Shown: piece after piece, positions 1-64,000 of the stretch
Numbering within the stretch: position 1 is the stretch's first letter
Layout of the letters: each line of letters begins with the position of its first letter
The notes under the pieces: model-generated
Seen by the model: only the letters and a program-made list of their open reading frames with translations
Told to the model about the DNA's origin: nothing
The model's database searches: none
Source of the DNA: Anaerolineae bacterium
GTDB lineage: Bacteria; Chloroflexota; Anaerolineae; Epilineales; Epilineaceae
Assembly (NCBI GenBank): GCA_029262755.1
Contig: JAJCYU010000008.1
Location: 114-64,113, forward strand
DNA: 64,000 nucleotides
Direction: 5' to 3'
Made by a program: the position numbers and the translations under genes

Positions 1-2791
1 TGCCTGGGAAGAGGAGTCGGCCGACGACTACGACTTGAAGGTGCTCGACGAGGGCTACCGACTCCTGCGGCCGCGCGAGCACTCGGCGCAGGTGCCGGGC
101 GAGGAGCGCGAGTTCATCGAGCGCGCCTTCAAGGGCAATAGCGAATTGGTCAACACCGTCGTGGCCACGCCGACCCTGGAGATGGGCGTCGATATCGGAG
201 CCCTGGACGCGGTCCTGATGCGCAACGTGCCCCCACTACCGGCGAACTACTGGCAGCGCGCCGGTCGCGCCGGACGCCGCCACCGCATGGCCGTCGTCTT
301 GACCTACGCGCGCGGTGCCAGCCACGACCGCGCCTACTTTGAAGAACCGCTCAAGCTCCTGGGTGGCTCCATCGATCCGCCATCCTTCAATCTGCGCAAC
401 GACGTCATGGTGCGGCATCACGTCCACAGCACGGTATTGAGTTGGCTACATCGCAGGGTGCGCAGTGGTGAGGACCTGACGGAGTTCGATCGCACCGAGG
501 TGGCCGAAGCTCTTGGAAAGGCCTTCCCGCCGCGTGTCAGCGAATACCTGTTCAACGACCGGGGAGAGGTGCGCGCCAAGCCGCGCGAGATGAGCCTGCT
601 GCGTCTCGTGATTAGCAAGCACCAGGGGCTTATCTTCGAGCACGTGGAGTCGGTCTTTGGTCAGGGATGGCCCGAGTTGGATAAGAAGGTCGTCGAAGGT
701 GAGCGTCTCAAGCAGTACGTCGATGAGATGGCCGACGAGCTCGAGGTCGTGGTGCATAGGCTCTTCCGCCGGTTGCAGTGGGCGTTGGGCCAACTCAACC
801 GCCTTGAGGATGTTCGCAAGCGCAAGGGCACGCTCGACAAAGAAGACGAGGCGCTGCGCCGGCGTTGCGACAGGCTCGTGCGCCGGCTCAAGGGGCAAAG
901 CTTCGGCGACAAGGGCTCAGCCGAGGGAGTCGATGGTACATGGACGTACGGCGTGCTGTCCGCAGAAGGATTTCTGCCCGGCTATGGCCTAGATACGGGC
1001 TCGATTGTGGCCTATCACCAGCCGGCCTTCGGCTCCGGTCGGCGCGATTGGGAGTTACGTCGTTCCCAGGCCCTGGCGCTGCGCGAGTACGTGCCCGGTA
1101 ACTTGATCTACGCGGCGGGGCAGAAGTACCTCGCACGTAGGTATCACCTTGCGCTGGAAGGCGAGGATGGCAAGGGCCCGGCTCACTACCTGGTCGACCC
1201 CGCGGCCGAAGCGGTGCGCGAGCTGGACGGCTCGTCGAACGGAATGTCCGCAGGGCTCGGAGGCCAGACGATTACCGCCATCCCTATCAGCGATGTCGAT
1301 GTGCCGCACCACTCGTCCATCAGCGACGACGAGACCTATCGCTTCCAGATGCCGGTCTCGATCTTCGGCTACGAGCAGCCGCAGCACGAAGGCGGCACGG
1401 CTCTGTCCTGGAGCAAGAAGCAGCTCCATCACCGGCGCGGCGTGCGGCTGCGGCTGGTCAACGTCGGAGCCGCCACCCTGGTGCGGTCCAAGGGCGAGCT
1501 TGGCTACCCGGTGTGCATGGCCTGCGGCGCGAGCCGCTCGCCCATGGCTAGCCAGGTCGAGCGGGACAAGTTCGCCGAGACCCATCGCTCCAACTGCGGG
1601 CAGCCCGCGGAGCGCATCGGCTTCTACGCTGATGTCGTGGCCGACGCGCTGTCGTTGGTCGACTGCACCGACCGGACCGAGGCCTATAGCGTGATGGAGG
1701 CGCTGCGCCGCGGCGCGGCCGATATCCTGGAGATGGAAATCGAGGACCTTCAGCTGCTGGCCGTCGGCAAGCCAGGCGAGGAGGCGCTCGACATCCTGCT
1801 CTACGACCCCATGCCCGGCGGCTCGGGACTGCTCGACCAGATGGTCGATCGTTGGGCGGAGGTCGTCGCAGCGGCCAATCTCGTGCTCGATTGTCCCGCG
1901 CAATGCGGCGCGGCCTGCGTGGATTGCCTGCAGCGCTTCCGCAACGCGCACATCCATCGCTACCTTGACCGCCATGCAGCACTGGAGCGGCTCGCCGCTT
2001 GGGGCGCGAAGCTCCAGATGAAGCACGCGATCCCGGCCAAGCTGCCGCAGGCGGCGGAGTCAGGCAGTCCTAAAGCGACCAACATGGCGGAGTCCCGGCT
2101 CGCGGCCATGTTCGAGAAAGCCGGATTCCATGGAGCGATTGCCCAGCACGAGATCGAGATCGGCACGAAGTACAAGCGAACGCTTCCCGACTTTTTCTTT
2201 GAAGATTCGGGTGGGCACACGCTCGGGATCTGCGTCTACCTCGATGGGCTGAGTTTGAAGCTGCATGGCAATCCCAAGACTCAGAAGGCCGATGCCTACA
2301 TTACCGATTGGTTGCTCAATGAGGGCTATGCGGTGCGGCGCATCGCTGCGACTGAGCTCGACGATGCCGGAACGATGGGCAATCACTTCTTCTGGCTGGG
2401 CCAGCGACTTGTGAGTGTCCGGCGCGCCAAGGAGCTTCGCGAGCGGCCCAATGATTGGTTCGTGGGACGCGAGGAGGCGAACAACGGGAGTGACGACCGT
2501 GAAGTGTCCAACTGGGATGAGACAATCGACGGTCTGATCGCAGAGCAGTGGCGCACTTTGGCGCGTGGATTGCGCGACGCCGGCCTTGCGGCACCGGACG
2601 ATGGCGCGGGCGACCTCGTAGCGGACGGGTTGGATGGGCGTATGGCAATCATGGTGTGGCAGACAGATCGCGGAGAAGTTGCACTCATCGAGGAGGGAAC
2701 GCCGACCGACGACCCCCGCCATGTGGCCGCCCGTCCCGAAAGCGATCCCGCAGCGGTGGCGCGGGCCGTTCGCGAGCGGATGGGAGGCTGA
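1..2791 (+). CDS. Giant SF2 (DEAD/DEAH-type) helicase, 5'-partial; only the C-terminal ~918 aa lie in the window. Carries helicase motifs V/VI, a DUF1998/MZB-like zinc-ribbon region, a DUF559 (Vsr/restriction-endonuclease-like) domain and a ~120-aa C-terminal tail
   Basis: The reading frame is open from nt 2, so the gene continues upstream. Motif VI QRAGRAGRR and motif V TPTLEMGVDIG are present. Cys clusters YPVCMACGAS and CPAQCGAACVDCLQRF sit ~100 aa apart, as in DUF1998 of MrfA/DrmA/DruE-type helicases. The C-terminal block KRTLPDFFFEDSGGHTLGICVYLDGLSLKLHG...GYAVRRIAATELDD resembles DUF559. Confidence 0.75.
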   Translation, partial: AWEEESADDYDLKVLDEGYRLLRPREHSAQVPGEEREFIERAFKGNSELVNTVVATPTLEMGVDIGALDAVLMRNVPPLPANYWQRAGRAGRRHRMAVVLTYARGASHDRAYFEEPLKLLGGSIDPPSFNLRNDVMVRHHVHSTVLSWLHRRVRSGEDLTEFDRTEVAEALGKAFPPRVSEYLFNDRGEVRAKPREMSLLRLVISKHQGLIFEHVESVFGQGWPELDKKVVEGERLKQYVDEMADELEVVVHRLFRRLQWALGQLNRLEDVRKRKGTLDKEDEALRRRCDRLVRRLKGQSFGDKGSAEGVDGTWTYGVLSAEGFLPGYGLDTGSIVAYHQPAFGSGRRDWELRRSQALALREYVPGNLIYAAGQKYLARRYHLALEGEDGKGPAHYLVDPAAEAVRELDGSSNGMSAGLGGQTITAIPISDVDVPHHSSISDDETYRFQMPVSIFGYEQPQHEGGTALSWSKKQLHHRRGVRLRLVNVGAATLVRSKGELGYPVCMACGASRSPMASQVERDKFAETHRSNCGQPAERIGFYADVVADALSLVDCTDRTEAYSVMEALRRGAADILEMEIEDLQLLAVGKPGEEALDILLYDPMPGGSGLLDQMVDRWAEVVAAANLVLDCPAQCGAACVDCLQRFRNAHIHRYLDRHAALERLAAWGAKLQMKHAIPAKLPQAAESGSPKATNMAESRLAAMFEKAGFHGAIAQHEIEIGTKYKRTLPDFFFEDSGGHTLGICVYLDGLSLKLHGNPKTQKADAYITDWLLNEGYAVRRIAATELDDAGTMGNHFFWLGQRLVSVRRAKELRERPNDWFVGREEANNGSDDREVSNWDETIDGLIAEQWRTLARGLRDAGLAAPDDGAGDLVADGLDGRMAIMVWQTDRGEVALIEEGTPTDDPRHVAARPESDPAAVARAVRERMGG

Positions 2792-2794
2792 CCA

Positions 2795-4858
2795 ATGCGC
2801 ATCGTGCTCGCCGACACGCTGGCCCAGAGTCTCGAAGCACTCGACAAGTCCGTGCGAGGGCTGGTCAAGCGGAAGGTCTTCGATTTCCAACTCGCGCCGG
2901 CCACATCCGGCAAGAGCTATCACCGCATCGATAAGGCACCGCAGCAAGGCTTCTGGTCCTTCCGCGTCAATCGCGACCTGCGATTGGTCGTCTTTCAGGA
3001 GGGCGACCTACGTGTCCTGTGCCACGTCGCCCACCATGACGACGCCTACGAATGGGCGATGCGTCACCGCTACGAGGAACACCCCAACACGACCGAGATC
3101 CAACTCGTGCGCATCGAGAAATCCGTGCGCGAGGTGATCGAGCGGCGGGTGAAGGTCATCGAAGAGTTGCCCCCCCTCTTCACGAAGCATACCGATGATT
3201 ATCTACTTGCCCTCGGCGTTCCGCCTGTCTGGTTGGACGCCATCAAGCTGGTGACGGAGGACACCCTTCTGGAAGCGCTCGACGAATTGCCCAGCGCCGT
3301 AGCCGAGCGTCTGATGCGGCTTTACGAAGGCAAGCCGGTGCCCCGCCCGGTGATCGCCGCGGGAGCGACGGGCTGGGATCACCCCGACACCGCACGCCAC
3401 TTCCGGGTACTGGGCTCCGAGCGCGAGTTGCAGCAGGCGCTGGAGTTCCCATGGCAGAAGTGGATCGTCTTCCTCCATCCCGAGCAGCGCAAAGTGGCCG
3501 AGCGCACCTTTTCCGGATCGGCTCTGGTGACGGGCGGCGCCGGCACGGGCAAGACGGTGGTCGCGCTGCACCGTGCACAACACCTTGCCGAGGCCAATCC
3601 GAACGCGCGCATCCTGCTGACGACGTTCTCGCGCACGCTGTCTGCAAGCCTCGAGCGCAACGCCCGGGTGCTGATGGGTGAGGACAGCCCGCTGTTGGAC
3701 CGCATTCACGTGGCCAACGTGCATCGCTACGCCGTGGAGGCCTACGAGGAAGCGCACGGCGCAGGACCGCATCTGATCAACGACCAGTCGCTCCAATCGC
3801 GGCTAGCCTCGATCTCGGGCCGGCTTGGATTCGACGAGTTCCCCCTCGACTTCATCGAGGCCGAATGGTGGAACGTCATCGATGCTTGGGGAATCCACGA
3901 TTGGTCGAGCTACCTGACTTTCGCCCGGGTTGGCCGCAAGCAGCGGCTGGGCGCCCGTCAACGGCAGCGGATGTGGCGTGTCTTCGAAGCGATGCTGGGC
4001 GAGTTGCGCGCTGACAACCGACAGACCTACAGTGCGCTTTGCGACACATTGCGCCGTGATGTTGAACATGGCCTAGTGCCCCGCTTCGATCACGTCGTCG
4101 TCGATGAAGCTCAGGACTTTGGACCGGCCGAGCTGCGCCTGCTACGGGCGCTCGTGCTGGAGGGGCCGGACGACCTCTTTCTGAGCGGTGACGCCGGGCA
4201 GCGCATCTTCCAGAGCCGCTTCCCGTGGCTGGCCGCCGATATCGACGTGCGCGGCCGATCGAGCACACTGCGTGTCAACTATCGGACCACCGAGCAAATC
4301 CGTCGCTTCGCAGACCGCATGCGCTTCGTCGTGCACGACGAGGCCGACCCGCTATCGCTTGACGAGGGCGCCGTGTCGCTCCTCGGTGGTCCTGAGCCGA
4401 CACTGATCGGCGCCGACGACAAGGCGGGGGAGATATTGACGCTGTCCACTTGGCTGGAAGAGTTGCTCCAAGACGGCTACCAGCCCGAAGACGTGGCCAT
4501 CTTTGCCCGCACCAAGAAGGTCCGCGACGAGCGGGGGCGCCCGGCCATTGAGCGCTCTGGCGCCCGTGTGCATGAGCTCAACGACGATCGCGAGCCGGAG
4601 GCAGGTTGTGTTTCGCTAGGCACGATGCACCGCGCCAAGGGCCTCGAGTTCAAGGCCGTGGCCGTCGCCGGCTGCGACCGGCGGATGCTGCCGCAGGCGT
4701 GGTTAGCCGAACGCATCGGTGACGCGGCCGAGCGCGAAGCCTTCATCGAGCGCGAACGACACGTCTTCTATGTGGCCTGCACCCGGGCACGCGAGCGGCT
4801 GCTGGTAACGTGGGTCGGGGAGGGGAGCGAGTTTCTGGAGGCAGTAGAACGGGATTGA
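2795..4858 (+). CDS. UvrD/PcrA-like SF1 helicase with an N-terminal RelE/ParE-toxin-like domain (~100 aa)
   Basis: Walker A VTGGAGTGKTVVALHRA, Walker B VVVDEAQDF, NYRTTEQI, GTMHRAKGLEFKAVAV and FYVACTRARERLLVT. The N-terminus VNRDLRLVVFQEGDLRVLCHVAHHDDAYEW follows the RelE/ParE sequence pattern. The ATG lies 4 nt after the upstream stop, with a GGAGG-like site inside the upstream gene's 3' end. Confidence 0.8.
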   Translation: MRIVLADTLAQSLEALDKSVRGLVKRKVFDFQLAPATSGKSYHRIDKAPQQGFWSFRVNRDLRLVVFQEGDLRVLCHVAHHDDAYEWAMRHRYEEHPNTTEIQLVRIEKSVREVIERRVKVIEELPPLFTKHTDDYLLALGVPPVWLDAIKLVTEDTLLEALDELPSAVAERLMRLYEGKPVPRPVIAAGATGWDHPDTARHFRVLGSERELQQALEFPWQKWIVFLHPEQRKVAERTFSGSALVTGGAGTGKTVVALHRAQHLAEANPNARILLTTFSRTLSASLERNARVLMGEDSPLLDRIHVANVHRYAVEAYEEAHGAGPHLINDQSLQSRLASISGRLGFDEFPLDFIEAEWWNVIDAWGIHDWSSYLTFARVGRKQRLGARQRQRMWRVFEAMLGELRADNRQTYSALCDTLRRDVEHGLVPRFDHVVVDEAQDFGPAELRLLRALVLEGPDDLFLSGDAGQRIFQSRFPWLAADIDVRGRSSTLRVNYRTTEQIRRFADRMRFVVHDEADPLSLDEGAVSLLGGPEPTLIGADDKAGEILTLSTWLEELLQDGYQPEDVAIFARTKKVRDERGRPAIERSGARVHELNDDREPEAGCVSLGTMHRAKGLEFKAVAVAGCDRRMLPQAWLAERIGDAAEREAFIERERHVFYVACTRARERLLVTWVGEGSEFLEAVERD

Positions 4859-4906
4859 CGCAGGGCAGAGAACGCTTTGTCGTTTTCGGAGTGGTGTTTG
4901 GACGAA

Positions 4907-6058
4907 CTACGAAGCGACCTGTAGAGCCTCCAACACAATGAAGCCGTCGATGGCAGCGCTCTCCGGAAGGGCACGCACCTGCTCGTCGAGCTCCATGGGT
5001 CGAACGTTGTGTTCGGCCATCAATTCGTACTGAAGTGCATATCCTTCAAGCACGCCGGCGCGCGCAGTTAGTCGGTTCATGAACGGGACGACCACGTCCA
5101 AGTCTCGCTGTCGTTGCTCGGCCGGCGAAGGCGCCGTGAACCGGTCCCGAATGCGTGACGCCGATAGGGCTGCGCGTGCCTTGTGGACATCCTCGAATTG
5201 GGGCTTGCGGATCGTTCGCTCGTCGTAGTAGGGGCCAAGCTCGCGCCGAAGGTCGTCCAACCGATCGCTCGCGTGATCTGAGTCCTCGTTCGCGAAACTG
5301 AGCCAAGCCGACAGGGTTGTTAGAGATACAGAGTCCACAAAATCGGCGTGCAGGAAGCGATGCGGTTCGTCGCCTAGCAGCAGATCGTTCGCAAAGCGCC
5401 TGGTATGGTCGCGCCACACCTCAATTCCGTCGGCGAGCTCGGAGGCCGCAAGGTTCATTGAGCCCATGTCGGCTTGACAACGGGCGAGGCCGAGTAGGGC
5501 GATGCAGAAGATCTGCTCGTTGGCGTCTGCCACGGTGATCTCCTCGGAATGCGCCAGCGCGTTGCGGTATTGGTGCGTCTTCACCGACAGATCGCGATAG
5601 GCATCCACCAAGACCTCTCGCTGGGCATCACCGTCCGCCATCTGAACCACCTTGGCCACTCGCTCCAGCGCGGCGTGCAGCTCCGCTCGCTCGCGGCGTT
5701 CGAGCAATTCGCGGATGGCTCTGACGTCGCGCGCGACAGATTCAAGGCGCTTCTCTAGCCGGTCCAACATCACGAACAGGGTCGAGAACCCTACGGCCGA
5801 GACGGCCAGGTTGAGTGCGGAGAAGGCCATCGTGGCCTGCATGCCTTGGAGGAGGAGAGGGGCGGATGCCGAAAGACGCGCCAACTCAGCTTGTTGTGGA
5901 ATCACCAGGTGGCGCACGATCTGACCGGCTCCCTCCTCTCCGGCCGCTCGGCGAACGACACCGCCGAGTACGGTGCACCGACGTGCATCTACGCAGGGAA
6001 GGACGTCGAGGGGCAGCGAACGCATGACGTTCATGCCGAGGATGCTCGAGTCGATCAT
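4907..6058 (-). CDS. Hypothetical protein with one predicted TM helix (AFSALNLAVSAVGFSTLFVML) followed by a coiled-coil-like region; start may instead be at 5842
   Basis: Long ORF, hydrophobic segment, no recognisable catalytic motifs. Sits on the same strand downstream of the two PD-(D/E)xK genes. Confidence 0.5.
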   Translation of the reverse strand: MIDSSILGMNVMRSLPLDVLPCVDARRCTVLGGVVRRAAGEEGAGQIVRHLVIPQQAELARLSASAPLLLQGMQATMAFSALNLAVSAVGFSTLFVMLDRLEKRLESVARDVRAIRELLERRERAELHAALERVAKVVQMADGDAQREVLVDAYRDLSVKTHQYRNALAHSEEITVADANEQIFCIALLGLARCQADMGSMNLAASELADGIEVWRDHTRRFANDLLLGDEPHRFLHADFVDSVSLTTLSAWLSFANEDSDHASDRLDDLRRELGPYYDERTIRKPQFEDVHKARAALSASRIRDRFTAPSPAEQRQRDLDVVVPFMNRLTARAGVLEGYALQYELMAEHNVRPMELDEQVRALPESAAIDGFIVLEALQVAS

Positions 6059-6227
6059 GGGAAGGCCCTCGATAGGTATGACGTTGAAGAATCGACGCGG
6101 TAGGCCCCACGGTGGGGCAGGGCTTGCAAGCGCTTATCCACGCACGTGAAAAACGTTGAAGTTCAACCACCCTAGCACAGCCCAATTGGCCTGCGCCACC
6201 AGTGTTCTGCTCGCTGATCCATCGGAC

Positions 6228-7067
6228 CTACACAGGGTGCACGTGCTCGATGACATGCACTGCCAGCGTGTTGCGTACCGGAACCAGTTCGTTGGGCAAG
6301 GCTCCTTCGAGCACAAGGGCCGTCTCGACCCCGGTGTCCCTTCCAAGAACCGCGAGCTCTGCCTTCAGCACCGCAGCGTACTTCACACACTGGAACAGTC
6401 CACGTAAGAGGTCAACGGTGGATGCATTGCGTGCCTTGACCTCAACGGCGAGCCAAGTGGCCGGTCCGCGGAAGAGCACGTCAATCTTGTCGGCCGACGG
6501 TAAGCCGTACTCGATCTCGCTGTCGACTCCGTGGGCAAGGCCAACGACCTTCGAGTGCGCCGCCACAAACTTTTTTAGCCGAAGGTGGAGTTCTCCCTCT
6601 CCGCCAGCACGATAGCCGCGTACACGCTCTAGAAGACTGGATGGGACGGCCGGCGGTGCATCCTCAAGATCGAAGTGCGAGAGCACTTGCGGCCAACGAG
6701 AGTAGGCGAAGATCTGGGACCAGAAAGCTAGAGCGAGCTTGCGTTTCGCTCGTAGGGAGCGCGATGCGTAGTCGGGCACGTTTAACGGGTATCCAACGAT
6801 TCCCTCACCTGGCACGCGAGTTTCCTTGCTGACGACAAGGAACTGTATCGGTGGGATCTCCGTTCCCCATCGATCACCTAGCGCGGTGAGATCCCATCCG
6901 ATGGCGCCGAGCACGTAGTTCAGATTGCGTGCGTTTGGCATTCTCAACTCTTCAGCCAAAGCGGAATATGTGATGGGCTGCTCGGCGTGGGCCTGACGCA
7001 CGAGGAGCGGAAGCGCACTACGGGCGCGCCGTTGGTAAAGTTCGTCTCCCTGCATAGTTTGAGCCAT
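6228..7067 (-). CDS. PD-(D/E)xK nuclease-fold protein (restriction-endonuclease-like), otherwise hypothetical
   Basis: C-terminal motif IDVLF...WLAVEVKARN...QCVKY gives D…EVK. Strong RBS GGGAGGAGG before the ATG at 7067 (MAQTMQGDELYQ). The ORF extends to a GTG at 7106. Confidence 0.6.
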   Translation of the reverse strand: MAQTMQGDELYQRRARSALPLLVRQAHAEQPITYSALAEELRMPNARNLNYVLGAIGWDLTALGDRWGTEIPPIQFLVVSKETRVPGEGIVGYPLNVPDYASRSLRAKRKLALAFWSQIFAYSRWPQVLSHFDLEDAPPAVPSSLLERVRGYRAGGEGELHLRLKKFVAAHSKVVGLAHGVDSEIEYGLPSADKIDVLFRGPATWLAVEVKARNASTVDLLRGLFQCVKYAAVLKAELAVLGRDTGVETALVLEGALPNELVPVRNTLAVHVIEHVHPV

Positions 7068-7112
7068 GCGCCTCCTCCCGTGGACATGATGTAGTGAACC
7101 TGGCACGGCAGA

Positions 7113-8555
7113 TCAAACTCCCAGTGGAGCGACTCCCAGCCGCCGATCCCTCGCGTCGCGAATCTCGCACACAGTCTCATGCAGCACGTCGGCCTTCGGC
7201 AGGATCTCGTCGCCGTGCAGCCTCAGCGCCGGTTTCAGCTCATCGACGTACGTGGCGAACACGCGGCAGCCTTCCGGTGCGGCGATGATGAACGAGGCCG
7301 ATCCGACCTGCAAGGCGTAGGAACGGCCTTGCATCGCAGCGTCCTTCCAGTCCTCGCGGCGCACGAGGGAGTGCTTGGCCTCCACGATGGTCAGCAGCCG
7401 GCCTTCGCCGTCGCGAACCAGGTAGTCGATCCGGCCTAGGATGCGCTGCGAGCCGAGTCGGAACTCGCAGGCGTGTTCGCGAATCGAGCGCCCGCCCATT
7501 TTCTTGAGCACGCCTTCGAGGCAGTCCTTGCAGAAGGCGTCCTCGTCCGGATAGTCGCCCGCACGACGAATTCGGTCGAAAGCCGCGGCAGCCACTGAAG
7601 GGGTGGCCGTCTCCGATGGGCTTTCACCTTGCAGCAACTCATGAAGTCGTACGCGCATGCGCGGCGGGATCGACTCCGCTACCAAGCCGTTGAATCGTGA
7701 CTTGACGAGGCCCCATTGCGCGAGCACCTCGTCGGCCATCATCTCCGCGAAGGTCAAGTGACCTGAACTATCGACACGCCGAAGGTCCACGTTGCACGCA
7801 CGCCACCGCGCTAGCGGATCGATGCCGGGCAACCCATCCACCTCAAACACATCGGTGATCGCCCGAGTGTCTGCCATCCGGTACACGTAAACCTTTTCGC
7901 CCGGCGCCATCTCCATTCGCCCAGACCAGGTGACCGTCTCGTTCTCGAGCTCCGCGTAGTCACCCGGCTTGCAGGCAACTAGCCACGCCCGCTCGCCGTC
8001 GCCGCGCCGCACGTGCAGCGGGATCAGGTCGTCGTAGAGGAAGCGCCAGAGGCGAAACTGAAGCTCGAAGCGATCTCGCGGACGCTTGAGAAGAGTGCCG
8101 ACTGAGGTCCGGCGCGGCCACCACTCCTCCGCCAACTCAAAGAGTGCGTCACCGATTTTGCGCCATCGGTCGAGAGCGCGCTGTCCGCTGCCGAAGGCAT
8201 GAAACGAAAACGCGAGACGCGGTTCTGCGGCGCTAAGGAAGGCGAGTCCATCGAAGAGCTCGCGGTCGTAGTACGGCGCGCGCCACAGAAGGAAGTGGTC
8301 TGGATGGGCACGCGCCAACATCGCGGTGGACTCTACGAGCTTGCCGCGAAGTGTCTTGCTGCGGCGCACGCGACCGTAGGCCGTCGCGGGTGTGTCACGG
8401 TCCAGGTTGGCCAGGACGCGTGGCTTCCTCTTGTAGCCATATCGGATCTGGTCGACCAGTGCCCGCGGCTCGATTCGCCGGAAGCGCTCGTACGACGATA
8501 GATCCGCCTCGGCCGCTCGGGCGATGAGGCGTTCGAGCATGACGTTGGCGTTCAT
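7113..8555 (-). CDS. Hypothetical two-domain protein: central possible PUA-like (EVE/ASCH-type) barrel plus C-terminal PD-(D/E)xK nuclease domain
   Basis: GRIDYLVRDGEGRLLTIVEAKHS gives D…EAK. The central segment WLVACKPGDYAELENETVTWSGRMEMAPGEKVYVYR is EVE-like. RBS GGAAGGAG lies 8 nt before the ATG at 8555 (MNANVMLERL). Confidence 0.6.
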   Translation of the reverse strand: MNANVMLERLIARAAEADLSSYERFRRIEPRALVDQIRYGYKRKPRVLANLDRDTPATAYGRVRRSKTLRGKLVESTAMLARAHPDHFLLWRAPYYDRELFDGLAFLSAAEPRLAFSFHAFGSGQRALDRWRKIGDALFELAEEWWPRRTSVGTLLKRPRDRFELQFRLWRFLYDDLIPLHVRRGDGERAWLVACKPGDYAELENETVTWSGRMEMAPGEKVYVYRMADTRAITDVFEVDGLPGIDPLARWRACNVDLRRVDSSGHLTFAEMMADEVLAQWGLVKSRFNGLVAESIPPRMRVRLHELLQGESPSETATPSVAAAAFDRIRRAGDYPDEDAFCKDCLEGVLKKMGGRSIREHACEFRLGSQRILGRIDYLVRDGEGRLLTIVEAKHSLVRREDWKDAAMQGRSYALQVGSASFIIAAPEGCRVFATYVDELKPALRLHGDEILPKADVLHETVCEIRDARDRRLGVAPLGV

Positions 8556-9089
8556 GGTGAGCACTCCTTCCTATCATGCCGAAGTCAGTGCTGAAACGCG
8601 GGACCGTCCGCACGATACAGTGTGCCGTGCCCACCGTCATGTGGGTTCTCCAGCAGCGGATCAGCTGCGCGGTCAGCCGGCCAACTCGGAGCTTGCGTTG
8701 CGCTCAACTGACCGTCGGCCTCGCTCGGTCCAAATCGTCGCCCCAAAACGAAAAATCTTAGGGCCAAGGTGCCACGCCCAAGCGCCTTACGGTCTCGCCC
8801 AACGCCAAGGATTAATGCGGTGCGGGTTTCTTATTGTCGTTTGGCGAAAGCGGGTTGAACGGCGAGTGGAGGCTGTATGGGGGTAAACAATGGTGTTGGA
8901 ACGGACGGGCCGTCGCTTTCGGGGATGAAATCGCCGACTTCATTGATCCCAAGGAGGTGCTCCGTGGTCGGATAGAGGCGGTATGAGACGAGCGCCCTGA
9001 CTCCACAACTGTACGATGGTCCTTCGCTGAGATGCTGACTAGACACAAGCGAGGCTCGGCAACGCGCTCGTACGATCGTCCCCGAATCG

Positions 9090-9953
9090 TCACGGGCCGG
9101 GGAAGGCAATCAGTGCATCTCCGATGGGATAGGCATCGTCCGGACATGAATCGCCGTAGAATAACGGGTCGCCCCACTCGGTATCCGCTGTCCATTGGAA
9201 CGGACCCTTCAGGCGCGCTAGCCGGGAGCGTGGAACCGTGACAGTTAGAGTCTGGCCGTCGACGACGGGCCCTACCAGATCGAATGACTTCGAGGCAACA
9301 AAGTCGAATATGGCCGCGTACCAGTTTGCTCTGATCAACTCGGCGCTGATCGTGTAAAGGGTTCGATCTTCGTAAACAATGCTCGCGCCCCAAAAGTACG
9401 CGTCGAACTCAGACCCTAGCACGCTGGAGTCAGACGGGATTGGGCCTACGGCATCAAAGGCCACCTTGAGGGAGTTTCCGTCGGCTTCGAGGCGTACGGC
9501 TTGCAAATCGAGCCCAGGAATGGGGTCGGGCGGAGCGGTGCCATCCCCATCGCCCGTGTCGCCCACGCTGTCCGAGCAGACGGCTGAACCCTTGAACGTG
9601 AACTCTTGCGCCGGAGTGCGTTGCCTCTGCGTTGTGGAAGTTGGTGTTCGAGGTGTCTTTGTGGGCGCATCGGATTCCGCGTCCGAATTGCTCGAAGCCT
9701 CGGCGGCCGATTCGGATGGGGTAGCGGTGTGGGTGACCGACGCCCCCGATCCTTCGCTAGCCGCCTGCGGAGTTGACGTTGCTGCGCGGTCACCGTCGTT
9801 GTCCGAGGGAAGCGACTGCACTTCACCGCACGCTCCACAGACTGCGAAGGGAGCCAGGCCCGCCAGAACCAGCACCTTCCGCCAGCCGCGTCCGCGACTA
9901 CAGGCTGGAATGCCATTCTTGGGTGCCAAAGTGTCGCCCGTGCCACTTCTCAT
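9090..9953 (-). CDS. Secreted or lipoprotein-like hypothetical protein with a Ser/Thr/Pro/Asp-rich linker and a C-terminal globular domain
   Basis: Signal-peptide-like VLVLAGLAPFAVCGAC followed by a low-complexity ST-rich region. The start codon is uncertain. Confidence 0.5.
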   Translation of the reverse strand: MRSGTGDTLAPKNGIPACSRGRGWRKVLVLAGLAPFAVCGACGEVQSLPSDNDGDRAATSTPQAASEGSGASVTHTATPSESAAEASSNSDAESDAPTKTPRTPTSTTQRQRTPAQEFTFKGSAVCSDSVGDTGDGDGTAPPDPIPGLDLQAVRLEADGNSLKVAFDAVGPIPSDSSVLGSEFDAYFWGASIVYEDRTLYTISAELIRANWYAAIFDFVASKSFDLVGPVVDGQTLTVTVPRSRLARLKGPFQWTADTEWGDPLFYGDSCPDDAYPIGDALIAFPGP

Positions 9954-10159
9954 AAAGCCTTCTCCCCATAGCCTCTCGGTTGCCGCGATGAGTAATGATC
10001 CCCTCAATCGCAGCCCGCGCAAGGCTGTCGTAGAATCGGCGGTAGGGTCGGTAAGTGCACACCACCCTCCTGACCGAGCCGCATCTCGCTCGGTGTAGGA
10101 GCAGAGGCGAGATGCGACCGTCTAGAACGAATCCAGCCCGGCCCAGATAATGGAACAAG

Positions 10160-10785
10160 GTGTCCACTCGGCTGTACCACCTCACCCATGGCAGCAACCT
10201 GGCGGCGATCATCGCGCAGGGTGGATTGCGCTGCAAGCGGCAATTGCGGGAGGCCAACGTCGACCATCGAGACGTCGCGCGGCGCCCCCTGCAGGAGAGG
10301 AGATCCACCAGGCAGGTTCGTAAAGGGCCTGGCGGCACACTCCACGATTTCGTGCCTCTCTACTTCGCGCCGCGACCGCCCATGCTTTACGCGCTACTCG
10401 ATCCGAAGAGGCCAGATGGTCCTGTCGACGAACGCGCGATGAACTATCTGGTCACCGACACAGACATGGTCGAGCGTCACGAGCGACCCTTCGTCTTCAC
10501 CGATGGCCACGCGGTGATGGGGTTCACGCAGTTCCACAACAGTCTTGATGAACTGCCTCTGCTGGACTGGGAGGTCATTGAAAGCAGAGACTGGGCGGAC
10601 ACTAACGACGATCCGGACCGAAAGCGACGCAAGCAAGCCGAATTCCTCATTGCCGAGGAGGTTCCCTGGGCGATGATTCAGGAGATGGAGTCTTCGATGA
10701 GGTTGTCGAAGCCCGCGTTCGCGAGATCGTGCGCCAGGCCGGATCGGATCACGAGCCGACGGTACGCGTGCAACCCGGCTGGTAA
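10160..10785 (+). CDS. darT: DarT (DUF4433) ssDNA thymidine ADP-ribosyltransferase toxin with an apparent 1-nt frameshift near 10679–10689 (pseudogene or sequencing error)
   Basis: N-terminus VSTRLYHLTHGSNLAAIIAQGGL is the DUF4433 signature. Frame A runs through EFLIAEEVPWAMIQ. A second frame then reads GVFDEVVEARVREIVRQAGSDHEPTVRVQPGW*, which matches a DarT C-terminus. The span is 626 nt, one short of 3n. GTG start. Confidence 0.75.
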
Positions 10786-10808
10786 TATCATGTTGGAGGG
10801 AGGTCCCG

Positions 10809-11870
10809 ATGATCGAGCTTGGACGTGGCAACATTCTAGAGGTCGAAGCCGAGGCGCTCGTGAACACCGTCAACTGCGTCGGTGTTATGGGCAAGGGCAT
10901 CGCTCTGCAGTTCAAGCGGGCCTTTCCGCACAATTACGCTGCCTACCGGAAAGCGTGCGACGCAGGCGACGTCGCCCCTGGACGAATGCACGTCCATGCG
11001 ACGTCATCCTTGGTCGGGCCTCGGATCATCATCAACTTCCCGACGAAGCGCCACTGGCGCAATCCTTCTCAACTGGACGACGTCACGGAAGGGCTACGCG
11101 ACCTCGTCTGGATCGTGCGGGAGCACGGGATTCAGTCGATTGCGGTACCTCCGCTCGGATGCGGCAATGGCGGCCTTGATTGGGCGCAGGTGGAACCGCT
11201 CATCCGGAAGGCGTTCGAGCCGCTCGAAACAGTGCGCGTCATTCTCTATACGCCTGGTTACGCGCCCAGCGCGCGCGAGCGCCGACCGGCGCCCGGAGCG
11301 TGGAAGTGGACACCTGCCCGATCGCTGATGGTGCAGCTGATGGATGCTTACCGTCAGGGCGAGTACCGACTAAGCCTGCTTGAGATACAGAAACTCGCCT
11401 ACTTCATGCAGGAGGCGGGCGAGCCGATGAAGTTGAACTTCGTCAAGGCCGTGTACGGGCCGTACGCGGACAACGTGAGCCACCTGCTCCAGTCGATGGA
11501 AGGCCACGCGATCGATGGGGCAACAGACGAGCGGTCACCCGAAACGGAGATCGGGCTGCTCGAAGGCGCGGCCGAAGAGGCCCGCGACTATGCGATCGAT
11601 TCGTCTACGGTGGGCAGGCTCACTAGGGTGCTCAGCCTTATCGAAGGCTTCGAGACGCCGTATGGGATGGAGCTGCTCGCTTCGGTGCATTGGGTAGCGC
11701 GCGAGAGCGTGACCCACGAGAGGCCGTTGAATGACGATGCGCTTGTTCAGGCTATTCACGCCTGGAACGAGCGGAAGCGTCGATTGCTCAAGCCGGAGCA
11801 CATTCGCGTTGCGGCGAAGCATCTGCGCGCTCATGGTTGGATGGGCCAGTCATTGGCCGTGCCGGCCTAG
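10809..11870 (+). CDS. darG: DarG antitoxin (N-terminal macrodomain, ADP-ribosyl-DNA glycohydrolase)
   Basis: ILEVEAEALVNTVNCVGVMGKGIALQFKRAFP is a macrodomain signature. GGAGG RBS. Position is immediately after darT. Confidence 0.85.
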   Translation: MIELGRGNILEVEAEALVNTVNCVGVMGKGIALQFKRAFPHNYAAYRKACDAGDVAPGRMHVHATSSLVGPRIIINFPTKRHWRNPSQLDDVTEGLRDLVWIVREHGIQSIAVPPLGCGNGGLDWAQVEPLIRKAFEPLETVRVILYTPGYAPSARERRPAPGAWKWTPARSLMVQLMDAYRQGEYRLSLLEIQKLAYFMQEAGEPMKLNFVKAVYGPYADNVSHLLQSMEGHAIDGATDERSPETEIGLLEGAAEEARDYAIDSSTVGRLTRVLSLIEGFETPYGMELLASVHWVARESVTHERPLNDDALVQAIHAWNERKRRLLKPEHIRVAAKHLRAHGWMGQSLAVPA

Positions 11871-12054
11871 GAGTGGTCATCGGCCCTGCGCGCCCCCGCC
11901 GACAGATCAATCCGACACGCCTCCAGAACCTCCGCCAAGAACGACTCTTCCAATCCCACGGTTCTCGTCTAGAAGTCCATGAGCTCCTTCAGCGGGGTTG
12001 CCCGAAGACCAGCCGGTAGGCGACCAGGCTTTGATTGAGCCGCACGATAAAAAT

Positions 12055-12219
12055 CCCGTGCGTATACCGACGAAAGCGGGCACCTGTCAGCGAAAGACCC
12101 GTTCACCCATGTCCAATCCGGGCACTTTTAGCACCCTGTCAGGACCCAGCGTCGCTTCGCTCCGACAGCTGCCCGGTTTCCTCGGAATGGGTGCCCGCTT
12201 TCGTCGGAATGAGCACGGG
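12055..12219. mobile_element. 165-bp element bounded by 30-bp imperfect terminal inverted repeats (24/30 identical) with internal sub-repeats; MITE-like or structured RNA
   Basis: Left arm cccgtgcgtataccgacgaaagcgggcacc (12055–12084). Reverse complement of the right arm 12190–12219 is cccgtgctcattccgacgaaagcgggcacc. Internal repeats ctgtcag/ccgacag and tcggaatg. Confidence 0.5.
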
Positions 12220-12890
12220 TGCGCGATTGCCAGCTCCCCGGAGCCACCACCCCATGACCATCTACGACCGCATCGGCCACCACTACGCCACGCGCCGCCG
12301 CCAAGACCCCCTTCGTCGAAGGCGAAGCCGTACTCGCCGCGGAGGCCGTTGAGGATGGCGTTGCTGCCGGCCTCGCCGACGTGGTAGTGGTAACCGGGCA
12401 CAGCGTCGGAGTGGCCGCCGTTCGCGTCGAGGTCCGTCGGCGCTTGGCCGGCCTCGTCGTGGCTGGCGCAGAGGCCGTAGCCGTCGACGGCGTAGCCGAT
12501 GAGCGGTGCGTGATCTTCCTCGGTCGCCACCTCAACCGTGCAGCCGGTGTGGGCGCGGTAGTGGTAGCCGGCCACGGGGTTGACGTGACCGCCGCAGTCG
12601 TCGAAGGGTGCCAGGGTGTAGGCGCCGAGGATGGCGTCGACGGGGGCGGCCAGGTCCTGCGCGGCCTCTTGCGCTCCCGTTTGCTGCGCTCCGGCCTGTT
12701 ACACGCCGGTCTCTGGCGCGTCGGAATCCGGCGCCTCGCGGTCTTCTGGGGCCTGCTCGACGGCCTCCGGCGCGGCCATTCGCGCGGTCGGGGGAGGGTC
12801 GACCGGCCGGGCGCAACCGGCGAGCGGCACGAGCGCTGCGAGGACGTCCGCGGCCAAGGAGGCCGGGAGAGATGCGCGGGACGGGTGCAT
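12087..12890 (-). pseudogene. YHYH-family lipoprotein gene interrupted by an in-frame TAA (12699–12701); its 3' end runs into the inverted-repeat element
   Basis: Lipoprotein signal MHPSRASLPASLAADVLAALVPLAGC, then ...PETGV*QAGAQQ... in the same frame, then GYHYRAHTGC and GYHYHVGEAG (YHYH motifs). Confidence 0.55.
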
Positions 12891-13036
12891 GGGACGACTC
12901 TGAAGGGCGAAGCGACGCGCCCGGGTTGCACAACGGGGTGGAGGATACGGGTCGTCTGTTAGGCGGCGGCAAGGGGCGGCGCAAGGAGAAGGTTGGTTGA
13001 CTGCGATGGCGAGCGGTGGGGTCGCCAATCTCACGG

Positions 13037-15868
13037 TCAGGAGGTCTCGTCGCTCCCTCCGCCGCCGTCCCCGCCGCCCGTACCACCGCCCTCCTGCGCC
13101 ACCCGCCGCATGATGCGCCGTGCCACGCGCTCGATCCCGAGCGCAGCGCCCTCCGCGCGCGCCGCCGCGTGCGCCTGCGTGCGCAGCGGCTCGAGGACCC
13201 GGTCGTAGTCCTCCACGGCGAGGTCGAGGTGACCTTCGGCGGCACCGACGATCCACGCCGCCTCCTCGCCGCGGTCGAGGTCCAGGCACGTTATGGCGAG
13301 AGCGGCCAAGGCGAGGCAGATGTAATTCTCCGTCCCGAGGTTCTGTTCCGAGCGTAGCAGGTAGTCCAGGCTATTGAGGAGGATGGGCATGGCGTCTCGC
13401 GTTCGTCCGTCCAGGGCCAGGGAGGCGGCCCACTCGGTCTTCGACTTGGCGACCATGTCGCGGTTGCCCAACGCGGCGTAGCCTTCGATTGCGCTGCATG
13501 CATGCTCCGCGGCGGCGCCGGGTTCGCCGAGCCGGCGATAGCAGATGGCGACCATGCTGTGGGCGCCCGCCTCGTACTGCTGGTAGCGGATGCCGCGGAA
13601 GACGTCCAGCGCCTCCTGGAAGCCGGCGAGCGATTCCTCGAGCCGCCCTTGTTGCATGCGCAGATTGGCCAAGGTGGCTAGTGAGGTGCCGAGCGTCACC
13701 GAGTTGATGTCGCTGCGGTCTAGGCCGAGGACCTCCTCCAGCAGTTGCTCCGCCCTCGACGCAAGGCCGATGTTGGATGCCGTAAGGGCCGCTGTCTGCA
13801 GCGCCTGACCAAGGCCACGTGAGGTGCCTTCCTCGCGTACGAGAGCCAATCTGCGCAGGGCCGCCTCGTAGGCTGCTTCCCGCTTGTTTTGAAATTTCAG
13901 GAGCGAATGCTCGATATACGCCGCAAGCCGCCGTTCCTCGGGGCCGTCGGCACCGTGGGCCAGAACGTGCGCTTCTTCCAACAACGTCATCGCGGCCTGC
14001 GACTCACCACGGACATAGAGCTGGCGTCCCAGGGAACAAAGTGCCCGCGCTCGAAGAAGGCTCTGCTCGGCAGGCGTATCCCGTTCCAAGAGCACGTGCG
14101 CGAGCGCGAGCAGATCGGGCATCGCATAGCGCACCGTCCAGTAGGCGATGACGTTCGCGAAGACCTTCATGCCCGCGGTCACGTCGCCCTCGGTGCTTGC
14201 CCAGCGCAGCGCGGCGAGGAGGTTGTCGCGATCGCGATCGAGCCGATCCAGCGTATCCGACATCGCCTCTCCCCTCAGGCCGTCTCTCGCTGAATCGCAC
14301 AGCGCCGCGGCCCACGCGAGATGCCGCTCGCGCAGCCGGACCTCGGCGCCCGCTTCGGCCAGGCGCTGCGCGGCGAACGCGCGCACCGACTCCAGCAGGT
14401 CGTAGCGCGGGGGGGTGTCGTCGGTGTCCACAGTCACCAGCGATTTCTCGACGAGCTCGCTGAGCAGGTCCAGCACCGCCCAATCCTCGACCGCCTCGCC
14501 GGCGCAGACGGCCTCCGCCGCCTCCAGGTCGAAGCCGCCGGCGAAGACGCACAGTCGTTGCAGCAGCGCCTGCTCGGGCTCGTCGAGCAGGCGGTAGCTC
14601 CAGTCCAGCGTCTCGTGCAGGGCCTGGTGGCGGGGCAGTGCCGTGCGCCGGCCGGCGGTGAGCAGGCGGAAGCGCTGGTCGAGGCGGTCGAGGATCTGCC
14701 GGGGCGACATCGCCTTTACCCGCGCCGCCGCCAACTCGATGGCCAGCGGCAGACCGTCCAGGCGCCGGCAGAGCTCCACCACGTCGGCCGTGTTGCCGGC
14801 GTCGAGCGCGAAGTCGCGCCGAACAGCCTTCGCGCGGTCGAGAAAGAGTCGTACCGCGGCGTAGTCCGCGGCCGTTTCGGGTGTCGGGGGCGCTTCGTTC
14901 TCGGGCGGCGCGCTGAGGGCCGGCACGGCGTAGACGTGCTCGCCGTCAACGCGCAAGGCCTCGCGGCTGGTGGCCAGGACGCTCAGGCCGGGATGGGCCA
15001 TGGCGAGCGATTCGACGAGCGTCGCGCAGGAATCGATGACATGTTCGCAGTTGTCGAGCAGCAGCAGGAGCCGGCGCTCCTGCAGGAAGTCGTGCAGGGT
15101 GGCCTCCAGCGGCCGTCCCGGCTGCTCGCGCAGGCCGAGGCCCGCGGCCACCGATTCGACCACGCCCGCGCCGGGCTGGAGGGACGCAAGGTCAACCAGC
15201 CACGCGCCCTGCGGGAAGCTGCGCAAGGCCTGGAGCGCGGCGTGCAGCGCCAGCCGCGTCTTGCCCGTGCCGCCGGGGCCGGTGAGGGTGACGATGCCGT
15301 GGCGCCCGATGGCCTCCGTGACATGGGCCAACGAGCGCTGGCGCCCCACGAAGCTGCTGCGCCCGCGCGGAAGATTGTGCGGCGGGTCGGCGGAGCCGGC
15401 GGCGACGGGCGCGCCGGCCGGGGGCCCGGCGAGGTCGGCGTCGGAGCCGAACCCAGAGCGGGCGCGTTGGGCGGCGGCCTCGTCGCCCAGCGCGCGGTGC
15501 ACGCTCTCGGCCAGGCGGGGCAGGGCGGCGTCGAAGCCGAGGGCATGAGCGTCCACGTACTGGATGCGCCCGAGCTGGAAGTGCAGCTCGGTGGGCTGGA
15601 GCAGCACGGGCAGCACCGGCGTGCCGCGATCCAGGGCGTGCTGCCACTCGTCCTCGACGTTGGAGGAGGCCATGGCCGCCGGCGTCACGACGAGGATGAG
15701 GACGTCCGCCGAACGTAGCGCCTCTTGGATGGCCGTGCTCCAGCGCGCGCCGCCGTGGATGCCCTCACGGTCGATCCACGGCTCGATGCCGTGCGCGGGC
15801 AGGGCGGCGGCCAGGCGACGCGTAAACGGCTCGTCGCAGCGAGCGTAGCTGAGGAAGGCGCGGATCAT
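13037..15868 (-). CDS. TIR–NB-ARC–TPR STAND NTPase (bacterial TIR-domain STAND; candidate antiviral sensor with NADase effector)
   Basis: TIR domain FLSYARCDEP...WIDREGIHGGARW...ADVLILVVTPAAMASSNVEDEW contains the catalytic-Glu motif. P-loop GPGGTGKTRLAL, Walker B LLLLLDNCEH, LATSRE, then multiple TPR-like repeats. The ATG shares an ATGA overlap with the upstream ATPase stop. Confidence 0.85.
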   Translation of the reverse strand: MIRAFLSYARCDEPFTRRLAAALPAHGIEPWIDREGIHGGARWSTAIQEALRSADVLILVVTPAAMASSNVEDEWQHALDRGTPVLPVLLQPTELHFQLGRIQYVDAHALGFDAALPRLAESVHRALGDEAAAQRARSGFGSDADLAGPPAGAPVAAGSADPPHNLPRGRSSFVGRQRSLAHVTEAIGRHGIVTLTGPGGTGKTRLALHAALQALRSFPQGAWLVDLASLQPGAGVVESVAAGLGLREQPGRPLEATLHDFLQERRLLLLLDNCEHVIDSCATLVESLAMAHPGLSVLATSREALRVDGEHVYAVPALSAPPENEAPPTPETAADYAAVRLFLDRAKAVRRDFALDAGNTADVVELCRRLDGLPLAIELAAARVKAMSPRQILDRLDQRFRLLTAGRRTALPRHQALHETLDWSYRLLDEPEQALLQRLCVFAGGFDLEAAEAVCAGEAVEDWAVLDLLSELVEKSLVTVDTDDTPPRYDLLESVRAFAAQRLAEAGAEVRLRERHLAWAAALCDSARDGLRGEAMSDTLDRLDRDRDNLLAALRWASTEGDVTAGMKVFANVIAYWTVRYAMPDLLALAHVLLERDTPAEQSLLRARALCSLGRQLYVRGESQAAMTLLEEAHVLAHGADGPEERRLAAYIEHSLLKFQNKREAAYEAALRRLALVREEGTSRGLGQALQTAALTASNIGLASRAEQLLEEVLGLDRSDINSVTLGTSLATLANLRMQQGRLEESLAGFQEALDVFRGIRYQQYEAGAHSMVAICYRRLGEPGAAAEHACSAIEGYAALGNRDMVAKSKTEWAASLALDGRTRDAMPILLNSLDYLLRSEQNLGTENYICLALAALAITCLDLDRGEEAAWIVGAAEGHLDLAVEDYDRVLEPLRTQAHAAARAEGAALGIERVARRIMRRVAQEGGGTGGGDGGGGSDETS

Positions 15869-16431
15869 GGACGCCACCCCCACAACGCCCCCACGGGCAC
15901 GGCATGGATGTTCGCCGCGAAGGGCACGACCTCGCTGCCGCCGTAGATCACCAAGCCGCGGTGGAAGCGCTCGCCGGCCAGTTCGGCGAAGGCGCGGATG
16001 CCGCGCAGGTGACGATCGGAGAGGGAGGTGGAGGCCTTCACCTCGATGGCCACGCAGCGGCCCTGAGCGTCTTCCAGGATGAGGTCAACTTCCCGTCCTC
16101 GATGCGTGCGCAGGTGGTGGAGGTGGGCGCGCGTCGTCGACCAACCCAGCTGCTTGGCGATCTCCGTCGACACGAAGGTCTCGAGCAACGGGCCGATGGG
16201 CGTGGGCTCGGTGCGCAGACGCTCCGGGCTCAAGCCCAGGAGGTGGGCCGCAAGGCCGGAGTCGCTGATCACGGTCGCGTCGTCCAACGGGAGATAGCGT
16301 GCGGGGAGGGCCTCTTCCGCAAGGGCGCGGACGAGCGTGCTCTTGCCGACCTGCCGCGCGCCCGACAGGAAGACGACGGGCGTATCGGCAAGTGCGGCCA
16401 GCAAAGGTGGTGTTAGGGCGCGGGGCTTCAT
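15865..16431 (-). CDS. Short DUF4143-family ATP-binding protein: Walker A followed directly by the DUF4143/PD-(D/E)xK module, with the central AAA region missing
   Basis: FLSGARQVGKSTLVRAL, and VDLILEDAQGRCVAIEVKAS gives D…EVK. Only 188 aa, versus ~400 aa for typical COG1373 members. Confidence 0.7.
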   Translation of the reverse strand: MKPRALTPPLLAALADTPVVFLSGARQVGKSTLVRALAEEALPARYLPLDDATVISDSGLAAHLLGLSPERLRTEPTPIGPLLETFVSTEIAKQLGWSTTRAHLHHLRTHRGREVDLILEDAQGRCVAIEVKASTSLSDRHLRGIRAFAELAGERFHRGLVIYGGSEVVPFAANIHAVPVGALWGWRP

Positions 16432-16454
16432 GGGCGAGAGCGTAGTACGTGTGT

Positions 16455-16493
16455 GGTGGAATATCCACCACGCTATGGCGGATATTCCACCGT
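16455..16493. promoter_or_regulatory. Inverted pair of GGTGGAATATCC(A/G)CC motifs 25–60 bp upstream of the ATPase/TIR operon start; candidate operator
   Basis: gtggtggaatatccaccac ... atggcggatattccaccgtg; the second copy is the reverse complement of the first. Confidence 0.4.
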
Positions 16494-16525
16494 GTACGAA
16501 CGGGCGTGGCCATCCGGTCGCACAC

Positions 16526-16692
16526 CTAGTAGTCCAACCAGCCTGAATCTACGGGTTCGGGAGCCACTGCATCCACGCCAGCGGCCCGCCGCTCGTCGGC
16601 AATAGCGATGCTATTCAGTCCTCTCTGCGAACCACCGGCGCGGCGCATTGGCTCCCTCACTACCCGCATCTCCAAGCTGGTTGGACTACTAG
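16526..16692. repeat. Perfect 17-bp inverted repeat pair (CTAGTAGTCCAACCAGC / GCTGGTTGGACTACTAG) flanking 133 bp; MITE-like element or long RNA stem
   Basis: Exact reverse-complement match at 16526–16542 and 16676–16692. Confidence 0.5.
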
Positions 16693-16850
16693 CCGGTTAC
16701 GCCGGCCTCGGCCAGCCGGGCGCGCGCGTACTGGCGCACGGTCTCCAGCAGCCGTTGGTGCGTCGCCTCGCCCATGGCCTCTTTCTACGACGGCGGCCCA
16801 GGGCGCGACCTGAGCCGCGTCCCAGCGGGCGGCGCCCGGCCGGCAGGCCC

Positions 16851-17522
16851 TCAGGCCCAGATCCGCCCCCGCCGCGGATCGCCCTCCGACGCGCTCGGCA
16901 AAGCCAGCGCTGTCCCCGCCGCCACCCGCGCCGCGCTCCACGCCCCTGCCGCAGCGTCCACGATATCGTCCGCGCCTACGTGCCCGCACGGGAGCGTCTC
17001 CGGCAGCCGGATTCCCGCCTCTGCCAGCAGCACCACCCGCTCGCGCAACCCGTTCCACGACTTCTTCGCGAACGGCAGCACATCGCCCTTCATCGCCCGG
17101 AACGAGACCTCCGGGTGCACCTCGAACACGCGCGAATCGGCGGCGAGCGCGTCGGCCTCGAATATGTTGAGGCGCAGCGCGTAGGTCTGGCGAGAGATGC
17201 CCTTGCTGTAGAGCTTGCGCGATACCGCGTTGGCCTCGGCGTAGGTATCGGCCTGGAGGACCTCGCGGTGCGGCATGGGGAAGACGCTCGAGCGACGAGC
17301 ACCCACGAACGCGCGCGCCTCGAGATCGGCCGGTCGCGAATCGCCCTCCGGGAAGCCGATGGGCACGTCGATGCCGAAGGCCAGCGCGTCGGGGTGCGCG
17401 GCCACGATCTCGGCCAGCGTGGCGTAGACCGCGCAATCGGCGAAGGCGCCGTCCTCGAGTTCAACGGCCACCCACTTGGTCTTGGCGCCGTCGATGCCGA
17501 CGACTTTGGTCACGGTGTGCAT
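16851..17522 (-). CDS. DUF429-family protein (predicted RNase H-like fold)
   Basis: MHTVTKVVGIDGAKTKWVAVELEDG is the DUF429 N-terminal signature. The annotated ORF extends upstream through Arg-rich low-complexity sequence that is unlikely to be real. Confidence 0.6.
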   Translation of the reverse strand: MHTVTKVVGIDGAKTKWVAVELEDGAFADCAVYATLAEIVAAHPDALAFGIDVPIGFPEGDSRPADLEARAFVGARRSSVFPMPHREVLQADTYAEANAVSRKLYSKGISRQTYALRLNIFEADALAADSRVFEVHPEVSFRAMKGDVLPFAKKSWNGLRERVVLLAEAGIRLPETLPCGHVGADDIVDAAAGAWSAARVAAGTALALPSASEGDPRRGRIWA

Positions 17523-17533
17523 CGAAGCGTCCT

Positions 17534-18247
17534 TTATGTGGATACCGATCCAGTCCGCGATCCCGAATCTGACGTCGATTCGGAACTGGACTTCGAACCC
17601 GATGCCGAACCTTCCCCCTCGCCCGCCTCCGTCCCCACCACCGTCGCCCCAAAGTCCCCCGATGCGCGGTCCTCCGAGTGCCGGTAGCGCAGCGTGGCGT
17701 TGCTCAGGCTGCGTAGCGCGTCGGCCTCGCCGCCTTGTGCGAGCTGCACGGAGTTCTGACGTTGCAGGCCGAGGGCCACGCCGATCTCCACGGCGTCCGG
17801 TGTGGAGGCGAGGTACACAATCGTCCAGTTGCCGCGGTCGGTCAGCTCGCGGACCTTGGACTGGACGGCTGCGTGGCTCCATTCGGTGCTGGCGTTCTCG
17901 TGGCCGTCCGTGATGATCACAAAGAGCGCGCGGTCCGTGCTCTTAACGCCGGCTTCCAGCGACACCATCGTCTGCCCCATGGCGTCGAAGAGCGGCGTGC
18001 TGCCCTGCGGCCGGTAGTCCGCGTCGGTCATGGGCAGCATCTCGGCCAGGGGCACGCCCGCGTTGCGCAACTCCACGTCGCGCCCGCCGAACAGCGTCAG
18101 GGACCAGCGGACGTCGTCGGCGGTGGATTGCTGCTGCTCGCCCAGGTAGGCGTTGTAGCTGCCGAGGGCGTCGGCGCGAATAGCGTTCATCGAACCCGAG
18201 CGGTCCAGCAAGACGGCGATGTGCGTGCGTTGTTTCTTCGTGGCCAT
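17534..18247 (-). CDS. von Willebrand factor A (vWA) domain protein with a C-terminal G/S/E-rich tail
   Basis: MIDAS motif IAVLLDRSGSM (DxSxS). RBS GGAGGTGA before the ATG at 18247. The upstream ORF extension is implausible. Confidence 0.65.
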   Translation of the reverse strand: MATKKQRTHIAVLLDRSGSMNAIRADALGSYNAYLGEQQQSTADDVRWSLTLFGGRDVELRNAGVPLAEMLPMTDADYRPQGSTPLFDAMGQTMVSLEAGVKSTDRALFVIITDGHENASTEWSHAAVQSKVRELTDRGNWTIVYLASTPDAVEIGVALGLQRQNSVQLAQGGEADALRSLSNATLRYRHSEDRASGDFGATVVGTEAGEGEGSASGSKSSSESTSDSGSRTGSVST

Positions 18248-18355
18248 GAGGGTCACCTCCTGACTCAAGCCTAGGCGCCCCTCCAACTGCGCCGTGGCTC
18301 CGTGCTGCGCTGGCACGTATTCAGGAGTCGCCCGCGCACGGGTACCGCTCTCTGA

Positions 18356-18520
18356 CTGGCACACAGGCTCGGGGACCCAGACCTCGCAGACGCGATCATG
18401 GACCGCCTCGTTCACAGCGCCTACAGCATCCAAATGAAGGCAGATTCCCAACGCAAGACAGGCCGTTTTCTGGTAGACGGAGCGGAAGCTAGACTGCGCG
18501 CAGGCAATAAGGAGTCGTAG
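18356..18520 (+). mobile_element. istB: Remnant of an IS21-family istB (helper ATPase) 3' end, last ~50 codons only
   Basis: Translation LAHRLGDPDLADAIMDRLVHSAYSIQMKADSQRKTGR matches the IstB C-terminal pattern FGD.vLA.AILDRL.H....I..KG.S.R.K. It is preceded by an in-frame stop, so the rest of the gene is missing. Confidence 0.55.
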
Positions 18521-18521
18521 C

Positions 18522-18773
18522 ATGGAACAGTCCACGGCCGGAGTTCTCGAACGGTTGCTCATCGAGACACAGCAGACAGAGCCTGAACTTATGGCGCTCG
18601 TCTTTCGGACGGGGCTGCGTCAGGTGTGGCGTGAGCACGTTTTGGGTCGATATTTGCGCGGAGAGATCGAGCGGGAGGAGGCGGCCGAAACGGTTGGGCT
18701 CGACTGGGTCGAGTTGGCCGAGCGGCAGCGCGATGCGGCCCTCGATGATGTGGATTGGGCGCTCGTCGCTTGA
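18522..18773 (+). CDS. UPF0175-family antitoxin-like protein
   Basis: 83 aa: LMALVFRTGLRQVWREHVLGRYLRGEIEREEAAETVGL. AAGGAG RBS. The start is 1 nt after the istB-remnant stop. Confidence 0.55.
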   Translation: MEQSTAGVLERLLIETQQTEPELMALVFRTGLRQVWREHVLGRYLRGEIEREEAAETVGLDWVELAERQRDAALDDVDWALVA

Positions 18774-19018
18774 CCAAAGCCGTCTGCGACGCGGGACCGC
18801 TAATCCACCTGCACGAGATCGGAATTCTCGATTCCCATGCAGTCTTCGCCGCGATCCATGTTCCTGGTGCGGTGTGGCAAGAAGCGATGGAGCTCCCCCC
18901 CGCTCACCCCTCCCCCAGCCGCGCCTCCCGCCCGCCCACCGGAAAGCGCCCCTCGTTCCGCGCTACTTTCGCCGCCACCGCCTCGGCCACGTCCACGCCG
19001 ACGGCCTCCGCGATGTAG
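18755..19018 (+). pseudogene. Truncated PIN-like (DUF3368-type) toxin; only ~45 N-terminal residues are recognisable, the rest overlaps the mazG-like gene
   Basis: VCDAGPLIHLHEIGILDSHAVFAAIHVPGAVWQEA matches the DUF3368 N-terminus, after which the sequence is low-complexity. The start overlaps the UPF0175 gene end. Confidence 0.4.
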
Positions 19019-19263
19019 AGCAGGTAGTTCATCACATCCGCGATCTCGTCGGCGACCTCGGCGCGGAAGGCCGGGTCCTGCGCCGCGGCTTCCTCGATCT
19101 CGGCGTCCGTACGCCACAGGAAATGCTCGGCCAACTCGCCGACCTCGATGCCCAGCGCCAGCGCCAGGTTGCGTGGGCGGTGGTGGTGCGCCCAGTTGCG
19201 CGCATCGCGGAAGGCGAGCAGGTGGGCGCGTAGGTCGGCGATGGTGGTGGTGGCGTCGTTCAT
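18904..19263 (-). CDS. MazG-like nucleotide pyrophosphohydrolase domain protein
   Basis: LALALGIEVGELAEHFLW...EVADEIADVMNYLLYIAEAVGVD...KVARNEGR. Confidence 0.7.
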   Translation of the reverse strand: MNDATTTIADLRAHLLAFRDARNWAHHHRPRNLALALGIEVGELAEHFLWRTDAEIEEAAAQDPAFRAEVADEIADVMNYLLYIAEAVGVDVAEAVAAKVARNEGRFPVGGREARLGEG

Positions 19264-19557
19264 GGAAGGGTACCCGTGGTGTTGATGTCACTCGGCACGA
19301 AGGCGGGACGGCGTGAACGCGATGATGGGCGGAGGCGCGGTTCACAGCAAGGTCGTATCGCCCTTGTGACGGATGCTACAACCCGTTCGCCCGAAGACGA
19401 GTACGTTTGGGAGGAACACCGGGCTGGGCGAACGCGTACGGCGAGCATCAGGCGTAACGCGTCGCGCTAACAGTCCCGGCCTTGGGCGCCGCAACATCGC
19501 CGTGACCGCGAATCGTCGACCCTCCATGGCAGTAGACATGGGCACAACGCAGGAAGG

Positions 19558-20361
19558 ATGAGGATGCAACTCCACGGATGGATCTATCTCCCGCTGGCCA
19601 TTGCAGGTGTTGTCGTGGGAACCGTCCGGCACGGGATGACGACCCCGGACGGGGACGAGACCGAGCCGGATCTGCGCGTGGATGCATCGCTGGCCGGCGG
19701 GGAGTTGGTCGTCGAAGGAACGGTCGACTTGCCTGACGGCACAATCCTGTTCGTTGTCATCGCATCCTCGATGTTGCAGGAACCGATGGAGTTTCCAGTG
19801 CCGGTCAAAGACGGAGCGTACCGAGCGACCTTCGCAGGCTTGGTCCCCCCGATGCTCGACGCCGCCGTGCGGGTGCGTTTCGATCCCACCTTTAAGCAAG
19901 GGGGCGCACAGCAGCCGGAGGCAGCGCGAGGCCGCAAAGCCGTGACGGTCGATGCCTCGCACATTGACGCCGCAGACAGTGGGCTCTCGCTCGGCTTCAT
20001 GAACACGGAGGACGACTCGCGCTTGCCGAAACTGGAGGCGCGCGCGGAGGTGGTCGGCAACCAGATCGTCGTCGAGGGGACGACCCAGCTGCCGAGTCGC
20101 GCCGAGCTGATAGTGACACCGTTCGGTTCAGACTGGACGGGCGAGCCGCATCATCCGTCGGTGCGGGATCACGCCTTCTCTACCTCTTTCGGCAAACAAT
20201 TGCTTCCCGGCTACCCACCCTTCGTCGAGGTACACGATCTTCCACCGGATACGATGATCCGCATCACCTTCGATCCCGACATCGCGTATTGGGAGGATGA
20301 GCAGGTACTGGAAGCCCGTCGCATGCTGCCTGGCGTGATCGAGATTCCCATCAAGCGGTGA
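19558..20361 (+). CDS. Membrane-anchored hypothetical protein with an internal duplicated domain
   Basis: N-terminal TM helix IYLPLAIAGVVVG. Repeated blocks LVVEGTVDLPDGTILFVV / IVVEGTTQLPSRAELIVT. Confidence 0.55.
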   Translation: MRMQLHGWIYLPLAIAGVVVGTVRHGMTTPDGDETEPDLRVDASLAGGELVVEGTVDLPDGTILFVVIASSMLQEPMEFPVPVKDGAYRATFAGLVPPMLDAAVRVRFDPTFKQGGAQQPEAARGRKAVTVDASHIDAADSGLSLGFMNTEDDSRLPKLEARAEVVGNQIVVEGTTQLPSRAELIVTPFGSDWTGEPHHPSVRDHAFSTSFGKQLLPGYPPFVEVHDLPPDTMIRITFDPDIAYWEDEQVLEARRMLPGVIEIPIKR

Positions 20362-20540
20362 TCCACGCGGCGGGTTGGAATTCGATAGGGTCGAGATCGA
20401 CCGTGACCTGCTTGACGTCCGATTGCGATAGCCGGTAGCTTCCCCGGCTTATGTGATCTCGGCGTACTGCGGGTTTTCCCTCGTTGACCTTCGAGACCGA
20501 ACTACTCGTGCGCTCCACTCCTGACTGTAGGAGCCCCTCC

Positions 20541-21494
20541 ATGCCCCCGGCCATCGCCCTCGCTACCGTCGCCGGCATCCCCTACGCCGCCGAGCACGAT
20601 CGTCCGCTCGTCGAAGCGCTGCGCGCACGCGGGGTGGCAGCCGAGCGCGTGATATGGAACGATCCGGCCGCGGACTGGGCCCTCTACGGCCTGGTCATCG
20701 TGCGCTCGACGTGGGACTACGACCGACCCGACCGGATCGAAGCATTCCGCGCTTGGATCGATCATGTCGCCGCGCGCACGCAGCTGTGGAACCCGCCCGA
20801 CGTGCTGCGCTGGAACCTCGACAAACGCTACCTGCGCGATCTCGCACGGCGCGGCGTGGCCGTGCCGGAGACCGAGTGGCTCGAGCGCGGCGCGGATGCC
20901 ACACTGGCCGCAATCCTGAACGAACGCGGCTGGCGCGAGGCCGTCGTGAAGCCGGTCGTGTCGGCGTCCGCGCGCGAGACGTACCGCGTGCACCGCGACG
21001 ACGTCGCGGCGGCGGAGCGCACTTTTGCGCGCAACTTGGCGCGTGAGGCGATGATGGTCCAGGCCTTCGTGCCCGAGGTCGTTGCTTGGGGCGAGCTGTC
21101 GGTGATCGTCATCGACGGCGTCGTCACCCACGCCGTCCGCAAGCGCCCCGCGCCGGGCGACTTCCGTGTGCAGATCGAGCACGGTGGCTCGGAGACGCGC
21201 GTCGAGCTCGATGCGCCGATGATCCAGGCCGCCGAACGCGTCCTGCGCGCCGTCGAGCACGATGGTCCGCTGCCCTACGCCCGCGTCGACCTCGTCCCGC
21301 GCGGCGCGGCGGACGTCCGCGCGGAACGCGACGCCGGTCCGATCGGCGACGAGCGATCACCGCGCGACGCCGAGGCTCTGTTGCTCGAGCTGGAGCTCGT
21401 GGAGCCGAGCCTGTTTCTCGACCTGTGTCCGGAGGCCGCCGAGCGTCTCGCGGATGCAGCGGTCGCGGCGGTGGGCGTGGGCGGGGCGACGTGA
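20541..21494 (+). CDS. ATP-grasp domain protein (RimK/glutathione-synthetase-like)
   Basis: AGGAG RBS, ATG at 20541. WNPPDVLRWNLDKRYLRDLARRGVAVPET...AVVKPVVSASARETYRV...MMVQAFVPE...GELSVIVIDG. Confidence 0.6.
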   Translation: MPPAIALATVAGIPYAAEHDRPLVEALRARGVAAERVIWNDPAADWALYGLVIVRSTWDYDRPDRIEAFRAWIDHVAARTQLWNPPDVLRWNLDKRYLRDLARRGVAVPETEWLERGADATLAAILNERGWREAVVKPVVSASARETYRVHRDDVAAAERTFARNLAREAMMVQAFVPEVVAWGELSVIVIDGVVTHAVRKRPAPGDFRVQIEHGGSETRVELDAPMIQAAERVLRAVEHDGPLPYARVDLVPRGAADVRAERDAGPIGDERSPRDAEALLLELELVEPSLFLDLCPEAAERLADAAVAAVGVGGAT

Positions 21495-21672
21495 CGCTGC
21501 GGCAACTATCACGTGGCGCGCGACGAGTCCCGCCGGTCAAGACCGTGACTCGCGACGGTGGCCGTCGACCGCGATCAGCAGCCGCCAAGCACAACTATCG
21601 GCCAATACCCGCCAATCACGAACCACCCAACACCCACCACCCACCACCCCACCACGACTCAGGAGCCCGCCG

Positions 21673-22227
21673 ATGTCCCTCAGCCGCGAAGACCGCGCCG
21701 CCATCCTCCGCCTAGCGCGGCGCTTCGAACGCGACGCGGCATCCGCCATTGAGCACTACGAGGATCCGGACTTCGGTCGGACGAATCGCGGCGGCGGTGA
21801 TGCCGAGGATGCGATCCTCATTCCCTGTGCCCTGCGGGTCGACGGGATTGCCTATGCAGATGCGACGGACTTCGACTACAACGCGGCCATCGCGGCGTTT
21901 CATCACACGGGGACATGGGCGCACGCGGACCTCGCTGAGCGGATGAGCTGCTTATTCGTGCAGCAGCGGTGGCTGTACAAATGGGGCGGCGAGCGCGGTG
22001 GGCGGGATGACGCGGACTGGAACGCCTTCCGCTCGTTGTTCCTGAGTGTCTGCGATCACGATCCGCCGCCCGAGATGGATCCCTATATCTTCAGCGACTT
22101 CCTCGCGTCGTGGGAAGGCGTGATCGGGACCGTAGGCGTGGACGTGAAATCCATCATCCGGGCGATTCACCAGATCACCGAGTACCGACCGTGGCGAGAC
22201 CCGGATGCGCGGGATACATCTCGCTAG
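21673..22227 (+). CDS. Hypothetical protein (184 aa)
   Basis: AGGAG RBS 7 nt before the ATG at 21673. The upstream part of the annotated ORF is Arg/Ser-rich junk. Confidence 0.5.
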   Translation: MSLSREDRAAILRLARRFERDAASAIEHYEDPDFGRTNRGGGDAEDAILIPCALRVDGIAYADATDFDYNAAIAAFHHTGTWAHADLAERMSCLFVQQRWLYKWGGERGGRDDADWNAFRSLFLSVCDHDPPPEMDPYIFSDFLASWEGVIGTVGVDVKSIIRAIHQITEYRPWRDPDARDTSR

Positions 22228-22366
22228 CGGGCCAGAAATCTCTGGGTCACGTGCGTTGATCCACTCGCCATTCCCACGCCGGCGGGTTCGTTGCGTTGCC
22301 TCCCAGCGTCCGATAGCGGATGATGAGCATTAACCTTCCGCCTGCGCCCGTTTCCAGGAGCCTTGC

Positions 22367-23000
22367 CATGACCCTCCGCCGAATCGTCTTCTCCCTAGCC
22401 GCCGCCCTCGCAGTGTTCGCGGGCTTCGCGTCCGCCCCGCCCGCCGCCGCGGGACCCGCGGCCTCCGCGCCCGCGGCTCGCGCCATCGCGCCGGCACTCG
22501 CGCTCCCGGCGCAGAGCCCGTCCGGACCCACGAGCTTCGCCGGAACGCTCGGCACGTTCGTCCAGGTGTCGGATGCCTGTTCCTACTATCCGCTCACCCC
22601 CTGCGGCGGTGGCGCCGAGGTGCAGATCTCCGCGCGCGTCGCGGACGGCCTAGCCGCGTGGGTCGGGCAGACCGTGCGCATCGACGTCGAGTACGAGGTC
22701 TGCGGTAGCGGGATCGCGGGGCAGCCGCTCACCGGTCCCGTCGCGGTGCGCGTCGAAGCGCTCCATGCGCCGTGCCCGGCAGCCGTGACCTGCCGGCGCC
22801 TGACCGGACGTGTACCGGACGCCGCGATCCAGGCGGCGCTCGCCAACCCGAGCAACGTGATGGGCTGGCTCGACCGCTGCAACCCGGCCATCCCCGGCAG
22901 CCCGGTCAACGGTCTGCGCTACAACCTGAGCCTGCGCAACAGCGCCGTGCCCTACCACCCGATTTACAACCATCTTGTGTTCCGCTGCGGCTGCCCATAG
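22367..23000 (+). CDS. Secreted hypothetical protein (signal peptide, Cys-containing)
   Basis: MTLRRIVFSLAAALAVFAGFASA signal peptide; eight Cys. Confidence 0.55.
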
Positions 23001-23218
23001 GCGGGAGCGGGGTATGGGTTCGGGGCCGGCGAGACGCTAGTTCGAAAACAATCTCCACGGCACTGATCCACCCTCAACTGGTGCGGATCCGATGATCGCG
23101 TCGCCCCGAGGTCGCACGTTCGTCGCGTAGTGACTGGCGTGAAGGCAGTCCAGAGTCATATCCTGTGATCACGCCCGCTCCGACATGCTACGATTGCGCA
23201 CCGAGTATTACTAGGACT

Positions 23219-23473
23219 ATGAGCATGGCCATGATGCGCACTTCGATCACGATGGAGGACGATCTGCTCGAACAAGCGACTCGCATCGCCGAGGAGCTCG
23301 AGATATCACGCAGCCGGGTGATCGCCATCGCGATGCGCGAGTTTATCGAGCGGCGGCGCAACAGTCGGACTTTGGATGCCCTGAACAAGGCATACGCGGA
23401 CGAACTCGACTCGGACGAGCAACAATTCCTTCGCGCGGCAACGATTTCCCTCGGTCGGATTGCCGAAGCGTGA
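23219..23473 (+). CDS. mazE: MazE/PemI-type (ribbon-helix-helix) antitoxin
   Basis: MRTSITMEDDLLEQATRIAEELEISRSRVIAIAMREFIERRRN. 4-nt overlap with the downstream toxin gene. Confidence 0.65.
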   Translation: MSMAMMRTSITMEDDLLEQATRIAEELEISRSRVIAIAMREFIERRRNSRTLDALNKAYADELDSDEQQFLRAATISLGRIAEA

Positions 23474-23829
23474 TTCGGCAGGGCGATGTCTATTGGGCGG
23501 ACTTGGGCGCAACCCCCGGATCAGGTCCATCGGAACGACGGCCGGTACTAGTCATCCAAAATGATGTATTCAACTCGAGCCGTATTCGCACCGTCGTAGT
23601 CTGCGCTATCACGACCAACCTGCGGCGCGCTGACGCACCCGGTAACGTCCAGCTTGGCGCGGGCGAGGCCGATTTGCCCCAAGCGAGCGTGGTCAATGTG
23701 TCGCAGATAGCAACACTTGACAGGGCGGAACTCGAAACGTGGATCGGCCGCGTTAATCCGCACCGCGTGCGTCAAATCGTGCGCGGCATGCTGCTCGTTG
23801 TCGTGCCAGGCGAGGCGGACGGAGCGTAG
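23470..23829 (+). CDS. mazF: MazF/PemK-family endoribonuclease toxin
   Basis: MIRQGDVYWADLGATPGSGPSERRPVLVIQNDVFNSSRIRTVVVCAITTN. Confidence 0.8.
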   Translation: MIRQGDVYWADLGATPGSGPSERRPVLVIQNDVFNSSRIRTVVVCAITTNLRRADAPGNVQLGAGEADLPQASVVNVSQIATLDRAELETWIGRVNPHRVRQIVRGMLLVVVPGEADGA

Positions 23830-24287
23830 GGCGTGTCCGCAAGAAACCATTCAGTTGCGCTCGGTCGCTGAACGCGCCGGCAGCGTTGAACGCACCCGCT
23901 CATGGGGGCATTCTGTTATCCCGTCTTATCGCGCAGTCGACGCCGCGCCCCTGAAACGGGCACCGTCACGAAAGCACGGGATCTGCACGCGGAACGACGG
24001 TGCAACGCGCCCCTCGTATCCTGCAGCCACACACGGATCGAGTGTCCCGTTATACCACACAAGGCGGGCGTCCCGCCCCCCAACCTTCCTCATCACGCCT
24101 CCTGCAGCCCTGCTTGTGACGTCGGTCACAACCCGGCAACGCAGGGTGCGTTAAGCTGAGGTGTGCGACCGCGCCGTTCGACCGCGATCGTCCCGCGCCG
24201 AAATCGTCCCTCAACCTACGTCCAACCGCCCCCGCCTCGCCGTCACCGCAGCTGCACGTCCGGACGGCCTGCCCCAAGGAGCCCGCG

Positions 24288-25322
24288 TTGATCGCCCTCT
24301 TCTCGTTCGTTCTCGGCGTCTTCGTCTACTTCTTCTTCCGATCCATCATCTCCGGCTTCTATGCCATCAAGCCCAACGAGCGGGCCGTGCTGACCAGCTT
24401 CGGCCGGGCGGTTCGGATGCCGGCCATGCTCGAGCCGCGTGCACCGGCGCCGGCGTTGAGCGCGGACGAGGAGCAGCGCTATCGCTATCCGGCCGTGGAG
24501 GTCATCAAACCCGGTGGGCCCTACTTTAAGTGGCCTTGGCAGGAGGTGCACCGGGTGGATGTGGCGACGCAATCGGTACCGCTGACCTGGGACCCGACCA
24601 AGCCGCAGAATACGATCGAGGCGGTCACCAAGGACAACCTGACCACGGGGGTCAATGGGCAGATTCGCTATCGGGTCAGCGAGAACAACCTATACGCGTA
24701 CCTCTTCGGGGTGGAGAGCCCGCTCGAGCACGTGATGGGCTACTTTGTGTCCGTGTTGCGCGAGCGCATCGCCACGTTTGTCGATCCACGGGGCGAGAGC
24801 CTCGTGGCTGCCGGAGAGCTCGAGATCGGAGGCGTGACGGCCGCGGAACTGGGCGAGGGCGTGTCCATCAACGATCTGCGCAAGAACCTGCCGCTGCTCA
24901 ACCAGTACATGGAAGAGCAGTGTCTCTCGACGACCGGGCGTTATGGTATCGAGCTCGACGCGGCGCTGATTACCGAGATCGACCCGCCGCAGGCCGTCGA
25001 TCACGCGCTCTCGGCGATCAACAGCACGCGCAATCAGGTGGCGGCCGATATCAGCACCGCACGCGCCAACGCCGAGCAGCAGATCACGATGAGCAAGCGC
25101 GCCGTCGAGATCGCACGCAACAACGCCGAGGCTGAGGTCGCGCCGCTTCGCGAGATGGCGCAGACGCTCGACGGGATCAAGCGCGAGGCTGGGTCGGCCG
25201 GCCTGATGGCCTACCTGCGCAACCAGCGACTGGCGCTACTTGGACGCGCGCGGCGCATCGTGCTCGGCGGGGGCGCATCGTCGCCGCTTGCAGGCGCAGG
25301 GGAAGGAGGCCGCCGTGGATGA
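24288..25322 (+). CDS. SPFH/band-7 (stomatin/prohibitin/flotillin/HflK-C) domain membrane protein
   Basis: N-terminal TM helix LFSFVLGVFVYFFF. SPFH core AVTKDNLTTGVNGQIRYRV, then a coiled-coil tail. TTG start with AAGGAG RBS. Confidence 0.7.
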   Translation: MIALFSFVLGVFVYFFFRSIISGFYAIKPNERAVLTSFGRAVRMPAMLEPRAPAPALSADEEQRYRYPAVEVIKPGGPYFKWPWQEVHRVDVATQSVPLTWDPTKPQNTIEAVTKDNLTTGVNGQIRYRVSENNLYAYLFGVESPLEHVMGYFVSVLRERIATFVDPRGESLVAAGELEIGGVTAAELGEGVSINDLRKNLPLLNQYMEEQCLSTTGRYGIELDAALITEIDPPQAVDHALSAINSTRNQVAADISTARANAEQQITMSKRAVEIARNNAEAEVAPLREMAQTLDGIKREAGSAGLMAYLRNQRLALLGRARRIVLGGGASSPLAGAGEGGRRG

Positions 25323-26205
25323 CGTCGGCTATGGGCTCATCGCGTTCTTTCTCGGCCTGTTCTTCATACCCATGCTCCTGGGCCTGTTCTCCGCCTTTGG
25401 TGTGTTCACCGTTGTGGACGAGGCGGAAGCGCAGGTCTTCACGCTCTTTGGTCGGGTGCTCGGCGTTATCGACGAAGCCGGCCTGCACTCGCCCATCGTT
25501 CGCTTCGGACCGCAGGCGGTGCTGATCCCCTTCTTCGGCAAGCGGACGAAGGTCAGCACGGCGCTGCGCCAACGCTACTTGCGCGGTCAGATGGTCAACA
25601 GCGAGGAAGGAACCCCGATGGGGGTCGGCATCTGGTACGAGATGCAGCTTTCCGATCCCGAGGCCTATCTGTTCCGCAACACGAATCCCGAGGGCAGCTT
25701 GGAGGCCAATGTGGCCTCCAGCACGGTCTCCGTCTTGTCGAACCTGCAGATGGAAAAGCTGCTTGAGGATCGCCATAGCCTCAGCCGCACGGTGCGTGCG
25801 GCCGTGTCGCCCAAGAGCGAGCAGTGGGGCTACCGGCTGGGTTCGGTGTATATCCGCAAGGTCGCGTTCACGGATCGAGGCATGGTGGACAACATCACCG
25901 ACAAGGTGGTGAAGCGACTGGTGCAGGTCACGAGCGCGATCAAGCAGGACGGCGAGAACCGCGTCGGACTGATCGAGAGCGAGACGGCCAAGAAGGTCAG
26001 CCAGCAGCTGGCCGAGGCGGCCGCGATGCGACCCGGCGTGGTCGGCGCGATGCTCAACGAGATCGGACGCGGCGACCCCGAGATCCTCGAAGCGCTGATG
26101 AACGTGCTCGAGACGGAAGAGCTCGTGTCCTCCGGCGCGCCGGTCGAATGGCTGCCGGAAGGTGTGAGCGTGTTGGTGTCGCTTGGGGATTCGCGCGAGA
26201 CGTAG
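25312..26205 (+). CDS. Second SPFH/band-7 domain membrane protein (paralog, translationally coupled)
   Basis: TM helix GLIAFFLGLFFIPMLLGLF, and VFTLFGRVLGVIDEAGLHSPIVRFGP. GTG start overlaps the upstream stop by 11 nt. Confidence 0.65.
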   Translation, partial: AVDDVGYGLIAFFLGLFFIPMLLGLFSAFGVFTVVDEAEAQVFTLFGRVLGVIDEAGLHSPIVRFGPQAVLIPFFGKRTKVSTALRQRYLRGQMVNSEEGTPMGVGIWYEMQLSDPEAYLFRNTNPEGSLEANVASSTVSVLSNLQMEKLLEDRHSLSRTVRAAVSPKSEQWGYRLGSVYIRKVAFTDRGMVDNITDKVVKRLVQVTSAIKQDGENRVGLIESETAKKVSQQLAEAAAMRPGVVGAMLNEIGRGDPEILEALMNVLETEELVSSGAPVEWLPEGVSVLVSLGDSRET

Positions 26206-26515
26206 GCGGCGCAGGCACGCGCATGAAACGCGTGAACGATGCGGAGCAATGGATGGAGGGCCGCCCAGCCGGCAGTCGGACGGCCCTTCGTGCCGATCGC
26301 ACCGCAGGGTTGTGACATCCGACACAGCTCGTGTGACGCCGTCCGGGTAGGCTAGGACTGGGCGAACTCGGGGACGGGAAGGGCCGTCGGGCTGCGATCC
26401 TGCAGCGACCGCGCTTCGCTTTGAACACCCGATGCTACCGGCCTCGCGTCGGCGGCTACCGGCGCCGGAGCGGCCATGTTGCCGTCCGTGCCCTGCCGGG
26501 AGGAGCGTGCGCACC

Positions 26516-27526
26516 ATGCCGAGATCGTCGACTCGATGCGACATCCAATACCTTGCCGCACAATCCGCCCTGGATGCACAGGTGGCCTACTGCCTGCCCC
26601 TGCATGTCGAAGTGCCCGCGGCCGCGCGGGCCTGGCTGCGATTCCAATTGGGCGGGAAGCGGGTGACGCCCGTTGCCGACCGCTCCTCCCGCAAGGGCGC
26701 GACCCGCGAGGCCGGGCCCGTCGGGCACAACATCGCGTTCACGCGCGAGGGCCTCGTGCGCTTCGGTCTCGCTGCCGACGGCCTAGGTGACGCCGAGTCT
26801 GCGTGGGGCGGCGCGCAACAACGGGTACGCTTCGGCGGGTCTGGTGCCGTCCAGGGTGCAGAGCCCGGCATGGGATCCGTACAGCTCGATCCGCTTGCCG
26901 TCCATCCCGATACCATCGTCCACGTTCTCTGGCTGCTCTGGGGTCGCGACCCCGAGCGCGTCGAACGCGATCTCGCGCGGCAGATGCGTCGTGCGGAGCG
27001 CGGTGGCATGCGGATGATCGAGAGGCCGGTTGCGCTTTCACCGGATGGCGATAGTCCGAGCGCGCGTACGCGGCGCATGAACGGGATCCTGGCGCCACGC
27101 GTGCGCCGCCGCGTGCCGATCACGGTGCCCGCTGCCCATGATCCGGACCATATCTTGCCGGCCGCACGACGGCGGAGGCGGTTGCTCGCCCGGCGGGACG
27201 AGAGCCGAAGGGATGTGGGCGCCAACGGGACGATGTGGCGCGCGCCGCAGGGCGTACTGGGCGACGAGGAGCGTGTTTTCCTGCCCGGATTGACAGCCCT
27301 GGCCTACCTGGCTGCGGAAACACCGGGGGTCCCGGACACACGCGTGAGCGGTCCGGCCCATCCCTCGACATCGACGTCCGCCGCGCCCACTACGTCTGCG
27401 ACGACCACCGTGCACCGCGGATCCTCGCGATCCACGACAGCGAGCCGGACTCGGCGCCCATCCGATCACCGGGCGCCCGAACCGGTCGCGGCCGGACGCG
27501 GCTCGGCGGCCGACCCGGGGGCCTGA
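26516..27526 (+). CDS. Hypothetical protein (low confidence; C-terminal third is low-complexity and may result from a frameshift)
   Basis: GGGAGGAG RBS 10 nt before the ATG at 26516. High GC3 across 26640–27060. Confidence 0.3.
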   Translation: MPRSSTRCDIQYLAAQSALDAQVAYCLPLHVEVPAAARAWLRFQLGGKRVTPVADRSSRKGATREAGPVGHNIAFTREGLVRFGLAADGLGDAESAWGGAQQRVRFGGSGAVQGAEPGMGSVQLDPLAVHPDTIVHVLWLLWGRDPERVERDLARQMRRAERGGMRMIERPVALSPDGDSPSARTRRMNGILAPRVRRRVPITVPAAHDPDHILPAARRRRRLLARRDESRRDVGANGTMWRAPQGVLGDEERVFLPGLTALAYLAAETPGVPDTRVSGPAHPSTSTSAAPTTSATTTVHRGSSRSTTASRTRRPSDHRAPEPVAAGRGSAADPGA

Positions 27527-27593
27527 TCGCGGTCGCCGGTCGGCCATCGTCTCTTTGGACCCAAGCGCAGAACGGGACTAGATTCAACGACTT

Positions 27594-28703
27594 ATGTCCC
27601 AGCCCAACGTTTTTCTCCTCCCTGCCGCGCACGAAGCGGACCGTTTTGCCTCCGCATTGCATGCGCTGATCCGGCACGAGCCGGCCGTCGGCCGCGTGAT
27701 GGTGGCGTGGTTGGCGGATATGTCGACCGCGAGCGGTGAAGGATCGGACAATGGCGCGAGTCCGCGCTTTGAGCGCGCCGAGCTGCACGTGCATCACGAT
27801 CCGGCGGACAGGCCCGATCTGAGCCTATTGTGCGAGGGCGTCGAGATCCTCTGCGCGCACAAGCTCGTGCTCGAGCACCTGGAATCGCAGCTCGAGCGCT
27901 ACCTGGGCCGCAGCGGCGAGGGCGGGCGCGAGGCACGGCTTGCGGTCATTGCGCGGGATCCGGTGGATCTGCCGCAGACGGTAACGGATGCTCCGGACTT
28001 TTTGGCGCCGCGGCCGCGCACCCTGCAGGACGGGGAGCCGCGTGAGCACGCGGAGAACGAGCACCATTGTTGGTCCGGGCTGTACCAGGCGCTGGAAGCG
28101 GACGCGGAGACCAGCGCAAGCTCGTTGGTCCGCGATTTTCTGGCGTACATGGACACCCTCGGCATGCATCCTTGGCGGATGGGTCGGTGGGAAGACCTCT
28201 TTACGCACTCGGCCTCCGCGTCGCTGATGTACGGCACGTGGGCGGAGGTGAAGTCGGCGCTCTCCGACGTGGCGAGCACGTTTACGCGCGACAGCAACGG
28301 TCTTGGCATGCTGATCAAGCGACCGCGGCCCTGGATGCGCGCGCTCTACGTCGTGATCGAGCGCGAGGCCGGGGTGACGGTATCGGGTATCGACCTGGCG
28401 CAGCCGGTGCTCACGGCGCGGGCGTGGGTCGGACGATCGCGTCCGGAGGCCAAGGCGCTGCGCGCGCAGGAGGCGGGAACGATCCAGGGCGAGATGGGCC
28501 TCATCGCACACGCGCCGGCGCGCGAGGTCGCGGAATGGGATCCCTTCCTGACGCTGGCCCGCGAGTGGCACGAGCCGCTTGAGGACGTGGTCGTCGGCGA
28601 CCGCGACGCCACGGTGGCGCGTCTCGCCGGCTTCGTGCGACGCGTGCTGGAGCACGCCACGGAGGCCGTCGAGGGCGAGGTGGAGGGGCTGGGGACGTCG
28701 TAG
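27594..28703 (+). CDS. Hypothetical protein (369 aa)
   Basis: Long ORF with coding-like composition; no recognisable motifs. Confidence 0.5.
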   Translation: MSQPNVFLLPAAHEADRFASALHALIRHEPAVGRVMVAWLADMSTASGEGSDNGASPRFERAELHVHHDPADRPDLSLLCEGVEILCAHKLVLEHLESQLERYLGRSGEGGREARLAVIARDPVDLPQTVTDAPDFLAPRPRTLQDGEPREHAENEHHCWSGLYQALEADAETSASSLVRDFLAYMDTLGMHPWRMGRWEDLFTHSASASLMYGTWAEVKSALSDVASTFTRDSNGLGMLIKRPRPWMRALYVVIEREAGVTVSGIDLAQPVLTARAWVGRSRPEAKALRAQEAGTIQGEMGLIAHAPAREVAEWDPFLTLAREWHEPLEDVVVGDRDATVARLAGFVRRVLEHATEAVEGEVEGLGTS

Positions 28704-28811
28704 CGGAGCGCGGGTCGCGAAGTCCGTGGCGTTGTATTGCCCGGCCGACCGATCCGGCGATCGGTGGGGGCCCATCTCCCGGATCCCGATCACCCATCCA
28801 GCGCAGCGCGC

Positions 28812-30368
28812 CTATGGTGCCGGCGGAAAGCCTGCGTCCGGCGGGATCGGGCGACCGTCCGGGACGGCATCGATGACCGCGCATGCTTCGAGCTTGACGT
28901 CGCTCCAGTCGAAGCCTTCCGCTTGGAAGGTGGGGATGTCCACGATCCAGCGTTTGCGGCCCGCGTCCAGCAAGTAGACCTCGGGCCGGCTCGGGCACTT
29001 GAGCAGGATCGGTGCAGGGCGTTCGAACACGACGCGTTGGATCTGGGGCGGGAGGTCGGCGACCTCGGCCTCGTCGATGCCGAACAGCCATGGCAGGGCA
29101 AGCAGCGTCAGCGCGGCCCACAGCGCGTAGGGCGCCAGGCCGTCGGCGAGGGCGCGGCGGAGGGCGGGTAGCCACGCGTCCGCCTCGGCGCAGCGTTGGA
29201 GCCAGAGCAGGCGGGCGAGAAGCGCGAGGTTGATCGTCGTCCAGCCGAGAAAGACGAGGCGGTTGGGCGTGAGGCGATCTTGCACCGTGCGATAGCCGAT
29301 GGCGGCCAGCGCGTAGAGGCCCACCACGAGCGCAAGCGTGGCCAACGCGATCACGCCGCGGCGGAGCCAGGTGCGTTGTCGCGCGTCGAGATCGGCGGCG
29401 TCGCGCGGTGTGACGCCGATCAGGAGGGCCATGACCGCGAAGAGCATGGCGTTGAAGGCCACGAGGACATCGCGGTTCTCGAAGGGCGCGCGGGCGTTGG
29501 CCGGGAGGAAACCGAGGAAGACTACGAGCACCAACAGCGTGATCGGCAGCAGGAGGCGCAGGAACAAGGTGACGAGGCGGCCCGGGCCGGCGTCCAGGCG
29601 TTGGCCGCGTGGCGGTACGCCGGGCTCGATGGTCAACGCGGCGGCCAACACCGCCACGAAGCCCGCACCGCCCGCATAGAACAGCCGCTGGATTTCGTTG
29701 GAAGGGAACAGGTCCATCGCGTCGAAGAGGCCGAAGGTCAGGCCCGTGAACAGGGCGACGATGATGCCGCACAGCCCGGCGACAACCACGTACTCGAGGG
29801 ATTTGAGGAGGAAGGCGAAGCGGTCGTCGACGCCGCGCGCGTCTTTGAGCGCGAAGGCGCCGATGGCGGCCCAGCTCAGCAGCAGCAGCGAGAGCGTGGA
29901 CACGCCGATGTATTGATCCTGGTAGACCCGCGTCCCGACCTGCGGGTAGGCCCACAGGACGTAGAGGACCGCGCCGGCCAGCGGCGCCGTGACGGCGAGG
30001 GCGCGGCGCCAGCGACGCTCGCCTGCGCCGGACAAGAAGGCAACGATGGCGATTGCGGCCAGCGGCGCGCCCAGCAGGACGAACAGGGGCGTGCTCGCGG
30101 TCCGGGTGGAGGCGTCAAAGGGGTTCGTGATGGCGATCTTGAAGCGCTCGTCATCCGACACGAGCCAGAAGACGAAGCCCGCCGCAAGCGCGAGCGGGAC
30201 GGCCCACGCCCACGCGACCGAGCGACGTTGCGCGCCGGCCGCCGCGTGGCGGAGGCGGTAGTGCCATGCGGCCAGCAGCTGGTTGTCGCCCGCCACGGCA
30301 TGTTCGGCGTGAAGGGCATCGGCGAAGGCCTCGCCCTCGCCGCGGGCCACGGCCTCGTGATAGGCCAT
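28812..30368 (-). CDS. Polytopic membrane protein (DUF4153-like), ≥10 TM helices, with a C-terminal soluble domain
   Basis: Multiple hydrophobic helices, e.g. VAWAWAVPLALAAGFVFWLV and LLLPITLLVLVVFLGFL. Confidence 0.6.
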   Translation of the reverse strand: MAYHEAVARGEGEAFADALHAEHAVAGDNQLLAAWHYRLRHAAAGAQRRSVAWAWAVPLALAAGFVFWLVSDDERFKIAITNPFDASTRTASTPLFVLLGAPLAAIAIVAFLSGAGERRWRRALAVTAPLAGAVLYVLWAYPQVGTRVYQDQYIGVSTLSLLLLSWAAIGAFALKDARGVDDRFAFLLKSLEYVVVAGLCGIIVALFTGLTFGLFDAMDLFPSNEIQRLFYAGGAGFVAVLAAALTIEPGVPPRGQRLDAGPGRLVTLFLRLLLPITLLVLVVFLGFLPANARAPFENRDVLVAFNAMLFAVMALLIGVTPRDAADLDARQRTWLRRGVIALATLALVVGLYALAAIGYRTVQDRLTPNRLVFLGWTTINLALLARLLWLQRCAEADAWLPALRRALADGLAPYALWAALTLLALPWLFGIDEAEVADLPPQIQRVVFERPAPILLKCPSRPEVYLLDAGRKRWIVDIPTFQAEGFDWSDVKLEACAVIDAVPDGRPIPPDAGFPPAP

Positions 30369-30590
30369 CTCGAGCCGCTCTGGGTCATGCGCGAGGGCGC
30401 GAATCGTCTCGCTAAGGGATACGGGTGGGCTCCCGGGGTGTGCGTGCAGGGCACGTGCGATGCGTCGCCGTGTTCGGGTCGGCGTCGGCGGAACATCGAC
30501 TGTATCTGGATGGTACGACGGGCGCCGCTCGTTGGTCGAGCGCTCACCTGACGGTTGCGTGCCGGAGGGGCGCTGAACGTGCGTCGCGCT

Positions 30591-30632
30591 GTACGGATCG
30601 TATGACGAGCGGTACGGATCGTACGACGAGCG
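30591..30632. repeat. 21-bp tandem duplication (gtacggatcgta[t/c]gacgagcg ×2), intergenic
   Basis: Direct reading of the sequence. Confidence 0.6.
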
Positions 30633-30744
30633 GTGCTTGCGGGTCTCCGGTCGGTGGTGGAACCATGGAGGTTGAGGCGACCCCCTTGTCGGCCTGATGC
30701 GTACCCAGTTCTAGGCGATGCGCGCGAAGGAGGGCAGCAACGAA

Positions 30745-31296
30745 ATGGCGAGCCGATACAATTTCGAGGCATACGATCCGGCATGGCCGGCGGCCTTCGA
30801 GCGCGAGGCGGAGCGGTTGCGCGCGCTTCTCGGCGACGCGCTGGTCGCGATTCATCACGTGGGCAGCACATCGGTGCCCGGATTGGCGGCCAAACCGATC
30901 ATCGACCTGCTGCCGTTGGCGAGCACGATCGAGCACATCGACCGGGCATCGCCGGTCATGGTGGACGCAGGCTACCGGGCCTGGGGTGAGTACCACCTGC
31001 CTGGGCGGCGCTATTTTACACGCGACCGGGACGGGTGGCGCACACACAACGTGCATATCTACGCCGTGGACAATCCCGACGTCCCGCGCCACATCGCGCT
31101 GCCCGCCTACTTGCGGGCGCACGACGACAAGGCTGCGGAGTACGCGACCCTCAAGCGCGAGGCCTACCGGCTGCACCCGGCCGACATCGACGCATACAAC
31201 GATGCGAAGGACGCGTGGATCAAGGCGCTGGAGCCCGTAGCGCTCGCGTGGTGGCGGTCCGCGGGCGGGGATGTGGGCGCCGATCCGGTGTCATGA
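30745..31296 (+). CDS. grpB: GrpB-family (UPF0157) nucleotidyltransferase-fold protein
   Basis: AAGGAGG RBS. YDPAWPAAFEREAERLRALLGDALVAIHHVGSTSVPGLAAKPIIDLL. Confidence 0.7.
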   Translation: MASRYNFEAYDPAWPAAFEREAERLRALLGDALVAIHHVGSTSVPGLAAKPIIDLLPLASTIEHIDRASPVMVDAGYRAWGEYHLPGRRYFTRDRDGWRTHNVHIYAVDNPDVPRHIALPAYLRAHDDKAAEYATLKREAYRLHPADIDAYNDAKDAWIKALEPVALAWWRSAGGDVGADPVS

Positions 31297-31324
31297 GATG
31301 GGGGGACCGGGGGTTAGGGAGGGC

Positions 31325-33598
31325 ATGTGCGTTCATGAGAACCCCGAAGTGATGCTCGTCTCCCGGCCGGCCGGCATGGGGATTGTGCGGCCGCGTTTCG
31401 CCATGTGCACCCTGTCGGCCCTGATCACGCTGCTCGTCGCCGGAGAGCCGATGTTTGCATCGACCCCGTCGCCATCGATGTCCGCGCGCACCGCAGCCGC
31501 ACAGGGCGCCGGCCCCGTGGTCGAGGCGGAGCGCGGGGGCGACGTCTCCGCGGTGGCGACCGTCGGCGATCATGCCTACGTCGCGGTCGGGCGGCGGCTG
31601 CTCGTGCTGGCGCGATCCGACGTGGACGCCGGTCCGGTCGAGACGGGCGCGACGCTGATGCTGCCCGCGCGCTCGATGGACGGGGAGGGAGACCTGCTCG
31701 TGGTCGCGACCGGGGCGCCGGGCATTCCGGGCGCCGTCGCCGTAGTCGATATCGGCCGACCGACGCGGCCGCGCATCGTCGGCCGGCTCGTCGTGCGGGG
31801 TGCGCCGCGGCAGGTCGCGCTCGAGACGCGGGCGGACGGGAGCCGGTGGGCGTGGGTGGCGCTTGGCGTGGACGGACTGCTGCGCGTGGATGTGGGTGAT
31901 CCGACGGCGCCGCGTGTGCTGGACCGGTGGTCGCCGCCCGACGTCGACGGCAAGGCGCAACGCGTGCATGGCGTCGTTGGCGCGGCCCCAAGGGGAGGAG
32001 CGGGGACGGCGTCGCCTGGAGCGGGAGCAGCGGCGGAGTTCGACGGGGTCGCGCTTGTTCTGGGGACCACCGACGAGGAGTTCGACGATATCGCGACCGA
32101 TGTGATTTGGGTGCGCGCGGGGGGCGTTGGGGGAGGCGCCGGGGTGGAGTCGGTCGGCACACGTTCGGTGGGGGCTGGGACGGCCGATTGGTTCGCGGCG
32201 CCCGGGCACGTGGTCTACCTGAGCCGACGCTTCGTGCATGTCTTGCCCATTGGACAGGCCGCGGCGTCGAAGGAGCACGCCCCGATATTGCAAGGTGATA
32301 CGGAGATCCTTCGTGCCGTCGTCGTGGACGACCGTCTCGTGATCGCGCGGAATGCGGTATCCGATGACGGCGCCTTGGACTTGGACGTGCACCGTCTCGT
32401 CGACGCGGAGCGGGTCGGCTCCGGTCGGGTGGCCGGCGTCAGGACGGAGCCGCCGTTGCTCGTGCACGCGTGGAGCTCGATCCTGGTCGCGGCGGAGGAT
32501 GCGGTCCAATTGGTGGACATGGACGGGGCGCCGCGGCTCGTTCGGCGATGGCCGGTGTCGACAGGGCGCTATACGCAGATCCGCGCCTTCGAGGGCGGAT
32601 GGTTGGCGGTGACCGAGCCCGGGGACCTCCAGTGGTTGGATCCGGATGGGGTGCGTCGGGAAGGAGGGCTGACCGAGGAACCCGTCGCACAGGTGTTTGT
32701 CATGGGCGATCGGCTGGTGAGCTTTGCGTTCCAGTCAATGTCGCTTCAGCGGTTGGAGCCCATCGCGGATCCCGGGCCGGGCCCGCGGTGGCGGTATGGA
32801 CGCATCCTGCTCCAAGGACTCGTCAACTCGCGGAACACGGTCCGGGTCTCGGATGACTTGCTGGGCGCCTGGGGTGTTCACGGTGCCGTGGTGCGCGTGG
32901 CACGGTGGATCGACGAGGACCTTGCAGCGTACCCGCGCGACATATTGGCCGGCTTGCCGCGCAGACCGGCGCCCTTTCTCCTCGATGGATTCGAGCTCTG
33001 GGTGACGAACAGTCGCGGGCCGCTGGACGGCTATCGGTACTCGGGCAATGATCGCGAGGATTTCGCGAGCGGCGGCGTACCGGGCTCAAGGCCCTTCGTG
33101 TCCACCGCCATGGCGGGACACGAACGACAGTTCGTGATCGGCGATGCGAACGGCGTGATCGTGCATCTGGACATGCGCGACACCCCGGACGGCCGCGTCG
33201 CATGGAACATGGACGTTCCAGGAGCGCTGACGGGCCTCGCGCTCTGGGAAGAGCAAGCTTGGGCGGCATGGGGATCGCCCACGTCGGGCCTTGGCGCCAT
33301 CGCATCCTCAACGGACCACGCGGTGCCGCTGGGCGACGTGCCGCTCGTGGGCACGCCGCGGCAGCTCACGGCCATCGACGGCAGTCTCTGGGTCGTACAG
33401 GACAACGGTGCGCTGACACGCTATGCGTTCCCACGCGTCGAGCCCGTGCGCACGCCGGTCCCGACGGCGGCGGCGACCGCGCCGAGCGAGACGCCGGCCG
33501 CGACGGTCACGCCGCGCGGCGCGACGCCGGAGCCGTGGGCGGCCGCGTGGGCGTCGGGGCGGCGGATCGCGCTGCCGCTGGTGCGACGGGAGCAGTAG
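31325..33598 (+). CDS. Secreted LVIVD-repeat (beta-propeller) protein, paralog 1; ends with a PT-rich linker and the C-terminal tag GRRIALPLVRREQ
   Basis: Repeats of the type LLRVDVGDPTAPRVLDRW and VVDIGRPTRPRIVGRL. GGGAGGG RBS before the ATG at 31325; alternative starts at 31352 and 31376. Confidence 0.65.
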   Translation: MCVHENPEVMLVSRPAGMGIVRPRFAMCTLSALITLLVAGEPMFASTPSPSMSARTAAAQGAGPVVEAERGGDVSAVATVGDHAYVAVGRRLLVLARSDVDAGPVETGATLMLPARSMDGEGDLLVVATGAPGIPGAVAVVDIGRPTRPRIVGRLVVRGAPRQVALETRADGSRWAWVALGVDGLLRVDVGDPTAPRVLDRWSPPDVDGKAQRVHGVVGAAPRGGAGTASPGAGAAAEFDGVALVLGTTDEEFDDIATDVIWVRAGGVGGGAGVESVGTRSVGAGTADWFAAPGHVVYLSRRFVHVLPIGQAAASKEHAPILQGDTEILRAVVVDDRLVIARNAVSDDGALDLDVHRLVDAERVGSGRVAGVRTEPPLLVHAWSSILVAAEDAVQLVDMDGAPRLVRRWPVSTGRYTQIRAFEGGWLAVTEPGDLQWLDPDGVRREGGLTEEPVAQVFVMGDRLVSFAFQSMSLQRLEPIADPGPGPRWRYGRILLQGLVNSRNTVRVSDDLLGAWGVHGAVVRVARWIDEDLAAYPRDILAGLPRRPAPFLLDGFELWVTNSRGPLDGYRYSGNDREDFASGGVPGSRPFVSTAMAGHERQFVIGDANGVIVHLDMRDTPDGRVAWNMDVPGALTGLALWEEQAWAAWGSPTSGLGAIASSTDHAVPLGDVPLVGTPRQLTAIDGSLWVVQDNGALTRYAFPRVEPVRTPVPTAAATAPSETPAATVTPRGATPEPWAAAWASGRRIALPLVRREQ

Positions 33599-33719
33599 GG
33601 CGGGCGTTGGTGGGACTCGTCCCTTTGGGGAGGGGAGCGTGTCCATAGCAACGGGCGGAAACGTAGTCGTGGGCGGCATGGGGATGCGCGCTGGGACCGT
33701 GAACTTGGGGGAGGCAGCA

Positions 33720-36116
33720 GTGCAAGTGACGTCGATCATGCGCGGAGCGGTGATCGTCGGGAGCGTCGTCCTGGCTGCGCTGGCGCCGGGCGGTGTCCGG
33801 GGCGACATGGGGGTTCGGGGCGACGTGAAGCGCGACGAGGTCGGCCCCGTGGATCGGGCGTTGCGCGTCCCGATCTTGGACACAGGCGCGGTCGACGCCG
33901 CGTTTGCGGCGGATCTCGATCCGCTAGTAGATCCGCGCGTAGGCCCGCAATTCGGCCCGATCGTCAGCCCATTTCTCGATCCACGCCCTGACGCACCCCT
34001 TGCCGCCGCCGGCCTCCCCGCCGCCCCGAACTCCTTCGCGTTCACGCAGGGCGAAGACGGGATTGAGGTGGAGGCCGAGCTCGGCGGCGAGGTCAGCGCC
34101 GTGCAGTCGGTGGGGTCCTTGCTCTACGTGGCCGTGGGGCGGCGGATCGTCGTGATCGATCCCGCGTCGCCGGGGCGAGACGCTACGGATACCGGCATCC
34201 TGCTGCCGTTGCCCGTGCATGCGATGGACGCGCTCGGCGACCGGTTGGTCGCGATCACGGGCGTCATCCGGGGGCGGGCCACCCTTGAGGTGATCGACAT
34301 CGCTGTTCCGACGCAGCCGGTGCATCTTGGGGGCGTGTCGCTGCCGCGATTCGCGCTCGAGGTCGCGTTGGATGCGGCGGTGCCCGACGGTGCCCAGGCG
34401 TGGTTGGCGATGGGATCGGACGGGCTGTGGCGTGCGGACCTACGCGATCCCCGTGTACCGCGTGTTGCGCCGCAGTGGCGACCGCCCGATGCGTCCGGCG
34501 AGAAGCAGTCCGTGGCGGGCGTGATTCGCGCGGACGAGGGCGTCGCGGCGTTGGTGGGCCCGGCGAGGAGTGGCGCGATCCCGATGCAGCCGGTGCAGAT
34601 GGTGCATTGGTTGCGCATGGACGACGAAGGTCGTGCAGCGCAAGAGGTGGGGCGCCAGTCGCTGGGCGCGTCCTACCCAATCTGGCACCGGGCGCCGGGC
34701 TACTTGGTGTACGCGAATTCGTTGATGCTGCACGCCATGCCCATTCGCCGTGCCGAGGATGCGCAACGGTCCTCCGCCATCCGCCTTCCCGGAGGCTTGT
34801 ACTTGGCCGCGACCGTCGTGGGCGAACACGTGATGGTGGCGTACACCTTGACAGCCGATTGGTCCTTGCGCGTGGCGATCCACGCGCTCTCCGACGGCAA
34901 GGAGCTCCGCACCGAGCGGGTCGAAGAGATCGATGCGTCGGGATGGAAGCTGTTGGCCGAGCACGACGAGTCCTTGGTGATGGGTGCTTGGGATGCCTTG
35001 CATCTGCGCTCCGGCGGAGCGGGGCTGGGCGATGTCTCCATGTGGCCCGTGTCGCTTGGACGCTACGTGGCCATCGAGCGCTTCGGCGATGGCTGGCTGG
35101 TGCTGAGCGACGGGGGCGAGCTGCAGTTCATGGACATGGACGGACGCGTGGTCGAGCGCGGGCTGGTGGATCAGCCGCTGAAGCGCTTTGCGGTGATGGG
35201 CGATCGGCTGGTCGGCAGCACCCTGGTGGGCGAGTACTTCCATGTTCTCGAGCGCAGGGACGAAGGACAGGCCGGTTCGAAGTGGCAGTTGGGGAGTCGG
35301 CTTCCCATTCCTCGTCTCAACCGGGAGGATCGGTTCGCGGCGTCCAACGATCTCCTCGCGGTTTGGTCGGCGCACGAGAGGCAGATCCAGGCGGCCCGGT
35401 GGGTCGATGGTACGCTCACGTTGTTTCCCCAAGCCCTACGCGGAAGCCCTCCGGCGTTCTTGGTGGAAGGGGATGAAGTGTGGGTGGCGAACAACGGTGG
35501 TTCGCCGGTCCGCGTGTATCGGTGGAACGATGTCGGTCCGCCGCGTATCACCGGCCAGGTCGGGCTTCGTGCCATATTCGCGGCAACGACGCTCGCGCAG
35601 AGCGGCCGATTCGTTCTCCTCGGAGACTCCACGGGGCAGATCATCCAGGTCGATATGCTGACGTTGATTGGCCAACTCGATTGGCGGCTGGACATGCCCG
35701 CGGCGATAGACCAGCTCGCCCGCTACAAATCCCAAGGCTGGGCGACCTGGGGTGGCACGCAACCAGGCTTGGCGGCCATTGCGTGCGGCCGGACAGAGGG
35801 CATGCCTTTGGGATCGATCGGCCTGAATGGGGTGCCCAAAGCGTTGGCCGCCCGAGACGGCCACCTGTGGGTCATCCAGGAGAGTGGGGCGTTGACCCGC
35901 TACCGCTACCCAGGCGCAAACGTGGTGCGCGCGCCGAGCGCCACACCGACCGCGACGACCACGGCGCCGCCCACCGCGACGATGGCGCGGACGCCGACGG
36001 CGGTTGCAACAGCCACCGCGACGCGCAGCCCGGCGCTGGCGACGGCGGCGGCGCGGCGCGCGGGGTGGGCGGACGGGCGGACGATCGCGCTGCCGATCGC
36101 ACGGCGCGAGCCGTGA
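33720..36116 (+). CDS. Secreted LVIVD-repeat protein, paralog 2; ends GRTIALPIARREP
   Basis: LEVIDIAVPTQPVHLGG, LWRADLRDPRVPRVAPQW. Same domain order and C-terminus as paralog 1. GTG start with GGGGGAGG RBS; the start is uncertain. Confidence 0.6.
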   Translation: MQVTSIMRGAVIVGSVVLAALAPGGVRGDMGVRGDVKRDEVGPVDRALRVPILDTGAVDAAFAADLDPLVDPRVGPQFGPIVSPFLDPRPDAPLAAAGLPAAPNSFAFTQGEDGIEVEAELGGEVSAVQSVGSLLYVAVGRRIVVIDPASPGRDATDTGILLPLPVHAMDALGDRLVAITGVIRGRATLEVIDIAVPTQPVHLGGVSLPRFALEVALDAAVPDGAQAWLAMGSDGLWRADLRDPRVPRVAPQWRPPDASGEKQSVAGVIRADEGVAALVGPARSGAIPMQPVQMVHWLRMDDEGRAAQEVGRQSLGASYPIWHRAPGYLVYANSLMLHAMPIRRAEDAQRSSAIRLPGGLYLAATVVGEHVMVAYTLTADWSLRVAIHALSDGKELRTERVEEIDASGWKLLAEHDESLVMGAWDALHLRSGGAGLGDVSMWPVSLGRYVAIERFGDGWLVLSDGGELQFMDMDGRVVERGLVDQPLKRFAVMGDRLVGSTLVGEYFHVLERRDEGQAGSKWQLGSRLPIPRLNREDRFAASNDLLAVWSAHERQIQAARWVDGTLTLFPQALRGSPPAFLVEGDEVWVANNGGSPVRVYRWNDVGPPRITGQVGLRAIFAATTLAQSGRFVLLGDSTGQIIQVDMLTLIGQLDWRLDMPAAIDQLARYKSQGWATWGGTQPGLAAIACGRTEGMPLGSIGLNGVPKALAARDGHLWVIQESGALTRYRYPGANVVRAPSATPTATTTAPPTATMARTPTAVATATATRSPALATAAARRAGWADGRTIALPIARREP

Positions 36117-36233
36117 GGGACGGCGGTGTGTAGGACGACGTTGTGTTGCTCTCCTCGCGCGACGAATCACAAACGCAATTCTCGTCTAGCCAGGACACAA
36201 CCGGCGCATCCCGTCCACATCCCCCGACTCCGC

Positions 36234-37139
36234 CTACCCCTCGTCCGCGAGCAGCGCCGTGAGCGCGTCGAGGCCGTCCGTCAGGCAGGCAGGGCCCGGC
36301 TGGAGGATGATCTCGGCCGGGATTTCGTGGACGCGGCCGGTGCGGGCGGCGGTGATCGACGAGAGCGGCGTGCCGTCCGCGGCTTGGCGTGCCAGCGCGG
36401 CGGCGCGGTCGAAGGGTTTGCCGCACCAGGAGGCGAGGTAGATCTCGGGGTCGGCCGCGATGATCTCGTCGGCCCTCACGAAGCGTTCCTTGGCGAGCTT
36501 GCCGTGGGCGCGCGCAGCGAATACGTCGCGGCCGCCCGCCAGCTCGATCAGCTCCGAGACCCAGCGGATGCCGCAGATCGCGGGGTCGTCCCATTCCTCG
36601 AAGTAGACGCGCGGGCGTGCGATTCGCCGGGCGGCGCGCGTCGCTGCGCGTTCCAGGCGTTCGACGTAACCTGTCACCAGCGCCTCCGCGCGCTGCCGCG
36701 CGTCGACTAGGCGGCCCAGATCGAGGATCACATCCAGGATCTGGGTCAGGCTGCGCTGGTTGAAGATGAGCACCTGCAGATTGGCCGCGATCAGATCGCG
36801 CGCCAGATCAGCCTGAATGTCGGAGAAGCCGATGACCAGATCCGGCTCCAGCGCCACGATCTTGTCGACGCTGCCGCCGATGAAGGCCGACACGACGGGC
36901 TTGGTGGCCTTGGCCTCGGGTGGACGCACGGTGTAGGCGCTGATCCCGACGATGCGCGCTTGTTCGCCGAGCGCGTAGAGGATCTCCGTGGGCTCCTCGG
37001 TCAGGCAGACGATGCGTCGGGGGCCGCGGGGGAGGGCGGGGCGCGGGGGGGCGGGCGGCGCGGGCGAGGGGGCGGGGCGGTCGGCGGTGCCGGGGGTTTG
37101 CGAGTCGTCCGGTGCACTCGATCGTGTTGGTGTCGACAT
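36234..37139 (-). CDS. ABC-transporter periplasmic substrate-binding protein, TroA/BtuF-like (cobalamin/Fe-siderophore class); orphan, no adjacent permease or ATPase
   Basis: RIVCLTEEPTEILYALGEQARIVGISAYT...PDLVIGFSDIQ...RVYFEEWDDPAICGIRWVSELIELAGG. Confidence 0.65.
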   Translation of the reverse strand: MSTPTRSSAPDDSQTPGTADRPAPSPAPPAPPRPALPRGPRRIVCLTEEPTEILYALGEQARIVGISAYTVRPPEAKATKPVVSAFIGGSVDKIVALEPDLVIGFSDIQADLARDLIAANLQVLIFNQRSLTQILDVILDLGRLVDARQRAEALVTGYVERLERAATRAARRIARPRVYFEEWDDPAICGIRWVSELIELAGGRDVFAARAHGKLAKERFVRADEIIAADPEIYLASWCGKPFDRAAALARQAADGTPLSSITAARTGRVHEIPAEIILQPGPACLTDGLDALTALLADEG

Positions 37140-37344
37140 AGGAGATCCGAAGTGTGGGCGGGATCGATCACGTCTTGGTGGTCGGCGCGTCCCGTGGTGG
37201 TGTCGAGGTGGCGGACCGGCATGGTAGCGGGTTGCTCGCATGCAAGGCTGCTACGCTTGCGAGGCGTCTCCCCATTGCACCCATTGCACCAATCGTCCCA
37301 ATCGCCCCCAACCGTCCCCCACGCTACACAAGGATTGCCTTCCC

Positions 37345-37962
37345 ATGCGCATCTTGCTCATCGGTTCCAGCGGCACCATCGGGTCCGCGGTCGCGACCGC
37401 GCTCACCGCGAGTGGTCACGAGATCGTCGGGGCATCCCGCGGCGGCGATGTCACGGTCGACATCGAAGACGCGGACTCCATCGCGGCGATGTACGCGACC
37501 GTGGCTGCGGGCGGCGCCGTCGATGCCGTGGTCAGCACCACGGGCTGGTCGACCTTCAAGCCGGTTGCGGAGGTGGATGCCGCGGACATCGAGCGGACTT
37601 GGCGCAACAAGGTCGCGGGGCAGATGAACATCGTCCGCCTCGGCATCCCGCACGTGGCGGACGGCGGCTCGTTCACGCTGACGGCCGGTGTCTTCTCGCA
37701 GCGGCCATGGCCGGGGGTGCCGCTGCCGGCCTCCGCGAACGGCGCCGTCGAGAGCTTCGGCCGTGCGGCCGCGTTGGACCTGCCGCGCGGACAGCGGCTG
37801 AACGTGGTGAGCCCCGGCTTCATCGAGGAGACCGCCAAGCGCATGGGCTACGAAGGCGAGCTCACCGCGTCCGAAGCAGCCGCAGCCTACGTGAAGCTCA
37901 TCGAGGGCGACGCGAACGGCACGGTCGTGTATCCGGGGATCGAGGACTTGCCGCAGGCCTGA
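37345..37962 (+). CDS. SDR-family NAD(P)-dependent oxidoreductase (short form)
   Basis: MRILLIGSSGTIGSAVATAL is a Rossmann-fold motif. AAGGA RBS. Confidence 0.65.
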   Translation: MRILLIGSSGTIGSAVATALTASGHEIVGASRGGDVTVDIEDADSIAAMYATVAAGGAVDAVVSTTGWSTFKPVAEVDAADIERTWRNKVAGQMNIVRLGIPHVADGGSFTLTAGVFSQRPWPGVPLPASANGAVESFGRAAALDLPRGQRLNVVSPGFIEETAKRMGYEGELTASEAAAAYVKLIEGDANGTVVYPGIEDLPQA

Positions 37963-38059
37963 GCAGTCCATGGCGGGCAGCAGCCAGGACCGCTTGCGGC
38001 GAGCGCCGAAGCATGCTGGAATGCGGATGTTGTCGCCGAGTCGCGTAGAGGAGAACACC

Positions 38060-38551
38060 ATGAACTCCGAGCCGGATGGCGATCGCGAGAGCGGCCGGAC
38101 CGTCGACCCAACCCCCAACCCCGACCCCGTCCTCGAACGCCTGCGCGCTTTCTGCCTATCGTTGCCCGACACGGCGGAGAAGGAGACGTGGGAGCATCCG
38201 ACGTTCCGCGTGAACGACAAGATCTTCTGCACCTACAGCTACTCCGCAGGCTATGAGAGCGATCCGGCGGACGAGCCCGGCGGGGATCCGCGGCGTCCGA
38301 CGATCGGCTTCAAGCTCGAGAAGGAGCACCAAGCGTTGTTGGTCAACAGCGATCCTCGCGCACTGGTCGCGGCGTATGTGGGGCGGCACGGGTGGGTGAG
38401 CTTCAACGCATCCCATGCTGACAAGTGGGATGACGGGGCCTGGATGGAGATCCAGGAGCTGATCCTCGAGAGCTTCGACCTGATCGCCCCGAAGCGCACG
38501 CTGAAGAAGCTGGCGGCGTGGGAGGCAGATCGAAAGCCGCTTACACCCTAG
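38060..38551 (+). CDS. MmcQ/YjbR-family protein
   Basis: ETWEHPTFRVNDKIFCTY...GWVSF. GAGGAG RBS. Confidence 0.6.
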   Translation: MNSEPDGDRESGRTVDPTPNPDPVLERLRAFCLSLPDTAEKETWEHPTFRVNDKIFCTYSYSAGYESDPADEPGGDPRRPTIGFKLEKEHQALLVNSDPRALVAAYVGRHGWVSFNASHADKWDDGAWMEIQELILESFDLIAPKRTLKKLAAWEADRKPLTP

Positions 38552-39726
38552 CGATCCGTCCCGTGTGACGCAGAGACCGGGGCGCTGAGAGGGAAGAATC
38601 GGCCGGCGATGCACGGGAGCAGGCCGGGGCCGTTCATGCCCTGGTAACCGCGGCGGCCGGCGGCGGTTGCATGGCAGGCGCGCTCGCGCAGCATGGCGGC
38701 GGTGATCGTGACGCCGTGATCTCGTTGGACGGCCCTTTCGTGCAGGCCGTAGGCGTCCGGTGACGTGCAGGGGGCGTCGGCGGCGCGTTGGGAGAACGGG
38801 GCTTCGTCCGCGCTTTGGTCGATCCACGCGCCGAGCTCTTGGAAGCACAGCGTCCGGCCGTCTTCGAGACGGACGGAGCGGGCGAGGCTGAGGACGACGT
38901 CGCTATCGGTGAAGCAGCGGACGTTCGGGAAGGCGGTTTCGGCGCCGTGGCAGGGGGACCAGCCGCTGGCCATGGCGTGTTCCAAGACGACAACCTCTGG
39001 GGGCGCGCCGATGATCACGTCGCCGATCGTGGGGTCGCGGCCCGCGCAGTCGGCCGGTGCGGGCCACACGCCGTCGGGGTGGACGTTGCCTTGGGCGTCG
39101 AGGACCGCGAGGAGATCGATGCAGGTGCCGTCCGCGGCGCAGTAGCGCAGCGAAAGGCGCAGCGGGATGATCGGGTCCGCCAGGCGGCCGGTCGCGCGGA
39201 TGGCGGCACCGAGCGCGGGTTGCTCGTCGTCGACCAGGGCCCACGCGCCTTCGCCGAGCGGGCCGAGCAGTGCGTGCTCACCAGGTGCTAGTGGGCCGCT
39301 GGACCAGAACGCGGTGCTCGCGGAGCGCAGCGTCGCGCCGCCGTTCGTGAGACGGATGGCTGCGCCGGTGGCGGGGCCCAACTCGGCCGGGTGGAAGCCA
39401 TCGTCGTCGAGAATCACGTCGTGGACGGCTGTCGGAGCGGCGGCGCGCCACGACAGGCCCGCACCGGTACCGTCCACGCCCGTCGCGTCTAGCCAGACGC
39501 GCACATCTTCGCAGCACGAACCGCCGCACTCGACTGGTGGGAGCGCACCGTCCGGAAGCTCGCCGTTCGAACGTTCTTCGGCCGTCGAGAGGAACGTGCG
39601 GGTCGCGCCGTCCACGGGTTCCCTGACCGATTGCGCGTTGACGGGACTCGGGTTACTGTGCCCGGCAAGCAACGTCATCCATACCAACAAGCCCAAACCA
39701 AACCTGCGAATCAAAGAGGTGGCCAT
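38548..39726 (-). CDS. Secreted Cys-rich hypothetical protein
   Basis: Signal peptide MATSLIRRFGLGLLVWMTLLAGHS. AAAGGA RBS. About 14 Cys. Confidence 0.55.
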   Translation of the reverse strand: MATSLIRRFGLGLLVWMTLLAGHSNPSPVNAQSVREPVDGATRTFLSTAEERSNGELPDGALPPVECGGSCCEDVRVWLDATGVDGTGAGLSWRAAAPTAVHDVILDDDGFHPAELGPATGAAIRLTNGGATLRSASTAFWSSGPLAPGEHALLGPLGEGAWALVDDEQPALGAAIRATGRLADPIIPLRLSLRYCAADGTCIDLLAVLDAQGNVHPDGVWPAPADCAGRDPTIGDVIIGAPPEVVVLEHAMASGWSPCHGAETAFPNVRCFTDSDVVLSLARSVRLEDGRTLCFQELGAWIDQSADEAPFSQRAADAPCTSPDAYGLHERAVQRDHGVTITAAMLRERACHATAAGRRGYQGMNGPGLLPCIAGRFFPLSAPVSASHGTDR

Positions 39727-40014
39727 CCCAACATCCTTTCTCAAAGCGGGTGTTTCAAGCTTCAAAACGATCGTGCTTAGAGCGTAGGGAAGGCGCGTTG
39801 CAGGCATATCCCACGGTGCTCCCACGAAGGAATGGGGGCTTCGGCAAGCGCTCGGAAGAGAGTCTTTAAGATTTCTTATGTTATTGACACGTTTTGCTCG
39901 GTCGTGGTACCCTGCGCGGAGCATCCGCGCGTCAACGGATAGCAAGCCCACGTCGCGCGGGATCGTCCGGACTCGTGCATTCGGACGCCGCGTGACATCA
40001 AGGAGGTTGGTCGG

Positions 40015-41256
40015 ATGATCCACATCGTACGTGCCGGTGGACGGCGCTTACTGCTCGTGGCGGGCCTTGCGGCTCTTGCCATGGCGCTGGCGCCTCATGC
40101 CGTGCTTGCCCAGGACGCTACCGTCGCGATCTCGCCCGCGGACAAGGGCGTGGCCTGTAATGAGAACACGACCGTCAGCGTGATGATCAACAACGTAGAG
40201 GACCTCTTCGGGGTCGATTTCAAGATCAGCTATGACCCCAACGTGGTCGACGTGGTGGATGCCGATGGCGGCAATCCCGGAACGCAAATTCAGCAGGGCA
40301 CCTTCCCCGACGTGAGCGGCGGGCAGGGCCTGGTTCAGGTCAACTCGGTCGACGTCGGCACAGGCACGATCAGCTACGCCGCGACCCTGATCAACCCGTC
40401 GCCCGCGCAGGACGGAAGCGGCCCGGCGGCGCAGATTACGTTCACGGGCAAGGCCAATGGCACGACGGACGTCGAGCTCGTGGCCGTGCTGCTGTCGGAC
40501 AACCTCGCGCGGCCCATTCAGGCCGTGCCGATCGACGGCAAGATCACGGTCAGCGGTTGCGACGGAGGCGGTCGTGCAACCGCGACCTCGCAGACGCCAT
40601 CGACACCACCGACACCGGCGACTCCGGCGACCCCGATCCCCGGTGACGACGATGATGACGATGACGATGACGACGACAAGGAATGCGCCCACATCGTGAC
40701 CCGCGGCGAGAACCTCTACGGCATCGCGACGCGCTACGGCGTGACGGCAACGGCCCTGGCCGCCCGCAACAATATCAAGAACCCGAACTGGATCTACGTC
40801 GGCCAGAAGCTGTATATCCCCGGCTGCGTAGGCGGCCGACCCGGTGGCCCTGCGCGACCCGGCGACGGTCCGGATCGGCCCGGTGGTAATCCGGGTGGCG
40901 GCGAGTGCTTCGGCTACTCGATCCAGAACGGCGACCACCTCTTCGGCATCGCGCTGCGCTACGGCGACACGGCCTACAACCTGGCGCTGCGCAACGCGAT
41001 CGTGAACCCGAACCTGATCTATGTCGGCCAGCGGATCGAGGTCTGCGGCGACGGCAAGGCGCCGGCTCCCGGGCCGGGCCCGGCCCCGAAGCCCGTTCCC
41101 GGCGGCAAGTGCAAGTTCACGCACTATGTGAAGCCCGGCGAGAACTTGTTCCGCATCGCGATCAACTACGGCACGAGCTACAACACGCTCGCCACGGTCA
41201 ACAATCTGGTCAGCGCCGAGCTGATCTACGTCGGCCAGGGGCTGTGCATTCCGTAG
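40015..41256 (+). CDS. Secreted cohesin-like domain protein with a poly-Asp (D11) linker and three LysM peptidoglycan-binding domains
   Basis: Signal peptide LLLVAGLAALAMALAPHAVLA. Cohesin-like NENTTVSVMINNVEDLFGVDFKISYDP. LysM ×3: HIVTRGENLYGIATRYGV, YSIQNGDHLFGIALRYGD, HYVKPGENLFRIAINYGT. Confidence 0.75.
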   Translation: MIHIVRAGGRRLLLVAGLAALAMALAPHAVLAQDATVAISPADKGVACNENTTVSVMINNVEDLFGVDFKISYDPNVVDVVDADGGNPGTQIQQGTFPDVSGGQGLVQVNSVDVGTGTISYAATLINPSPAQDGSGPAAQITFTGKANGTTDVELVAVLLSDNLARPIQAVPIDGKITVSGCDGGGRATATSQTPSTPPTPATPATPIPGDDDDDDDDDDDKECAHIVTRGENLYGIATRYGVTATALAARNNIKNPNWIYVGQKLYIPGCVGGRPGGPARPGDGPDRPGGNPGGGECFGYSIQNGDHLFGIALRYGDTAYNLALRNAIVNPNLIYVGQRIEVCGDGKAPAPGPGPAPKPVPGGKCKFTHYVKPGENLFRIAINYGTSYNTLATVNNLVSAELIYVGQGLCIP

Positions 41257-41303
41257 GCTGGACAAGCTGTGGGCTGGACAAACTGTGAGCTGGATACAAC
41301 GCA
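41256..41303. repeat. Three tandem ~16-bp repeats (GGCTGGACAAGCTGTG-like) starting at the LysM gene stop codon
   Basis: ggctggacaagctgtg / ggctggacaaactgtg / agctggatacaacgca. Confidence 0.5.
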
Positions 41304-41341
41304 GCGCACGATGAAAGCTTGCAGCACATGACGAACGCATT

Positions 41342-41369
41342 CCGGAGGCCGCCGTGAGGCGGCCTCCGG
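41342..41369 (+). terminator. Perfect 12-bp-stem hairpin (ccggaggccgcc-gtga-ggcggcctccgg) downstream of the LysM gene; no U-tract
   Basis: Direct reading of the sequence. Confidence 0.4.
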
Positions 41370-41672
41370 TGCGTATGGGGTGAGCGGGGTTCGGTGCGAG
41401 CGAGAGGGCCCGGCGGTAGAGCCTGGGCGGCCGGGTCGACGTGAGGCGTAGCGCGCACTAGCGGAGGTCGCCGAGAAGGTCGCCGCGGAGTACTGGGCGC
41501 GCACCAGCGGAGGTCGCCCAGCAGGTTGCCGCAGAGCACCGCGTACGTCGCCGCGAACGAGGCCTTGCAGGTCGACGAGCGCATCGCCCCGAACATGGAG
41601 GACGAGGTCAATGAACGGTTCGCCGAGTAGCCGAAAGAGTCCGTCGACCAGCACGGCGTCACGCCGAGACCG

Positions 41673-44600
41673 GTGCATGCCGGGCCGCTCTTGCATCGCC
41701 CTCGGGCCGCTGCCATCCTGGCACGCATGAGCGCGCCCGTCCCTCCCCCCGTCTCGCCCACCGGCGCGCCGCGCAACGCGCGGACCGCCCCGTTGCGGAG
41801 CCAACGTCTCCGCCGCCGCATCGCCCCGCCCGTCGTGCTCCTGATGCTGGTTCTGGGAGCCGCCGGACCGTGGGGGGCGCGGCGTCCCGTCGCGGGCCAA
41901 GAACCGCCGACCGTGACGCTCAGCGGCCAGATCGGCGGGCTTGCGTTGGATGTGGCCGTGGTCGCGGCCGGCAGCGCGGACGGAGCCGCGAGCCTGCGCG
42001 TCGCCGTGGGGCCGCGGGTGCTCGCGCTCGACGTCGGGACGACGGCCGGCGCGGACGGCGCACCGCCCGTCACGACGACCGCGACCTCGCCCCTGTTGCC
42101 CGGCCTGGTGAGGGCCGTGGCGGTGGCCGAGGACGGGCGTACGGTTGTCGTGGGCGATGCCTTTGGCGTAGCCGTATGGGACGGCAGCTCCGACGTGCTT
42201 CGACGTACGTTGGATGCCTTCGACGGGCGTGCAGTGACCGTCATCGGAGCGCGCGCCGTCGTGGCTACGCGCGAGGGGGAGATCCGCGTCGTGGATCTTG
42301 CGGACGATGGCGGCGGCGCCCCGGACGCGACGCTCGCCGTAGCCACGGCCGCGCCGGCGGTGGCGCGTGGGACGGCCGAGAACGTCGTGGCCGCGGCGCG
42401 TGTGGGCGACACCTGGTGGGTGGCCGTGCAGGCATCGGACGAATTGCCCGTCGCGTGGCTTGTGCCGATCGCGCTGGTTGGGGCGGAATCGCCGAGCCCG
42501 GGGGCACCCGTGCCGCTCGAGGCGCTGGTGCAGGACGTCTCCGCTACGGCGGATGGAGGGTTGCTCGTCCTGCAGGAACGACTGGGGCTTGCGCGTTGGG
42601 ACGTATCGGACCCGGCGGCGCCTATCGCGGGCGCCCGGCTCTCGCCGGAGGGATTGGATGCTCCGCTTCGTGGTGTGGTCGCGGATCGGGACGATCCACA
42701 AACGGCTTGGTTGCTCGGCGGCTTCGCGGGTGTCTTGGATGGGGACGGTAACTCGGGCACCGGACGCGTATGGCGCATGGCGCTGCCCGAACCGGGCGAT
42801 AGCGCGGCGCCGAGCGTAGCAGCCGTGGTCGCTACGGATCGGATTGCGGACCGTGGGGTCGCGTTGGGCGGCGGGCTGCTGTGGGCACTCCACGGCGATA
42901 CGGCGCTGTCCGCGGTGCGCACCACCGACGGTGCGCCTCCTTCCGGGAACGCGCCGACGCGGATCGGCTCGGCGTGGGCGAGTGTCGGCCTGGTTCGCGG
43001 CACCGCGGCGCGCCCCGATGGCCGGGTCGCGGTGGCCGCGGGTCCGGCGGGTGTCTGGCTGCTCGCCGACCAAGGCGCGGCCGGCTACGCGGTCGTCGAC
43101 GGCCCGTGGTCGGTCGGCGGCGAGGCGGATGCGGTGGCTTGGGACGCAGAGGGCCGGTTGTGGGTGAGCATGCAGCGGCCGGGCGCGGTGCAGGTGCTCG
43201 AGCTCCCGAGCACGCCGGGCGACGATCCGGTCAGCCTGGGGCGGCTCGAAGGGCTGGGCACGCCCGTCGACTTGGCGCTCGACGAGGAGCGCAGGCTGCT
43301 CTATGTGGCCGATGCCGAGACCGGTCTGTGGATCGCGAACGCGGACCCGGCGGCGCCGACCTTGATCGCGGAAGCAGCGGAGCTGACGGAGGCTTGGGCG
43401 ATCGTTCCGGACGTGGACCGGGTCTGGGTGGCCGGCGGCGATCGCGGCATCTATTGGATCGACACGCTGAATCCGGCCGCCACCCGCAGCGTGTACTCCG
43501 CCAACACGCCCGGGACGGCCTTCGGGCTTGCGCGCTTCGGATCGCACTTGCTCGTGGCCGATCTGGAAGGCGGCTTGCAGACCATCCGCACGCTTGCCGG
43601 ACGCCCGATGGCCGGTGGTAGCCTCGCGCTCGGCCAGGTCGTGGACGTCGCGGCGGTGGGCAGCTTCGGCTACGCGGCTGTGACGGGCGTCGGCGTCTTC
43701 GAATTCGATGCGCAGGACATCCGCGTGTTGACCGCACGCCGCGCCGTGCGTGTGCCGGGGCTTGTGCGGCGCCTCGAGTCGATCGAGGCGCGTGTAGGAG
43801 GACGCCTGCTTGCGACCGCGGGCACGGGTGGGCTGAGTTGGTTGGCGGTGCAAGCGCCACCGGGCTTGCCGACGCAGACGCCGCGGCCCACCGCGACCGC
43901 AACACCGACCCCGCCGCCGCCCGCCTTCATCCCTTGGGCCGGCACCGGCCGGGAGGAGACCCCGCTGCGCTTGAAGGATCGCGCGATGTTCACGGCCGAG
44001 GAGCTGGGCGGCCGGGCGCTGGGCGGCGTGGCGCTGCGCGGCGCACGGGCGGTGCTCGGCCTGGCGAACGTCCGTGGCGGCCCGCGCGCGGGACTTGCAC
44101 TGCTGGCGTTGGACGAAGTGCCGCCGCGCCTCTTCGGGCGACACGAGGGCCTGGACGTCGCGCCGCGCGATCTTCTGTTCGACGGCGCGCTGGTGGCGGT
44201 GGCAGCGTGGACCGACGGGCTGCAGCTGGTGAGCGTCGATTCGCTCGGCCGCTTCACCACGGCCGGATCCCTCAGCATGACGCTGCGCGCCGGCGCCGTC
44301 GCACAGGGCGAGGAGGGTACGCTCTACGTGGGCGGCACGCGCCTGGACGCCGGCCCGCGTGGAGGCTTGCTCGCCGTCGACGTGGCGGACTCCAGTGCGC
44401 CCCTTGCCCTCGCGGAAGCGCGCTTGCCCGACGCGGGCGCGATGGCGTATTCGGACGGCGCCCTCTTCGTTCTCGACTACACCGCCGGCCTACGCGTTTT
44501 CGACGCGCGCACGGTCGGCGCGCTCACCGAAGCCGTCACGATACCCGCACCGGGCGCGGCCGACATCGCCGCGCACGTTGCGTCGGACGGGCGCGTGCGC

Positions 44601-45035
44601 GTGGCGCTGGCCGTGCGCTCCGACGGCGGCGCGGTCGACGGCGGCCTCGTCCTGCTCGACACGACCGATCCGCTTTCGCCGACGGTCGCCGGCCGCTGGG
44701 CGCGTAGCGGCGACGAGCCGGGAGCGCTGGCTCGCTTCGTGGCGCTGACCGAGGCGGAGATTCCGGGGCTGGGGGATGACGGTGGTAGCGGCGACGCACG
44801 TCGCGATCGCACGGTCGCGGCACGCGTGGCGCAAGCCGAGGCTCGGGTCGTGGCGTGGATAACCGGAGAGCGGACGCTCTTTGCGTTGGACGTGACGGAC
44901 ATCGCGGCGCCGCGCCTGCTCGCCGAGCTGCGGATGCCGGCCGGCGGTCTGACCGGACTGGCGGCGGACGGCGCGCGTGCGATCGTGCTGCACCGCACGC
45001 GCGGCGCGATCATCGTGGACTTGATGGCGCGCTGA
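41673..45035 (+). CDS. Large secreted LVIVD-repeat protein, paralog 3 (1120 aa; start may be at 41727)
   Basis: LARWDVSDPAAPIAGARL, LWIANADPAAPTLIAEA, LLAVDVADSSAPLALAEA, LFALDVTDIAAPRLLAEL. Signal-like VVLLMLVLGAAGPWG. Confidence 0.6.
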   Translation: MHAGPLLHRPRAAAILARMSAPVPPPVSPTGAPRNARTAPLRSQRLRRRIAPPVVLLMLVLGAAGPWGARRPVAGQEPPTVTLSGQIGGLALDVAVVAAGSADGAASLRVAVGPRVLALDVGTTAGADGAPPVTTTATSPLLPGLVRAVAVAEDGRTVVVGDAFGVAVWDGSSDVLRRTLDAFDGRAVTVIGARAVVATREGEIRVVDLADDGGGAPDATLAVATAAPAVARGTAENVVAAARVGDTWWVAVQASDELPVAWLVPIALVGAESPSPGAPVPLEALVQDVSATADGGLLVLQERLGLARWDVSDPAAPIAGARLSPEGLDAPLRGVVADRDDPQTAWLLGGFAGVLDGDGNSGTGRVWRMALPEPGDSAAPSVAAVVATDRIADRGVALGGGLLWALHGDTALSAVRTTDGAPPSGNAPTRIGSAWASVGLVRGTAARPDGRVAVAAGPAGVWLLADQGAAGYAVVDGPWSVGGEADAVAWDAEGRLWVSMQRPGAVQVLELPSTPGDDPVSLGRLEGLGTPVDLALDEERRLLYVADAETGLWIANADPAAPTLIAEAAELTEAWAIVPDVDRVWVAGGDRGIYWIDTLNPAATRSVYSANTPGTAFGLARFGSHLLVADLEGGLQTIRTLAGRPMAGGSLALGQVVDVAAVGSFGYAAVTGVGVFEFDAQDIRVLTARRAVRVPGLVRRLESIEARVGGRLLATAGTGGLSWLAVQAPPGLPTQTPRPTATATPTPPPPAFIPWAGTGREETPLRLKDRAMFTAEELGGRALGGVALRGARAVLGLANVRGGPRAGLALLALDEVPPRLFGRHEGLDVAPRDLLFDGALVAVAAWTDGLQLVSVDSLGRFTTAGSLSMTLRAGAVAQGEEGTLYVGGTRLDAGPRGGLLAVDVADSSAPLALAEARLPDAGAMAYSDGALFVLDYTAGLRVFDARTVGALTEAVTIPAPGAADIAAHVASDGRVRVALAVRSDGGAVDGGLVLLDTTDPLSPTVAGRWARSGDEPGALARFVALTEAEIPGLGDDGGSGDARRDRTVAARVAQAEARVVAWITGERTLFALDVTDIAAPRLLAELRMPAGGLTGLAADGARAIVLHRTRGAIIVDLMAR

Positions 45036-45217
45036 GATAAGCGTGGGCGGTCGAGCGGGATTGGCCCAAGGGCGGTGGGTGCGTCCGTACGACGTGTACG
45101 ATGACGTAAGCGGTTGAAGCTATCGATCGCCGCCGTGCCGGCAGCAGGTGACTCGTGTGATAGCGGTCGGTGCGGCACGCGAGCCGCCACGACGGACCAC
45201 AGGGACGAGGAGAGGCT

Positions 45218-46132
45218 GTGACGGGGTTTGAGAGCGGTGTGTTCGGCTGGATGGATACGGTGGTATGGGGCGGGCTCGTCGCGTGGCGCGCGTTGGCGGT
45301 GGGGGCCGTGCTCGCGGCCGTCGTTGCCGGTGCGGGGCTCGTGACCGGGGCACTCGGCCGCTCCGGAGCGATCGGAGCGTGGATCGTCGGTGCGCTGATC
45401 TTCGGCTTGGGCGGTCCGGCGTGGGGCGTGCTCGTGATCGTGTTCTTCGTCAGCTCCAGCCTCGTGTCGCGTTGGCGCGACGAGCTGAAGGCAAAGCCGT
45501 CGGCCGTGTTTGCGAAGGGCAGTCGGCGCGACCTGGGGCAGGTGCTTGCCAACGGTGGGGTGGCATCCGCCCTGGCCGTGGGTCACCTGGTGTGGCCGGA
45601 GTCTCCGGCTCTCTTCGCCGCTTTCGTTGGTGCTATTGCCGCCGCTACGGCTGACACTTGGGCCACGGAGATCGGCTTGCTCAGCGCCGCACCGCCGGTG
45701 CTCATCACGACGGGCGAGCCCGTGGAGCGAGGCACGTCGGGCGGGGTGACGGTGCTCGGCACGGTCGCCGCCACGGCCGGCGCGGCCACGATCGGCTTCG
45801 CGGCGATGTTGCTCTTCGCGAGCCGCGTGGCGCTGGAGTTCGGCATCTACGATGCCCGGATGATGGACTTCGGCAGCCTGGCGATTCGTCTCTTGCCGAT
45901 CGCCGCCGTGGCCGGCCTAGCGAGTGCAGCCATCGACAGCCTGATGGGCGCGACCGTACAGGCCGTGTACTACAGCGACGCGTTGCAACGCGAAACGGAG
46001 CGGCCGCGGAATGCGGAGGGCGAGCGCCATCCGCTGGTCCGGGGCAAGCGCTGGATCACGAACGACGTGGTGAACGTGGTGGCGAGCGTTTGTGGGGCGG
46101 CGCTGGCGTGGGTGTTGGCGGTGGCGTGGTGA
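45218..46132 (+). CDS. DUF92 (TMEM19-like) integral membrane protein
   Basis: Multiple TM helices. GAIAAATADTWATEIGLLS is a DUF92-like motif. Confidence 0.55.
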   Translation: MTGFESGVFGWMDTVVWGGLVAWRALAVGAVLAAVVAGAGLVTGALGRSGAIGAWIVGALIFGLGGPAWGVLVIVFFVSSSLVSRWRDELKAKPSAVFAKGSRRDLGQVLANGGVASALAVGHLVWPESPALFAAFVGAIAAATADTWATEIGLLSAAPPVLITTGEPVERGTSGGVTVLGTVAATAGAATIGFAAMLLFASRVALEFGIYDARMMDFGSLAIRLLPIAAVAGLASAAIDSLMGATVQAVYYSDALQRETERPRNAEGERHPLVRGKRWITNDVVNVVASVCGAALAWVLAVAW

Positions 46133-46257
46133 AGGGGCGAGCGGTGTTGATCACCGCTGTGCACCAAAGAGGCGTATTCGCAGGACACTCGGAAGGCGAC
46201 TCACCGCGACGATGTCGGACGTGTCGCGGCTCGGGGTGATCATCCGACGACCCCACC

Positions 46258-46926
46258 CTACTCCGCGAACACCGGCAGGTGTCCCAGCGCCAGGACGTGC
46301 TGCCAACGATCGGGGTCGCCCTCGGTGAAGACCGCCATCTCGGCGGCGATGCCGGCGCCCGCGCGTTGTAGGATGTCGTGCATCGCGGCGAGCGTGCTGC
46401 CGGTAGAGATCACGTCATCGACCAGGACGGCGCGCGCGCCTTGCAGGAGGGGGCGGTCTTTCGCGTCCAGGACAAGCTGCTGCTCGGCGCCCGTGGTAAT
46501 GCTCTTGGTCGTGGCGCGGAGGCTTTCGCCCATGTAGGGCTTCCAGGACTTGCGCAAGATGACATGCGGCAGGCCGCTGCGCCGGGCCATGGCGTAGGCC
46601 AGCGGGATGCTCTTGGCCTCGGCGGTCACGAGGACCGTGGCATCGTCCGGCAGCATCGCGCACAGGCCCTTCGCGGCGGCCTCCGTGACCTCGACGTCGC
46701 CGAGCATGTTGAACACGGCGATCGAGACGCCCGGCGCGACCTCGAAGAGCGGCAGATCGCGGCGGAGGCCGTCGATCGTGACGGGCCACGTGGTGGGGGC
46801 TGGCGCGGATGCAGGGTTAGGGGGGTGGGCGGGAGTCGTGGCGGGATTCGTAGCGGGTTCGGCGGCGGGAGACGGCGCAGGGGAGGCGGGATCGCGCGCT
46901 TCGGTCGGATGATCGCCGGCGCTCAT
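46258..46926 (-). CDS. Phosphoribosyltransferase-domain protein (type I PRTase)
   Basis: PRPP-binding loop [17 protein letters not shown]. Start at the internal ATG ([10 protein letters not shown]); the upstream extension is Arg/Pro-rich. The start overlaps the hutU stop. Confidence 0.6.
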
Positions 46927-48659
46927 GCGTCTTCGTCCGCGCGCATCGGGATGCGCAGGCCTTGGGCGCGGGCTGTGTCCAGCGCGATGTCGTAGCCGGC
47001 GTCCGCGTGGCGGAAGACGCCGAGGGCGGGGTCGTTGGTGAGGACGCGCTCGATGCGCGCGGCGGCTTCCGGGCTGCCGTCCGCCACCACGACCTGGCCG
47101 GCGTGCTGCGAGAAGCCGATACCCACGCCGCCGCCATGGTGGAAGCTGACCCACGTGGCGCCGCTGGCGACATTGGCCATGAGGTTGAGCAGCGGCCAGT
47201 CGGAGACCGCGTCCGTGCCGTCCTTCATGCCCTCCGTCTCGCGCCGCGGGCTGGCCACGGAGCCCGTGTCCAGGTGATCGCGGCCGATGACCAGCGGCGC
47301 AGAGATCCGGCCGTCTGCCACCGCGGCGTTGAAGGCCAGGCCGGCCTGCGCGCGCTCGCCTTGGCCGAGCCAGCAGATGCGGGCCGGCAAGCCCTGGTAC
47401 GCGACGCGCTCGCGGGCCATGTGCAGCCAGCGGTGGAGGGGTTCGTCGTCGGGGAAGAGCTTCGCCACGATCTCGTCGGTGACGTCGATGTCCTTCGGAT
47501 CGCCGGACAGTGCCGCCCAGCGGAAGGGGCCCTTGCCCTCGCAGAAGAGCGGGCGAATAAAGGCCGGGACGAAGCCGGGAAAGTCGAAGGCGTTCTCGAC
47601 CCCGGCATCGAAGGCGCGCTGGCGCAGGTTGTTGCCGTAGTCGAACACGATCGAGCCGCGCTCCTGGAAGGCGAGCATCGCGCGTACGTGGTCGGCCATG
47701 GATGCCATGGACTCGCGTTCGTAGGCGACGGGATCCGCGCTGCGCAGAAGGTCGGCCTCCTCGGGCACGAGGTGGTGGGGGACGTAGGCCATCACGTCGT
47801 GGGCCGGCGTCTGATCGGTCACGATGTCGATTGCGTAGTCGGCGCTAAGGATCGTGGGCAGGATTTCAGCCGCGTTGCCGAGCAGGCCGATCGAGAGCGC
47901 TTCACCGGCCTCTTTAGCACGGGTAGCCCGTTCGAGCGCTTCCTCCACGTCGGCGGTCCACGTGTCCAGATAGCGGGTCTCGATGCGCCGCTCGATTCGC
48001 TGCTGGTCGACTTCCACGACGATCGCGACACCCTCGTTCATCGTCACGGCCAGGGGCTGCGCGCCGCCCATGCCGCCGAGGCCCGCGGTGAGCGTGATCG
48101 TGCCGCGCAGGCTGCCGCCGAAGTGGCGGCGGGCGCATTCGGCTAGCGTTTCGTAGGTGCCCTGCAGGATGCCCTGGGTGCCGATGTAGATCCATGAGCC
48201 GGCCGTCATCTGCCCGTACATCATCAGGCCCTTGGCCGCGAGGTCGTCGAAGTGCTCCTGCGTGGCCCAGTGGGGAACTAGGTTGCTGTTGGCGATCATC
48301 ACCCGTGGCGCGTCGGCGTGGGTGCGGATGACCCCGACCGGCTTGCCGCTTTGGACCAGCAGCGTTTCGTCGTCCGCCAGACGACGCAGCTCATGCACGA
48401 TCGCGTCGAAGGCCTCCCACGAGCGCGCGGCTTGGCCGCGCCCGCCGTATACGACGAGCTGGTCGGGGATCTCGGCCACTTCCGGATCGAGGTTGTTCAT
48501 CAGCATCCGCAGCGCCGCTTCCTGCAACCAGCCGCGGCAGGAGATCGTGGTGCCGCGCGGGGCGCGTACGGTGCGCGCGCCGGAAGGGGCCGCGGGGGAC
48601 ACCGGGGCCGCAGGCGGTGGAGCGGCTGAAGGGACGGAGGAGGGGGAGGGCGAGGGCAT
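46923..48659 (-). CDS. hutU: Urocanate hydratase
   Basis: [32 protein letters not shown]...[14 protein letters not shown]... matches the full-length HutU pattern (579 aa). Confidence 0.85.
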
Positions 48660-48879
48660 GGCGGCTCCGGGCTGCAATCTGCTGAGGGGGCAGACAGGGG
48701 GCATTCCGTGGGTTGGTTGACGCGCGTCCCGCAGGATCGGCCGGCCCGTGCAACGAAGCGGGCAATCGCGGAAACACGGGGTGGCTATGGTGCCACACGG
48801 GCCAGGGCGGCACAACGGAATCCACGCGCCATTGCGCCGCGCGATCGGCTATACTCGCGCTGGGTCGCGACTTGGATTA

Positions 48880-49075
48880 TGACGTGGCCCACGCCCCGTG
48901 GCGGGGGAAGTCCGGTGAGAGTCCGGCGCTGTCGCGCAACGGTAACCACGCTCGCCGCGAGTGGATGGAATGGGGAGATCGGCCTAGACGTCGGCCACCC
49001 TGATCGCTTCGCTCGCACTTCGTGGAAGCCCGAGTACCCGTCCGGTGGTGTTCGTCCCATCAGCCCTCGCGTACC
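48880..49075 (+). ncRNA. Cobalamin (AdoCbl) riboswitch candidate in the 5' leader of the DUF4430-like/ECF operon
   Basis: GGGAAGTCCGGTGAGAGTCCGGCGCTGTCGCGCAACGGTAA matches the cobalamin-riboswitch core (GGGAA..GGTG.AA.TCC..GC.G.C.CGCAAC.GTAA). The downstream GGAAGCCCGAGTACCCGTCC is a degenerate B12-box-like segment. Confidence 0.55.
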
Positions 49076-49199
49076 GGGGCTCGCGGACGAGGACCGGACG
49101 ACCCGGACCGTGAGCGTGCCCGACACGCAACGGCCGACGTAGCGGCCCCCGCCCTCGGCACCCCGGCGCACCGACCCCCGTGCCGGAGGCGCCGTCTCA

Positions 49200-51568
49200 T
49201 GAATACCCGTATTCCTGGTCCCCGTTTCAACCAAGTTCCCCCTCCATCCGCTAGCCTGAGCACGCGATCCCTGCGATCGTCACAGCTCGCCCGCCATGTC
49301 GCGCGCCTCTTCGCGCCCCGCCGGGCGCGCGGCCCGATCGCCGTCGTCGCGCTTGGGGCCGGCTTCGCGCTCGCCCTTGTACTTGGTGGGGCTTGGGCCG
49401 GGCCATCGGGGCCCTGGGGGCCCGGTGCGCTCGATGCGCATGGTGGCTTGGACGTTGACGTCGTGGTGGATTTCGGCGACGGGCGCGTCGAGGTGGCGCA
49501 CCTGGATGCGATCTCCGGGACGACGGCGCTCGACGCGCTGTACGCCACCGGGCTCGAGGTCGTGACGCACCACGCCGGCTTCGGGTTGGCCGTGTGCAGC
49601 GTGGGCGGTGTCGGCTGTCCGGCGGACGATTGTTTCTGCGCCTGTCAGGGAGAGGACTGCCGTTTCTGGGGCTTCCAGCACGGCGACGGGGCGGGGGGCT
49701 GGACGAGCGCGGCCGAAGGGGCGGGAGACTTCCTCCTTCCCGAGGCGGGGTCGGTGCAGGGCTTCGTATGGGGTCGGCCCGCGCCCATGGCGTGGACGCC
49801 CGAGCGCTTGGGTGCGATGAACGCGTGGACGTGGCTGCGCGGACAGATCCAACCGGACGGCGGACTCTTCGACCCTGGGCTCACCTTGGACGGCCTGCTG
49901 GCCGCGCGGGCGGTGCAGGCGGATCCTGCCGGCTGGCGCGCGGGCGACGGCGGGCCGAGCGCCGTGGATAACGTGCGCGCCGCGGCAGGCAGCTACCCCG
50001 CAATCGGTGCGGCGCAGGCGGGCAAGTACCTGGCCGGGTTGGCGGCGTTGGATCAAGGCCGGGTCACGCCGGAGGAACTCGCGAGCGCCAGGGCGCAGAC
50101 GCTCAGGACCGTCGACCTTGGGTCCGGGCGTTTTGGCGCGTCTGTTTGGGACCAGTCCTGGGCGATGATCGGCCTCGCAGCCTCGGACTTGCCCATCGGC
50201 GTGACGTGGATCGCGGCCTTGGAAGCGGAGGCGGCGGCCAGCGGTGGCTGGGGCGATCTGCCGGGCGCCGAAAGCGCGAGCCCGGACGCGACCGGCCTGG
50301 CACTGGCGGCGCTCGGCGCGGCCGGGGCGTCGGAGAGCCCCGCCGTAGCGCCGGCCTTGGCGTGGCTGACTGCGACGCGCCACGCGAACGGCGGCTGGGG
50401 CGGCGACGGGTCGGGCGATACGCCGGCCGGCAACGTGAACTCGTCCGCGTTGGTGGTCACCGGCCTGCTGGCCGTGGGCGAGGATCCGCGCGCAACACCG
50501 TGGACGGTCGATGGCGTGGGGCCGCTTACCTACCTGGCCTCGACACAGGAAGCCGAGGGCTTTCTTCTCCATACCCCCGATGCCAGCGAGCTGCTGGCCA
50601 CGCTGCAGGCAATCCCGGCGATGTCGGGACGCAGTCCCTTGCTGCGCGGCGCGGCGGTTTCGAGCGCACGCGCGGTGCAGGCGGCCCTGGACGAGCGGCA
50701 GATGAGCGGCGCCTTCGCGGCCGGTTTCATCGAGGGTGGTCCGGCGGCGACGATCGATGCGCTGCTTGCGCTGCATGCGGCCGGCGTGGATCCGGAAGAA
50801 GCGTTGGAGCAAGGTGCGCTCAGCGTGACCGCGTGGCTGATCGCCGAAGGTCCCGCCTACGCGCTGTCGGGCGCCGAGGGCGCAGGCCGGGTCGCGGCGG
50901 CGGCGGTGGCGTTGGGTCTCGACCCCGCGAACGTGGGCGGCGCTGACATCGCGGCGACCTTGGCCGGGCATCTCGACGCCGTGACCGGCCTCTTCGGGGA
51001 CGGCGCAACCGCGTCCCAAGCGTGGGCAATGATCGGCTGGTCGGCGTTGGGGCGCGACGTGCCGGACACCGTCATCGATGCGCTAATGGCGTTGGCCGGC
51101 GACGGCGGCTGGAGCATCGGCGCCGGCGCGCCCGTGGCGGACGCCGACAGTACGGCGCTCGCGCTTGAGGCGCTCGTCGCGGCGGGGCTGTCGGCCGATG
51201 ACGTGCGGGTGCGCGGCGTGGTTGCGGCACTCGGCGGCTTCCAGGATGCGAGCGGTGGCTTCCGCGGCCTCTTCGGCATCGCCAGCGCAGACACGACGGC
51301 GCGCGCGATCGTCGCGCTATCGGCGGCGGGCCAGCACGTCGACGCTCCGGGCTGGGCGCGCAGCCGCGATGGCCTGCGCTGGACGACGCCGCGCGAGGCG
51401 CTGACGGCGATGCAGTTGCCGAACGGACACTTCCCCGGCCTCGGCGACCAGCCGGATCCGAGCGCGACTTACGTGGCCCTGCGCGGCCTGGTCACGCGCG
51501 CGGAGTACGTGGCGCCGGAGGCCTCCGGTGGTCGCGTGTACCTGCCGTTGCTGGTGCGCCCGCGATGA
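49200..51568 (+). CDS. Secreted protein: N-terminal DUF4430-like (BtuG/transcobalamin-like) domain plus prenyltransferase/terpene-cyclase-like alpha/alpha-toroid repeats; C-terminus GRVYLPLLVRPR
   Basis: CPADDCFCACQGEDCRFWGFQH is the DUF4430-like Cys motif. Repeats ASGGWGDLPGAES, ANGGWGGDGSGD, GDGGWSIGAG. Signal-like IAVVALGAGFALALVLGGAWA. Confidence 0.65.
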
Positions 51569-53250
51569 GGCGGCGCTTCGGAGCGGTGGTCAAGGCAGTA
51601 GCAGGGGCGGGGCGAGCGAGCGGGGTTGCGCGTTGGCGGCGCATGTCGCGCTCGGAGCGGGCGCTGCGATCCGGTCGGCCGCGTCCCTCGCGCCCGCGAC
51701 CCTCGCGCCCGCGACCCTCGCGCCCGCGACCCTCGCGACCCTCGCGACCCTCGCGTCGCTCGCGATCGGTAGCGTCCGCCGCGCTTTCGACCCTCGTCGT
51801 CGGTCTAGCGGTGTTTGCTACGTTCGCAGCGGGCAGTAGCGGAGGCGGTGGCAGTGGCGGCGGAATTCGCGCTGAATTTGGAGGCGGTGGCAGTGGCAGT
51901 GGCAGCGACGGCGGTCGTGACGGTGGTCGCGACATCGGCCGCGACTCAGTGGCGGGGCGCATCCGTGCACTGTGGGCGGTGTCCGGCGTGGCGGCGCAGG
52001 AGGCGCCGGCGTTGGCCGGTCTCGTCGTCGCGATGCCGGATGGGTCGACGTTGGAGGCCTGCGTGGCCTTGGATGCGGACGAGATCAGCGGCGAGGAGTT
52101 GCTTGCGCGGGCTGGTGTGGTCGTCGGCGCGCGACGGACGCCGTTGGGGGCCATGGTCTGCGCGCTGGACGGACAAGGCTGCGATCATCCGGTGGAGCCT
52201 TGCTGGTGCGAGTGTCGCAGCCTGGGCGAAGACTGCCGTTATTGGGCATACCACGTGCGCGAGGAAAGCGGCTGGCGCTACGCGCCGCTCGGCCCGAGCG
52301 CCCGCCGGGTCGGCCACGGTGACGTGGATGGCTGGGCATGGGGCGCCGGCACCATCGCAAGCGGCGCCCAGCCGCCCGAGCGAACGTTTGCTGAGCTATG
52401 CGCGGCCGGTGCGACGGGCTCAGCGCCGGGTGGTGCAGCGCGTGGCGCACCAGGCGGTGCGACGGCAGGTGCGAGCGGATCGAACGCGCAGGCAACGCAG
52501 GCGGCGGTCGCTTCGCAGTCAGCGCGGGCGACGGCGGCAGCGCGGTCGGGCGGCGCCGCGACGCGGCCGGCGGAACCGGGGGGCGGTCGCGATGGGCAAA
52601 CTGGACGTGCTGGAGATGGGAGAAGGGAGGATGGTCGGAGCGGAGAAGGCCCGACGGAGGTAGGCGGTGCGGGTTCCTCGAATGGAACGGTGGTCGCAGA
52701 TTCGAGCCTGAGCGCGGGGTCCGGCGACGGAATGAGCGCTGGGACGCGGGACGCAACGGGTGCGGGCGCCCCCGGGGGCTCCGGGGGCTCCGATGGCGGC
52801 GGGGGACCCGACGCGGGAGCGAGCGACGGGGTGGATCTGGATGGCGCGGACGCGCAAGGGCCGCCGGCGATGGGCGCCGGTGCGTCGAGCGGCCGTACGA
52901 TCGCGACGCCGGGTGGTGGCGCGGGATCGGCGGGCGGGCGCACGGGTGATGCAGATCGCGCCGGCGACGGAGGTGCGGCGCCGGGGGCCGGCGCGTCTCG
53001 CGGCGGCGGTCGCGGGGACGGCGTGGCGGACGGTGGGATAGGCACCGCGGGTGGCGATCTTGAGCGCGGTGACTCTGACGGTGACGATCGCAATGGTGAC
53101 GATCGCGACGGTAACGATCGCATTGGTGACGATCGAGACAGCGGCGGCTTCCTTAGCGTGGGAGCCGCGGCGCGATCCGATGCGCTCTTTGGGGTGCTGG
53201 TCGCCGGGCTGCTGATCGCCGGGCTTGTTTGGTTGCGGCGGACGGTTTGA
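51565..53250 (+). CDS. Second DUF4430-like domain protein with extensive low-complexity tandem repeats and a C-terminal TM anchor
   Basis: EPCWCECRSLGEDCRYWAYH is the paralogous motif. SRPRPSRPRP and NGDDRDGNDRIGDDRD repeats. C-terminal helix LFGVLVAGLLIAGLVWL. ATGA overlap with the upstream gene. Confidence 0.6.
   Translation: MRRRFGAVVKAVAGAGRASGVARWRRMSRSERALRSGRPRPSRPRPSRPRPSRPRPSRPSRPSRRSRSVASAALSTLVVGLAVFATFAAGSSGGGGSGGGIRAEFGGGGSGSGSDGGRDGGRDIGRDSVAGRIRALWAVSGVAAQEAPALAGLVVAMPDGSTLEACVALDADEISGEELLARAGVVVGARRTPLGAMVCALDGQGCDHPVEPCWCECRSLGEDCRYWAYHVREESGWRYAPLGPSARRVGHGDVDGWAWGAGTIASGAQPPERTFAELCAAGATGSAPGGAARGAPGGATAGASGSNAQATQAAVASQSARATAAARSGGAATRPAEPGGGRDGQTGRAGDGRREDGRSGEGPTEVGGAGSSNGTVVADSSLSAGSGDGMSAGTRDATGAGAPGGSGGSDGGGGPDAGASDGVDLDGADAQGPPAMGAGASSGRTIATPGGGAGSAGGRTGDADRAGDGGAAPGAGASRGGGRGDGVADGGIGTAGGDLERGDSDGDDRNGDDRDGNDRIGDDRDSGGFLSVGAAARSDALFGVLVAGLLIAGLVWLRRTV
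51684..51760. repeat. 15-bp (CCTCGCGCCCGCGAC)n and 9-bp tandem repeats within a coding region
   Basis: Direct reading; encodes SRPRP repeats. Confidence 0.7.
53080..53138. repeat. 15-bp tandem repeat (GGTGACGATCGCAAT-like ×4) within a coding region
   Basis: Encodes NGDDRDGNDRIGDDRD. Confidence 0.7.
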
Positions 53251-56200
53251 GGGCAGGGGGCGCGGGCGCAGCGGAGGGATCGATCGCGCCGAGGCGAGCG
53301 GTGGCGCGATCGTCAGGCGGCTGGGGTGCAGGTCTGCCGCTGGTGGGCGTTTCTGTGGTCGCGGCAGCGGCCATCGCGTGGCCGTTCTGGGTGCCGCTGG
53401 CGGCGGGGGCGGCGGAGCGCTTGGCGGGCGAGGGCGGCTCGGCCCTCGGGCCCTACCTGGACGGCGCCGGCGCCGCCGCGACGGCGTCTTGGGCGGGGCC
53501 GTTGCTCCTCGTCCTGTGCGCGCTGGTGCTCGTGCGGGAGGCGGCGGTAGGCATGGGGCCCAAGGCGGTGGCCTTGCTTGGGGCGCTCGCCGCGCTGATG
53601 GCGGCTTTGCGCGTGGTCGAGACGATCGTGCCCGGGCCGGGCGGCTTTTCGCCGGTCTTCGCGTTGATGGTGTTGGCCGGCTACGGCCTCGGCGCGCGCT
53701 TCGGCTTCCTTGCCGGCGTGCTCGGCATGACCGTCTCGGCACTGGCGACGGGCGGCGTCGGGCCGTGGCTGCCCTATCAGGCCATCGCGGCCGGTTGGGT
53801 CGGCGGCACGTCGGGGCTGTTGCCGGGCGCGGGGGGCGAAGGTAGAAGACGCGACGTCTCACGGCGCCGGCTTCTTTGGCTCGCAGCCTTCGCCGCTGCC
53901 TGGGGCTTCGGCTATGGGCTGGTGCTGTCGCTCTGGGGCTGGACGTGGCTGGAGGGTGGCGCGGCGGCCGGGCCCGAGGGCGCGTTGGGCTGGGTCGCAT
54001 CACGTGCGGCGATGGCCCGCTTCGGCCTCTTCTACCTCGGCCTTTCGCTGGGCTGGGACGCATTCCGCGCGGTCGGTAACGCGGCGTTGGTCTTGGCCGT
54101 CGGCGGCCCCGTCCTCGCAGCGCTATGGCGCATGAAGCGCTGGCTCTCGGTCGGCGTGGTGGAGGGCGATGGGGTCGACGGGAGCGACGTGGTCGACGAG
54201 AGCGACGTGGTCGACGAGGGCGATGTGGTTATCGAGAGCGACGTGGTCGACGAGAGCGACGTGGTTGTCGAGAGCGACGTGGTCGTCGCAAGCAACGCGG
54301 TCGACGGGAACCGCGCGGTCGACGGGAACCGCGTGGTCGACGGGAACCGCGTGGTCGGTGCGAGATACAACGAACCGAACGCGAGTAGCGCGGTCTCCGC
54401 TCTTTCCGGCCCGGCGCCCGCGGTCGTGTGGGTCGCGTGGGTGGTTGCGGTGGCGGTGGTGGCTTCGGTGACGCGCAATCCGTGGATCTTGGCGTTGGCG
54501 TGGCTCGTGGTCGAGGTCGTGCGGGCGGCGGTGGCGCGTGGGGCTGCGGCGCCGTTTTCGGTGGCGCGGATGGCGCCGTGGATGATCGGGCTCGCGGCGG
54601 TGTACAACCTCGTCTTGTCGCGCTCCGGGGAGACCGTATTGCTGCGGGTGCCCGCGGCGTGGCCGGTGGTCGGGGGCGCGTGGACGGGTGAGGCGTTGGT
54701 CTACGGGGCATCGACGGGATTGGCGCTGGTCGTGTTGGTGGCGGCGTTTGTCACGTTGCAGGTGGCGGTCTCGCCGCGGGATCTCGTTGCCTTGGCGCCG
54801 CGGGCCTTTGCGGGGCCTGCGATCGTGACCGCCGTTGCGCTCAGCTGGTTGCCTGCGCTGCACACCCGTTGGAACGAGGCGGCCGAGGCGCGCGCGCTAC
54901 GCGGTTTCGGGGAGCGAGGACCGCGGGCGTGGCTGGCCCTGCTCGGGCCGGTGATCGTGGGCTCGTTGGAGCAGGCGACGGAGCTGGCTGAGTCCATGGC
55001 GGCTCGTGGTTTGGTGGATGCGCGTGCACCGTCCTTGGCCCGTCGATGGGCGGCCGGCGTTGGTCTGGCGATCGTCGCCGTCGGGTTGCTCGGGCCATGG
55101 GCCGAGAGCCTGGTACGGTGGGCGATGATCGGTGTGGGAATCGCGTTGCTGGCAGCGGGGCTGCGCGGCGGTGCGGGAGCCGGGCCCCGTCCCACCCGAC
55201 TGCGCGGCGGCCGGTGGCGCAAGCGCGACGTGGTGGTGCTTGCGGCCGTGCTTGGTGCGCTGCTGCTCGTGCTGTTGGTGCCCTCGGTGGCCATCGCGAC
55301 GCGGTGGCAGCCCTACCCCCGACTCTCGTGGCCGCCTGCGCCCGCGCTTGCGGTCCTCGCGGTCACGCTACTGGTCGCGCCGGCGGTGGGGGCGCGGTTG
55401 CGGGTGAGAGGGCCGATAGGGCGAGAGACGGGCCGCCGTCCGCGTGGGGCTCGGCGCAAAGCGGAGGGGGAGGGGACGAGGGCGAGCGATGGGCGATACG
55501 CGGAGTCGGCGGGAGGCACAGATAGACGGTCGCGGCTGCAGTCGGAGCGGCTGCTGGCGAAGCGGGTGCAGGCGGAGGGGGTGCAGGCGGCGCGGGTGTC
55601 GCGCGGGTCCGGCGGGGTTGCGACGAGCGTCGAGAGGGCGCTTGGCGATAGGTCGCTTGGCGATAGGTCGGGCGGAGATTGGGAGAGCGCAGAGAAGGCG
55701 AGCGTCGAGACGAAGAGCGTCGAGAGGGCGAGCAGTTACAAGACGAGCGTCGCCAAGCCGAACGTTGGGCTCGGGCCCGAGATCCGGTGGTCTGACGTCC
55801 GCGTACGCTATCCGGCGGACAGTGCGGACAGTGCGGACGGTGCGGACGGTGCGGACGGTGCGGACGGTGCGGACGGTGCGGACGGTGCGGACGGTGCGGA
55901 CGGTGCGGACGGTGTCGGCGGTGTCGGCGGTGCGGATGCCGCGTGGGGGAGCGCCGTCTTGGACGGGGTTGACGCTCGTGCCCTCGCAGGGGCGTGGACC
56001 TGGGTGGCGGGGTCGAGTGGGGCGGGCAAGTCGACGCTGTTGCGGACGGTGAACGGGTTGGTGCCGCACTTTACGGGTGGGCGGATCGAAGGCGCCGTGC
56101 GGGTTGGGGCGCACGATCCGATACGCACGGGGCCGGCGGGCATGAGCCGTGTCGTCGGCTTCGTCGCGGGCGATCCGGAGGCGCGTTCGATCGCGACGCA

Positions 56201-57467
56201 CGTGGCGGATGAGGTGGCCTTTGCCATGGAGCGGCAGGGGTGGCCGCGGGCGCGGATGGAGCGTGAGGTCCGCGCGGCGTTGCATCGCGTGGGGCTGGTG
56301 GGCTTCGAGGCCAGGCGGCTCGCTACGCTCTCGGGCGGGGAACGGCAGCGGGTGGCCGTCGCCGCGGCTATGGCGGCCGGGGCGGAGGTGCTCGTGCTCG
56401 ACGAGCCGACATCGCAGCTGGACGACGAAGCGGCCGCAATCGTGTTGGACGCCGTGCAGCGTCAGGCCGAGGCGGGCGTCACGGTGCTCGTGGCCGGGCA
56501 CCGGGCGGCACGGCTTGCGCCCCGGGCGACACGGGCGCTGAGGCTCGCGCGCGGGCGGGCGGAGATCGTGGATCCGTTGGCGCTCGCAGCGCGAATGGAG
56601 GTGGAAGAGCGAGAGCTGCTGGATGCCGTGCGCGGGGCGCGTGGTCGGGCTTCCGTGAAGACCGTAGATCGCGAGGCCGTGGAAGATGCGGTCGACGGGC
56701 TATGGGGGCGTGACGCGGACAGGTCGTCGCTTCCGCAGGCCGCGGCCCGCGGCGCCGGTGCGTCGTCGCCCGCCGAGGTAGCGGATCGTGATGCGGTCGT
56801 GCTGCTGCGGGACGTGACCTTTGCCTGGCCGGCCGCGGATGGAGAGGCAGAGCGCCTCGTGTTGGATGGGGTGAACCTTCACGTGCGGCCGGGGGAAGTC
56901 GTGGCGTTGGCGGGGGCGAGCGGAGCGGGAAAGACGACGTTGCTGCGCATCGTGCTTGGGCTGCTCGCTCCACGGTCCGGCGACGTGCTCGTTCAAGGCC
57001 GGCCCGTGACGGGAGGCGCCGCGGGCGTGATCGGACGGATCGTCGGCTACGTGCCGCAGCATGCGGCGACGATGATGTTGACCAGCAGCGTTCGCGAAGA
57101 GCTGCGCCTTACGCGCCGCGGCCATGGCCTTCCCGAGGCCGAAGACCGCGGGGCGATCGACGCGTTGCTCGAGCGGCTGAGGCTGGGTGAGCTAGCCGAG
57201 CGCGACCCCCGTGACCTGAGCACGGGGCAGCGGCAGCGGGTGGCCGTAGCGGCTAGCGCCGCGGGCCGGCCGGCGGCGCTGCTATTGGACGAGCCGACGC
57301 GCGGGCTCGACACGGCGGCGCTTGCCGCGGTTCTACGGGAGCTGCACGACGTGGCCGCGGAGGGAACGGCAGTGCTCGTCGCGAGCCATGACCGCCGCGT
57401 CCAGCAGGCGGCGCATCGGATCGTGACGCTGCGCAAGGTCGGCGACGATCTTGGGCTGGTGCGCTGA
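53229..57467 (+). CDS. Single 1412-aa ORF that appears to fuse all ECF-transporter modules: S-component-like membrane domain, EcfT-like transmembrane domain, and two ABC ATPase domains (EcfA-EcfA'), joined by tandem-repeat linkers. Candidate cobalamin ECF importer (CbrT/CbrV/CbrU-like)
   Basis: S-like region: GPKAVALLGALAALMAALRVV...FALMVLAGYGLGARFGFLAGVLG. T-like region: LEQATELAESMAARGLVDARAPS. ATPase 1: GSSGAGKSTLLRTV...LSGGERQRVAVAAAMAAGAEVLVLDEPTSQLD. ATPase 2: GASGAGKTTLLRIV...LSTGQRQRVAVAASAAGRPAALLLDEPTRGLD. There is no in-frame stop for 4.2 kb. The start (TTG at 53229) is uncertain. Confidence 0.6.
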   Translation: MVAADGLRAGGAGAAEGSIAPRRAVARSSGGWGAGLPLVGVSVVAAAAIAWPFWVPLAAGAAERLAGEGGSALGPYLDGAGAAATASWAGPLLLVLCALVLVREAAVGMGPKAVALLGALAALMAALRVVETIVPGPGGFSPVFALMVLAGYGLGARFGFLAGVLGMTVSALATGGVGPWLPYQAIAAGWVGGTSGLLPGAGGEGRRRDVSRRRLLWLAAFAAAWGFGYGLVLSLWGWTWLEGGAAAGPEGALGWVASRAAMARFGLFYLGLSLGWDAFRAVGNAALVLAVGGPVLAALWRMKRWLSVGVVEGDGVDGSDVVDESDVVDEGDVVIESDVVDESDVVVESDVVVASNAVDGNRAVDGNRVVDGNRVVGARYNEPNASSAVSALSGPAPAVVWVAWVVAVAVVASVTRNPWILALAWLVVEVVRAAVARGAAAPFSVARMAPWMIGLAAVYNLVLSRSGETVLLRVPAAWPVVGGAWTGEALVYGASTGLALVVLVAAFVTLQVAVSPRDLVALAPRAFAGPAIVTAVALSWLPALHTRWNEAAEARALRGFGERGPRAWLALLGPVIVGSLEQATELAESMAARGLVDARAPSLARRWAAGVGLAIVAVGLLGPWAESLVRWAMIGVGIALLAAGLRGGAGAGPRPTRLRGGRWRKRDVVVLAAVLGALLLVLLVPSVAIATRWQPYPRLSWPPAPALAVLAVTLLVAPAVGARLRVRGPIGRETGRRPRGARRKAEGEGTRASDGRYAESAGGTDRRSRLQSERLLAKRVQAEGVQAARVSRGSGGVATSVERALGDRSLGDRSGGDWESAEKASVETKSVERASSYKTSVAKPNVGLGPEIRWSDVRVRYPADSADSADGADGADGADGADGADGADGADGADGVGGVGGADAAWGSAVLDGVDARALAGAWTWVAGSSGAGKSTLLRTVNGLVPHFTGGRIEGAVRVGAHDPIRTGPAGMSRVVGFVAGDPEARSIATHVADEVAFAMERQGWPRARMEREVRAALHRVGLVGFEARRLATLSGGERQRVAVAAAMAAGAEVLVLDEPTSQLDDEAAAIVLDAVQRQAEAGVTVLVAGHRAARLAPRATRALRLARGRAEIVDPLALAARMEVEERELLDAVRGARGRASVKTVDREAVEDAVDGLWGRDADRSSLPQAAARGAGASSPAEVADRDAVVLLRDVTFAWPAADGEAERLVLDGVNLHVRPGEVVALAGASGAGKTTLLRIVLGLLAPRSGDVLVQGRPVTGGAAGVIGRIVGYVPQHAATMMLTSSVREELRLTRRGHGLPEAEDRGAIDALLERLRLGELAERDPRDLSTGQRQRVAVAASAAGRPAALLLDEPTRGLDTAALAAVLRELHDVAAEGTAVLVASHDRRVQQAAHRIVTLRKVGDDLGLVR
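54171..54357. repeat. 18-bp perfect tandem repeats (GACGAGAGCGACGTGGTC-like ×6, then GACGGGAACCGCGYGGTC ×3), in-frame in the linker between the S-like and T-like modules
   Basis: Encodes DVVDESDVVDEG... and VDGNRAVDGNRVVDGNRVV. Confidence 0.75.
55815..55935. repeat. 9-bp perfect tandem repeat (GCGGACGGT/GCGGACAGT ×~12), in-frame linker before the first ATPase domain
   Basis: Encodes ADSADSADGADGADGADGADGADGADGADG. Confidence 0.75.
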
Positions 57468-57724
57468 TCACGCGGATTCGTGCGAGTCGCGAGGTGCGTG
57501 GGAAGCGCGACAAGAGGGCGCGCGGGGGCGCGATCGTGCGCGCATGCCGCATTTTCCGAGGCGCACCAGGTAAACAGAACCCGGTGCTTTACCAAGTTCG
57601 GCGGCGTGTTTCCGCGATGAAGCGCTTGCTTGCGACCGTGCCGCTACCGCCAAGTAACCGGTCTGATACGTTCTGTTAACCTCGGAGACGGTATTTTCGC
57701 GCCGCCGCCTCTTATAATGCCTCT

Positions 57725-57852
57725 CGCATCTTGTCCTCACGGCGGGGGCGCCGCCTTCACGGCGCGCCTTCGTCGTTTAAGGCGAAAGTATCGACCCATC
57801 CCGGCGAATGACCCGCTCCTCAACGGGTCGACCGCCGGGATGGGTCTTTTTT
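57725..57852 (+). ncRNA. Candidate small RNA: TATAAT -10 box (57713–57718) followed ~130 nt later by a strong intrinsic terminator, in a locally AT-rich region
   Basis: cttataatgc, then gacccatcccggcg...cgccgggatgggtc + tttttt. Confidence 0.35.
57793..57852 (+). terminator. Rho-independent terminator: 14-bp perfect stem with a nested inner hairpin, followed by T6
   Basis: gacccatcccggcg aatgacccgctcctcaacgggtcgac cgccgggatgggtc tttttt. Confidence 0.7.
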
Positions 57853-58294
57853 CGGCGCAAAACGCGCCGTAGCGAGCTGAGCTCGGCGTGAAATCCCGCT
57901 CGCCGGCGGCCTTGGATCACCCGTGTTTCGGAGACCCGTGGCCATCGTCACGCGGCGCGAATAGGCGGGTCACAGCGCGTAAGAAGCACGTCTCGATACG
58001 CGTCTATATATTATACCGCGATGGCGTGCTTGCCCTCGACGGGTGATCTCGGCTCGGCGTCCACTCCCATCTCGAGACACACCTCCCCGCATTACCCCCT
58101 CGTCGTTTCTTTCCTCACCCTCACCCTCATTCCCACCCTCCATCCGATCGAGCCTGTGCTCCGGTTCCCGTGTTCACGCGGAAGCCGGGTTGCGGCGTTC
58201 GGTCCCCAGCGCGGTGTTCGCGCACCCCATGCCATGTCGCATCGCCCGAGAGGTCTCGGGCGCAAACCGTAGGAGCAAGACCTTCTTCACCACG

Positions 58295-59182
58295 ATGGAT
58301 CGACGTTGGACGTCCACCCCCTCACCCATTCAGGCCCCCACCGTGCGTGACGCCAGCCGGCGCGCACGGTACTTGGGAGCTGCCTTGTCCGTGCTTGCGT
58401 TCAGCCATCTGGCGGCCTGGAGTTTCGGCTCGTTGCCGCATAGCGCCGCCAACGACGCGGCGCGCATCGAGGCCGCCGCGCGTGGCACCGCCGTGGCGAT
58501 GGTTGCCACAGCCATCGCGCCAGCCGGGCCGTCCGGCGCCATCGCGTCAAACGCCGGTCTCGGCGTCTCGGGCGCGGCTAGCACTTCGTCCCTGCCCACC
58601 ACCATCGACATCGCTTGGCTGCCCGACACGGTGCAGGTGTGGGAGGAGCGGCTCGTTGCGGCCGGCGCGCGTTGGCGTGTCGACCCGGCGTTGCTTGCAA
58701 TCGTGATGCTCGTTGAATCCGGCGGCAATCCGGCCGCACGAAGTCCCGCCGGCGCCGTCGGCCTGATGCAGGTCATGCCGGCGACGGCAGGCGATATCGC
58801 ACGACTGCGCGGCCTCGCTGCGCTCTCCAGTCGGCAGCTTGTCGATCCGGAGACCAATATCGAGTTCGGCGCCTGGTACCTGGCGCGGCAGTTGGCCAGC
58901 TTCGGCTCCGCGGACGATCCCGATTGGCAACGCTCGGTGGAGCTTGCGGCCGTCGCGTACAACGGCGGCCCCGGCAGCGCTGCGTCGTGGCAACGTGGCG
59001 GCTACGTGCCCGCAGAGGCGCGTCGATACCGGGTCTGGGTTGGCGGCATGTGGTCCGAGAGGGCCCTGCCGACGTCCCCGACCTACGCACGCTGGCTCGA
59101 CGCCGGTGGCGCCTACCTTGTCGATCGAGCGCGATCCGTGCTCGACCCGGCGAATGGGGGCACGACGTTGGCGAGCGGGTGA
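58295..59182 (+). CDS. Lytic transglycosylase (SLT-domain) with an N-terminal membrane/signal segment
   Basis: VESGGNPAARSPAGAVGLMQVMPATA is the SLT catalytic motif. Hydrophobic LGAALSVLAFSHLAAWSF. AGGAG lies upstream; the annotated ORF extends further upstream through implausible sequence. Confidence 0.7.
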   Translation: MDRRWTSTPSPIQAPTVRDASRRARYLGAALSVLAFSHLAAWSFGSLPHSAANDAARIEAAARGTAVAMVATAIAPAGPSGAIASNAGLGVSGAASTSSLPTTIDIAWLPDTVQVWEERLVAAGARWRVDPALLAIVMLVESGGNPAARSPAGAVGLMQVMPATAGDIARLRGLAALSSRQLVDPETNIEFGAWYLARQLASFGSADDPDWQRSVELAAVAYNGGPGSAASWQRGGYVPAEARRYRVWVGGMWSERALPTSPTYARWLDAGGAYLVDRARSVLDPANGGTTLASG

Positions 59183-59534
59183 GCGTGCGCGGGTGATCGC
59201 ACACGTCACGTCGATTGCGCGTGACACGTTGATCTTGCGCTTTGCGTCGATTGCACGCTTCACGTCGATTGCGCGGCCAACCTGGTCGCCTTCGGCGCGG
59301 CGATCGCCGCAAGCTCGTCAGGCGCTACGGGGGTGAGAGCTGCCTCCGCCGCATCCCCCACCTCCGCGATCGGAGCTGGATCCACCACCGCGCGGGGCGC
59401 GGGCCTTCGGGCTCGCGCCCCGTTTGTTGTTGGGTCGTGCGGGCTAGGCGCATGGACCGGGCACGCGTTCGCGAGGGAGCACGCACGGTCTCACGACTGC
59501 CGGGCAGCCCGCAAGCTGATTCCGCTCCCCCGTC

Positions 59535-62051
59535 CTACTTCGGCCCGTTGGGTCCGTAGCGGTCCAAGAACAACATGCGTGCCGTGAGCGGGATATAGAT
59601 CGATTCCGGCGGCGGTGGGGCGATCGTCGGGATTGCGGTCGGGCGCGTCGGTGCCGGCGTCGGCGTGACGGGCGTTGGGGTGGGGCCGGTTGCGGTCGGG
59701 GTGGGGGTAGGGACCGTCGGCGTGACGCGGGGAGTCGGGCTTGCGGGGGGGAGCAGCGAGGGTAGGAGGTCGCTCCAGCCCCAGGCGATCACGAAGGCGC
59801 CGCCGTCGCGGGTGCCGCGGACGTCGTAGCCGGGCTCGGCGGCAACGAGGTCGGGTGCGCCGTCCGCGTTTAGGTCCGCGATGGCGAGGGCGTCGCCCAG
59901 GCGTAGGTTGGCTTCCAGGCCTTCGCGCAGCGGCCACATCTCCGCGCCGATGGCGTGGGCCCTTCGTAGACGAGGACCCGATGGGGAGCCGGGGACGACG
60001 TAGAGTGCGCCCGCGGCGGGTTGGCGGTCGCGCGACATGTCCGGCGCGCCGACGACGAGCTCGGGGAACGTGTCGCCGTCCAGGTCGCCGGCGGCGAGCG
60101 CGCTGCCGAAGGCCGTGCGAGGACCGGGGGCGTCGGGGAAGGCGGGCAGGTCCTGATGCACGAGCATGGTGCGCGCGTGGTCGATGCCATCTGGGGAGCC
60201 GAAGAGGACGAGCACGTCGCCCGCTTCGCGCGCGCCCGAAACGGACGCGCCGGGCGAGGCGATGACGAGGTCCGCGAAGCGGTCGCGGTCGAAGTCGGTC
60301 GCGAGCAGGCGGCCGCCGAAGTGGCCGTTGCGTTCGGCGGAGCCGGGCAGGTCGTCCACGTCGCGGCTGAGCTCCGTCACGCGATCGACGAGCAAGGTGT
60401 TGGTCACGCCCTCGCCGGCGCTGTAGGCCAGGAGCACGATGCCCGCGCCGCGTGCGCTGCCGGCGATGCCGTCCGGCGCGCCGACGACGAGATCGGCCAG
60501 GCTGTCGCCGTCCACGTCGGCCAGGGCGAGGGTGGTGCCCAGGCCCTCGCTGGCAACCGGGTCGCCGGGGATCGTTTCGGGTTCGCGGTCGAACTGCAGG
60601 GAGCCGACGAGCAACGGGCCGGCATCGAGGCGGCCGGGCAGCACGTAGACGCGGCCCGCACCGTTGCGCCTGGCGACGTTGGCGCCCGGGGCGCCTGCCG
60701 CCAGGTCGTCGATGCCGTCGCCGTTGAAGTCGCCGACCGCGAGGGATGCGCCTAGCCGGTCACCCGGACTGGCCGGGGGGCCGAAGGGGCGAGGCTGTCC
60801 GAGGAGGCCGCCGGCGGCGCCCTCCCACAACCAGAGGCCGCCTGCGTCGTTGCCCGCCCGGTCGGAGCGGGGGGTGCCGATCACGAGGTCGTCGTAGTCG
60901 TCGCCGTTGAAGTCGCCGACGGTCAACACGGCGCCCCATTGCAGATCGACCTCGCTGCCCGGGCTCTGTTGAATGGCGCCGGGGAACGCGCGCCCGCCGC
61001 GTACGACGCTCAGCCAGCCGCCGACCGAGGCCGCCTCGTCGTCTAGGACGGAGGCTACCGCCAGGTCGGGAACGAGGTCGCCGTTGAAGTCGCCCACGGC
61101 CAGCGTCTCGGCGAAGCCCTGCTGGGGCAGCACGGGCCGGCCGACGTCGGTGCGCACGTAGGTGCGCGGGGTCCAGGCGAGGGACCATGCGGCGGCGGGC
61201 CAGCGTGCCACCGCGATCTCGACGGCGTCGAGCAGCGCCGCGTCGTGCAGGGCGCGCTCGTCGGGGACGGCGAAGACCGCAAGCGCAAGGCCCGCCGCCT
61301 GCGCGTCGCGGATCTCGGCGACGTCCTGCTCGGAGTCCAGACGCCCGTCGGCCAGGTCCAGCGCGATGCCCTCAGCGCCGGCCGTGCTCGCCTTGTCCCA
61401 GTCGGAAGGTGTGCGCAGCACGAGCCAGCGATCTGCCGCGGGGAGGCCGGCGGCCAGGGCGGCGAGCGTGCTCAGGTTGGCGGTGGCGAAGCGAACGCGG
61501 TTGCCGGCGCCCGCCGCGGAGACGGCCGCGAGCACGGCGGCCGGGTCGACGCCTTCGCGCAGGTGGAGCGTAAGTGCCAGCGGATCGGCCGGGTCGCCCG
61601 CGGTGGCGGCGAGCGCCTCGGCGAGGCGCGGCACGGTCTCGCCGGCGAAGGCGATGCCGAACCATGCGCCGGCGTCGCAGCGCTCGATCTCGGACATCGG
61701 GCGTTCGATAACGAGGCCCGTGCAATCGGTCGTGCGGTCGAGGGACTCGTCGGCCAGCAGCAGCGGGACGCCGTCCGCGCTGGCGCGCACGTCGAGCCAG
61801 GCGCGGTTGGTTCCCTCGTCGCGCGCGGCGCGTAGGGCGGCTAGCGTGTTTTCCGGCGCTTCGGAGGACAGGCCTCGCCACGCGGACAGGCGCGCGACAT
61901 CCGGATGGTCGCGTGGGCCCGCCGCGACACGGCTGCGCAGCACGGGGGCGAGCATCGCCAGCAGGGCCAGCAGCAGCGCGAAATGAATGGCGCGCAGCGG
62001 CGTACAGCGCGCCGCGGCGAAACGCGGACGGCGCGGGAAGAGGCGGCTCAC
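59535..62051 (-). CDS. Secreted glycerophosphodiester phosphodiesterase (GDPD) domain protein with multiple FG-GAP (integrin-alpha-like) repeats and a C-terminal PT-rich linker
   Basis: GDPD N-terminal region HPDVARLSAWRGLSSEAPENTLAALRAA. FG-GAP repeats VGDFNGDGIDDL, VGDFNGDDYDDL, ADVDGDSLADL, GDLDGDTFPEL. Signal LLLALLAMLAPVL. Confidence 0.75.
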   Translation of the reverse strand: MSRLFPRRPRFAAARCTPLRAIHFALLLALLAMLAPVLRSRVAAGPRDHPDVARLSAWRGLSSEAPENTLAALRAARDEGTNRAWLDVRASADGVPLLLADESLDRTTDCTGLVIERPMSEIERCDAGAWFGIAFAGETVPRLAEALAATAGDPADPLALTLHLREGVDPAAVLAAVSAAGAGNRVRFATANLSTLAALAAGLPAADRWLVLRTPSDWDKASTAGAEGIALDLADGRLDSEQDVAEIRDAQAAGLALAVFAVPDERALHDAALLDAVEIAVARWPAAAWSLAWTPRTYVRTDVGRPVLPQQGFAETLAVGDFNGDLVPDLAVASVLDDEAASVGGWLSVVRGGRAFPGAIQQSPGSEVDLQWGAVLTVGDFNGDDYDDLVIGTPRSDRAGNDAGGLWLWEGAAGGLLGQPRPFGPPASPGDRLGASLAVGDFNGDGIDDLAAGAPGANVARRNGAGRVYVLPGRLDAGPLLVGSLQFDREPETIPGDPVASEGLGTTLALADVDGDSLADLVVGAPDGIAGSARGAGIVLLAYSAGEGVTNTLLVDRVTELSRDVDDLPGSAERNGHFGGRLLATDFDRDRFADLVIASPGASVSGAREAGDVLVLFGSPDGIDHARTMLVHQDLPAFPDAPGPRTAFGSALAAGDLDGDTFPELVVGAPDMSRDRQPAAGALYVVPGSPSGPRLRRAHAIGAEMWPLREGLEANLRLGDALAIADLNADGAPDLVAAEPGYDVRGTRDGGAFVIAWGWSDLLPSLLPPASPTPRVTPTVPTPTPTATGPTPTPVTPTPAPTRPTAIPTIAPPPPESIYIPLTARMLFLDRYGPNGPK

Positions 62052-63064
62052 GGGCGATGCGCTCCGTCGGCGGGGGACGAGGGTGGGGGTGTGGAGGTGG
62101 GTGTGGGGGTGGAGGTGGAGGTGGGTGTCGGTGTGGCAGTGGTCGCGGGTGTAGGAGCGGTGGTCGCGGGTGTGGCCGCGATCGTGGGCGTCGTTGTGCC
62201 CTTGGCGGAAGGTGTGACTGGGCTGGTGGTCGTTGGGTTGCCCGGAGTCGAGAATTCGGTTGCTGCTCCTGCTCCAACGCCTACGCCTACGCCTACGCCT
62301 ACTATGCGCGGTCCATGGTCGTCTGGTGGGAGCGGGTCACCGGCGAGCGACGGCGGGTGGTCCAGCACGGGGCCGTCGGCGCATAGCAGGTGGCCGTGGC
62401 CGTCGTGCTCGCAGCTGCCGCAGATGCCGATGCCGCAGCGCATATATGCCTCCCACGATAGCTGGGCGGGGATGCCGGCCGGCGCGCAGGCGGCGGCGAG
62501 GGCGGCCAGCATCGGATGGGGGCCGCAGGCGTAGAGCGTGTCCGGTGGATCCTGGTTGAGCCACGGCGTAACCACGTCCGTGACGCGGCCGCGGGTGCCG
62601 GCGCTGCCGTCGTCGGTGCTGAGATGCAGCTCGGCGCCGGCGGCGCGCGTGGCGTCCACGAGCAGCAGCTCCTCGGCGTTGCGGGCGCCGATCACGCTGC
62701 GCACGCGGTGGCCCTCGGCGCGGAGCCGGCGTGCGAGCAGCAGCATCGGCGCGACGCCGTAGCCGCCGCCGACCAGGACGTGGTCCGTGCCGATAGGGCG
62801 AAACGGGCGGCCGAACGGGCCGCGCCACCAGACGGTGTCGCCCGGTGCGAGGCGGGCGAGGGCGCGCGTGAAGGGGCCGACGGCGGCGATCGTGAAGCGG
62901 AGGGGAGCGTGGTCGAGCAGGCTGAAGGGCTTCTCGTCGAGGCCGGGCAGCCAGAGCATCGCGAACTGTCCGGGAGCCGCCGGCGTGGAGGCGTCGAGCG
63001 TGTAGGTGCGGGTGCGGGCGTTTTCCTGTTCGATAGACAGGATGCGCGCTGGCTGGGGCCTCAT
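62048..63064 (-). CDS. pyrK: Dihydroorotate dehydrogenase electron-transfer subunit (PyrK-like FAD/[2Fe-2S] protein) with an unusual ~100-aa PT/GV-rich C-terminal extension
   Basis: ILSIEQENARTRTYTL...LWLPG...CGIGICGSC (2Fe-2S Cys cluster). ATGA overlap with pyrD. The tail GVGVGVGVGAGA...TPTPTSTSTPTPT is encoded by hexanucleotide repeats. Confidence 0.7.
   Translation of the reverse strand: MRPQPARILSIEQENARTRTYTLDASTPAAPGQFAMLWLPGLDEKPFSLLDHAPLRFTIAAVGPFTRALARLAPGDTVWWRGPFGRPFRPIGTDHVLVGGGYGVAPMLLLARRLRAEGHRVRSVIGARNAEELLLVDATRAAGAELHLSTDDGSAGTRGRVTDVVTPWLNQDPPDTLYACGPHPMLAALAAACAPAGIPAQLSWEAYMRCGIGICGSCEHDGHGHLLCADGPVLDHPPSLAGDPLPPDDHGPRIVGVGVGVGVGAGAATEFSTPGNPTTTSPVTPSAKGTTTPTIAATPATTAPTPATTATPTPTSTSTPTPTSTPPPSSPADGAHRP
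62278..62303. repeat. (CCTACG)n hexanucleotide microsatellite inside the pyrK 3' extension; flanked by GT-rich (PT-coding) repeats 62085–62215
   Basis: cgcctacgcctacgcctacgccta. Confidence 0.7.
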
Positions 63065-64000
63065 GCCGCGGGCTCGGGGACGTGGTGCGGCACGGGCGCC
63101 GGCGTGGGCGGCTCGTTCGGCGTCGGGCGGCTGTGGGCGCGGCCGCGGACGGCGTCGAGCGTGAGGTCGTGCTCCAGGAGCCATGCGGCGAGCTGGTCGC
63201 GCACCTGTGCGAACAGGCCCGGTCCCGCGGCGTACACGGCGGAGCCGATGCCCACGGCGGTGGCGCCGGCCGAGAGCAGCTCGAGGGCGTGCGCGGCCGT
63301 GGATACGCCGCCGGTGCCGATGATCGGCACATCGACTGCGGCGCGCACCTGGTAGACGGCGTGCACGGCCACCGGGCGCAGCGCGTCGCCGGAGAGGCCG
63401 CCGCTGCGGTTGTCGAGCACCGGTTGGCCAGAGGTAGGGTCGATGACCATGCCGGGCATCGTGTTGACCGCGCAGATCGCGGCCGCGCCCGCGTCGACGA
63501 CGGCCTGGGCGATGCGGCCGATGTTCGGCACGTTCGGGGCGAGCTTGAGCACGAGCGGCATGTCGACCTCGGCTCGGACAGCGGCGGTCACCGCCGCGGC
63601 CGTCGGGCAACTCGCGGCGAAGGGCTCGCCGTAATCGTCCGCCACATTCGGGCAGCTGATGTTGACCTCGAGCAGGTCGGCGCCGGAAGGCGCGATGAGC
63701 GCTGCCATGCGCCCGAACTCCTCGACGGTGCCCGCGAAGATGCTTGCGATGAGCGGGACGCCGAGCGGTCGTAGCCGCGCTTGCGTCTCGGCCAGGAGTT
63801 CGGCTTCCGCGGCCGCGCCGGGGTTGGCCAGGCCGATCGCGTTGAGCAGGCCGCCCTCGATGGCAAAGCAGGATGGGTTGTTGTGCCCGGTCCGCACCGG
63901 CCCGGCCGACTTGGCCGTGATCGCGCCCGCGCCTGCACGGGCCGTGCGCTCCATGAGGGAGGCGTGCGTGCCGAGGATGCCCGAGGCCAGGACGAGCGGG
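63061..64000 (-). CDS. pyrD: Dihydroorotate dehydrogenase catalytic subunit (class 1B PyrD), partial; N-terminus lies beyond the window end
   Basis: NAIGLANPG...NISCPNV...NTMPGMVID...IIGTGGV. The frame is still open at nt 64000. Confidence 0.8.
   Translation of the reverse strand, partial: PLVLASGILGTHASLMERTARAGAGAITAKSAGPVRTGHNNPSCFAIEGGLLNAIGLANPGAAAEAELLAETQARLRPLGVPLIASIFAGTVEEFGRMAALIAPSGADLLEVNISCPNVADDYGEPFAASCPTAAAVTAAVRAEVDMPLVLKLAPNVPNIGRIAQAVVDAGAAAICAVNTMPGMVIDPTSGQPVLDNRSGGLSGDALRPVAVHAVYQVRAAVDVPIIGTGGVSTAAHALELLSAGATAVGIGSAVYAAGPGLFAQVRDQLAAWLLEHDLTLDAVRGRAHSRPTPNEPPTPAPVPHHVPEPAA

Follow-up and report, generated by a model that had tools for sequence, protein, structure and literature searches.

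A diverged cobalamin riboswitch upstream of a putative B12-uptake operon encoding transcobalamin-like proteins in an Anaerolineae bacterium

Results

Gene organization of the locus

The window analyzed in this study is a stretch of 64,000 nucleotides from an Anaerolineae bacterium (assembly GCA_029262755.1, contig JAJCYU010000008.1, positions 114 to 64,113 of the forward strand). It contains hutU, encoding urocanate hydratase, on the minus strand (46923 to ~48659) and, divergent from it, three genes on the plus strand. The assignment of hutU made in a first-pass annotation of this DNA was confirmed by matches to the Pfam domains Urocanase_N, Urocanase, and Urocanase_C (E values of 1e-59 to 1e-89). 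The gene lies outside the switch described below and is also a neighbor at two related loci, L001 and L002. Gene 1 (49199 to 51568) encodes a protein of 789 amino acids with an N-terminal membrane anchor, a Cys-rich beta-like domain (residues ~84 to 191), and two alpha/alpha-toroid repeat domains; its start is supported by a GGAGG sequence 9 nt upstream and by an identical public protein of 789 amino acids (P0001). Gene 2 (51565 to 53250) encodes a 561-amino-acid protein that has, besides a Cys-rich beta module (residues ~140 to 290) and long stretches of low complexity, a hydrophobic anchor at its C terminus. Gene 3 (53229 to 57467) is an open frame of 1412 amino acids comprising an S-component-like region (residues ~112 to 290), a CbiQ/EcfT domain (residues 400 to 594), and two ABC ATPase domains.

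Match of the intergenic region to the cobalamin riboswitch family

The first-pass annotation had placed a cobalamin riboswitch candidate at 48880 to 49075. The two motifs behind this proposal, the core GGGAAGTCCGGTGAGAGTCCGGCGCTGTCGCGCAACGGTAA (48905 to 48945) and the B12-box-like GGAAGCCCGAGTACCCGTCC (49024 to 49043), can be read directly in the plus strand. The element is indeed present there, but its ends had been clipped: the aptamer spans 48862 to 49045 and a regulatory hairpin extends to 49091. The ATG of gene 1 at 49199 is located 124 nt past 49075, close to the ~130 nt estimated before, and 154 nt past the 3′ strand of helix P3.

The covariance model RF00174 (cobalamin riboswitch aptamer) matched the plus strand from 48845 to 49059 over its full length (model positions 1 to 189) with 28.8 bits. 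As the curated Rfam gathering score is 31.5 bits, a scan at the default gathering threshold returns nothing, and the cmscan check suggested earlier is thus negative at that setting. The E value of the match was nevertheless 2.5e-5 for an 801-nt region and 0.002 for the 64-kb window (both strands, all 4227 Rfam families), and no other Rfam match with an E value below 0.1 was found in the window. Rescoring of the aptamer core alone, from P3 onward, resulted in a different local alignment of 25.1 bits and did not raise the score. An odd P1/P2 arm as the sole cause of the low score was not confirmed by this rescoring; part of the loss must also stem from the P6 insertion and from the divergence of the B12 box. 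The minimum free energy of the whole leader was no better than that of shuffled sequences (z = -0.30) and is uninformative. Because the match is subthreshold, the support for a riboswitch comes mainly from comparison with related loci rather than from cmscan.

Conservation of the riboswitch in related loci

We fetched 12 related loci, nine via protein 1 and three via the domain of protein 2. In all 12 an RF00174 match was present directly upstream of the same gene module, and in 10 of them it scored above the gathering threshold, with 32.6 to 72.2 bits (L002, 32.6; L003, 47.9; L005, 62; L006, 53.2; L007, 52.7; L008, 45.2; L009, 55.4; L010, 40.7; L011, 39.8 and 72.2; L012, 53.5). The two others were a partial match in L001 (27.7 bits) and a match cut by the contig end in L004 (24.6 bits). 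The reading as a cobalamin riboswitch therefore holds. The leader of the window locus could be aligned over its whole length with those of L001, L002, and L003, the latter two of which score above gathering. Orthologues of protein 1 are 32 to 59% identical. In the four closest leaders the core, B12-box, P13, and Shine-Dalgarno (SD) blocks are invariant, although the adjacent proteins are only 40 to 59% identical, and P2, P3, and P6 show compensatory changes.

Architecture of the aptamer

A hexamer resembling a -10 box, TATACT (48850 to 48855, plus strand), precedes the first helix by 6 nt and represents a putative promoter element. In the leader alignment its position is conserved in L001 (TATACT) and L002 (TATAAT); a consensus scan of 48600 to 49300 revealed no full sigma-70 promoter. 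The conservation of the -10-like box suggests that the transcript starts at P2, and judged from its position the start would lie near 48861 to 48862.

In minimum free energy folds, the P2 hairpin (48862 to 48890) is formed by pairing of GGGUCGCG (48862 to 48869) with CGUGGCCC (48883 to 48890) around a 13-nt loop. Other complementary pairs occupy this position in the relatives (CGGGUCGCG/CGCGACCCG in L001, GGCCGC/GCGGCC in L002, and GCCCCGC/GCGGGGC in L003). The RF00174 model left P2 unaligned (NC line 'vvvvvv'). No convincing P1 helix was found in the window locus; a 6-bp P1 could be read from the leader sequence of L002. The 5′ strand of P3, CCG(U)GGCGGG (48896 to 48905), forms an unusually long 9-bp helix with 49037 to 49045 (-16.4 kcal/mol, RNAduplex).

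The conserved core (48905 to 48950) consists of J3/4 GGAA, P4 (48910 to 48927), J4/5 GC, P5 with the loop L5 (UCGCGC, 48932 to 48937), and the 5′ strand of P6, ACGGUAACCACG (48939 to 48950). In the alignment to RF00174 its posterior probabilities were close to 1 (J3/4 GGAA, P4 GGUG...CCGG, GCUG, L5, CAAC.GUAA), and it is invariant in the four homologous leaders. The core is followed by a P6 peripheral extension of ~70 nt (48951 to 49020), which folds as a long irregular hairpin, varies in length among the relatives, and was treated by the model as a 63-nt insertion. From the end of the L5/P6 5′-strand motif to the B12 box the distance is 82 nt here, compared to 15 to 28 nt in L002 and L004 to L008; as L004 to L006 have only 15 to 16 nt between the P6 strands, the riboswitch class differs within the orthologous set.

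The 3′ part of the aptamer (49021 to 49045) consists of the 3′ strand of P6 (CGUGG), the B12 box AAGCCCGAGUACCC, and the 3′ strand of P3, CCCGUCCGG (49037 to 49045). Delimited as AAGCCCGAGUACCCGUCC (49026 to 49043), the B12 box keeps AGCC.G...ACC.G.C of the consensus ~rAGYCMGgAgaCCkGCc in J6/3 and is invariant in the window locus and L001 to L003 except at two to three positions. Of the canonical P3-P6 four-way junction, RNAalifold analysis of the four leaders recovered P3 (12 pairs, one two-sided and several one-sided changes) and P6 (7 pairs, three two-sided changes), both with compensatory pairs, and an invariant P4; with only four sequences, the statistical power of this covariation is low.

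Class I AdoCbl-type cobalamin riboswitches are known, for example, from E. coli btuB and Thermoanaerobacter tengcongensis. With the RF00174 family (clan CL00101) the element shares the core GGGAA-P4-GCUG-L5-CAAC-GUAA, the conserved positions of the B12 box, the P3-P6 junction, a P6 with a long peripheral extension, and its place in a 5′ leader preceding predicted genes for B12 transport. It differs from the family by its subthreshold score, a P3 of 9 rather than ~3 bp, a P2 that cannot be aligned, the absence of a detectable P1, an L5 of UCGCGC instead of a C-rich consensus, and a B12 box deviating from the consensus at 5 of ~17 positions. We conclude that the candidate is a real cobalamin (corrinoid) riboswitch of a known class, although it has diverged to an unusual degree.

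A hairpin with a loop complementary to L5

Directly after the aptamer, a P13-like hairpin (49051 to 49091, plus strand) was predicted in every fold, including the RNAalifold consensus of the four leaders. It has a lower stem UUCGUCC/GGACGAG, an upper stem AGCCCU (49062 to 49067)/GGGGCU (49076 to 49081), and the loop L13 CGCGUACC (49068 to 49075), whose CGCG (49068 to 49071) can pair with the CGCG of L5 over 4 bp. Nine of 10 leaders have an equivalent hairpin 18 to 26 nt past the B12 box (in L009 it was read from the sequence); in L001 an inserted hairpin increases this distance to 56 nt. The L5:L13 complementarity comprises 4 to 5 bp, with 5 bp in L001 and L002 and a U-A/A-U swap between these two. 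In the window locus the 4-bp match was equaled by 73 of 500 shuffles and is weak on its own. A search of metagenomes for independent riboswitches sharing this L5 gave 120 pattern matches, most of them chance matches in coding DNA; among the 12 unique riboswitch-like loci kept, the B12 box was followed by a hairpin with a CGCG loop in 9, compared to 3.4 expected. All of this evidence for an L5-L13 contact is complementarity.

The L5-L13 kissing-loop mechanism has been shown experimentally for cobalamin riboswitches (PMC5028336). The env8 hydroxocobalamin riboswitch (Johnson et al. 2012; Polaski et al. 2016, PMC5028336) is similar in that its aptamer is immediately followed by a hairpin whose loop is complementary to L5. 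The linker between aptamer and P13 is short in both; in the window locus it measures ~25 nt when counted from the B12 box, and 5 nt separate the P3 3′ strand from the lower stem. L13/P13 of env8 includes the ribosome-binding site. Here the SD belongs to another hairpin ~100 nt further downstream, and docking of the kissing loop therefore cannot mask it directly.

Expression platform

The P13-like hairpin is followed by a C-rich, G-poor spacer (49092 to 49155, C/G ratio of 1.33), a possible Rho-loading region; over the longer stretch up to the SD (49092 to 49184) the ratio is 1.55. The equivalent spacers of L001 to L003 have ratios of 1.35 to 1.89, compared to 0.85 in the aptamer. The SD sequence GGAGG (49185 to 49189), ~100 nt past P13, is enclosed in a hairpin (49156 to 49194) in which 49156 to 49169 pairs with 49180 to 49194 (approximately -24 kcal/mol). 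RNAalifold analysis of the four leaders predicted an equivalent in L001 to L003 with partly compensatory changes. No intrinsic terminator was found between 48600 and 49300.

In ensembles of the full leaders modeled in the apo and holo states (aptamer and P13 free or locked), the accessibility of the SD did not change. Since the SD was sequestered in both states at equilibrium, these calculations do not display a ligand-dependent switch. Two candidate couplings were rejected. A relay in which the 3′ strand of P13 pairs with the anti-SD was not supported, as forcing or blocking P13 left the probability of an unpaired SD unchanged in four of four loci. A strand exchange between the P3 5′ strand (48895 to 48907) and a P3′-like sequence (49144 to 49159) overlapping the anti-SD was likewise unsupported in this GC-rich context: the duplex has an energy of -23.3 kcal/mol, and in the four loci 43, 47, 179, and 153 of 200 shuffles were as good.

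Proteins encoded by the operon

The first-pass annotation had described the operon as B12 themed. This was right in spirit, but it does not follow from sequence annotation of proteins 1 and 2, for which Pfam gave no match. The link to B12 emerges only from structure prediction; it is strengthened by the ECF/CbiQ transporter encoded by gene 3 and by relatives whose operons run on into CobA/BtuR, CobT, and CobS.

The AlphaFold2 model of protein 1 had a pLDDT of 79.7 and a pTM of 0.80, and the domain model of the beta module a pLDDT of 83.4. Either the bacterial DUF4430 protein 3u7z or a beta domain of transcobalamin, haptocorrin, or intrinsic factor accounted for each of the 19 best PDB matches of the beta module (E values of 9e-5 to 1.3e-3, TM scores up to 0.83, rmsd of 2.6 to 3.6 Å), and these were separated by a 100-fold gap from the next match (E value of 0.14). 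The beta module of gene 2 corresponds to Pfam PF28005 and to the SCO2322 family of NCBIfam. Foldseek matches of the protein 1 toroids included squalene-hopene cyclase (E value of 7.7e-6), the farnesyltransferase beta subunit, and transcobalamin (4zrp_A, E value of 4e-4, and 8ixu); as the alpha/alpha-toroid fold is generic, the toroid match is not specific to transcobalamin.

The proteins thus resemble transcobalamin, intrinsic factor, haptocorrin, and DUF4430 proteins in the fold of a Cys-rich beta domain, and the alpha domain of transcobalamin has the same fold as the toroids. In the related proteins P0006 and P0008 the order is toroid followed by beta module, as in transcobalamin, and in L010 to L012 the two are separate proteins. 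In contrast to transcobalamin, protein 1 of the window carries the beta module at the N terminus and has two toroids, and similarity to the transcobalamin family at the sequence level was not detectable (no Pfam match at E ≤ 10, and no conservation of corrinoid-binding residues in the sequence). Based on the structural models, proteins 1 and 2 are most likely membrane-anchored, transcobalamin-like surface proteins with a putative B12-binding function.

For gene 3, matches were obtained to CbiQ (26.7 bits; cutoff, 25), to ABC_tran in two stretches (178.6 bits), and to TIGR01166 cbiO (241.8 bits; cutoff, 211.8). Residues 112 to 290 reached scores below the cutoffs for ECF-ribofla_trS (25.3 bits; cutoff, 26.7) and ECF_trnsprt (24.5 bits; cutoff, 30.7), and L010 and L012 possess separate S genes matching these families. 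To our knowledge, the B12 transporter ECF-CbrT of Lactobacillus delbrueckii is not accompanied by extracellular transcobalamin-like proteins. The transporter of the window resembles ECF-CbrT (PMC5997447) in its CbiQ/EcfT T component and two ATPases and in being implicated in B12 uptake, but it combines all components in one frame of 1412 amino acids and is preceded by two transcobalamin-like proteins. A further difference is the S-like region, which showed no sequence similarity to any solved chain, a set that would include any deposited ECF-CbrT structure. None of the genes of the operon belongs to B12 biosynthesis; most likely, they serve B12 uptake.

Discussion

Our comparison makes it very probable that a functional cobalamin riboswitch occupies 48862 to 49091 on the plus strand, within the 5′ leader of three genes that form a B12-uptake operon. 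When corrinoid, the presumed ligand, is plentiful, it would bind the junction and stabilize the kissing loop between L5 (UCGCGC) and L13 (CGCG). Docking of this loop would turn the operon off, the presumed polarity, by a block of translation initiation at the ATG at 49199 and/or by Rho-dependent termination in the C-rich spacer, while the SD would already be held in its stable hairpin. Because the cargo consists of transcobalamin-like proteins and an ECF-type transporter, such a switch would shut off B12 scavenging in B12 plenty. The distance of ~100 nt between P13 and the ribosome-binding site in the sublineage of the window would imply a relay, not described before, from docking to the distal SD.

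A decayed remnant or a chance resemblance in GC-rich DNA, upstream of an operon independent of B12, would agree with the score below gathering (28.8 versus 31.5 bits), the folding energy equal to that of shuffles, and the seemingly constitutive SD hairpin in silico. It is at odds with the E value of 0.002 over the whole window and with an RF00174 match kept at the same place in 12 of 12 related loci. Moreover, invariant core, B12-box, P13, and SD blocks next to proteins of 40 to 59% identity, together with compensatory changes in P2, P3, and P6, would not persist in a remnant, and we consider this explanation hardly credible. A different question is whether a real corrinoid switch might act mainly on transcription, the ligand promoting Rho-dependent termination or mRNA decay within 49092 to 49184 with no direct masking of the ribosome-binding site. 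Such an output appears possible but rather unlikely to us. It would suit a leader devoid of an intrinsic terminator, the C-rich and G-poor spacers of the four close loci (C/G ratios of 1.33 to 1.89 versus 0.85 in the aptamer), and an SD sequestered in silico whatever the state of the aptamer, and Rho-assisted control has been described for B12 riboswitches of high GC content (PMC11260477). However, a rut site is not definable from sequence, and distant relatives place the SD inside P13, which suggests that the ancestral output was translational.

The M. tuberculosis ppe2 and metE B12 riboswitches (PMC11260477) share several features with the window locus: their leaders are of high GC content and lack an intrinsic terminator, the P1-P3 arm is fused or elongated, a kissing loop between L5 and L13 has been proposed, and the main start reads AUGA. 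Rho and/or an upstream open reading frame (uORF) have been proposed for their output; their cargo is unrelated to that of the window. By analogy to ppe2, P13 and the kissing loop could govern initiation at a leader ORF whose translation opens the SD hairpin or allows reinitiation at AUGA. Besides this experimental precedent (PMC11260477), such control is suggested by relatives in which an SD in the 3′ strand of P13 is followed by short ORFs (29 codons in L004 and 42 in L009, and, read by eye, 6 in L007, 7 in L008, and 4 in L006), by a UUG or AUG directly 5′ of P13 in L002 and L003, by the AUGA main start in the window locus and L002, and by an SD hairpin too stable to open alone in silico. In ppe2, however, the P6 extension is truncated and an SD-led uORF has been demonstrated (PMC11260477). 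The P6 extension of the window locus is long, and a canonical uORF preceded by an SD was not detected after P13. Where L002 has UUG and L003 AUG, the window reads AUC; the only frames starting with GUG, 49045 to 49113 and 49110 to 49142, have no SD and stop before the SD hairpin, and L001 is also devoid of a start at this position. For the window locus we regard uORF control as quite improbable. The preferred reading as a functional cobalamin riboswitch, in which the SD is constitutively sequestered and not coupled to the kissing-loop hairpin, poses a small mechanistic question comparable to that of the atypical mycobacterial switches.

A riboswitch that looks functional but scores below the Rfam gathering threshold escapes default pipelines, in which this operon appears unregulated and of unknown function. 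In our view the cargo is more interesting than the riboswitch itself. The presence of the switch in 12 of 12 loci provides a strong guilt-by-association link to B12 for two protein families cataloged only as "hypothetical," "SCO2322 family," or "prenyltransferase-like." Our literature search on SCO2322, DUF4430, and prenyltransferase-like proteins under B12 riboswitches revealed nothing relevant. The predicted transcobalamin beta-domain fold is independent of the riboswitch link, and together they provide a hypothesis for B12 scavenging in these Chloroflexota. In its full form, for which we see the arguments as evenly balanced, the genes would encode an uncharacterized prokaryotic corrinoid-capture system, found throughout the Chloroflexota and always under a B12 riboswitch, in which anchored transcobalamin-like proteins hand B12 to a dedicated ECF transporter. 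Should these proteins prove to bind corrinoids, the transcobalamin/intrinsic factor family of animals would have structural counterparts, and possibly relatives, in bacteria, with a bearing on the origin of the animal B12-carrier architecture.

Match of the leader to the cobalamin riboswitch family

The gathering-threshold Rfam scan of the whole window gave no match, and the RF00174 search named by the first-pass annotation as the check on its proposed cobalamin riboswitch was negative in this form. With permissive filters, RF00174 (the cobalamin riboswitch aptamer) aligned over the full model (1-189) with 48845-49059 (+) at 28.8 bits, the gathering score being 31.5. The E value was 2.5e-5 for the 801-nt region and 0.002 for the entire window, both strands and all 4227 families; the next best match had an E value of 0.76. 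A weak COG2908 RNA match at 42762-42788 (+; 20.6 bits, E 0.76, gathering score 58.7) is almost certainly noise. The two motif strings on which the proposal had been based were found on the plus strand at 48905-48945 and 49024-49043. Posterior probabilities in the RF00174 alignment were near 1 for J3/4, P4, L5, the start of P6, the B12 box and P3'; the model scored the P2 hairpin as non-pairs with sizeable insertions and deletions and placed a 63-nt insertion in P6. The 5' arm could not be confirmed as the sole cause of the low score, rescoring of 48893-49048 giving a different local alignment with 25.1 bits. The divergence of the window copy is distributed across P1/P2, the P6 insertion and the B12 box.

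The hutU gene indeed lies divergently on the minus strand (46923-~48659; three urocanase Pfam domains, E 1e-59 to 1e-89), a neighbor common to the related loci L001 and L002. The next plus-strand gene starts with ATG 49199, preceded by GGAGG at 49185-89. This start is supported because an identical 789-aa protein (P0001) is present in the NCBI data.

Riboswitch matches at related loci

Among about 5.8 billion clustered proteins, only eight homologues of protein 1, the first operon product, were found (32-59% identity). From these, five loci were fetched (L001-L005), and a scan of reference genomes added four (L006-L009), all in Chloroflexota MAGs (Roseiflexaceae, Thermoflexales, Anaerolineae, and one unclassified Chloroflexota). 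Three further loci (L010-L012) were reached independently via homologues of the domain of protein 2. In all nine protein-1 loci an RF00174 match was located just upstream of the orthologous gene, with 62 (L005), 55.4 (L009), 53.2 (L006), 52.7 (L007), 47.9 (L003), 45.2 (L008), 32.6 (L002), 27.7 (L001, partial), and 24.6 bits (L004, cut by the contig end). L010 and L012 gave 40.7 and 53.5 bits, and L011 contained two copies in one operon (1891-2021 and 3334-3508; 39.8 and 72.2 bits), each preceding one of two successive alpha/alpha-toroid genes. RF00174 matches were thus present in 12 of the 12 related loci, 10 of them above the gathering score. Two other RNA matches were noted at these loci. 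Sub-threshold matches to several eukaryotic miRNA-precursor families (up to 53.9 bits) on both strands of L010 (8318-8472), just 3' of the CbiQ gene, probably reflect a long, almost perfect inverted repeat or hairpin. In L011, a bacterial RNase P class A RNA (280 bits) is located at 10073-10585, a few kilobases downstream of the module, and is unrelated to the riboswitch.

Anatomy of the aptamer

The leaders of the window, L001, L002, and L003 were alignable throughout. Invariant or nearly invariant blocks were the core, the Shine-Dalgarno (SD) sequence with the ATG, the B12 box with P3' (GGAAGCCCGAGUACCCGYCCGG), and the segments AGCCCUCGCG...GGGGCU and CCCCGCCC...CCGG. RNAalifold analysis of the four leaders recovered P4, a long P3 (48896-905 with 49037-45) with one- and two-sided changes, three compensatory pairs at the base of P6, the P13 hairpin downstream of the aptamer, and an SD-sequestering hairpin. 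P2 (48862-69 with 48883-90) occupied the same place in each of the four loci with differing complementary sequences: GGGUCGCG/CGUGGCCC in the window, CGGGUCGCG/CGCGACCCG in L001, GGCCGC/GCGGCC in L002, and GCCCCGC/GCGGGGC in L003.

Three of the four leaders carry a -10-like TATACT (TATAAT in L002) 6-7 nt 5' of P2; a consensus promoter scan gave zero matches, and the promoter at this box is putative. As the -10-like box precedes P2 and no convincing P1 was found in the window, we infer a transcription start at ~48861, with P1 either missing or merged with the long P3; this would resemble the 'fused P1-P3 arm' of Mycobacterium tuberculosis ppe2 (PMC11260477). RNAalifold favored a 4-bp hairpin at 48926-48937 (GCGC-UGUC-GCGC) over the canonical 2-bp P5. 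This hairpin would bury the L5 nucleotides and two P4 pairs; it might trap the kissing-loop bases in the apo state or simply follow from the palindromic sequence of L5.

The P6 extension comprises ~70 nt in the window and 15-16 nt in the orthologous leaders L004-L006. According to the class criteria of PMC11260477, the predicted architecture of the window is class I through this extension and that of L004-L006 is class II-like. Therefore, ligand selectivity may differ within the orthologous set.

The P13 hairpin and a proposed L5-L13 kissing loop

A hairpin 3' of the aptamer with CGCG or CGUG in its loop was present in 10 of 10 leaders, at a distance of 18-26 nt from the B12 box (computed for nine loci, read from the sequence for L009), except for L001 with 56 nt and an inserted hairpin. 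In the window, the upper stem of P13 is formed by AGCCCU (49062-67) and GGGGCU (49076-81) with the loop CGCGUACC, and the lower stem by 49051-57 and 49085-91. L5 (UCGCGC, 48932-37) can form 4 bp with this loop (CGCG:CGCG), extended to 5 bp in L001 and L002 via a U-A/A-U swap; in the distant relatives, the pairing is between CCGC and GCGG or GUGG. On its own, the complementarity in the window is weak, being equalled by 73 of 500 loop shuffles. As an independent test, metagenomes were scanned for the L5 variant of the window; the hits were mostly coding DNA, and 12 unique riboswitch-like loci were kept. Nine of these 12 contained a CGCG-presenting hairpin (at least 4 bp, at most 110 nt 3' of the B12 box), compared to 3.4 expected from shuffles and 1-7 for other GC 4-mers. 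The L5-L13 kissing loop of cobalamin riboswitches is experimentally established, and the alpha face of the ligand touches it (PMC5028336); the P13 loop of the window agrees with it in complementarity.

Expression platform

In the distant relatives, the SD sequence is located in the 3' strand of P13 and followed directly by a start codon, which belongs to the main gene in L005 (ATG 3165) and to a short open reading frame (ORF) in the others: 29 codons in L004, 42 in L009, and, read by eye, 6 in L007, 7 in L008, and 4 in L006. The regions concerned are L004 77-187, L006 1141-1185, L007 ~3729-3870, L008 ~5609-5700, and L009 ~5576-5680. Between the short ORF and the main gene, L007-L009 also have a U-run hairpin that resembles an intrinsic terminator. 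This arrangement in the distant relatives is suggestive of leader translation that is controlled by the riboswitch and coupled to attenuation. For the L005 homologue of protein 1, the called start TTG 3258 (859 aa) is probably wrong compared to the in-frame ATG 3165 (890 aa), which directly follows P13 and has AAAGGA upstream.

In the sub-lineage of the window, the true SD sequence lies ~100 nt downstream of P13 within its own hairpin (49156-69 with 49180-94, +; about -24 kcal/mol). In constrained folding it stayed paired with P13 forced or blocked and with the whole aptamer free or locked, and two relay ideas linking P13 or the aptamer to the SD sequence both failed their controls. Neither an intrinsic terminator nor a canonical upstream ORF with an SD sequence was found in the window leader. 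The spacer is C-rich and G-poor in four of four loci (C/G 1.33-1.89 versus 0.85 in the aptamer), which is compatible with Rho loading but no proof of it. Both the window and L002 have AUGA at the main start, a feature of the termination-reinitiation design of ppe2; in the window there is no start codon in the matching frame 3' of UAG 49140-42. The segment right after P3' (CCGGUGGUG, 49042-49050) is similar to the SD region (CCGGAGGCG, 49183-49191), and in L002 the 7-mer CCGGAGG occurs at both places (5884-5890 and 5988-5994). The similarity recalls the M. tuberculosis switches, where an anti-anti-TIR overlaps the B12 box.

The reading to which we commit is an OFF switch in which L5-L13 docking would be the acting step, the candidates for the final step being Rho, a non-canonical leader ORF, or a direct effect on translation.

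Genes under predicted riboswitch control

Neither protein 1 (789 aa) nor protein 2 (561 aa) matched Pfam; only a faint resemblance to squalene cyclases or prenyltransferases and a weak match to the NCBIfam 'SCO2322 family' were obtained. Each carries a hydrophobic anchor, located at the N terminus of protein 1 and at the C terminus of protein 2, and the two have in common a Cys-rich module with the motif VC..GVGCP...CFC....C(R)(F/Y)W. The AlphaFold model of full protein 1 (pLDDT 79.7, pTM 0.80) consists of a beta domain (residues 84-191) followed by ~580 residues of alpha/alpha repeats, and Foldseek searches of the PDB with it returned generic alpha/alpha toroids: squalene-hopene cyclase (E 7.7e-6), farnesyltransferase beta, and transcobalamin (4zrp_A, E 4e-4). 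With the isolated beta module (pLDDT 83.4), the 19 best matches were all beta domains of cobalamin carriers or the bacterial DUF4430 protein 3u7z (TM 0.83), the next match having an E value of 0.14. They included transcobalamin (2bb5_A, E 9e-5, rmsd 2.6 Å; isolated domain 5no0, TM 0.71), haptocorrin (4kki), and intrinsic factor (3kq4, 2pmv).

Homologues of the beta module are unnamed hypothetical proteins (Pfam PF28005). The module lies at the N terminus of the window protein, at the C terminus of the related proteins P0006 and P0008, as in transcobalamin, and on a protein of its own in L010-L012. Outside it, protein 2 (51565-53250, +) is mostly of low complexity, beginning with a stretch of PRPSR repeats and including ~250 residues enriched in G, A, D, and S ahead of the C-terminal hydrophobic anchor, and it is much longer than its homologues of ~200-260 aa.

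Protein 3 (53229-57467, +) is a single uninterrupted frame of 1412 aa with an S-component-like region scoring just under the Pfam cutoffs, CbiQ/EcfT, and two ABC ATPases, whereas the ECF parts are encoded by two to four separate genes in the relatives. It is either a true four-part fusion or a series of genes with internal starts in a high-GC frame that is poor in stop codons. The gene order at the loci of beta-module homologues is toroid protein(s), beta-module protein, ECF S, CbiQ, and double ATPase, continued downstream by a CobA/BtuR adenosyltransferase gene in L011 and by CobT and CobS in L012. In the literature, no paper describing such a toroid/beta-module/ECF system was found.

Assignment and significance

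The curated bit score was the one point at which the element fell short of RF00174; the core, the B12 box, junction covariation, the kissing-loop hairpin, the genomic context, and homology to threshold-passing members were all found. Judged by its sequence, the element is homologous to family members and predicted to be cobalamin-riboswitch-like in its working. The riboswitch by itself would be unsurprising to a specialist; the interest lies in its cargo and in the uncoupled expression platform.

Follow-up and report, generated by a model that had tools for sequence, protein, structure and literature searches.

A cobalamin riboswitch-led operon predicted to encode surface capture and ECF-type import of corrinoids

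Operon layout and cobalamin riboswitch

The window, a 64,000-nt stretch of DNA, contains an operon in which a cobalamin riboswitch is followed by genes 1, 2 and 3; these genes and all features described below lie on the plus strand. Gene 1 (49199..51568) is an ORF for a 789-aa exported or anchored protein with one SLBB domain, two alpha/alpha toroids and a YLP-type tail. Gene 2 (51565..53250) is an ORF for a 561-aa membrane-tethered SLBB protein, and gene 3 (53229..57467) encodes a 1412-aa single-chain ECF transporter with the module order S-T-A-A', as assigned by Pfam and TIGRFAM matches. Genes 1 and 2 share an ATGA overlap at 51565-51568, a coupling that the initial annotation had placed at the transporter. 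Gene 3 overlaps gene 2 through a TTG start, located either at 53229 (22-nt overlap) or at 53247 (TTGA).

The riboswitch aptamer (48845..49059), which is of the RF00174 type with an enlarged peripheral insertion, was located with Rfam and a lineage model. It contains the conserved core GGGAAGUCCGGUGAGAGUCCGGCGCUG as well as AAGCCCGAGUACCCGUCC, which resembles a B12 box. Against Rfam it scored 28.8 bits (E 3.4e-5), under the gathering score of 31.5, while R1, a lineage model from which the window had been left out, matched 48874-49013 with 46.7 bits (E 2.3e-8). The initial annotation was thus right that a B12 riboswitch is present, but the aptamer lies outside the 49200-57467 range that it had delimited.

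As the riboswitch falls below the Rfam gathering score in the window, it is the comparative evidence that validates it. A cobalamin riboswitch was found directly 5' of the cassette of toroid, SLBB and ECF genes in 56 of the 65 sources having upstream DNA (56/74 of all sources), on the same strand and 138-687 nt from the cassette; nine of the 18 riboswitch-negative sources had less than 300 nt of upstream DNA. All gene-1 homologues with available DNA carry it. The Rfam gathering score was reached by 7/10 diverse loci, and the riboswitch of the Streptomyces locus L007 scored 35 bits; matches at L006 and L016 were weak, and none was detected at the cassette loci L005 and L020. Across 57 leaders, 89.9% of cells were paired compared to 32-46% in slid controls, and covariation supports the fold (0/500 shuffles). 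Conservation and covariation in these 57 leaders show that a genuine cobalamin riboswitch heads the operon.

The expression platform (49060..49198), read from the sequence, contains a ribosome-binding site, GGAGG at 49185-49189, 9 nt 5' of the gene 1 ATG. No intrinsic terminator was found, which suggests translational control. Cobalamin riboswitches also govern cobalt transporters and B12-independent isozymes, so the RNA alone does not fix the ligand.

Surface proteins encoded by genes 1 and 2

The product of gene 1 is identical to the NCBI-called protein P0001, and its AF2 model has a pLDDT of 85.8 and a pTM of 0.83. A hydropathy scan placed an N-terminal hydrophobic helix at aa 47-65 (49337..49393; …GGAWA|G), either a signal peptide or a signal anchor, and the model contains a helix at 48-65. 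It is followed by a Cys-rich, transcobalamin-beta-like SLBB domain (aa 84-192, 49448..49774), recognized from the model and by Foldseek, with the topology b-b-a-hairpin-Cys loop-b-b-b. The beta-hairpin after the helix, by which the transcobalamin-like SLBB clade was defined (PMC1796856), is present. Within the domain, C133, C145 and C147 are invariant and C140 is nearly so, and CFCACQGEDCRFWGFQH occupies aa 145-161.

The initial annotation had likened this domain to DUF4430 and transcobalamin. The second likeness is supported by Foldseek (TM 0.76 to the transcobalamin beta domain in 5no0), but the Pfam DUF4430 HMM gave no match at E<=10 to the gene 1 and gene 2 domains, and the Cys-rich domain is a member of the separately named SCO2322 family. 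Nor is DUF4430 the fold of BtuG, as had been stated: BtuG is a lipoprotein with a beta-propeller of seven blades and sits on a TonB-dependent transporter of the outer membrane (PMC6143338).

The remainder of gene 1 contains three GGWG/GGWS repeats, in line with the repeats noted at the outset, and folds into two alpha/alpha toroids according to profile, model and Foldseek. Toroid 1 (aa ~201-500, 49799..50698) was found with the family profile and Foldseek; toroid 2 (aa ~514-765, 50738..51493) corresponds to a second profile stretch and a helical hairpin pattern in the model. This supports placing them in the same fold class as the transcobalamin alpha-domain. By Foldseek the toroids are nearer terpene cyclases and prenyltransferases (E ~3e-6 for toroid 1 against SHC/prenyltransferase toroids) than the transcobalamin alpha-domain (E ~8e-4 against TC:CD320), and the family profile matches squalene-hopene cyclase with E 1.9e-32. 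A Pfam Cobalamin_bind match was absent from the window proteins; a stand-alone cassette toroid at L006 gave a faint one (E 0.008).

Gene 1 ends in the tail RVYLPLLVRPR (51533..51565), a putative YLP-box-like sorting motif recognized with NF050076 and from homologue tails. Its score of 9.2 bits is under the 15-bit cutoff, which homologous tails at L025 and L043 clear with 15.0-17.6 bits. The YLP-type tail is kept in P0001-P0005 and is enriched in cassette proteins (15/143 vs 37/6898 other ORFs).

In gene 2, the Cys-rich domain does not open the protein, as had been thought, but begins at aa ~147, being preceded by an N-terminal region rich in Pro/Arg/Ser and Gly and by a hydrophobic segment. 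This second SLBB domain (aa 147-280, 52003..52404) is of the SCO2322/PF28005 type, carries CWCECRSLGEDCRYWAYH at aa 213-230 and scores 31 bits against NF040672 (cutoff 85 bits). The Cys domains of the two genes were rightly described as alike: they are paralogous, with a BLASTP E of 1e-8, and the resemblance is therefore not due to chance. The predicted low-complexity repeats and transmembrane anchor were likewise recovered. A Gly/Ala/Asp/Arg-rich tether of ~250 aa (52405..53163), seen in the translation, contains tandem DNA repeats at 53077-53139 and is variable and poorly aligned among orthologues. The tether leads to a hydrophobic anchor near the C terminus (aa ~534-557), identified by hydropathy scan and followed by RRTV (53164..53235). 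A similar transmembrane segment with a basic tail occurs in stand-alone family members. Both products thus combine a hydrophobic segment near the N terminus with features of surface anchoring.

A single-chain ECF transporter

Gene 3 was confirmed as an ECF-type transporter, with an S-component, a CbiQ-type T-component and two ABC_tran modules in one ORF. The S module (aa ~30-320, 53316..54188), with about six transmembrane segments in a TM scan, matches PF07155 with 26.8 bits (gathering score 26.7) and PF12822 with 25.3 bits. Its 147 homologues, Streptomyces proteins among them, are named S components where sources name them; sequence similarity to CbrT or any solved S-component was not detected. 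An 18-nt tandem repeat (x10.9, 54162..54357), translated as …DVVDES… repeats, links it to the CbiQ/EcfT module (54381..55403), which was found with PF02361 (26.7 bits, gathering score 25, aa 400-594) and a home-made HMM. After a second linker of 9-nt tandem repeats (x13.6, GAD repeats, 55815..55936), the chain ends in the two ATPase modules EcfA and EcfA' (55941..57443), with two PF00005 stretches (E 1.2e-52) and matches to TIGR01166, TIGR04520 and TIGR04521. Gene 3 gave no signal for CbiM or CbiN. These sequence features mark it as a vitamin-type ECF transporter that carries its own S-component, not a CbiMNQO transporter, the class that the initial annotation had named as the counter-case.

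Conservation of the cassette

The order of toroid, SLBB and ECF genes was found again in about 70 genomic loci, which are now documented with riboswitch and ECF linkage for the SCO2322/PF28005 family. At most loci, binder and ECF genes adjoin each other and point the same way, frequently with overlap or fusion: at L015 and L019, S and SLBB matches lie inside one stop-to-stop ORF, and the whole-chain ECF fusion recurs at L001, L008, L011, L012 and L013. Gene 2 orthologues come after the gene 1 orthologue in L001-L003. Across the variants, toroid and SLBB counts are mostly matched (1:1 or 2:2), and fusions occur in both domain orders, as given previously for B12-binding candidates (PMC1796856). 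At L006, a gene for a PduO-type cob(I)alamin adenosyltransferase lies 3' of the ECF genes. At L045 and L042 the ECF genes are apart from the binder genes and the riboswitch is still kept, and at L004, L031, L044, L050 and L051 the riboswitch precedes toroid and SLBB genes that lack ECF genes in their vicinity. What was established computationally comprises the RNA, the folds, the order of the domains and the conservation of cassette and riboswitch.

Proposed corrinoid capture and import

The core idea of the initial annotation, a B12 capture-and-uptake system, holds and is partly supported. We consider it probable that the operon encodes a riboswitch-repressed, high-affinity capture-and-import system for corrinoids (the vitamin B12 family) in a monoderm-type, probably Chloroflexota, bacterium. 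Low intracellular adenosylcobalamin would allow the leader riboswitch to permit translation of the operon, a direction suggested by the usual OFF-switch logic and the position of the ribosome-binding site in the expression platform. The gene 1 protein would be exported and then retained on the cell surface by its N-terminal helix and/or YLP-type C-terminal tail, where it would present two alpha/alpha toroids together with one SLBB domain resembling transcobalamin beta. The gene 2 protein would present a second SLBB domain on a membrane-anchored, flexible tether of ~250 residues. Toroid and SLBB domain may sandwich one corrinoid, as in transcobalamin, intrinsic factor and haptocorrin, so that two of each would form two binding modules. 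Bound corrinoid would be passed to the dedicated S-component, and the fused EcfT-EcfA-EcfA' motor would then import it with ATP. Corrinoid binding and transport by the operon proteins are what we infer here, and so are the identity of the ligand, the way toroids pair with SLBB domains, the passage of corrinoid to the S-component and the direction in which the riboswitch regulates.

Relation to known systems

The operon proteins have the same two folds as the animal carriers transcobalamin, intrinsic factor and haptocorrin (2bb5, 2bb6, 2pmv, 4kkj, 5no0). In contrast to these carriers, the folds lie on separate chains or are fused in either order (beta-alpha-alpha in gene 1), the SLBB domain bears a Cys-rich loop insertion without counterpart in transcobalamin, the toroids are nearer terpene cyclases in sequence, and the proteins are tethered to the membrane or surface and paired with an ECF importer instead of receptor-mediated endocytosis.

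Such a system had been thought uncharacterised, which is only partly so. Burroughs, Balaji, Iyer and Aravind predicted in 2007 that cell-surface SLBB and toroid proteins bind B12, in a clade placed chiefly in low-GC Gram-positives, planctomycetes and some Euryarchaea (PMC1796856). Together with these proteins, the DUF4430 structure 3u7z from Ruminococcus gnavus is among the closest known systems. The SCO2322/PF28005 family of Chloroflexota and Actinomycetota differs from that clade in being DUF4430 HMM-negative and in its distinct Cys pattern. Streptomyces SCO2321/SCO2322 (NF053823, NF040672) belong to the same cassette, arranged at L007 as riboswitch, toroid, SLBB, T, A-A' and S, with a single toroid, separate transporter subunits and an SLBB domain that looks like a circular permutation of the Chloroflexota form. 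The NCBIfam entries give no function, and reports of binding or transport for the SCO2321/SCO2322 families were not found in the searchable literature. The cassette is probably a B12-scavenging system that is unstudied in this family, widespread in Chloroflexota and present in Streptomyces too.

ECF-CbrT of Lactobacillus delbrueckii, a proven B12 and cobinamide importer encoded in a cbrT-pduO cluster (PMC5997447), is likewise an ATP-driven ECF vitamin transporter with a genomic link to B12 metabolism, pduO being adjacent as at L006. CbrT relies on a group II ECF module, which is shared, and no extracellular binder is known for it, whereas the operon has a dedicated fused module and two surface binders. 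BtuG-BtuB (BtuH) of Bacteroides follows a similar logic, in which a very high-affinity surface B12 binder serves a membrane transporter in a B12-responsive manner (PMC6143338, PMC10404256, PMC8941943), but its folds and envelope are unrelated to those of the operon, in which toroid and SLBB domains are combined with an ECF transporter of the cytoplasmic membrane.

Alternative explanations

The only experimentally studied operon of like architecture, Lsa1836-1840 of the Firmicute L. sakei, has a parts list of S-component, fused A-A', T-component and exported transcobalamin alpha- and beta-like proteins; its reported substrate is heme, not B12, and its deletion impaired heme accumulation (10.1101/864751). 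ECF-type heme import is also reported for S. lugdunensis (PMC7299338). We nevertheless regard it as unlikely that toroid and SLBB domains here bind heme or another non-corrinoid tetrapyrrole for ECF import: the cobalamin riboswitch precedes the cassette in most sources with upstream DNA, no iron- or heme-related genes were seen beside it in the neighbourhoods inspected, an adenosyltransferase gene adjoins it at L006, and the heme-binding role of the L. sakei alpha/beta proteins rested on docking, not measurement (10.1101/864751). The L. sakei operon, for which a riboswitch is unmentioned, also has its transporter genes first and single, separate beta and alpha units, without the Cys-rich loop, double toroid, long tether and whole-transporter fusion of the window operon.

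The five loci with riboswitch, toroid and SLBB genes but no nearby ECF genes would fit surface corrinoid handling without net import, in which corrinoids are sequestered or hoarded against competitors or incomplete corrinoids are captured for remodelling, and the ECF substrate is related but different. Candidates for remodelling are cobinamide and other cobamides. Cobinamide is also carried by ECF-CbrT (PMC5997447), and multi-protein extracellular corrinoid relays are reported in Bacteroides. The mostly contiguous, co-directional and often fused arrangement of binder and ECF genes makes this reading unlikely as well. S-components are the substrate-binding, translocating subunits of ECF transporters, and a shared ligand is therefore the economical reading.

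Cobalt transporters are classic B12-riboswitch targets, and the T and A modules match models named CbiQ and cbiO. Even so, uptake of cobalt or nickel ions by a CbiMNQO/NikMNQO-class system, with genes 1 and 2 as unrelated envelope proteins, is very improbable, as CbiQ and CbiO are names applied to ECF T and A components in general, the S module matches vitamin-type families, CbiM and CbiN signals were not found, and genes 1 and 2 are conserved in the cassette with a B12-binder fold. A terpenoid or prenyl-lipid enzyme, as implied by automatic annotations ('prenyltransferase beta subunit', 'squalene cyclase repeat protein'), weak Pfam/TIGRFAM matches to SQHop_cyclase and Prenyltrans and the above profile match, can practically be dismissed, since the catalytic DxDD and DDxxD motifs are absent from the gene 1 toroids, which lie in an extracytoplasmic context with anchoring signals and are fused to or paired with SLBB domains under riboswitch control.

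A candidate corrinoid uptake operon

Genes 1-3 are three closely packed ORFs on the forward strand. Gene 1 (49199-51568, 789 aa) starts with ATG, has GGAGG upstream at 49185-49189 and encodes a product found in identical form among the called proteins of an NCBI assembly. Gene 2 (51565-53250, 561 aa) overlaps gene 1 through ATGA, and the start codon of gene 3 (53229-57467, 1412 aa) is a TTG within the 3' end of gene 2 (53229 or, as TTGA, 53247). The window has a G+C content of ~70%, and its nearest relatives are metagenomic Chloroflexota, which points to an origin in this phylum.

We consider it probable that this operon serves the capture and import of corrinoids. Folds, gene order, regulatory signal, and conservation were established computationally, while the identity of the ligand, the pairing of toroid with SLBB, and the hand-over to the S-component are what we infer. 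In the proposed mechanism, low AdoCbl would derepress the operon, and the products of genes 1 and 2 would be exported and kept at the cell surface. There, toroid and SLBB domains (the latter being transcobalamin-β-like β-grasps) would clamp the corrinoid as in transcobalamin; the S-component would then receive the ligand, and import would proceed with hydrolysis of ATP.

Upstream and divergent from the operon lie genes for urocanase (HutU, 46923-48815, reverse strand) and a phosphoribosyltransferase-domain protein (46258-47154, reverse strand). Both neighbors also occur in the homologous loci L001 and L002; they reflect lineage synteny and have no evident link to B12. Just 3' of the operon is an SLT-family lytic transglycosylase (58043-59182, forward strand), which is also found 3' of the cassette (toroid, SLBB, and ECF genes) in L001 (17537-18685) and, farther off, in the Streptomyces locus L007. 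We dropped it as a cassette member, as its position is common to the window and L001 alone among 74 sources; missing at the other loci, it is probably outside the system.

Cobalamin riboswitch upstream of the cassette

A scan of the whole window against Rfam at the gathering threshold gave no match. A sensitive scan of the leader recovered the Cobalamin family (RF00174) at 48845-49059 with 28.8 bits (E 3.4e-5), under the gathering score of 31.5, in a match that spans the whole model including the conserved core and a B12-box-like 3' element. Cobalamin matches lie directly upstream in all four gene 1 homologues for which DNA was available, scoring 62 bits in L004, 32.6 in L002, 27.7 in L001, and 24.6 in L003, where the leader is cut by the contig end. 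The leader of the Streptomyces cassette (L007) matched with 35 bits, and 7 of 10 further diverse loci exceeded the gathering score. Leaders passing this score are those of L002, L004, L007, L008, L017, L025, L036, L046, L068, and L072.

A lineage covariance model was built from eight compact matches with the window excluded. Against this model, the window leader scored 46.7 bits (E 2.3e-8), and matches were found in most loci. In 56 of the 74 sources, a match of at least 30 bits was located on the cassette strand, 138-687 nt 5' of the first cassette gene; half of the 18 riboswitch-negative sources (9) have <300 nt of upstream DNA. When 57 sequences were aligned, 89.9% of cells were paired versus 32-46% with slid partners. 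Compensatory changes on both sides were observed in 212 cells versus 66 expected, and none of 500 shuffles was as good. This comparative evidence settles the riboswitch call, with ligand switching itself being predicted. The initial annotation had placed a riboswitch-led operon at 49200-57467; the comparison backs the RNA, which lies upstream of that interval.

We scanned the leader for promoters and terminators and found none. As this includes the lack of an intrinsic terminator, the expression platform is likely translational control through the ribosome-binding site. The z-score of the leader's minimum free energy (-0.02) was uninformative. The placement of the riboswitch varies in a few loci: it precedes an inverted ECF operon on the opposite strand, detached from the SLBB gene, in L045 (13095-13234, reverse strand), lies between the SLBB and S genes in L042 (2134-2284), and occurs as two tandem copies in L030 (3863-4018 and 4685-4843).

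The main rival to corrinoid import is that the cassette takes up heme. By analogy, this could be expected from L. sakei Lsa1836-1840, an architecturally equivalent system for which heme has been reported as the substrate (10.1101/864751). The linkage of the cassette to cobalamin riboswitches speaks against heme here; it is also a reason to look again at the related L. sakei system and ask whether heme or corrinoids are its primary substrate.

A Cys-rich branch of the transcobalamin-like SLBB domains

The Cys-patterned strings pointed out in the initial annotation are present in genes 1 and 2, and the regions bearing them are homologous to each other (BLASTP E 1e-8, 29% identity). Neither SLBB domain matched DUF4430 (PF14478) or any other Pfam family at E ≤ 10, and a PDB sequence search with the domain profile gave no match. 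The fold was revealed by structure prediction alone. AlphaFold2 modelled the gene 2 domain with a pLDDT of 94.8 and full-length gene 1 with a pLDDT of 85.8 and a pTM of 0.83. In the models, the topology of the domain is strand-strand-helix-hairpin-(Cys loop)-three strands. It thus has a β-grasp core with a hairpin after the helix, and its nearest structures are transcobalamin-type β-domains. The structural matches were 3u7z of R. gnavus, a DUF4430 representative, with a score of 12.4, followed by haptocorrin (11.8), intrinsic factor (11.5), and the transcobalamin β-domain (11.3 and 11.1), with generic β-grasps as the next best at ≤6.5. The top 18 Foldseek hits were the same set, and the gene 1 model independently matched the isolated transcobalamin β-domain 5no0 (Foldseek, TM 0.76). 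The earlier guess of a DUF4430- or transcobalamin-like fold was therefore right by comparison of predicted structures. Its equation with the BtuG fold was wrong because BtuG, a lipoprotein beside BtuB, is a seven-bladed β-propeller (PMC6143338), whereas the window proteins are modelled as β-grasps and toroids.

Gene 2 matched the NCBIfam 'SCO2322 family' (NF040672) with 31 bits (E 2.8e-7), compared to a cutoff of 85 bits. The newer Pfam family PF28005 'SCO2322' is found on 22 of 25 profile matches, which are small Chloroflexota proteins, and appears as a weak assignment for the orthologues in L001 and L002. An exhaustive HMM search with the SCO2322-type domain returned 4,661 cluster representatives (50% identity) at E ≤ 1e-3, which makes this a large family. 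Stand-alone members typically have a signal peptide, followed by the ~130-aa domain, then a linker, and at the C-terminus a TM anchor with a basic tail.

Three Cys residues of the domain are invariant, a fourth is nearly so, and two more are frequent; most of them lie in an insertion that transcobalamin lacks. Because of the extracytoplasmic location, they are read by default as forming disulfides. In BtuM, a Cys serves as a thiolate cobalt ligand or in redox chemistry. By analogy, the conserved Cys-rich loop could act in the same ways rather than form disulfides only.

Toroids and a putative surface-attachment signal

The AlphaFold2 model of gene 1 contains α/α toroids at residues ~201-500 and 514-765, the fold of class II terpene cyclases and protein prenyltransferases. 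Consistent with this, the toroid family profile matched squalene-hopene cyclase in two separate regions (E 1.9e-32), and Foldseek returned terpene cyclases and prenyltransferases (E ~3e-6) along with TC:CD320 (E ~8e-4). A terpene-cyclase enzyme reading was nevertheless dropped: gene 1 has neither a DxDD nor a DDxxD motif, and with these catalytic motifs missing an enzymatic role in terpenoid metabolism is unlikely. A stand-alone cassette toroid in L006 faintly matched the eukaryotic Cobalamin_bind family (E 0.008). In transcobalamin itself, B12 is held between an α/α toroid and a β-domain (PMC1796856).

The C-terminus of gene 1, RVYLPLLVRPR (51533-51565), is of the type described by NCBIfam as 'YLP-box putative sorting motif' (NF050076/NF053834). 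The window tail scored 9.2 bits versus a cutoff of 15 bits, while the homologous tails of L025 and L043 reached 15.0-17.6 bits. Tails of this type were ~20-fold enriched at the C-termini of cassette SLBB and toroid proteins (15/143 versus 37/6898 other ORFs) and were found on cassette proteins of L025, L026, L028, L043, L047, and L061. In stand-alone SLBB proteins, the tail substitutes for the TM anchor at the C-terminus and is thus a putative alternative signal for surface attachment. Elsewhere in the window, a GDPD and FG-GAP repeat protein (59535-62051, reverse strand) contains the motif IYIPLTAR at a distance of 15 residues from the C-terminus, which may represent another tail of the YLP type, or the end of the ORF may be miscalled.

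A dedicated ECF transporter in one polypeptide

Gene 3 encodes four modules in one ORF, namely an S-component, a CbiQ/EcfT protein, and two ABC ATPases, and is thus a dedicated (group I) ECF transporter. The S-component matched PF07155 with 26.8 bits (gathering score 26.7) and PF12822 with 25.3 bits, the T module matched PF02361 (CbiQ/EcfT) with 26.7 bits versus a gathering score of 25, and PF00005 was matched twice (E 1e-52). Tandem repeats encode the linkers between the modules, with an 18-nt unit repeated 10.9 times at 54162-54357 and a 9-nt unit repeated 13.6 times at 55815-55936. Five related loci (L001, L008, L011, L012, and L013) have the same full S-T-A-A' fusion. A covalently tethered S-component is unusual, and the single-chain arrangement offers a natural test case for ECF models that assume release or exchange of the S-component. 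Membership of the CbiMNQO class would have contradicted the initial proposal of an ECF-type corrinoid transporter; neither gene 3 nor its S module matched CbiM or CbiN at E ≤ 10, and the CbiMNQO/NikMNQO reading was therefore dropped.

The S module has 147 homologues, Streptomyces included. Sources that name these homologues all call them S components, one Streptomyces entry being an 'ABC transporter permease'. Searched as a single sequence and as a 25-sequence profile, the module showed no significant match to solved S-components in the PDB, the best being FolT (E 0.76). The PDB search should include ECF-CbrT, the structure of which has been solved (PMC5997447), and detected no similarity to CbrT.

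Conservation of the cassette and relation to known systems

A genome scan with the narrow alignment A7 as query (the broader alignments A3 and A5 having no conserved peptide stretch) returned 66 loci, nearly all from Chloroflexota and a few from Actinomycetota. The Chloroflexota loci belong to Anaerolineales, Ardenticatenales, Caldilineae, Chloroflexales, Dehalococcoidia, and Thermomicrobiales. According to home-made HMMs, most of the 66 loci carry the genes on one strand in the order toroid, SLBB, ECF, with a varying order of S, T, and the two A components. Besides the 1:1 combination of toroid and SLBB, we observed SLBB-toroid-toroid + SLBB (the window, L001, L002, L008, L009, L011, L012, L015, and L019), toroid-toroid-SLBB + SLBB (L003, L004, L024, L025, L028, and L061), and SLBB-toroid + SLBB (L017, L030, and L066). 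Toroid and SLBB counts are mostly equal across cassettes, as expected if each toroid pairs with one SLBB. The cassette of Streptomyces sp. R08 encodes an 'SCO2321 family membrane protein' (559 bits) and an 'SCO2322 family protein' (197 bits, both NCBIfam) with a riboswitch upstream. L006 has a PduO-type adenosyltransferase gene downstream of its ECF genes. The gene for CbrT, an S-component with proven B12 transport, sits in an nrdJ-cbrS-cbrT-pduO cluster (PMC5997447), and if cbrS encoded an exported SLBB/DUF4430 protein, this would be a further precedent.

Bacterial surface proteins with SLBB and toroid in either order were predicted to bind B12 by Burroughs et al. (2007) (PMC1796856), and separate α- and β-like subunits were part of the ECF operon described in L. 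sakei (10.1101/864751); the kind of system is therefore already known or predicted. What is new here is the placement of the SCO2322 family within the transcobalamin-like SLBB clade, as a Cys-rich branch that is invisible to HMMs. The family was also linked systematically with SCO2321-type toroids, dedicated ECF transporters, and cobalamin riboswitches across Chloroflexota and Actinomycetota. A further novelty is the build in the window, which combines a double toroid and two SLBB domains with a long tether and a transporter made as one chain. Our literature search, which covered few subscription journals, found no functional papers on the SCO2321-SCO2325 families or DUF4430. To our knowledge, little is understood about how most monoderm and environmental bacteria obtain B12, apart from BtuFCD, ECF-CbrT, BtuM, and mycobacterial BacA.

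The combination of SCO2321-type toroid, SCO2322-type SLBB, and dedicated ECF transporter may be the principal, unrecognised high-affinity corrinoid route of Chloroflexota, Streptomyces, and other Actinomycetota. The cassette would represent a 'split bacterial transcobalamin', with the α and β halves as separate, tethered, or permuted subunits. In the window variant, capture would take place at two sites, built from two toroids and a pair of SLBB domains (one held by a ~250-residue 'fishing-line' tether), and would feed the single-chain S-T-A-A' transporter. That these three propositions and the suggested role of the Cys loop all hold together is a tentative reading, about which we are somewhat doubtful.

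Corrinoid uptake would give a concrete, testable function to two widespread families without an assigned function, one of which, the SCO2321 type, currently carries the annotation 'prenyltransferase/squalene cyclase repeat' protein. Chloroflexota are abundant in soils, sediments, wastewater, and hot-spring mats, and predictions of corrinoid cross-feeding in these habitats would improve if the proposal is true. It would also open the binding of corrinoids by the transcobalamin fold to study in bacterial relatives.

Divergent forms of the SCO2322-type domain

The SCO2322 protein of Streptomyces sp. R08 (L007, 3554-4153) aligns first with the C-terminal half of the Chloroflexota domain (YRYWSFW…GDVQGF…ICA) and only after that carries the N-terminal half (RIALVIDFG…LLCAI…GC). 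Judged by the sequence, the SLBB domain seems to be circularly permuted in this protein. The tail of the same protein weakly matches the GPS-CTERM sorting domain. Multi-SLBB architectures were also observed: the proteins P0155-P0160 from the exhaustive search contain two or three SCO2322-type domains in 480-1020 aa.

Follow-up and report, generated by a model that had tools for sequence, protein, structure and literature searches.

As far as we are aware, the regulatory RNAs of Chloroflexota are almost wholly undescribed, and our search of the literature on Chloroflexi sRNAs found nothing specific. Among Gram-positive bacteria, C-rich sRNAs such as 6C RNA and RsaE/RoxS carry CCC(C) motifs in hairpin loops and are represented in Rfam. 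Classic intergenic sRNAs act in trans and are 100 to 200 nt long, with a promoter of their own and a Rho-independent terminator (PMC9438474). Other sRNAs arise at 3' ends: DapZ and MicL have their own promoters, whereas MalH (MalH/MicX), OppZ, and CpxQ are processed, and MalH/MicX and OppZ are found at the 3' ends of transporter operons (PMC9438474). The streptococcal csRNAs, encoded by 2 to 6 genes in each genome, are predicted to span 51 to 202 nt and typically consist of two stem-loops and an intrinsic terminator, with an unpaired anti-Shine-Dalgarno plus CAU stretch that is thought to pair with the Shine-Dalgarno sequence and start codon of a message (PMC3091779). Their promoter depends on an activator-bound upstream repeat, the CiaR repeat TTTAAG-N5-TTTAAG (PMC3091779).

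The window analysed here is a 64,000-nt stretch of DNA from an Anaerolineae bacterium. In the spacer between a gene for an ECF transporter and a gene for an SLT-domain lytic transglycosylase it contains a short element, the best reading of which is a predicted, previously undescribed small-RNA family of conventional regulatory-sRNA design (Table 1). An earlier note on this DNA had proposed an sRNA of about 130 nt running from a TATAAT box to a terminator, a proposal now supported by conservation, compensatory changes in the terminator, loss of reading frame among relatives, and a plus-strand fold. The candidate resembles classic intergenic sRNAs in its size and location, in having a candidate 5' seed, an internal hairpin, and a terminator that ends in a U-tail, and in being conserved among related genomes, but unlike them it has no -35 element.

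Table 1. Coordinates of the predicted RNA gene, its parts, and its neighbors (numbering is that of the window)
Feature	Position	Strand	Description
ECF-transporter gene	53229..57467	+	S-component, CbiQ-type T-component, and two ABC ATPase domains in one long ORF
Intergenic spacer	57468-58294		827 nt, between ECF-transporter gene and SLT gene
Conserved upstream box CTGATACGTTCTGTTAACCT (consensus CTGAKACGYKCTGTTAACCT)	57663..57682	+	about -62 to -43 from predicted start; surrounding conserved block 57655-57690
-10-like box TATAAT	57713..57718	+	TATACT in 3 of 3 relatives
Pyrimidine-rich 5' tail TCTCGCATCTTGT	57722..57734	+	invariant in 4 of 4 loci
Hairpin P1, CCUCACGGCGGGGGCGCC...GGCGCGCCUUCGUCGUUUAAGG	57735..57783	+	lower stem of about 19 pairs invariant; three G-U pairs, UUA bulge
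Linker, CGAAAGTAT in the window	57784..57792	+	short, varies among loci
Rho-independent terminator	57793..57852	+	14-bp basal stem, internal loop, 6- to 7-bp apical stem, T6
Predicted small RNA, whole	57725..57852	+	about 128 nt in the window; about 140 to 150 nt in relatives
SLT-domain lytic transglycosylase gene	58295..59182	+	downstream of the spacer

Sequence and composition of the spacer

The spacer follows the ECF-transporter stop codon (57465-57467), and the closest named relatives of the SLT protein encoded on its other side are from Chloroflexota MAGs (Anaerolineales, Caldilineae, and Ardenticatenales). The ribosome-binding sites of this organism are of the canonical AAGGAGG type, and a scan for tRNA and tmRNA genes found none. 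GC content is 68.6% in the window (0.686, with a standard deviation of 0.053 over 200-nt windows), 0.63 in the entire spacer, and 0.61 in 57560-57860, with flanking genes at 0.70 to 0.77. This is a modest, ordinary intergenic dip, and the 57560-57860 region falls outside the 40 lowest-GC 200-nt windows of the 64-kb window. The region had been described as AT-rich with a sharp drop in GC; the dip is real, but both terms overstate it.

The TATAAT box lies exactly where it had been placed and is the single plus-strand occurrence of that hexamer in the window, in which just two runs of T6 or longer occur. The terminator, too, was verified as it had been described: its arms, GACCCATCCCGGCG (57793-57806) and CGCCGGGATGGGTC (57833-57846), form a perfect 14-bp stem that encloses an inner hairpin, GACCCG...CGGGTC, and is followed by T6 at 57847-57852. 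A simple terminator scanner missed this hairpin since its rule of 3- to 8-nt loops excludes branched stems. The terminator hairpin folds at -43.0 kcal/mol and P1 at -30.7 kcal/mol, and the unit from just past the -10 box to the T-run (129 to 131 nt) has a folding energy of -77.5 to -79.1 kcal/mol (z-scores relative to dinucleotide shuffles, -7.6 to -8.05). No Rfam 15 family matched anywhere in the window at the gathering score in a search that had been suggested as a check. Relaxing the threshold to E <= 10 for 57400-58350 gave only two sub-threshold chance matches, HgcE at 18.9 bits (threshold, 50) and Sernc389 at 13.5 bits (threshold, 74).

An inverted repeat had also been reported upstream of the box. 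It exists, with 12 of 13 positions complementary and arms 89 nt apart, but its arms are really at 57568-57580 and 57670-57682, 1 to 3 nt from where they had been put. A comparable repeat arises in about 6% of shuffles of 57468-57790, and the left arm sits in a 187-nt stretch absent from relatives. Being of near-chance frequency and not conserved, the repeat was rejected as a component of the RNA element.

Conservation in syntenic loci

Searching with the SLT protein recovered two close clusters alone, 68 to 69% identical to the SLT of the window. The element is present in four syntenic copies, those of the window and of three metagenomic contigs from two further lineages (L012, 112 kb; L013, 3.7 kb; and L020), which means that our comparison is based on four sequences and three lineages. 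L020 derives from a member of the second of these clusters and groups with L013 in a single cluster at 90% identity. In all four loci the element is flanked by the same two genes, for the ECF transporter and for SLT, and the RNA is on the SLT strand. Synteny extends farther in L012, upstream to urocanase, a prenyltransferase-like gene, and an SCO2322-like gene, and downstream to GDPD/FG-GAP and dihydroorotate dehydrogenase.

Alignment of the spacers revealed two conserved islands, the remaining spacer DNA being unalignable. In the first island, a variable gap of 22 nt separates the upstream box from TATAMT, after which three bases that vary are followed by an invariant run, TCTCGCATCTTGTCCTCACGGCGGGGGCGCC ... 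GGCGCGCCTTCGTCGTTTAAGG. Its core, from the -10 box to ...GUUUAAGG (57713-57783), is 91 to 95% identical to the window, compared with DNA identities of 69 to 72% over the final 600 nt of the ECF gene and 79 to 80% over the same length at the end of the SLT gene. Identity is 75 to 83% in the block around the upstream box (57655-57690) and about 62% in the linker and terminator, and the 22 nt separating the upstream box from the -10 box show essentially none. The earlier note had counted a lack of conservation in related genomes among the grounds for refutation; the opposite holds, as the four syntenic loci are nearly invariant in the core while the flanking genes are at 69 to 80%. Because the noncoding core is better conserved than its coding neighbors, it must be under strong selection, and we consider it very likely that 57725-57852 is a selected RNA element.

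The RNA family appears narrow. A covariance model built from the four copies found exactly one copy per locus, at 132 to 164 bits, and neither another convincing match nor a paralog in the roughly 250 kb searched. In the GTDB species genomes searched with the SLT protein, the best match was 63% identical (L001, an Anaerolineales MAG) and had neither synteny nor the RNA, and an exact 23-mer of the core had no match in JGI metagenomes or viral contigs. Among other SLT homologs, the short proteins P0074, P0020, and P0051 lack both synteny and the RNA, two having a prophage-like setting and the third an unrelated one, and P0029 and P0038 showed neither synteny nor a copy by covariance model. Using the ATPase half of the ECF protein as the query gave mainly generic ABC matches, and orthologs were not among the matches listed. 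Two metagenome matches to the pattern ATCTTGTCCTCA-N30-60-TCGTTTAAGG (L018 and L019) were rejected as spurious, having lower GC and no stem and lying inside an ORF. So far, the family is confined to a narrow, uncultured, high-GC lineage, known from metagenomes only and probably within Chloroflexota.

Predicted fold and coding potential

All copies share a predicted fold in which the 5' tail is free, P1 is long, and a short, variable linker leads to the long, branched hairpin of the terminator. In the terminator, nine pairs have changed on both sides yet remain paired (8 of 18 in the basal stem and 1 of 5 in the apical stem), and 95% of alignment cells are paired, versus 43 to 52% when the partners are slid; covariation of this extent was reached in 0 to 1 of 500 column shuffles. 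The terminator tails are U-rich in L013 and L020 and weaker in L012. In P1, on the other hand, 100% of cells are paired and 19 of the 20 pairs never vary, and because of this invariance covariation neither supports nor tests the hairpin. Length differs at the tip of P1, where the relatives carry 12 to 13 extra nucleotides that form a small GAAAG/CUUUC stem absent from the window.

The predicted fold is specific to the plus strand. Folding energies for the three loci tested were -77.5, -69.4, and -79.3 kcal/mol on the plus strand versus -73.1, -56.6, and -66.1 kcal/mol on the minus strand, and the three conserved G-U pairs of P1 would become C-A on the opposite strand, which argues that P1 forms on the plus strand only. 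We also considered a minus-strand RNA or mini-ORF, since the antisense of the tail reads as a Shine-Dalgarno sequence plus ATG (MREAL*). This was rejected on the basis of its inconstant length (from 5 to 17 codons), the absence of a minus-strand terminator, and its poorer fold.

Two mechanical ORFs cross the region, one of 80 aa (57630..57872, plus strand) and one of 90 aa (57468..57740, minus strand). The statement that nothing of 60 aa or more looks coding here needs amending to that extent, although its substance stands: neither ORF has a Pfam match, and the frame is lost in relatives. The 80-aa ORF spans the element and an ATG overlaps the TATAAT box of the window, as a small protein-coding gene might have it, but that codon is CTG in the relatives, and the invariant sequence covers all three codon positions. 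Between identical flanks, the P1 tip indel differs by 1 nt in L012 and L013, so that an identical downstream block would be read in different frames. Given the frame-shifting indel, the lack of a conserved start codon, and the absence of a Pfam match, the element is predicted to be a plus-strand noncoding RNA and not a peptide gene. That there is no functional RNA here at all, only a small coding gene or a TATA box and terminator brought together by chance, is hardly credible; chance in particular is excluded by a region much more conserved than the neighboring genes.

Promoter and shared terminator

A sigma-70 scan found no two-hexamer promoter at the element, and no -35-like hexamer is present 16 to 18 nt upstream of the -10 box in the window, L012, L013, or L020. 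The predicted start near 57725-57728 assumes that the spacing to the -10 box is the usual one, about 7 nt. The 3 nt directly after the box vary (GCC, GGC, or CCG) and invariance starts with the next, and this onset of invariance at the usual spacing to a start favors an independent promoter. The upstream box has no second match in the window, even when 3 mismatches are tolerated (0 expected), and contains a loose direct repeat with a 10-nt period, CTGATAC / CTGTTAA. Without a -35 element, a conserved box about 50 nt upstream of the start is an obvious candidate for an activator or UP-like contact, and the box could be such a site or else belong to a longer transcript. Attempts to read it as a SigB-like or ECF-sigma-like promoter gave a spacing that does not match and a putative -10 lacking conservation, and were rejected. 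The RNA probably has its own promoter, predicted to consist of the conserved -10 box and the upstream box with no -35, and we rate a small-RNA gene with such a promoter at a little better than an even chance.

The terminator may serve two genes. In L012, L013, and L020, no other terminator-like structure occurs between the ECF stop codon and the terminator hairpin. As the first such structure 3' of the ECF gene, the hairpin is very likely shared by the RNA and the operon, and operon transcripts that read through the spacer would also include the RNA. The dual role as terminator of the ECF operon that had been suggested before is compatible with this arrangement.

The main alternative is that the element belongs to the 3' UTR of the ECF-transporter operon and lacks an independent promoter, being released as an RNase-processed sRNA or acting as a stabilizer and terminator of the mRNA. 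The missing -35 and the single terminator are both consistent with this, as is the position of the upstream box, which in L013 begins only 4 nt past the ECF stop codon. Without a -35 in any locus, the 5' end could lie farther upstream and the TATA box be conserved for another reason. Applied to the window, L012, and L013, RNAalifold allows a pairing in which GGAGNCGG, at the end of the upstream box, joins sequence surrounding and following the TATA box; one change affecting both partners lies inside the -10 hexamer itself (A/T versus C/G), and in L020 the pairing takes the form of a 7-bp GAGACGG/CCGTCTC. Moreover, there is precedent for sRNAs from the 3' end of a transporter operon (PMC9438474). 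However, the hairpin that would enclose the TATA box is poorly kept in L013, and after 22 unalignable nucleotides invariance resumes exactly at TATAMT, at the right spacing to the body of the RNA. A mere mRNA stabilizer, furthermore, would not need 60 invariant nucleotides that include an unpaired tail. We regard an origin from the 3' UTR alone as unlikely.

Relationship to the SLT gene

Since the RNA lies upstream of the SLT gene, and on its strand, in all four loci, it could instead be a cis-acting leader or attenuator of that gene, with P1 sensing a protein or ligand and the terminator serving as the expression platform. Cell-wall hydrolase genes are classic targets of riboswitches in other phyla (the ydaO/cyclic-di-AMP class), and both arms of P1 are invariant beyond what pairing needs, as a recognition surface might be. 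Several features do not fit. The SLT start is about 440 nt away from the terminator, and in L012, L013, and L020 the second conserved island of the spacer, 3' of the terminator, is a canonical promoter sequence, TTGACG-N16/17-TATAMT, which is the predicted promoter for the SLT gene. The terminator arms vary and P1 does not, so that no conserved antiterminator is evident, and a single hairpin that tolerates a 12- to 13-nt indel at its tip is too simple for known metabolite aptamers. The relaxed Rfam search likewise gave no riboswitch or leader match. Control of the SLT gene by this route is therefore improbable.

A broader version, in which P1 senses a protein or small molecule and the branched, unusually long terminator is a switch that sets both termination of the vitamin-type ECF operon and read-through into SLT, strikes us as a long shot. 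If true, it would represent a cis-acting attenuator of a new kind, one that links nutrient uptake with cell-wall remodeling in Chloroflexota, and its transcript might in addition be set free to act in trans as an sRNA.

The 5' tail and a proposed mechanism

Returning to the small-RNA gene with its own promoter, the part most suggestive of function is the 5' tail. Together with the adjoining CCTCA (57735-57739), TCTCGCATCTTGT is the reverse complement of UGAGGACAAGAUGCGAGA, which reads as a Shine-Dalgarno sequence (GAGGA), a short spacer, and AUG; the complementary elements in the RNA are CAU at 57727-57729 and CCUC at 57735-57738. In the predicted fold of every locus the tail is mostly unpaired, with the CCU of the anti-Shine-Dalgarno paired at the base of P1. 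Canonical AAGGAGG ribosome-binding sites in this organism make a tail of the form CCUC...CAU meaningful as an anti-initiation-region sequence, and we infer from its sequence that the 5' tail is a candidate seed.

The following sequence of events would be consistent with these features. Transcription would begin at the TATAMT promoter, which lacks a -35 and would be aided by contact of a factor or RNA polymerase with the box some 25 to 45 nt farther upstream, and would run over 57725-57852 on the plus strand to end at the first intrinsic terminator after the ECF gene. The mature RNA would comprise a largely single-stranded, pyrimidine-rich 5' tail, the long invariant hairpin, and the terminator hairpin with its U-tail. 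It may then act in trans by base pairing, the tail 5'-UCUCGCAUCUUGUCCUCA masking both the Shine-Dalgarno sequence and the start codon of at least one target mRNA. An ideal target would read ...GAGGACAAGAUG... in its ribosome-binding region and pair with UCUCGCAUCUUGUCCUCA, and such pairing would block translation or change the stability of the mRNA. We put forward this anti-ribosome-binding-site mechanism only tentatively.

The only match to the tail in the window is its own antisense strand. Seed duplex energies in the 64-kb window and in the 20-kb L012 locus were within the range of shuffled seeds, pairing with the SLT leader was not conserved across the three loci compared, the start regions of neighboring genes were unremarkable, and no pairing with the RNA's own operon was found. 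The target search spanned about 85 kb, and high GC makes such scans noisy, so that the negative result is a weak one. It would also be expected if the RNA were to bind or titrate a protein through P1 instead of base pairing. In keeping with that, about 40 stem nucleotides are fully invariant, including the G-U pairs and the UUA bulge, but a protein that binds the hairpin would leave the equal invariance of the unpaired 5' tail unexplained, and repeated short motifs such as the GGA loops of known titrating RNAs are absent. We judge protein binding of this kind decidedly improbable, and base pairing through the tail remains the mechanism we prefer for the small RNA.

Comparison with described RNAs

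The proposed mechanism invites comparison with the csRNAs. As in these, a small RNA with a terminator would present an anti-Shine-Dalgarno plus CAU stretch, here 5'-CAUCUUGUCCUC, and their activator-dependent promoter has a possible counterpart in a -10 box with no -35 and an upstream box carrying a loose repeat of 10-nt period. Unlike in csRNAs, however, the anti-initiation stretch lies at the 5' end and not between hairpins, and the CiaR repeat is absent from 57655-57712 and from the corresponding stretches in relatives. There is no sequence similarity, the phylum is different, and each locus has one copy. The likeness, drawn by analogy, is one of logic only and not of membership. A pyrimidine-rich unpaired motif able to pair with the G-rich ribosome-binding sites of high-GC or Gram-positive bacteria is also shared with 6C RNA and RsaE/RoxS, but here the motif forms the 5' tail, and neither family was matched in Rfam even at E <= 10.

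With 3'-end sRNAs the candidate shares a position immediately following, and on the strand of, an ABC-type transporter gene, an end at the first downstream terminator, and a conserved seed-like stretch. It differs from DapZ, whose promoter is inside a coding sequence, in that the putative -10 box lies past the ECF stop codon in all loci, by 62 nt in L013, about 100 nt in L012, and 246 nt in the window. It also differs from OppZ, as no pairing with its own operon was found.

The predicted RNA challenges no current concept. A short noncoding gene that is better conserved than its protein-coding neighbors is nonetheless a solid sRNA candidate for Chloroflexota, and it adds a possible case of an sRNA at the 3' end of a transporter operon outside enterobacteria and vibrios.

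The spacer upstream of the SLT gene

The 187 nt that separate the ECF stop codon from the conserved box upstream of the predicted small RNA (sRNA) are specific to the window, the corresponding distance in its relatives being 3 to 83 nt. This stretch contains a small hairpin (-11.7 kcal/mol) followed by TTTACC, as well as the left arm of the inverted repeat described in the earlier note. Read on the minus strand further downstream, the sRNA tail gives a ribosome-binding site of textbook form and an ATG, followed by a mini-ORF, which encodes MREAL* in the window, MREAV* in the syntenic contig L012, and 15 to 17 codons in L013 and L020, two syntenic contigs from one lineage. Because its length varies between loci and neither a minus-strand terminator nor a downstream gene was seen, the mini-ORF was rejected as a gene of its own and is read as a side effect of the tail's anti-initiation-region sequence.

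The spacer's second conserved island has the form TTGACG-N16/17-TATAMT, a canonical promoter that presumably serves the SLT lytic transglycosylase gene. In the window, its -35/-10 spacing is disrupted by a 4- to 7-nt deletion that leaves TCGATA...TATATATTATACC, and the SLT promoter there may therefore be weaker or differently organized.

In all four loci (the window, L012, L013, and L020), the SLT gene is preceded by a pyrimidine-rich leader of ~280 to 300 nt, with a GC skew reaching -0.28 and CU-rich repeats such as TCCTCACCCTCACCC. In the window, this leader includes CCCTCGTCGTTT, which is almost the same as CCTTCGTCGTTT, the 3' arm of the hairpin in the sRNA; the leaders of L013 and L020 carry repeated TTGTCGTCCTG motifs resembling the sRNA tail. 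Tests for a duplex between leader and sRNA gave no significant result apart from a weak one in L013 (z about -2).

Coordinates of features in the window and related loci
Feature	Locus	Position	Detail
Tandem repeat	Window	54162-54357	18-nt unit x 10.9 copies, ESDVVD-like
Tandem repeat	Window	55815-55936	9-nt unit x 13.6 copies, GAD-like
Window-specific stretch	Window	57468-57654	
Small hairpin	Window	57563-57588	
sRNA-tail antisense	Window	57721-57739	Minus strand
sRNA hairpin, 3' arm	Window	57767-57778	
Second conserved island	Window	57990-58017	
Second conserved island	L012	9628-9657	
Second conserved island	L013	2304-2333	
Second conserved island	L020	1071-1100	
SLT leader	Window	58040-58294	Same interval in L012, L013, L020
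Leader match to 3' arm	Window	58097-58108	
GC-rich hairpin	Window	59392-59423	
GDPD/FG-GAP gene	Window	59535-62051	Minus strand
GC minimum	Window	39700-39990	
Short SLT homolog	L015	4001-4789	
Short SLT homolog	L017	4001-4753	

Other signals in the window

The GC minimum of the window (as low as 0.51) has the look of a divergent promoter region: it carries a TTGACA of consensus form and, ahead of an ATG at ~40016, AAGGAGG as the ribosome-binding site. It is a handy reference for how canonical signals appear in this organism. The convergent SLT and GDPD/FG-GAP genes are separated by a strong GC-rich hairpin of 14 bp, which has a weak T-tail and is probably a terminator common to both. A single 1412-codon mechanical ORF seems to fuse the S, T, and both A components of the ECF transporter, and each of its two tandem repeats falls in a linker between transporter domains.

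SLT homologs in prophage-like loci

Two prophage-like loci, L015 and L017, each hold a short homolog from the same SLT protein clade (49 to 62% identical), adjoining terminase genes and, in L015, also a portal gene. Both loci come from the same assembly as L012, and these homologs suggest that, in this lineage, the SLT gene family moves between phages and the chromosome.
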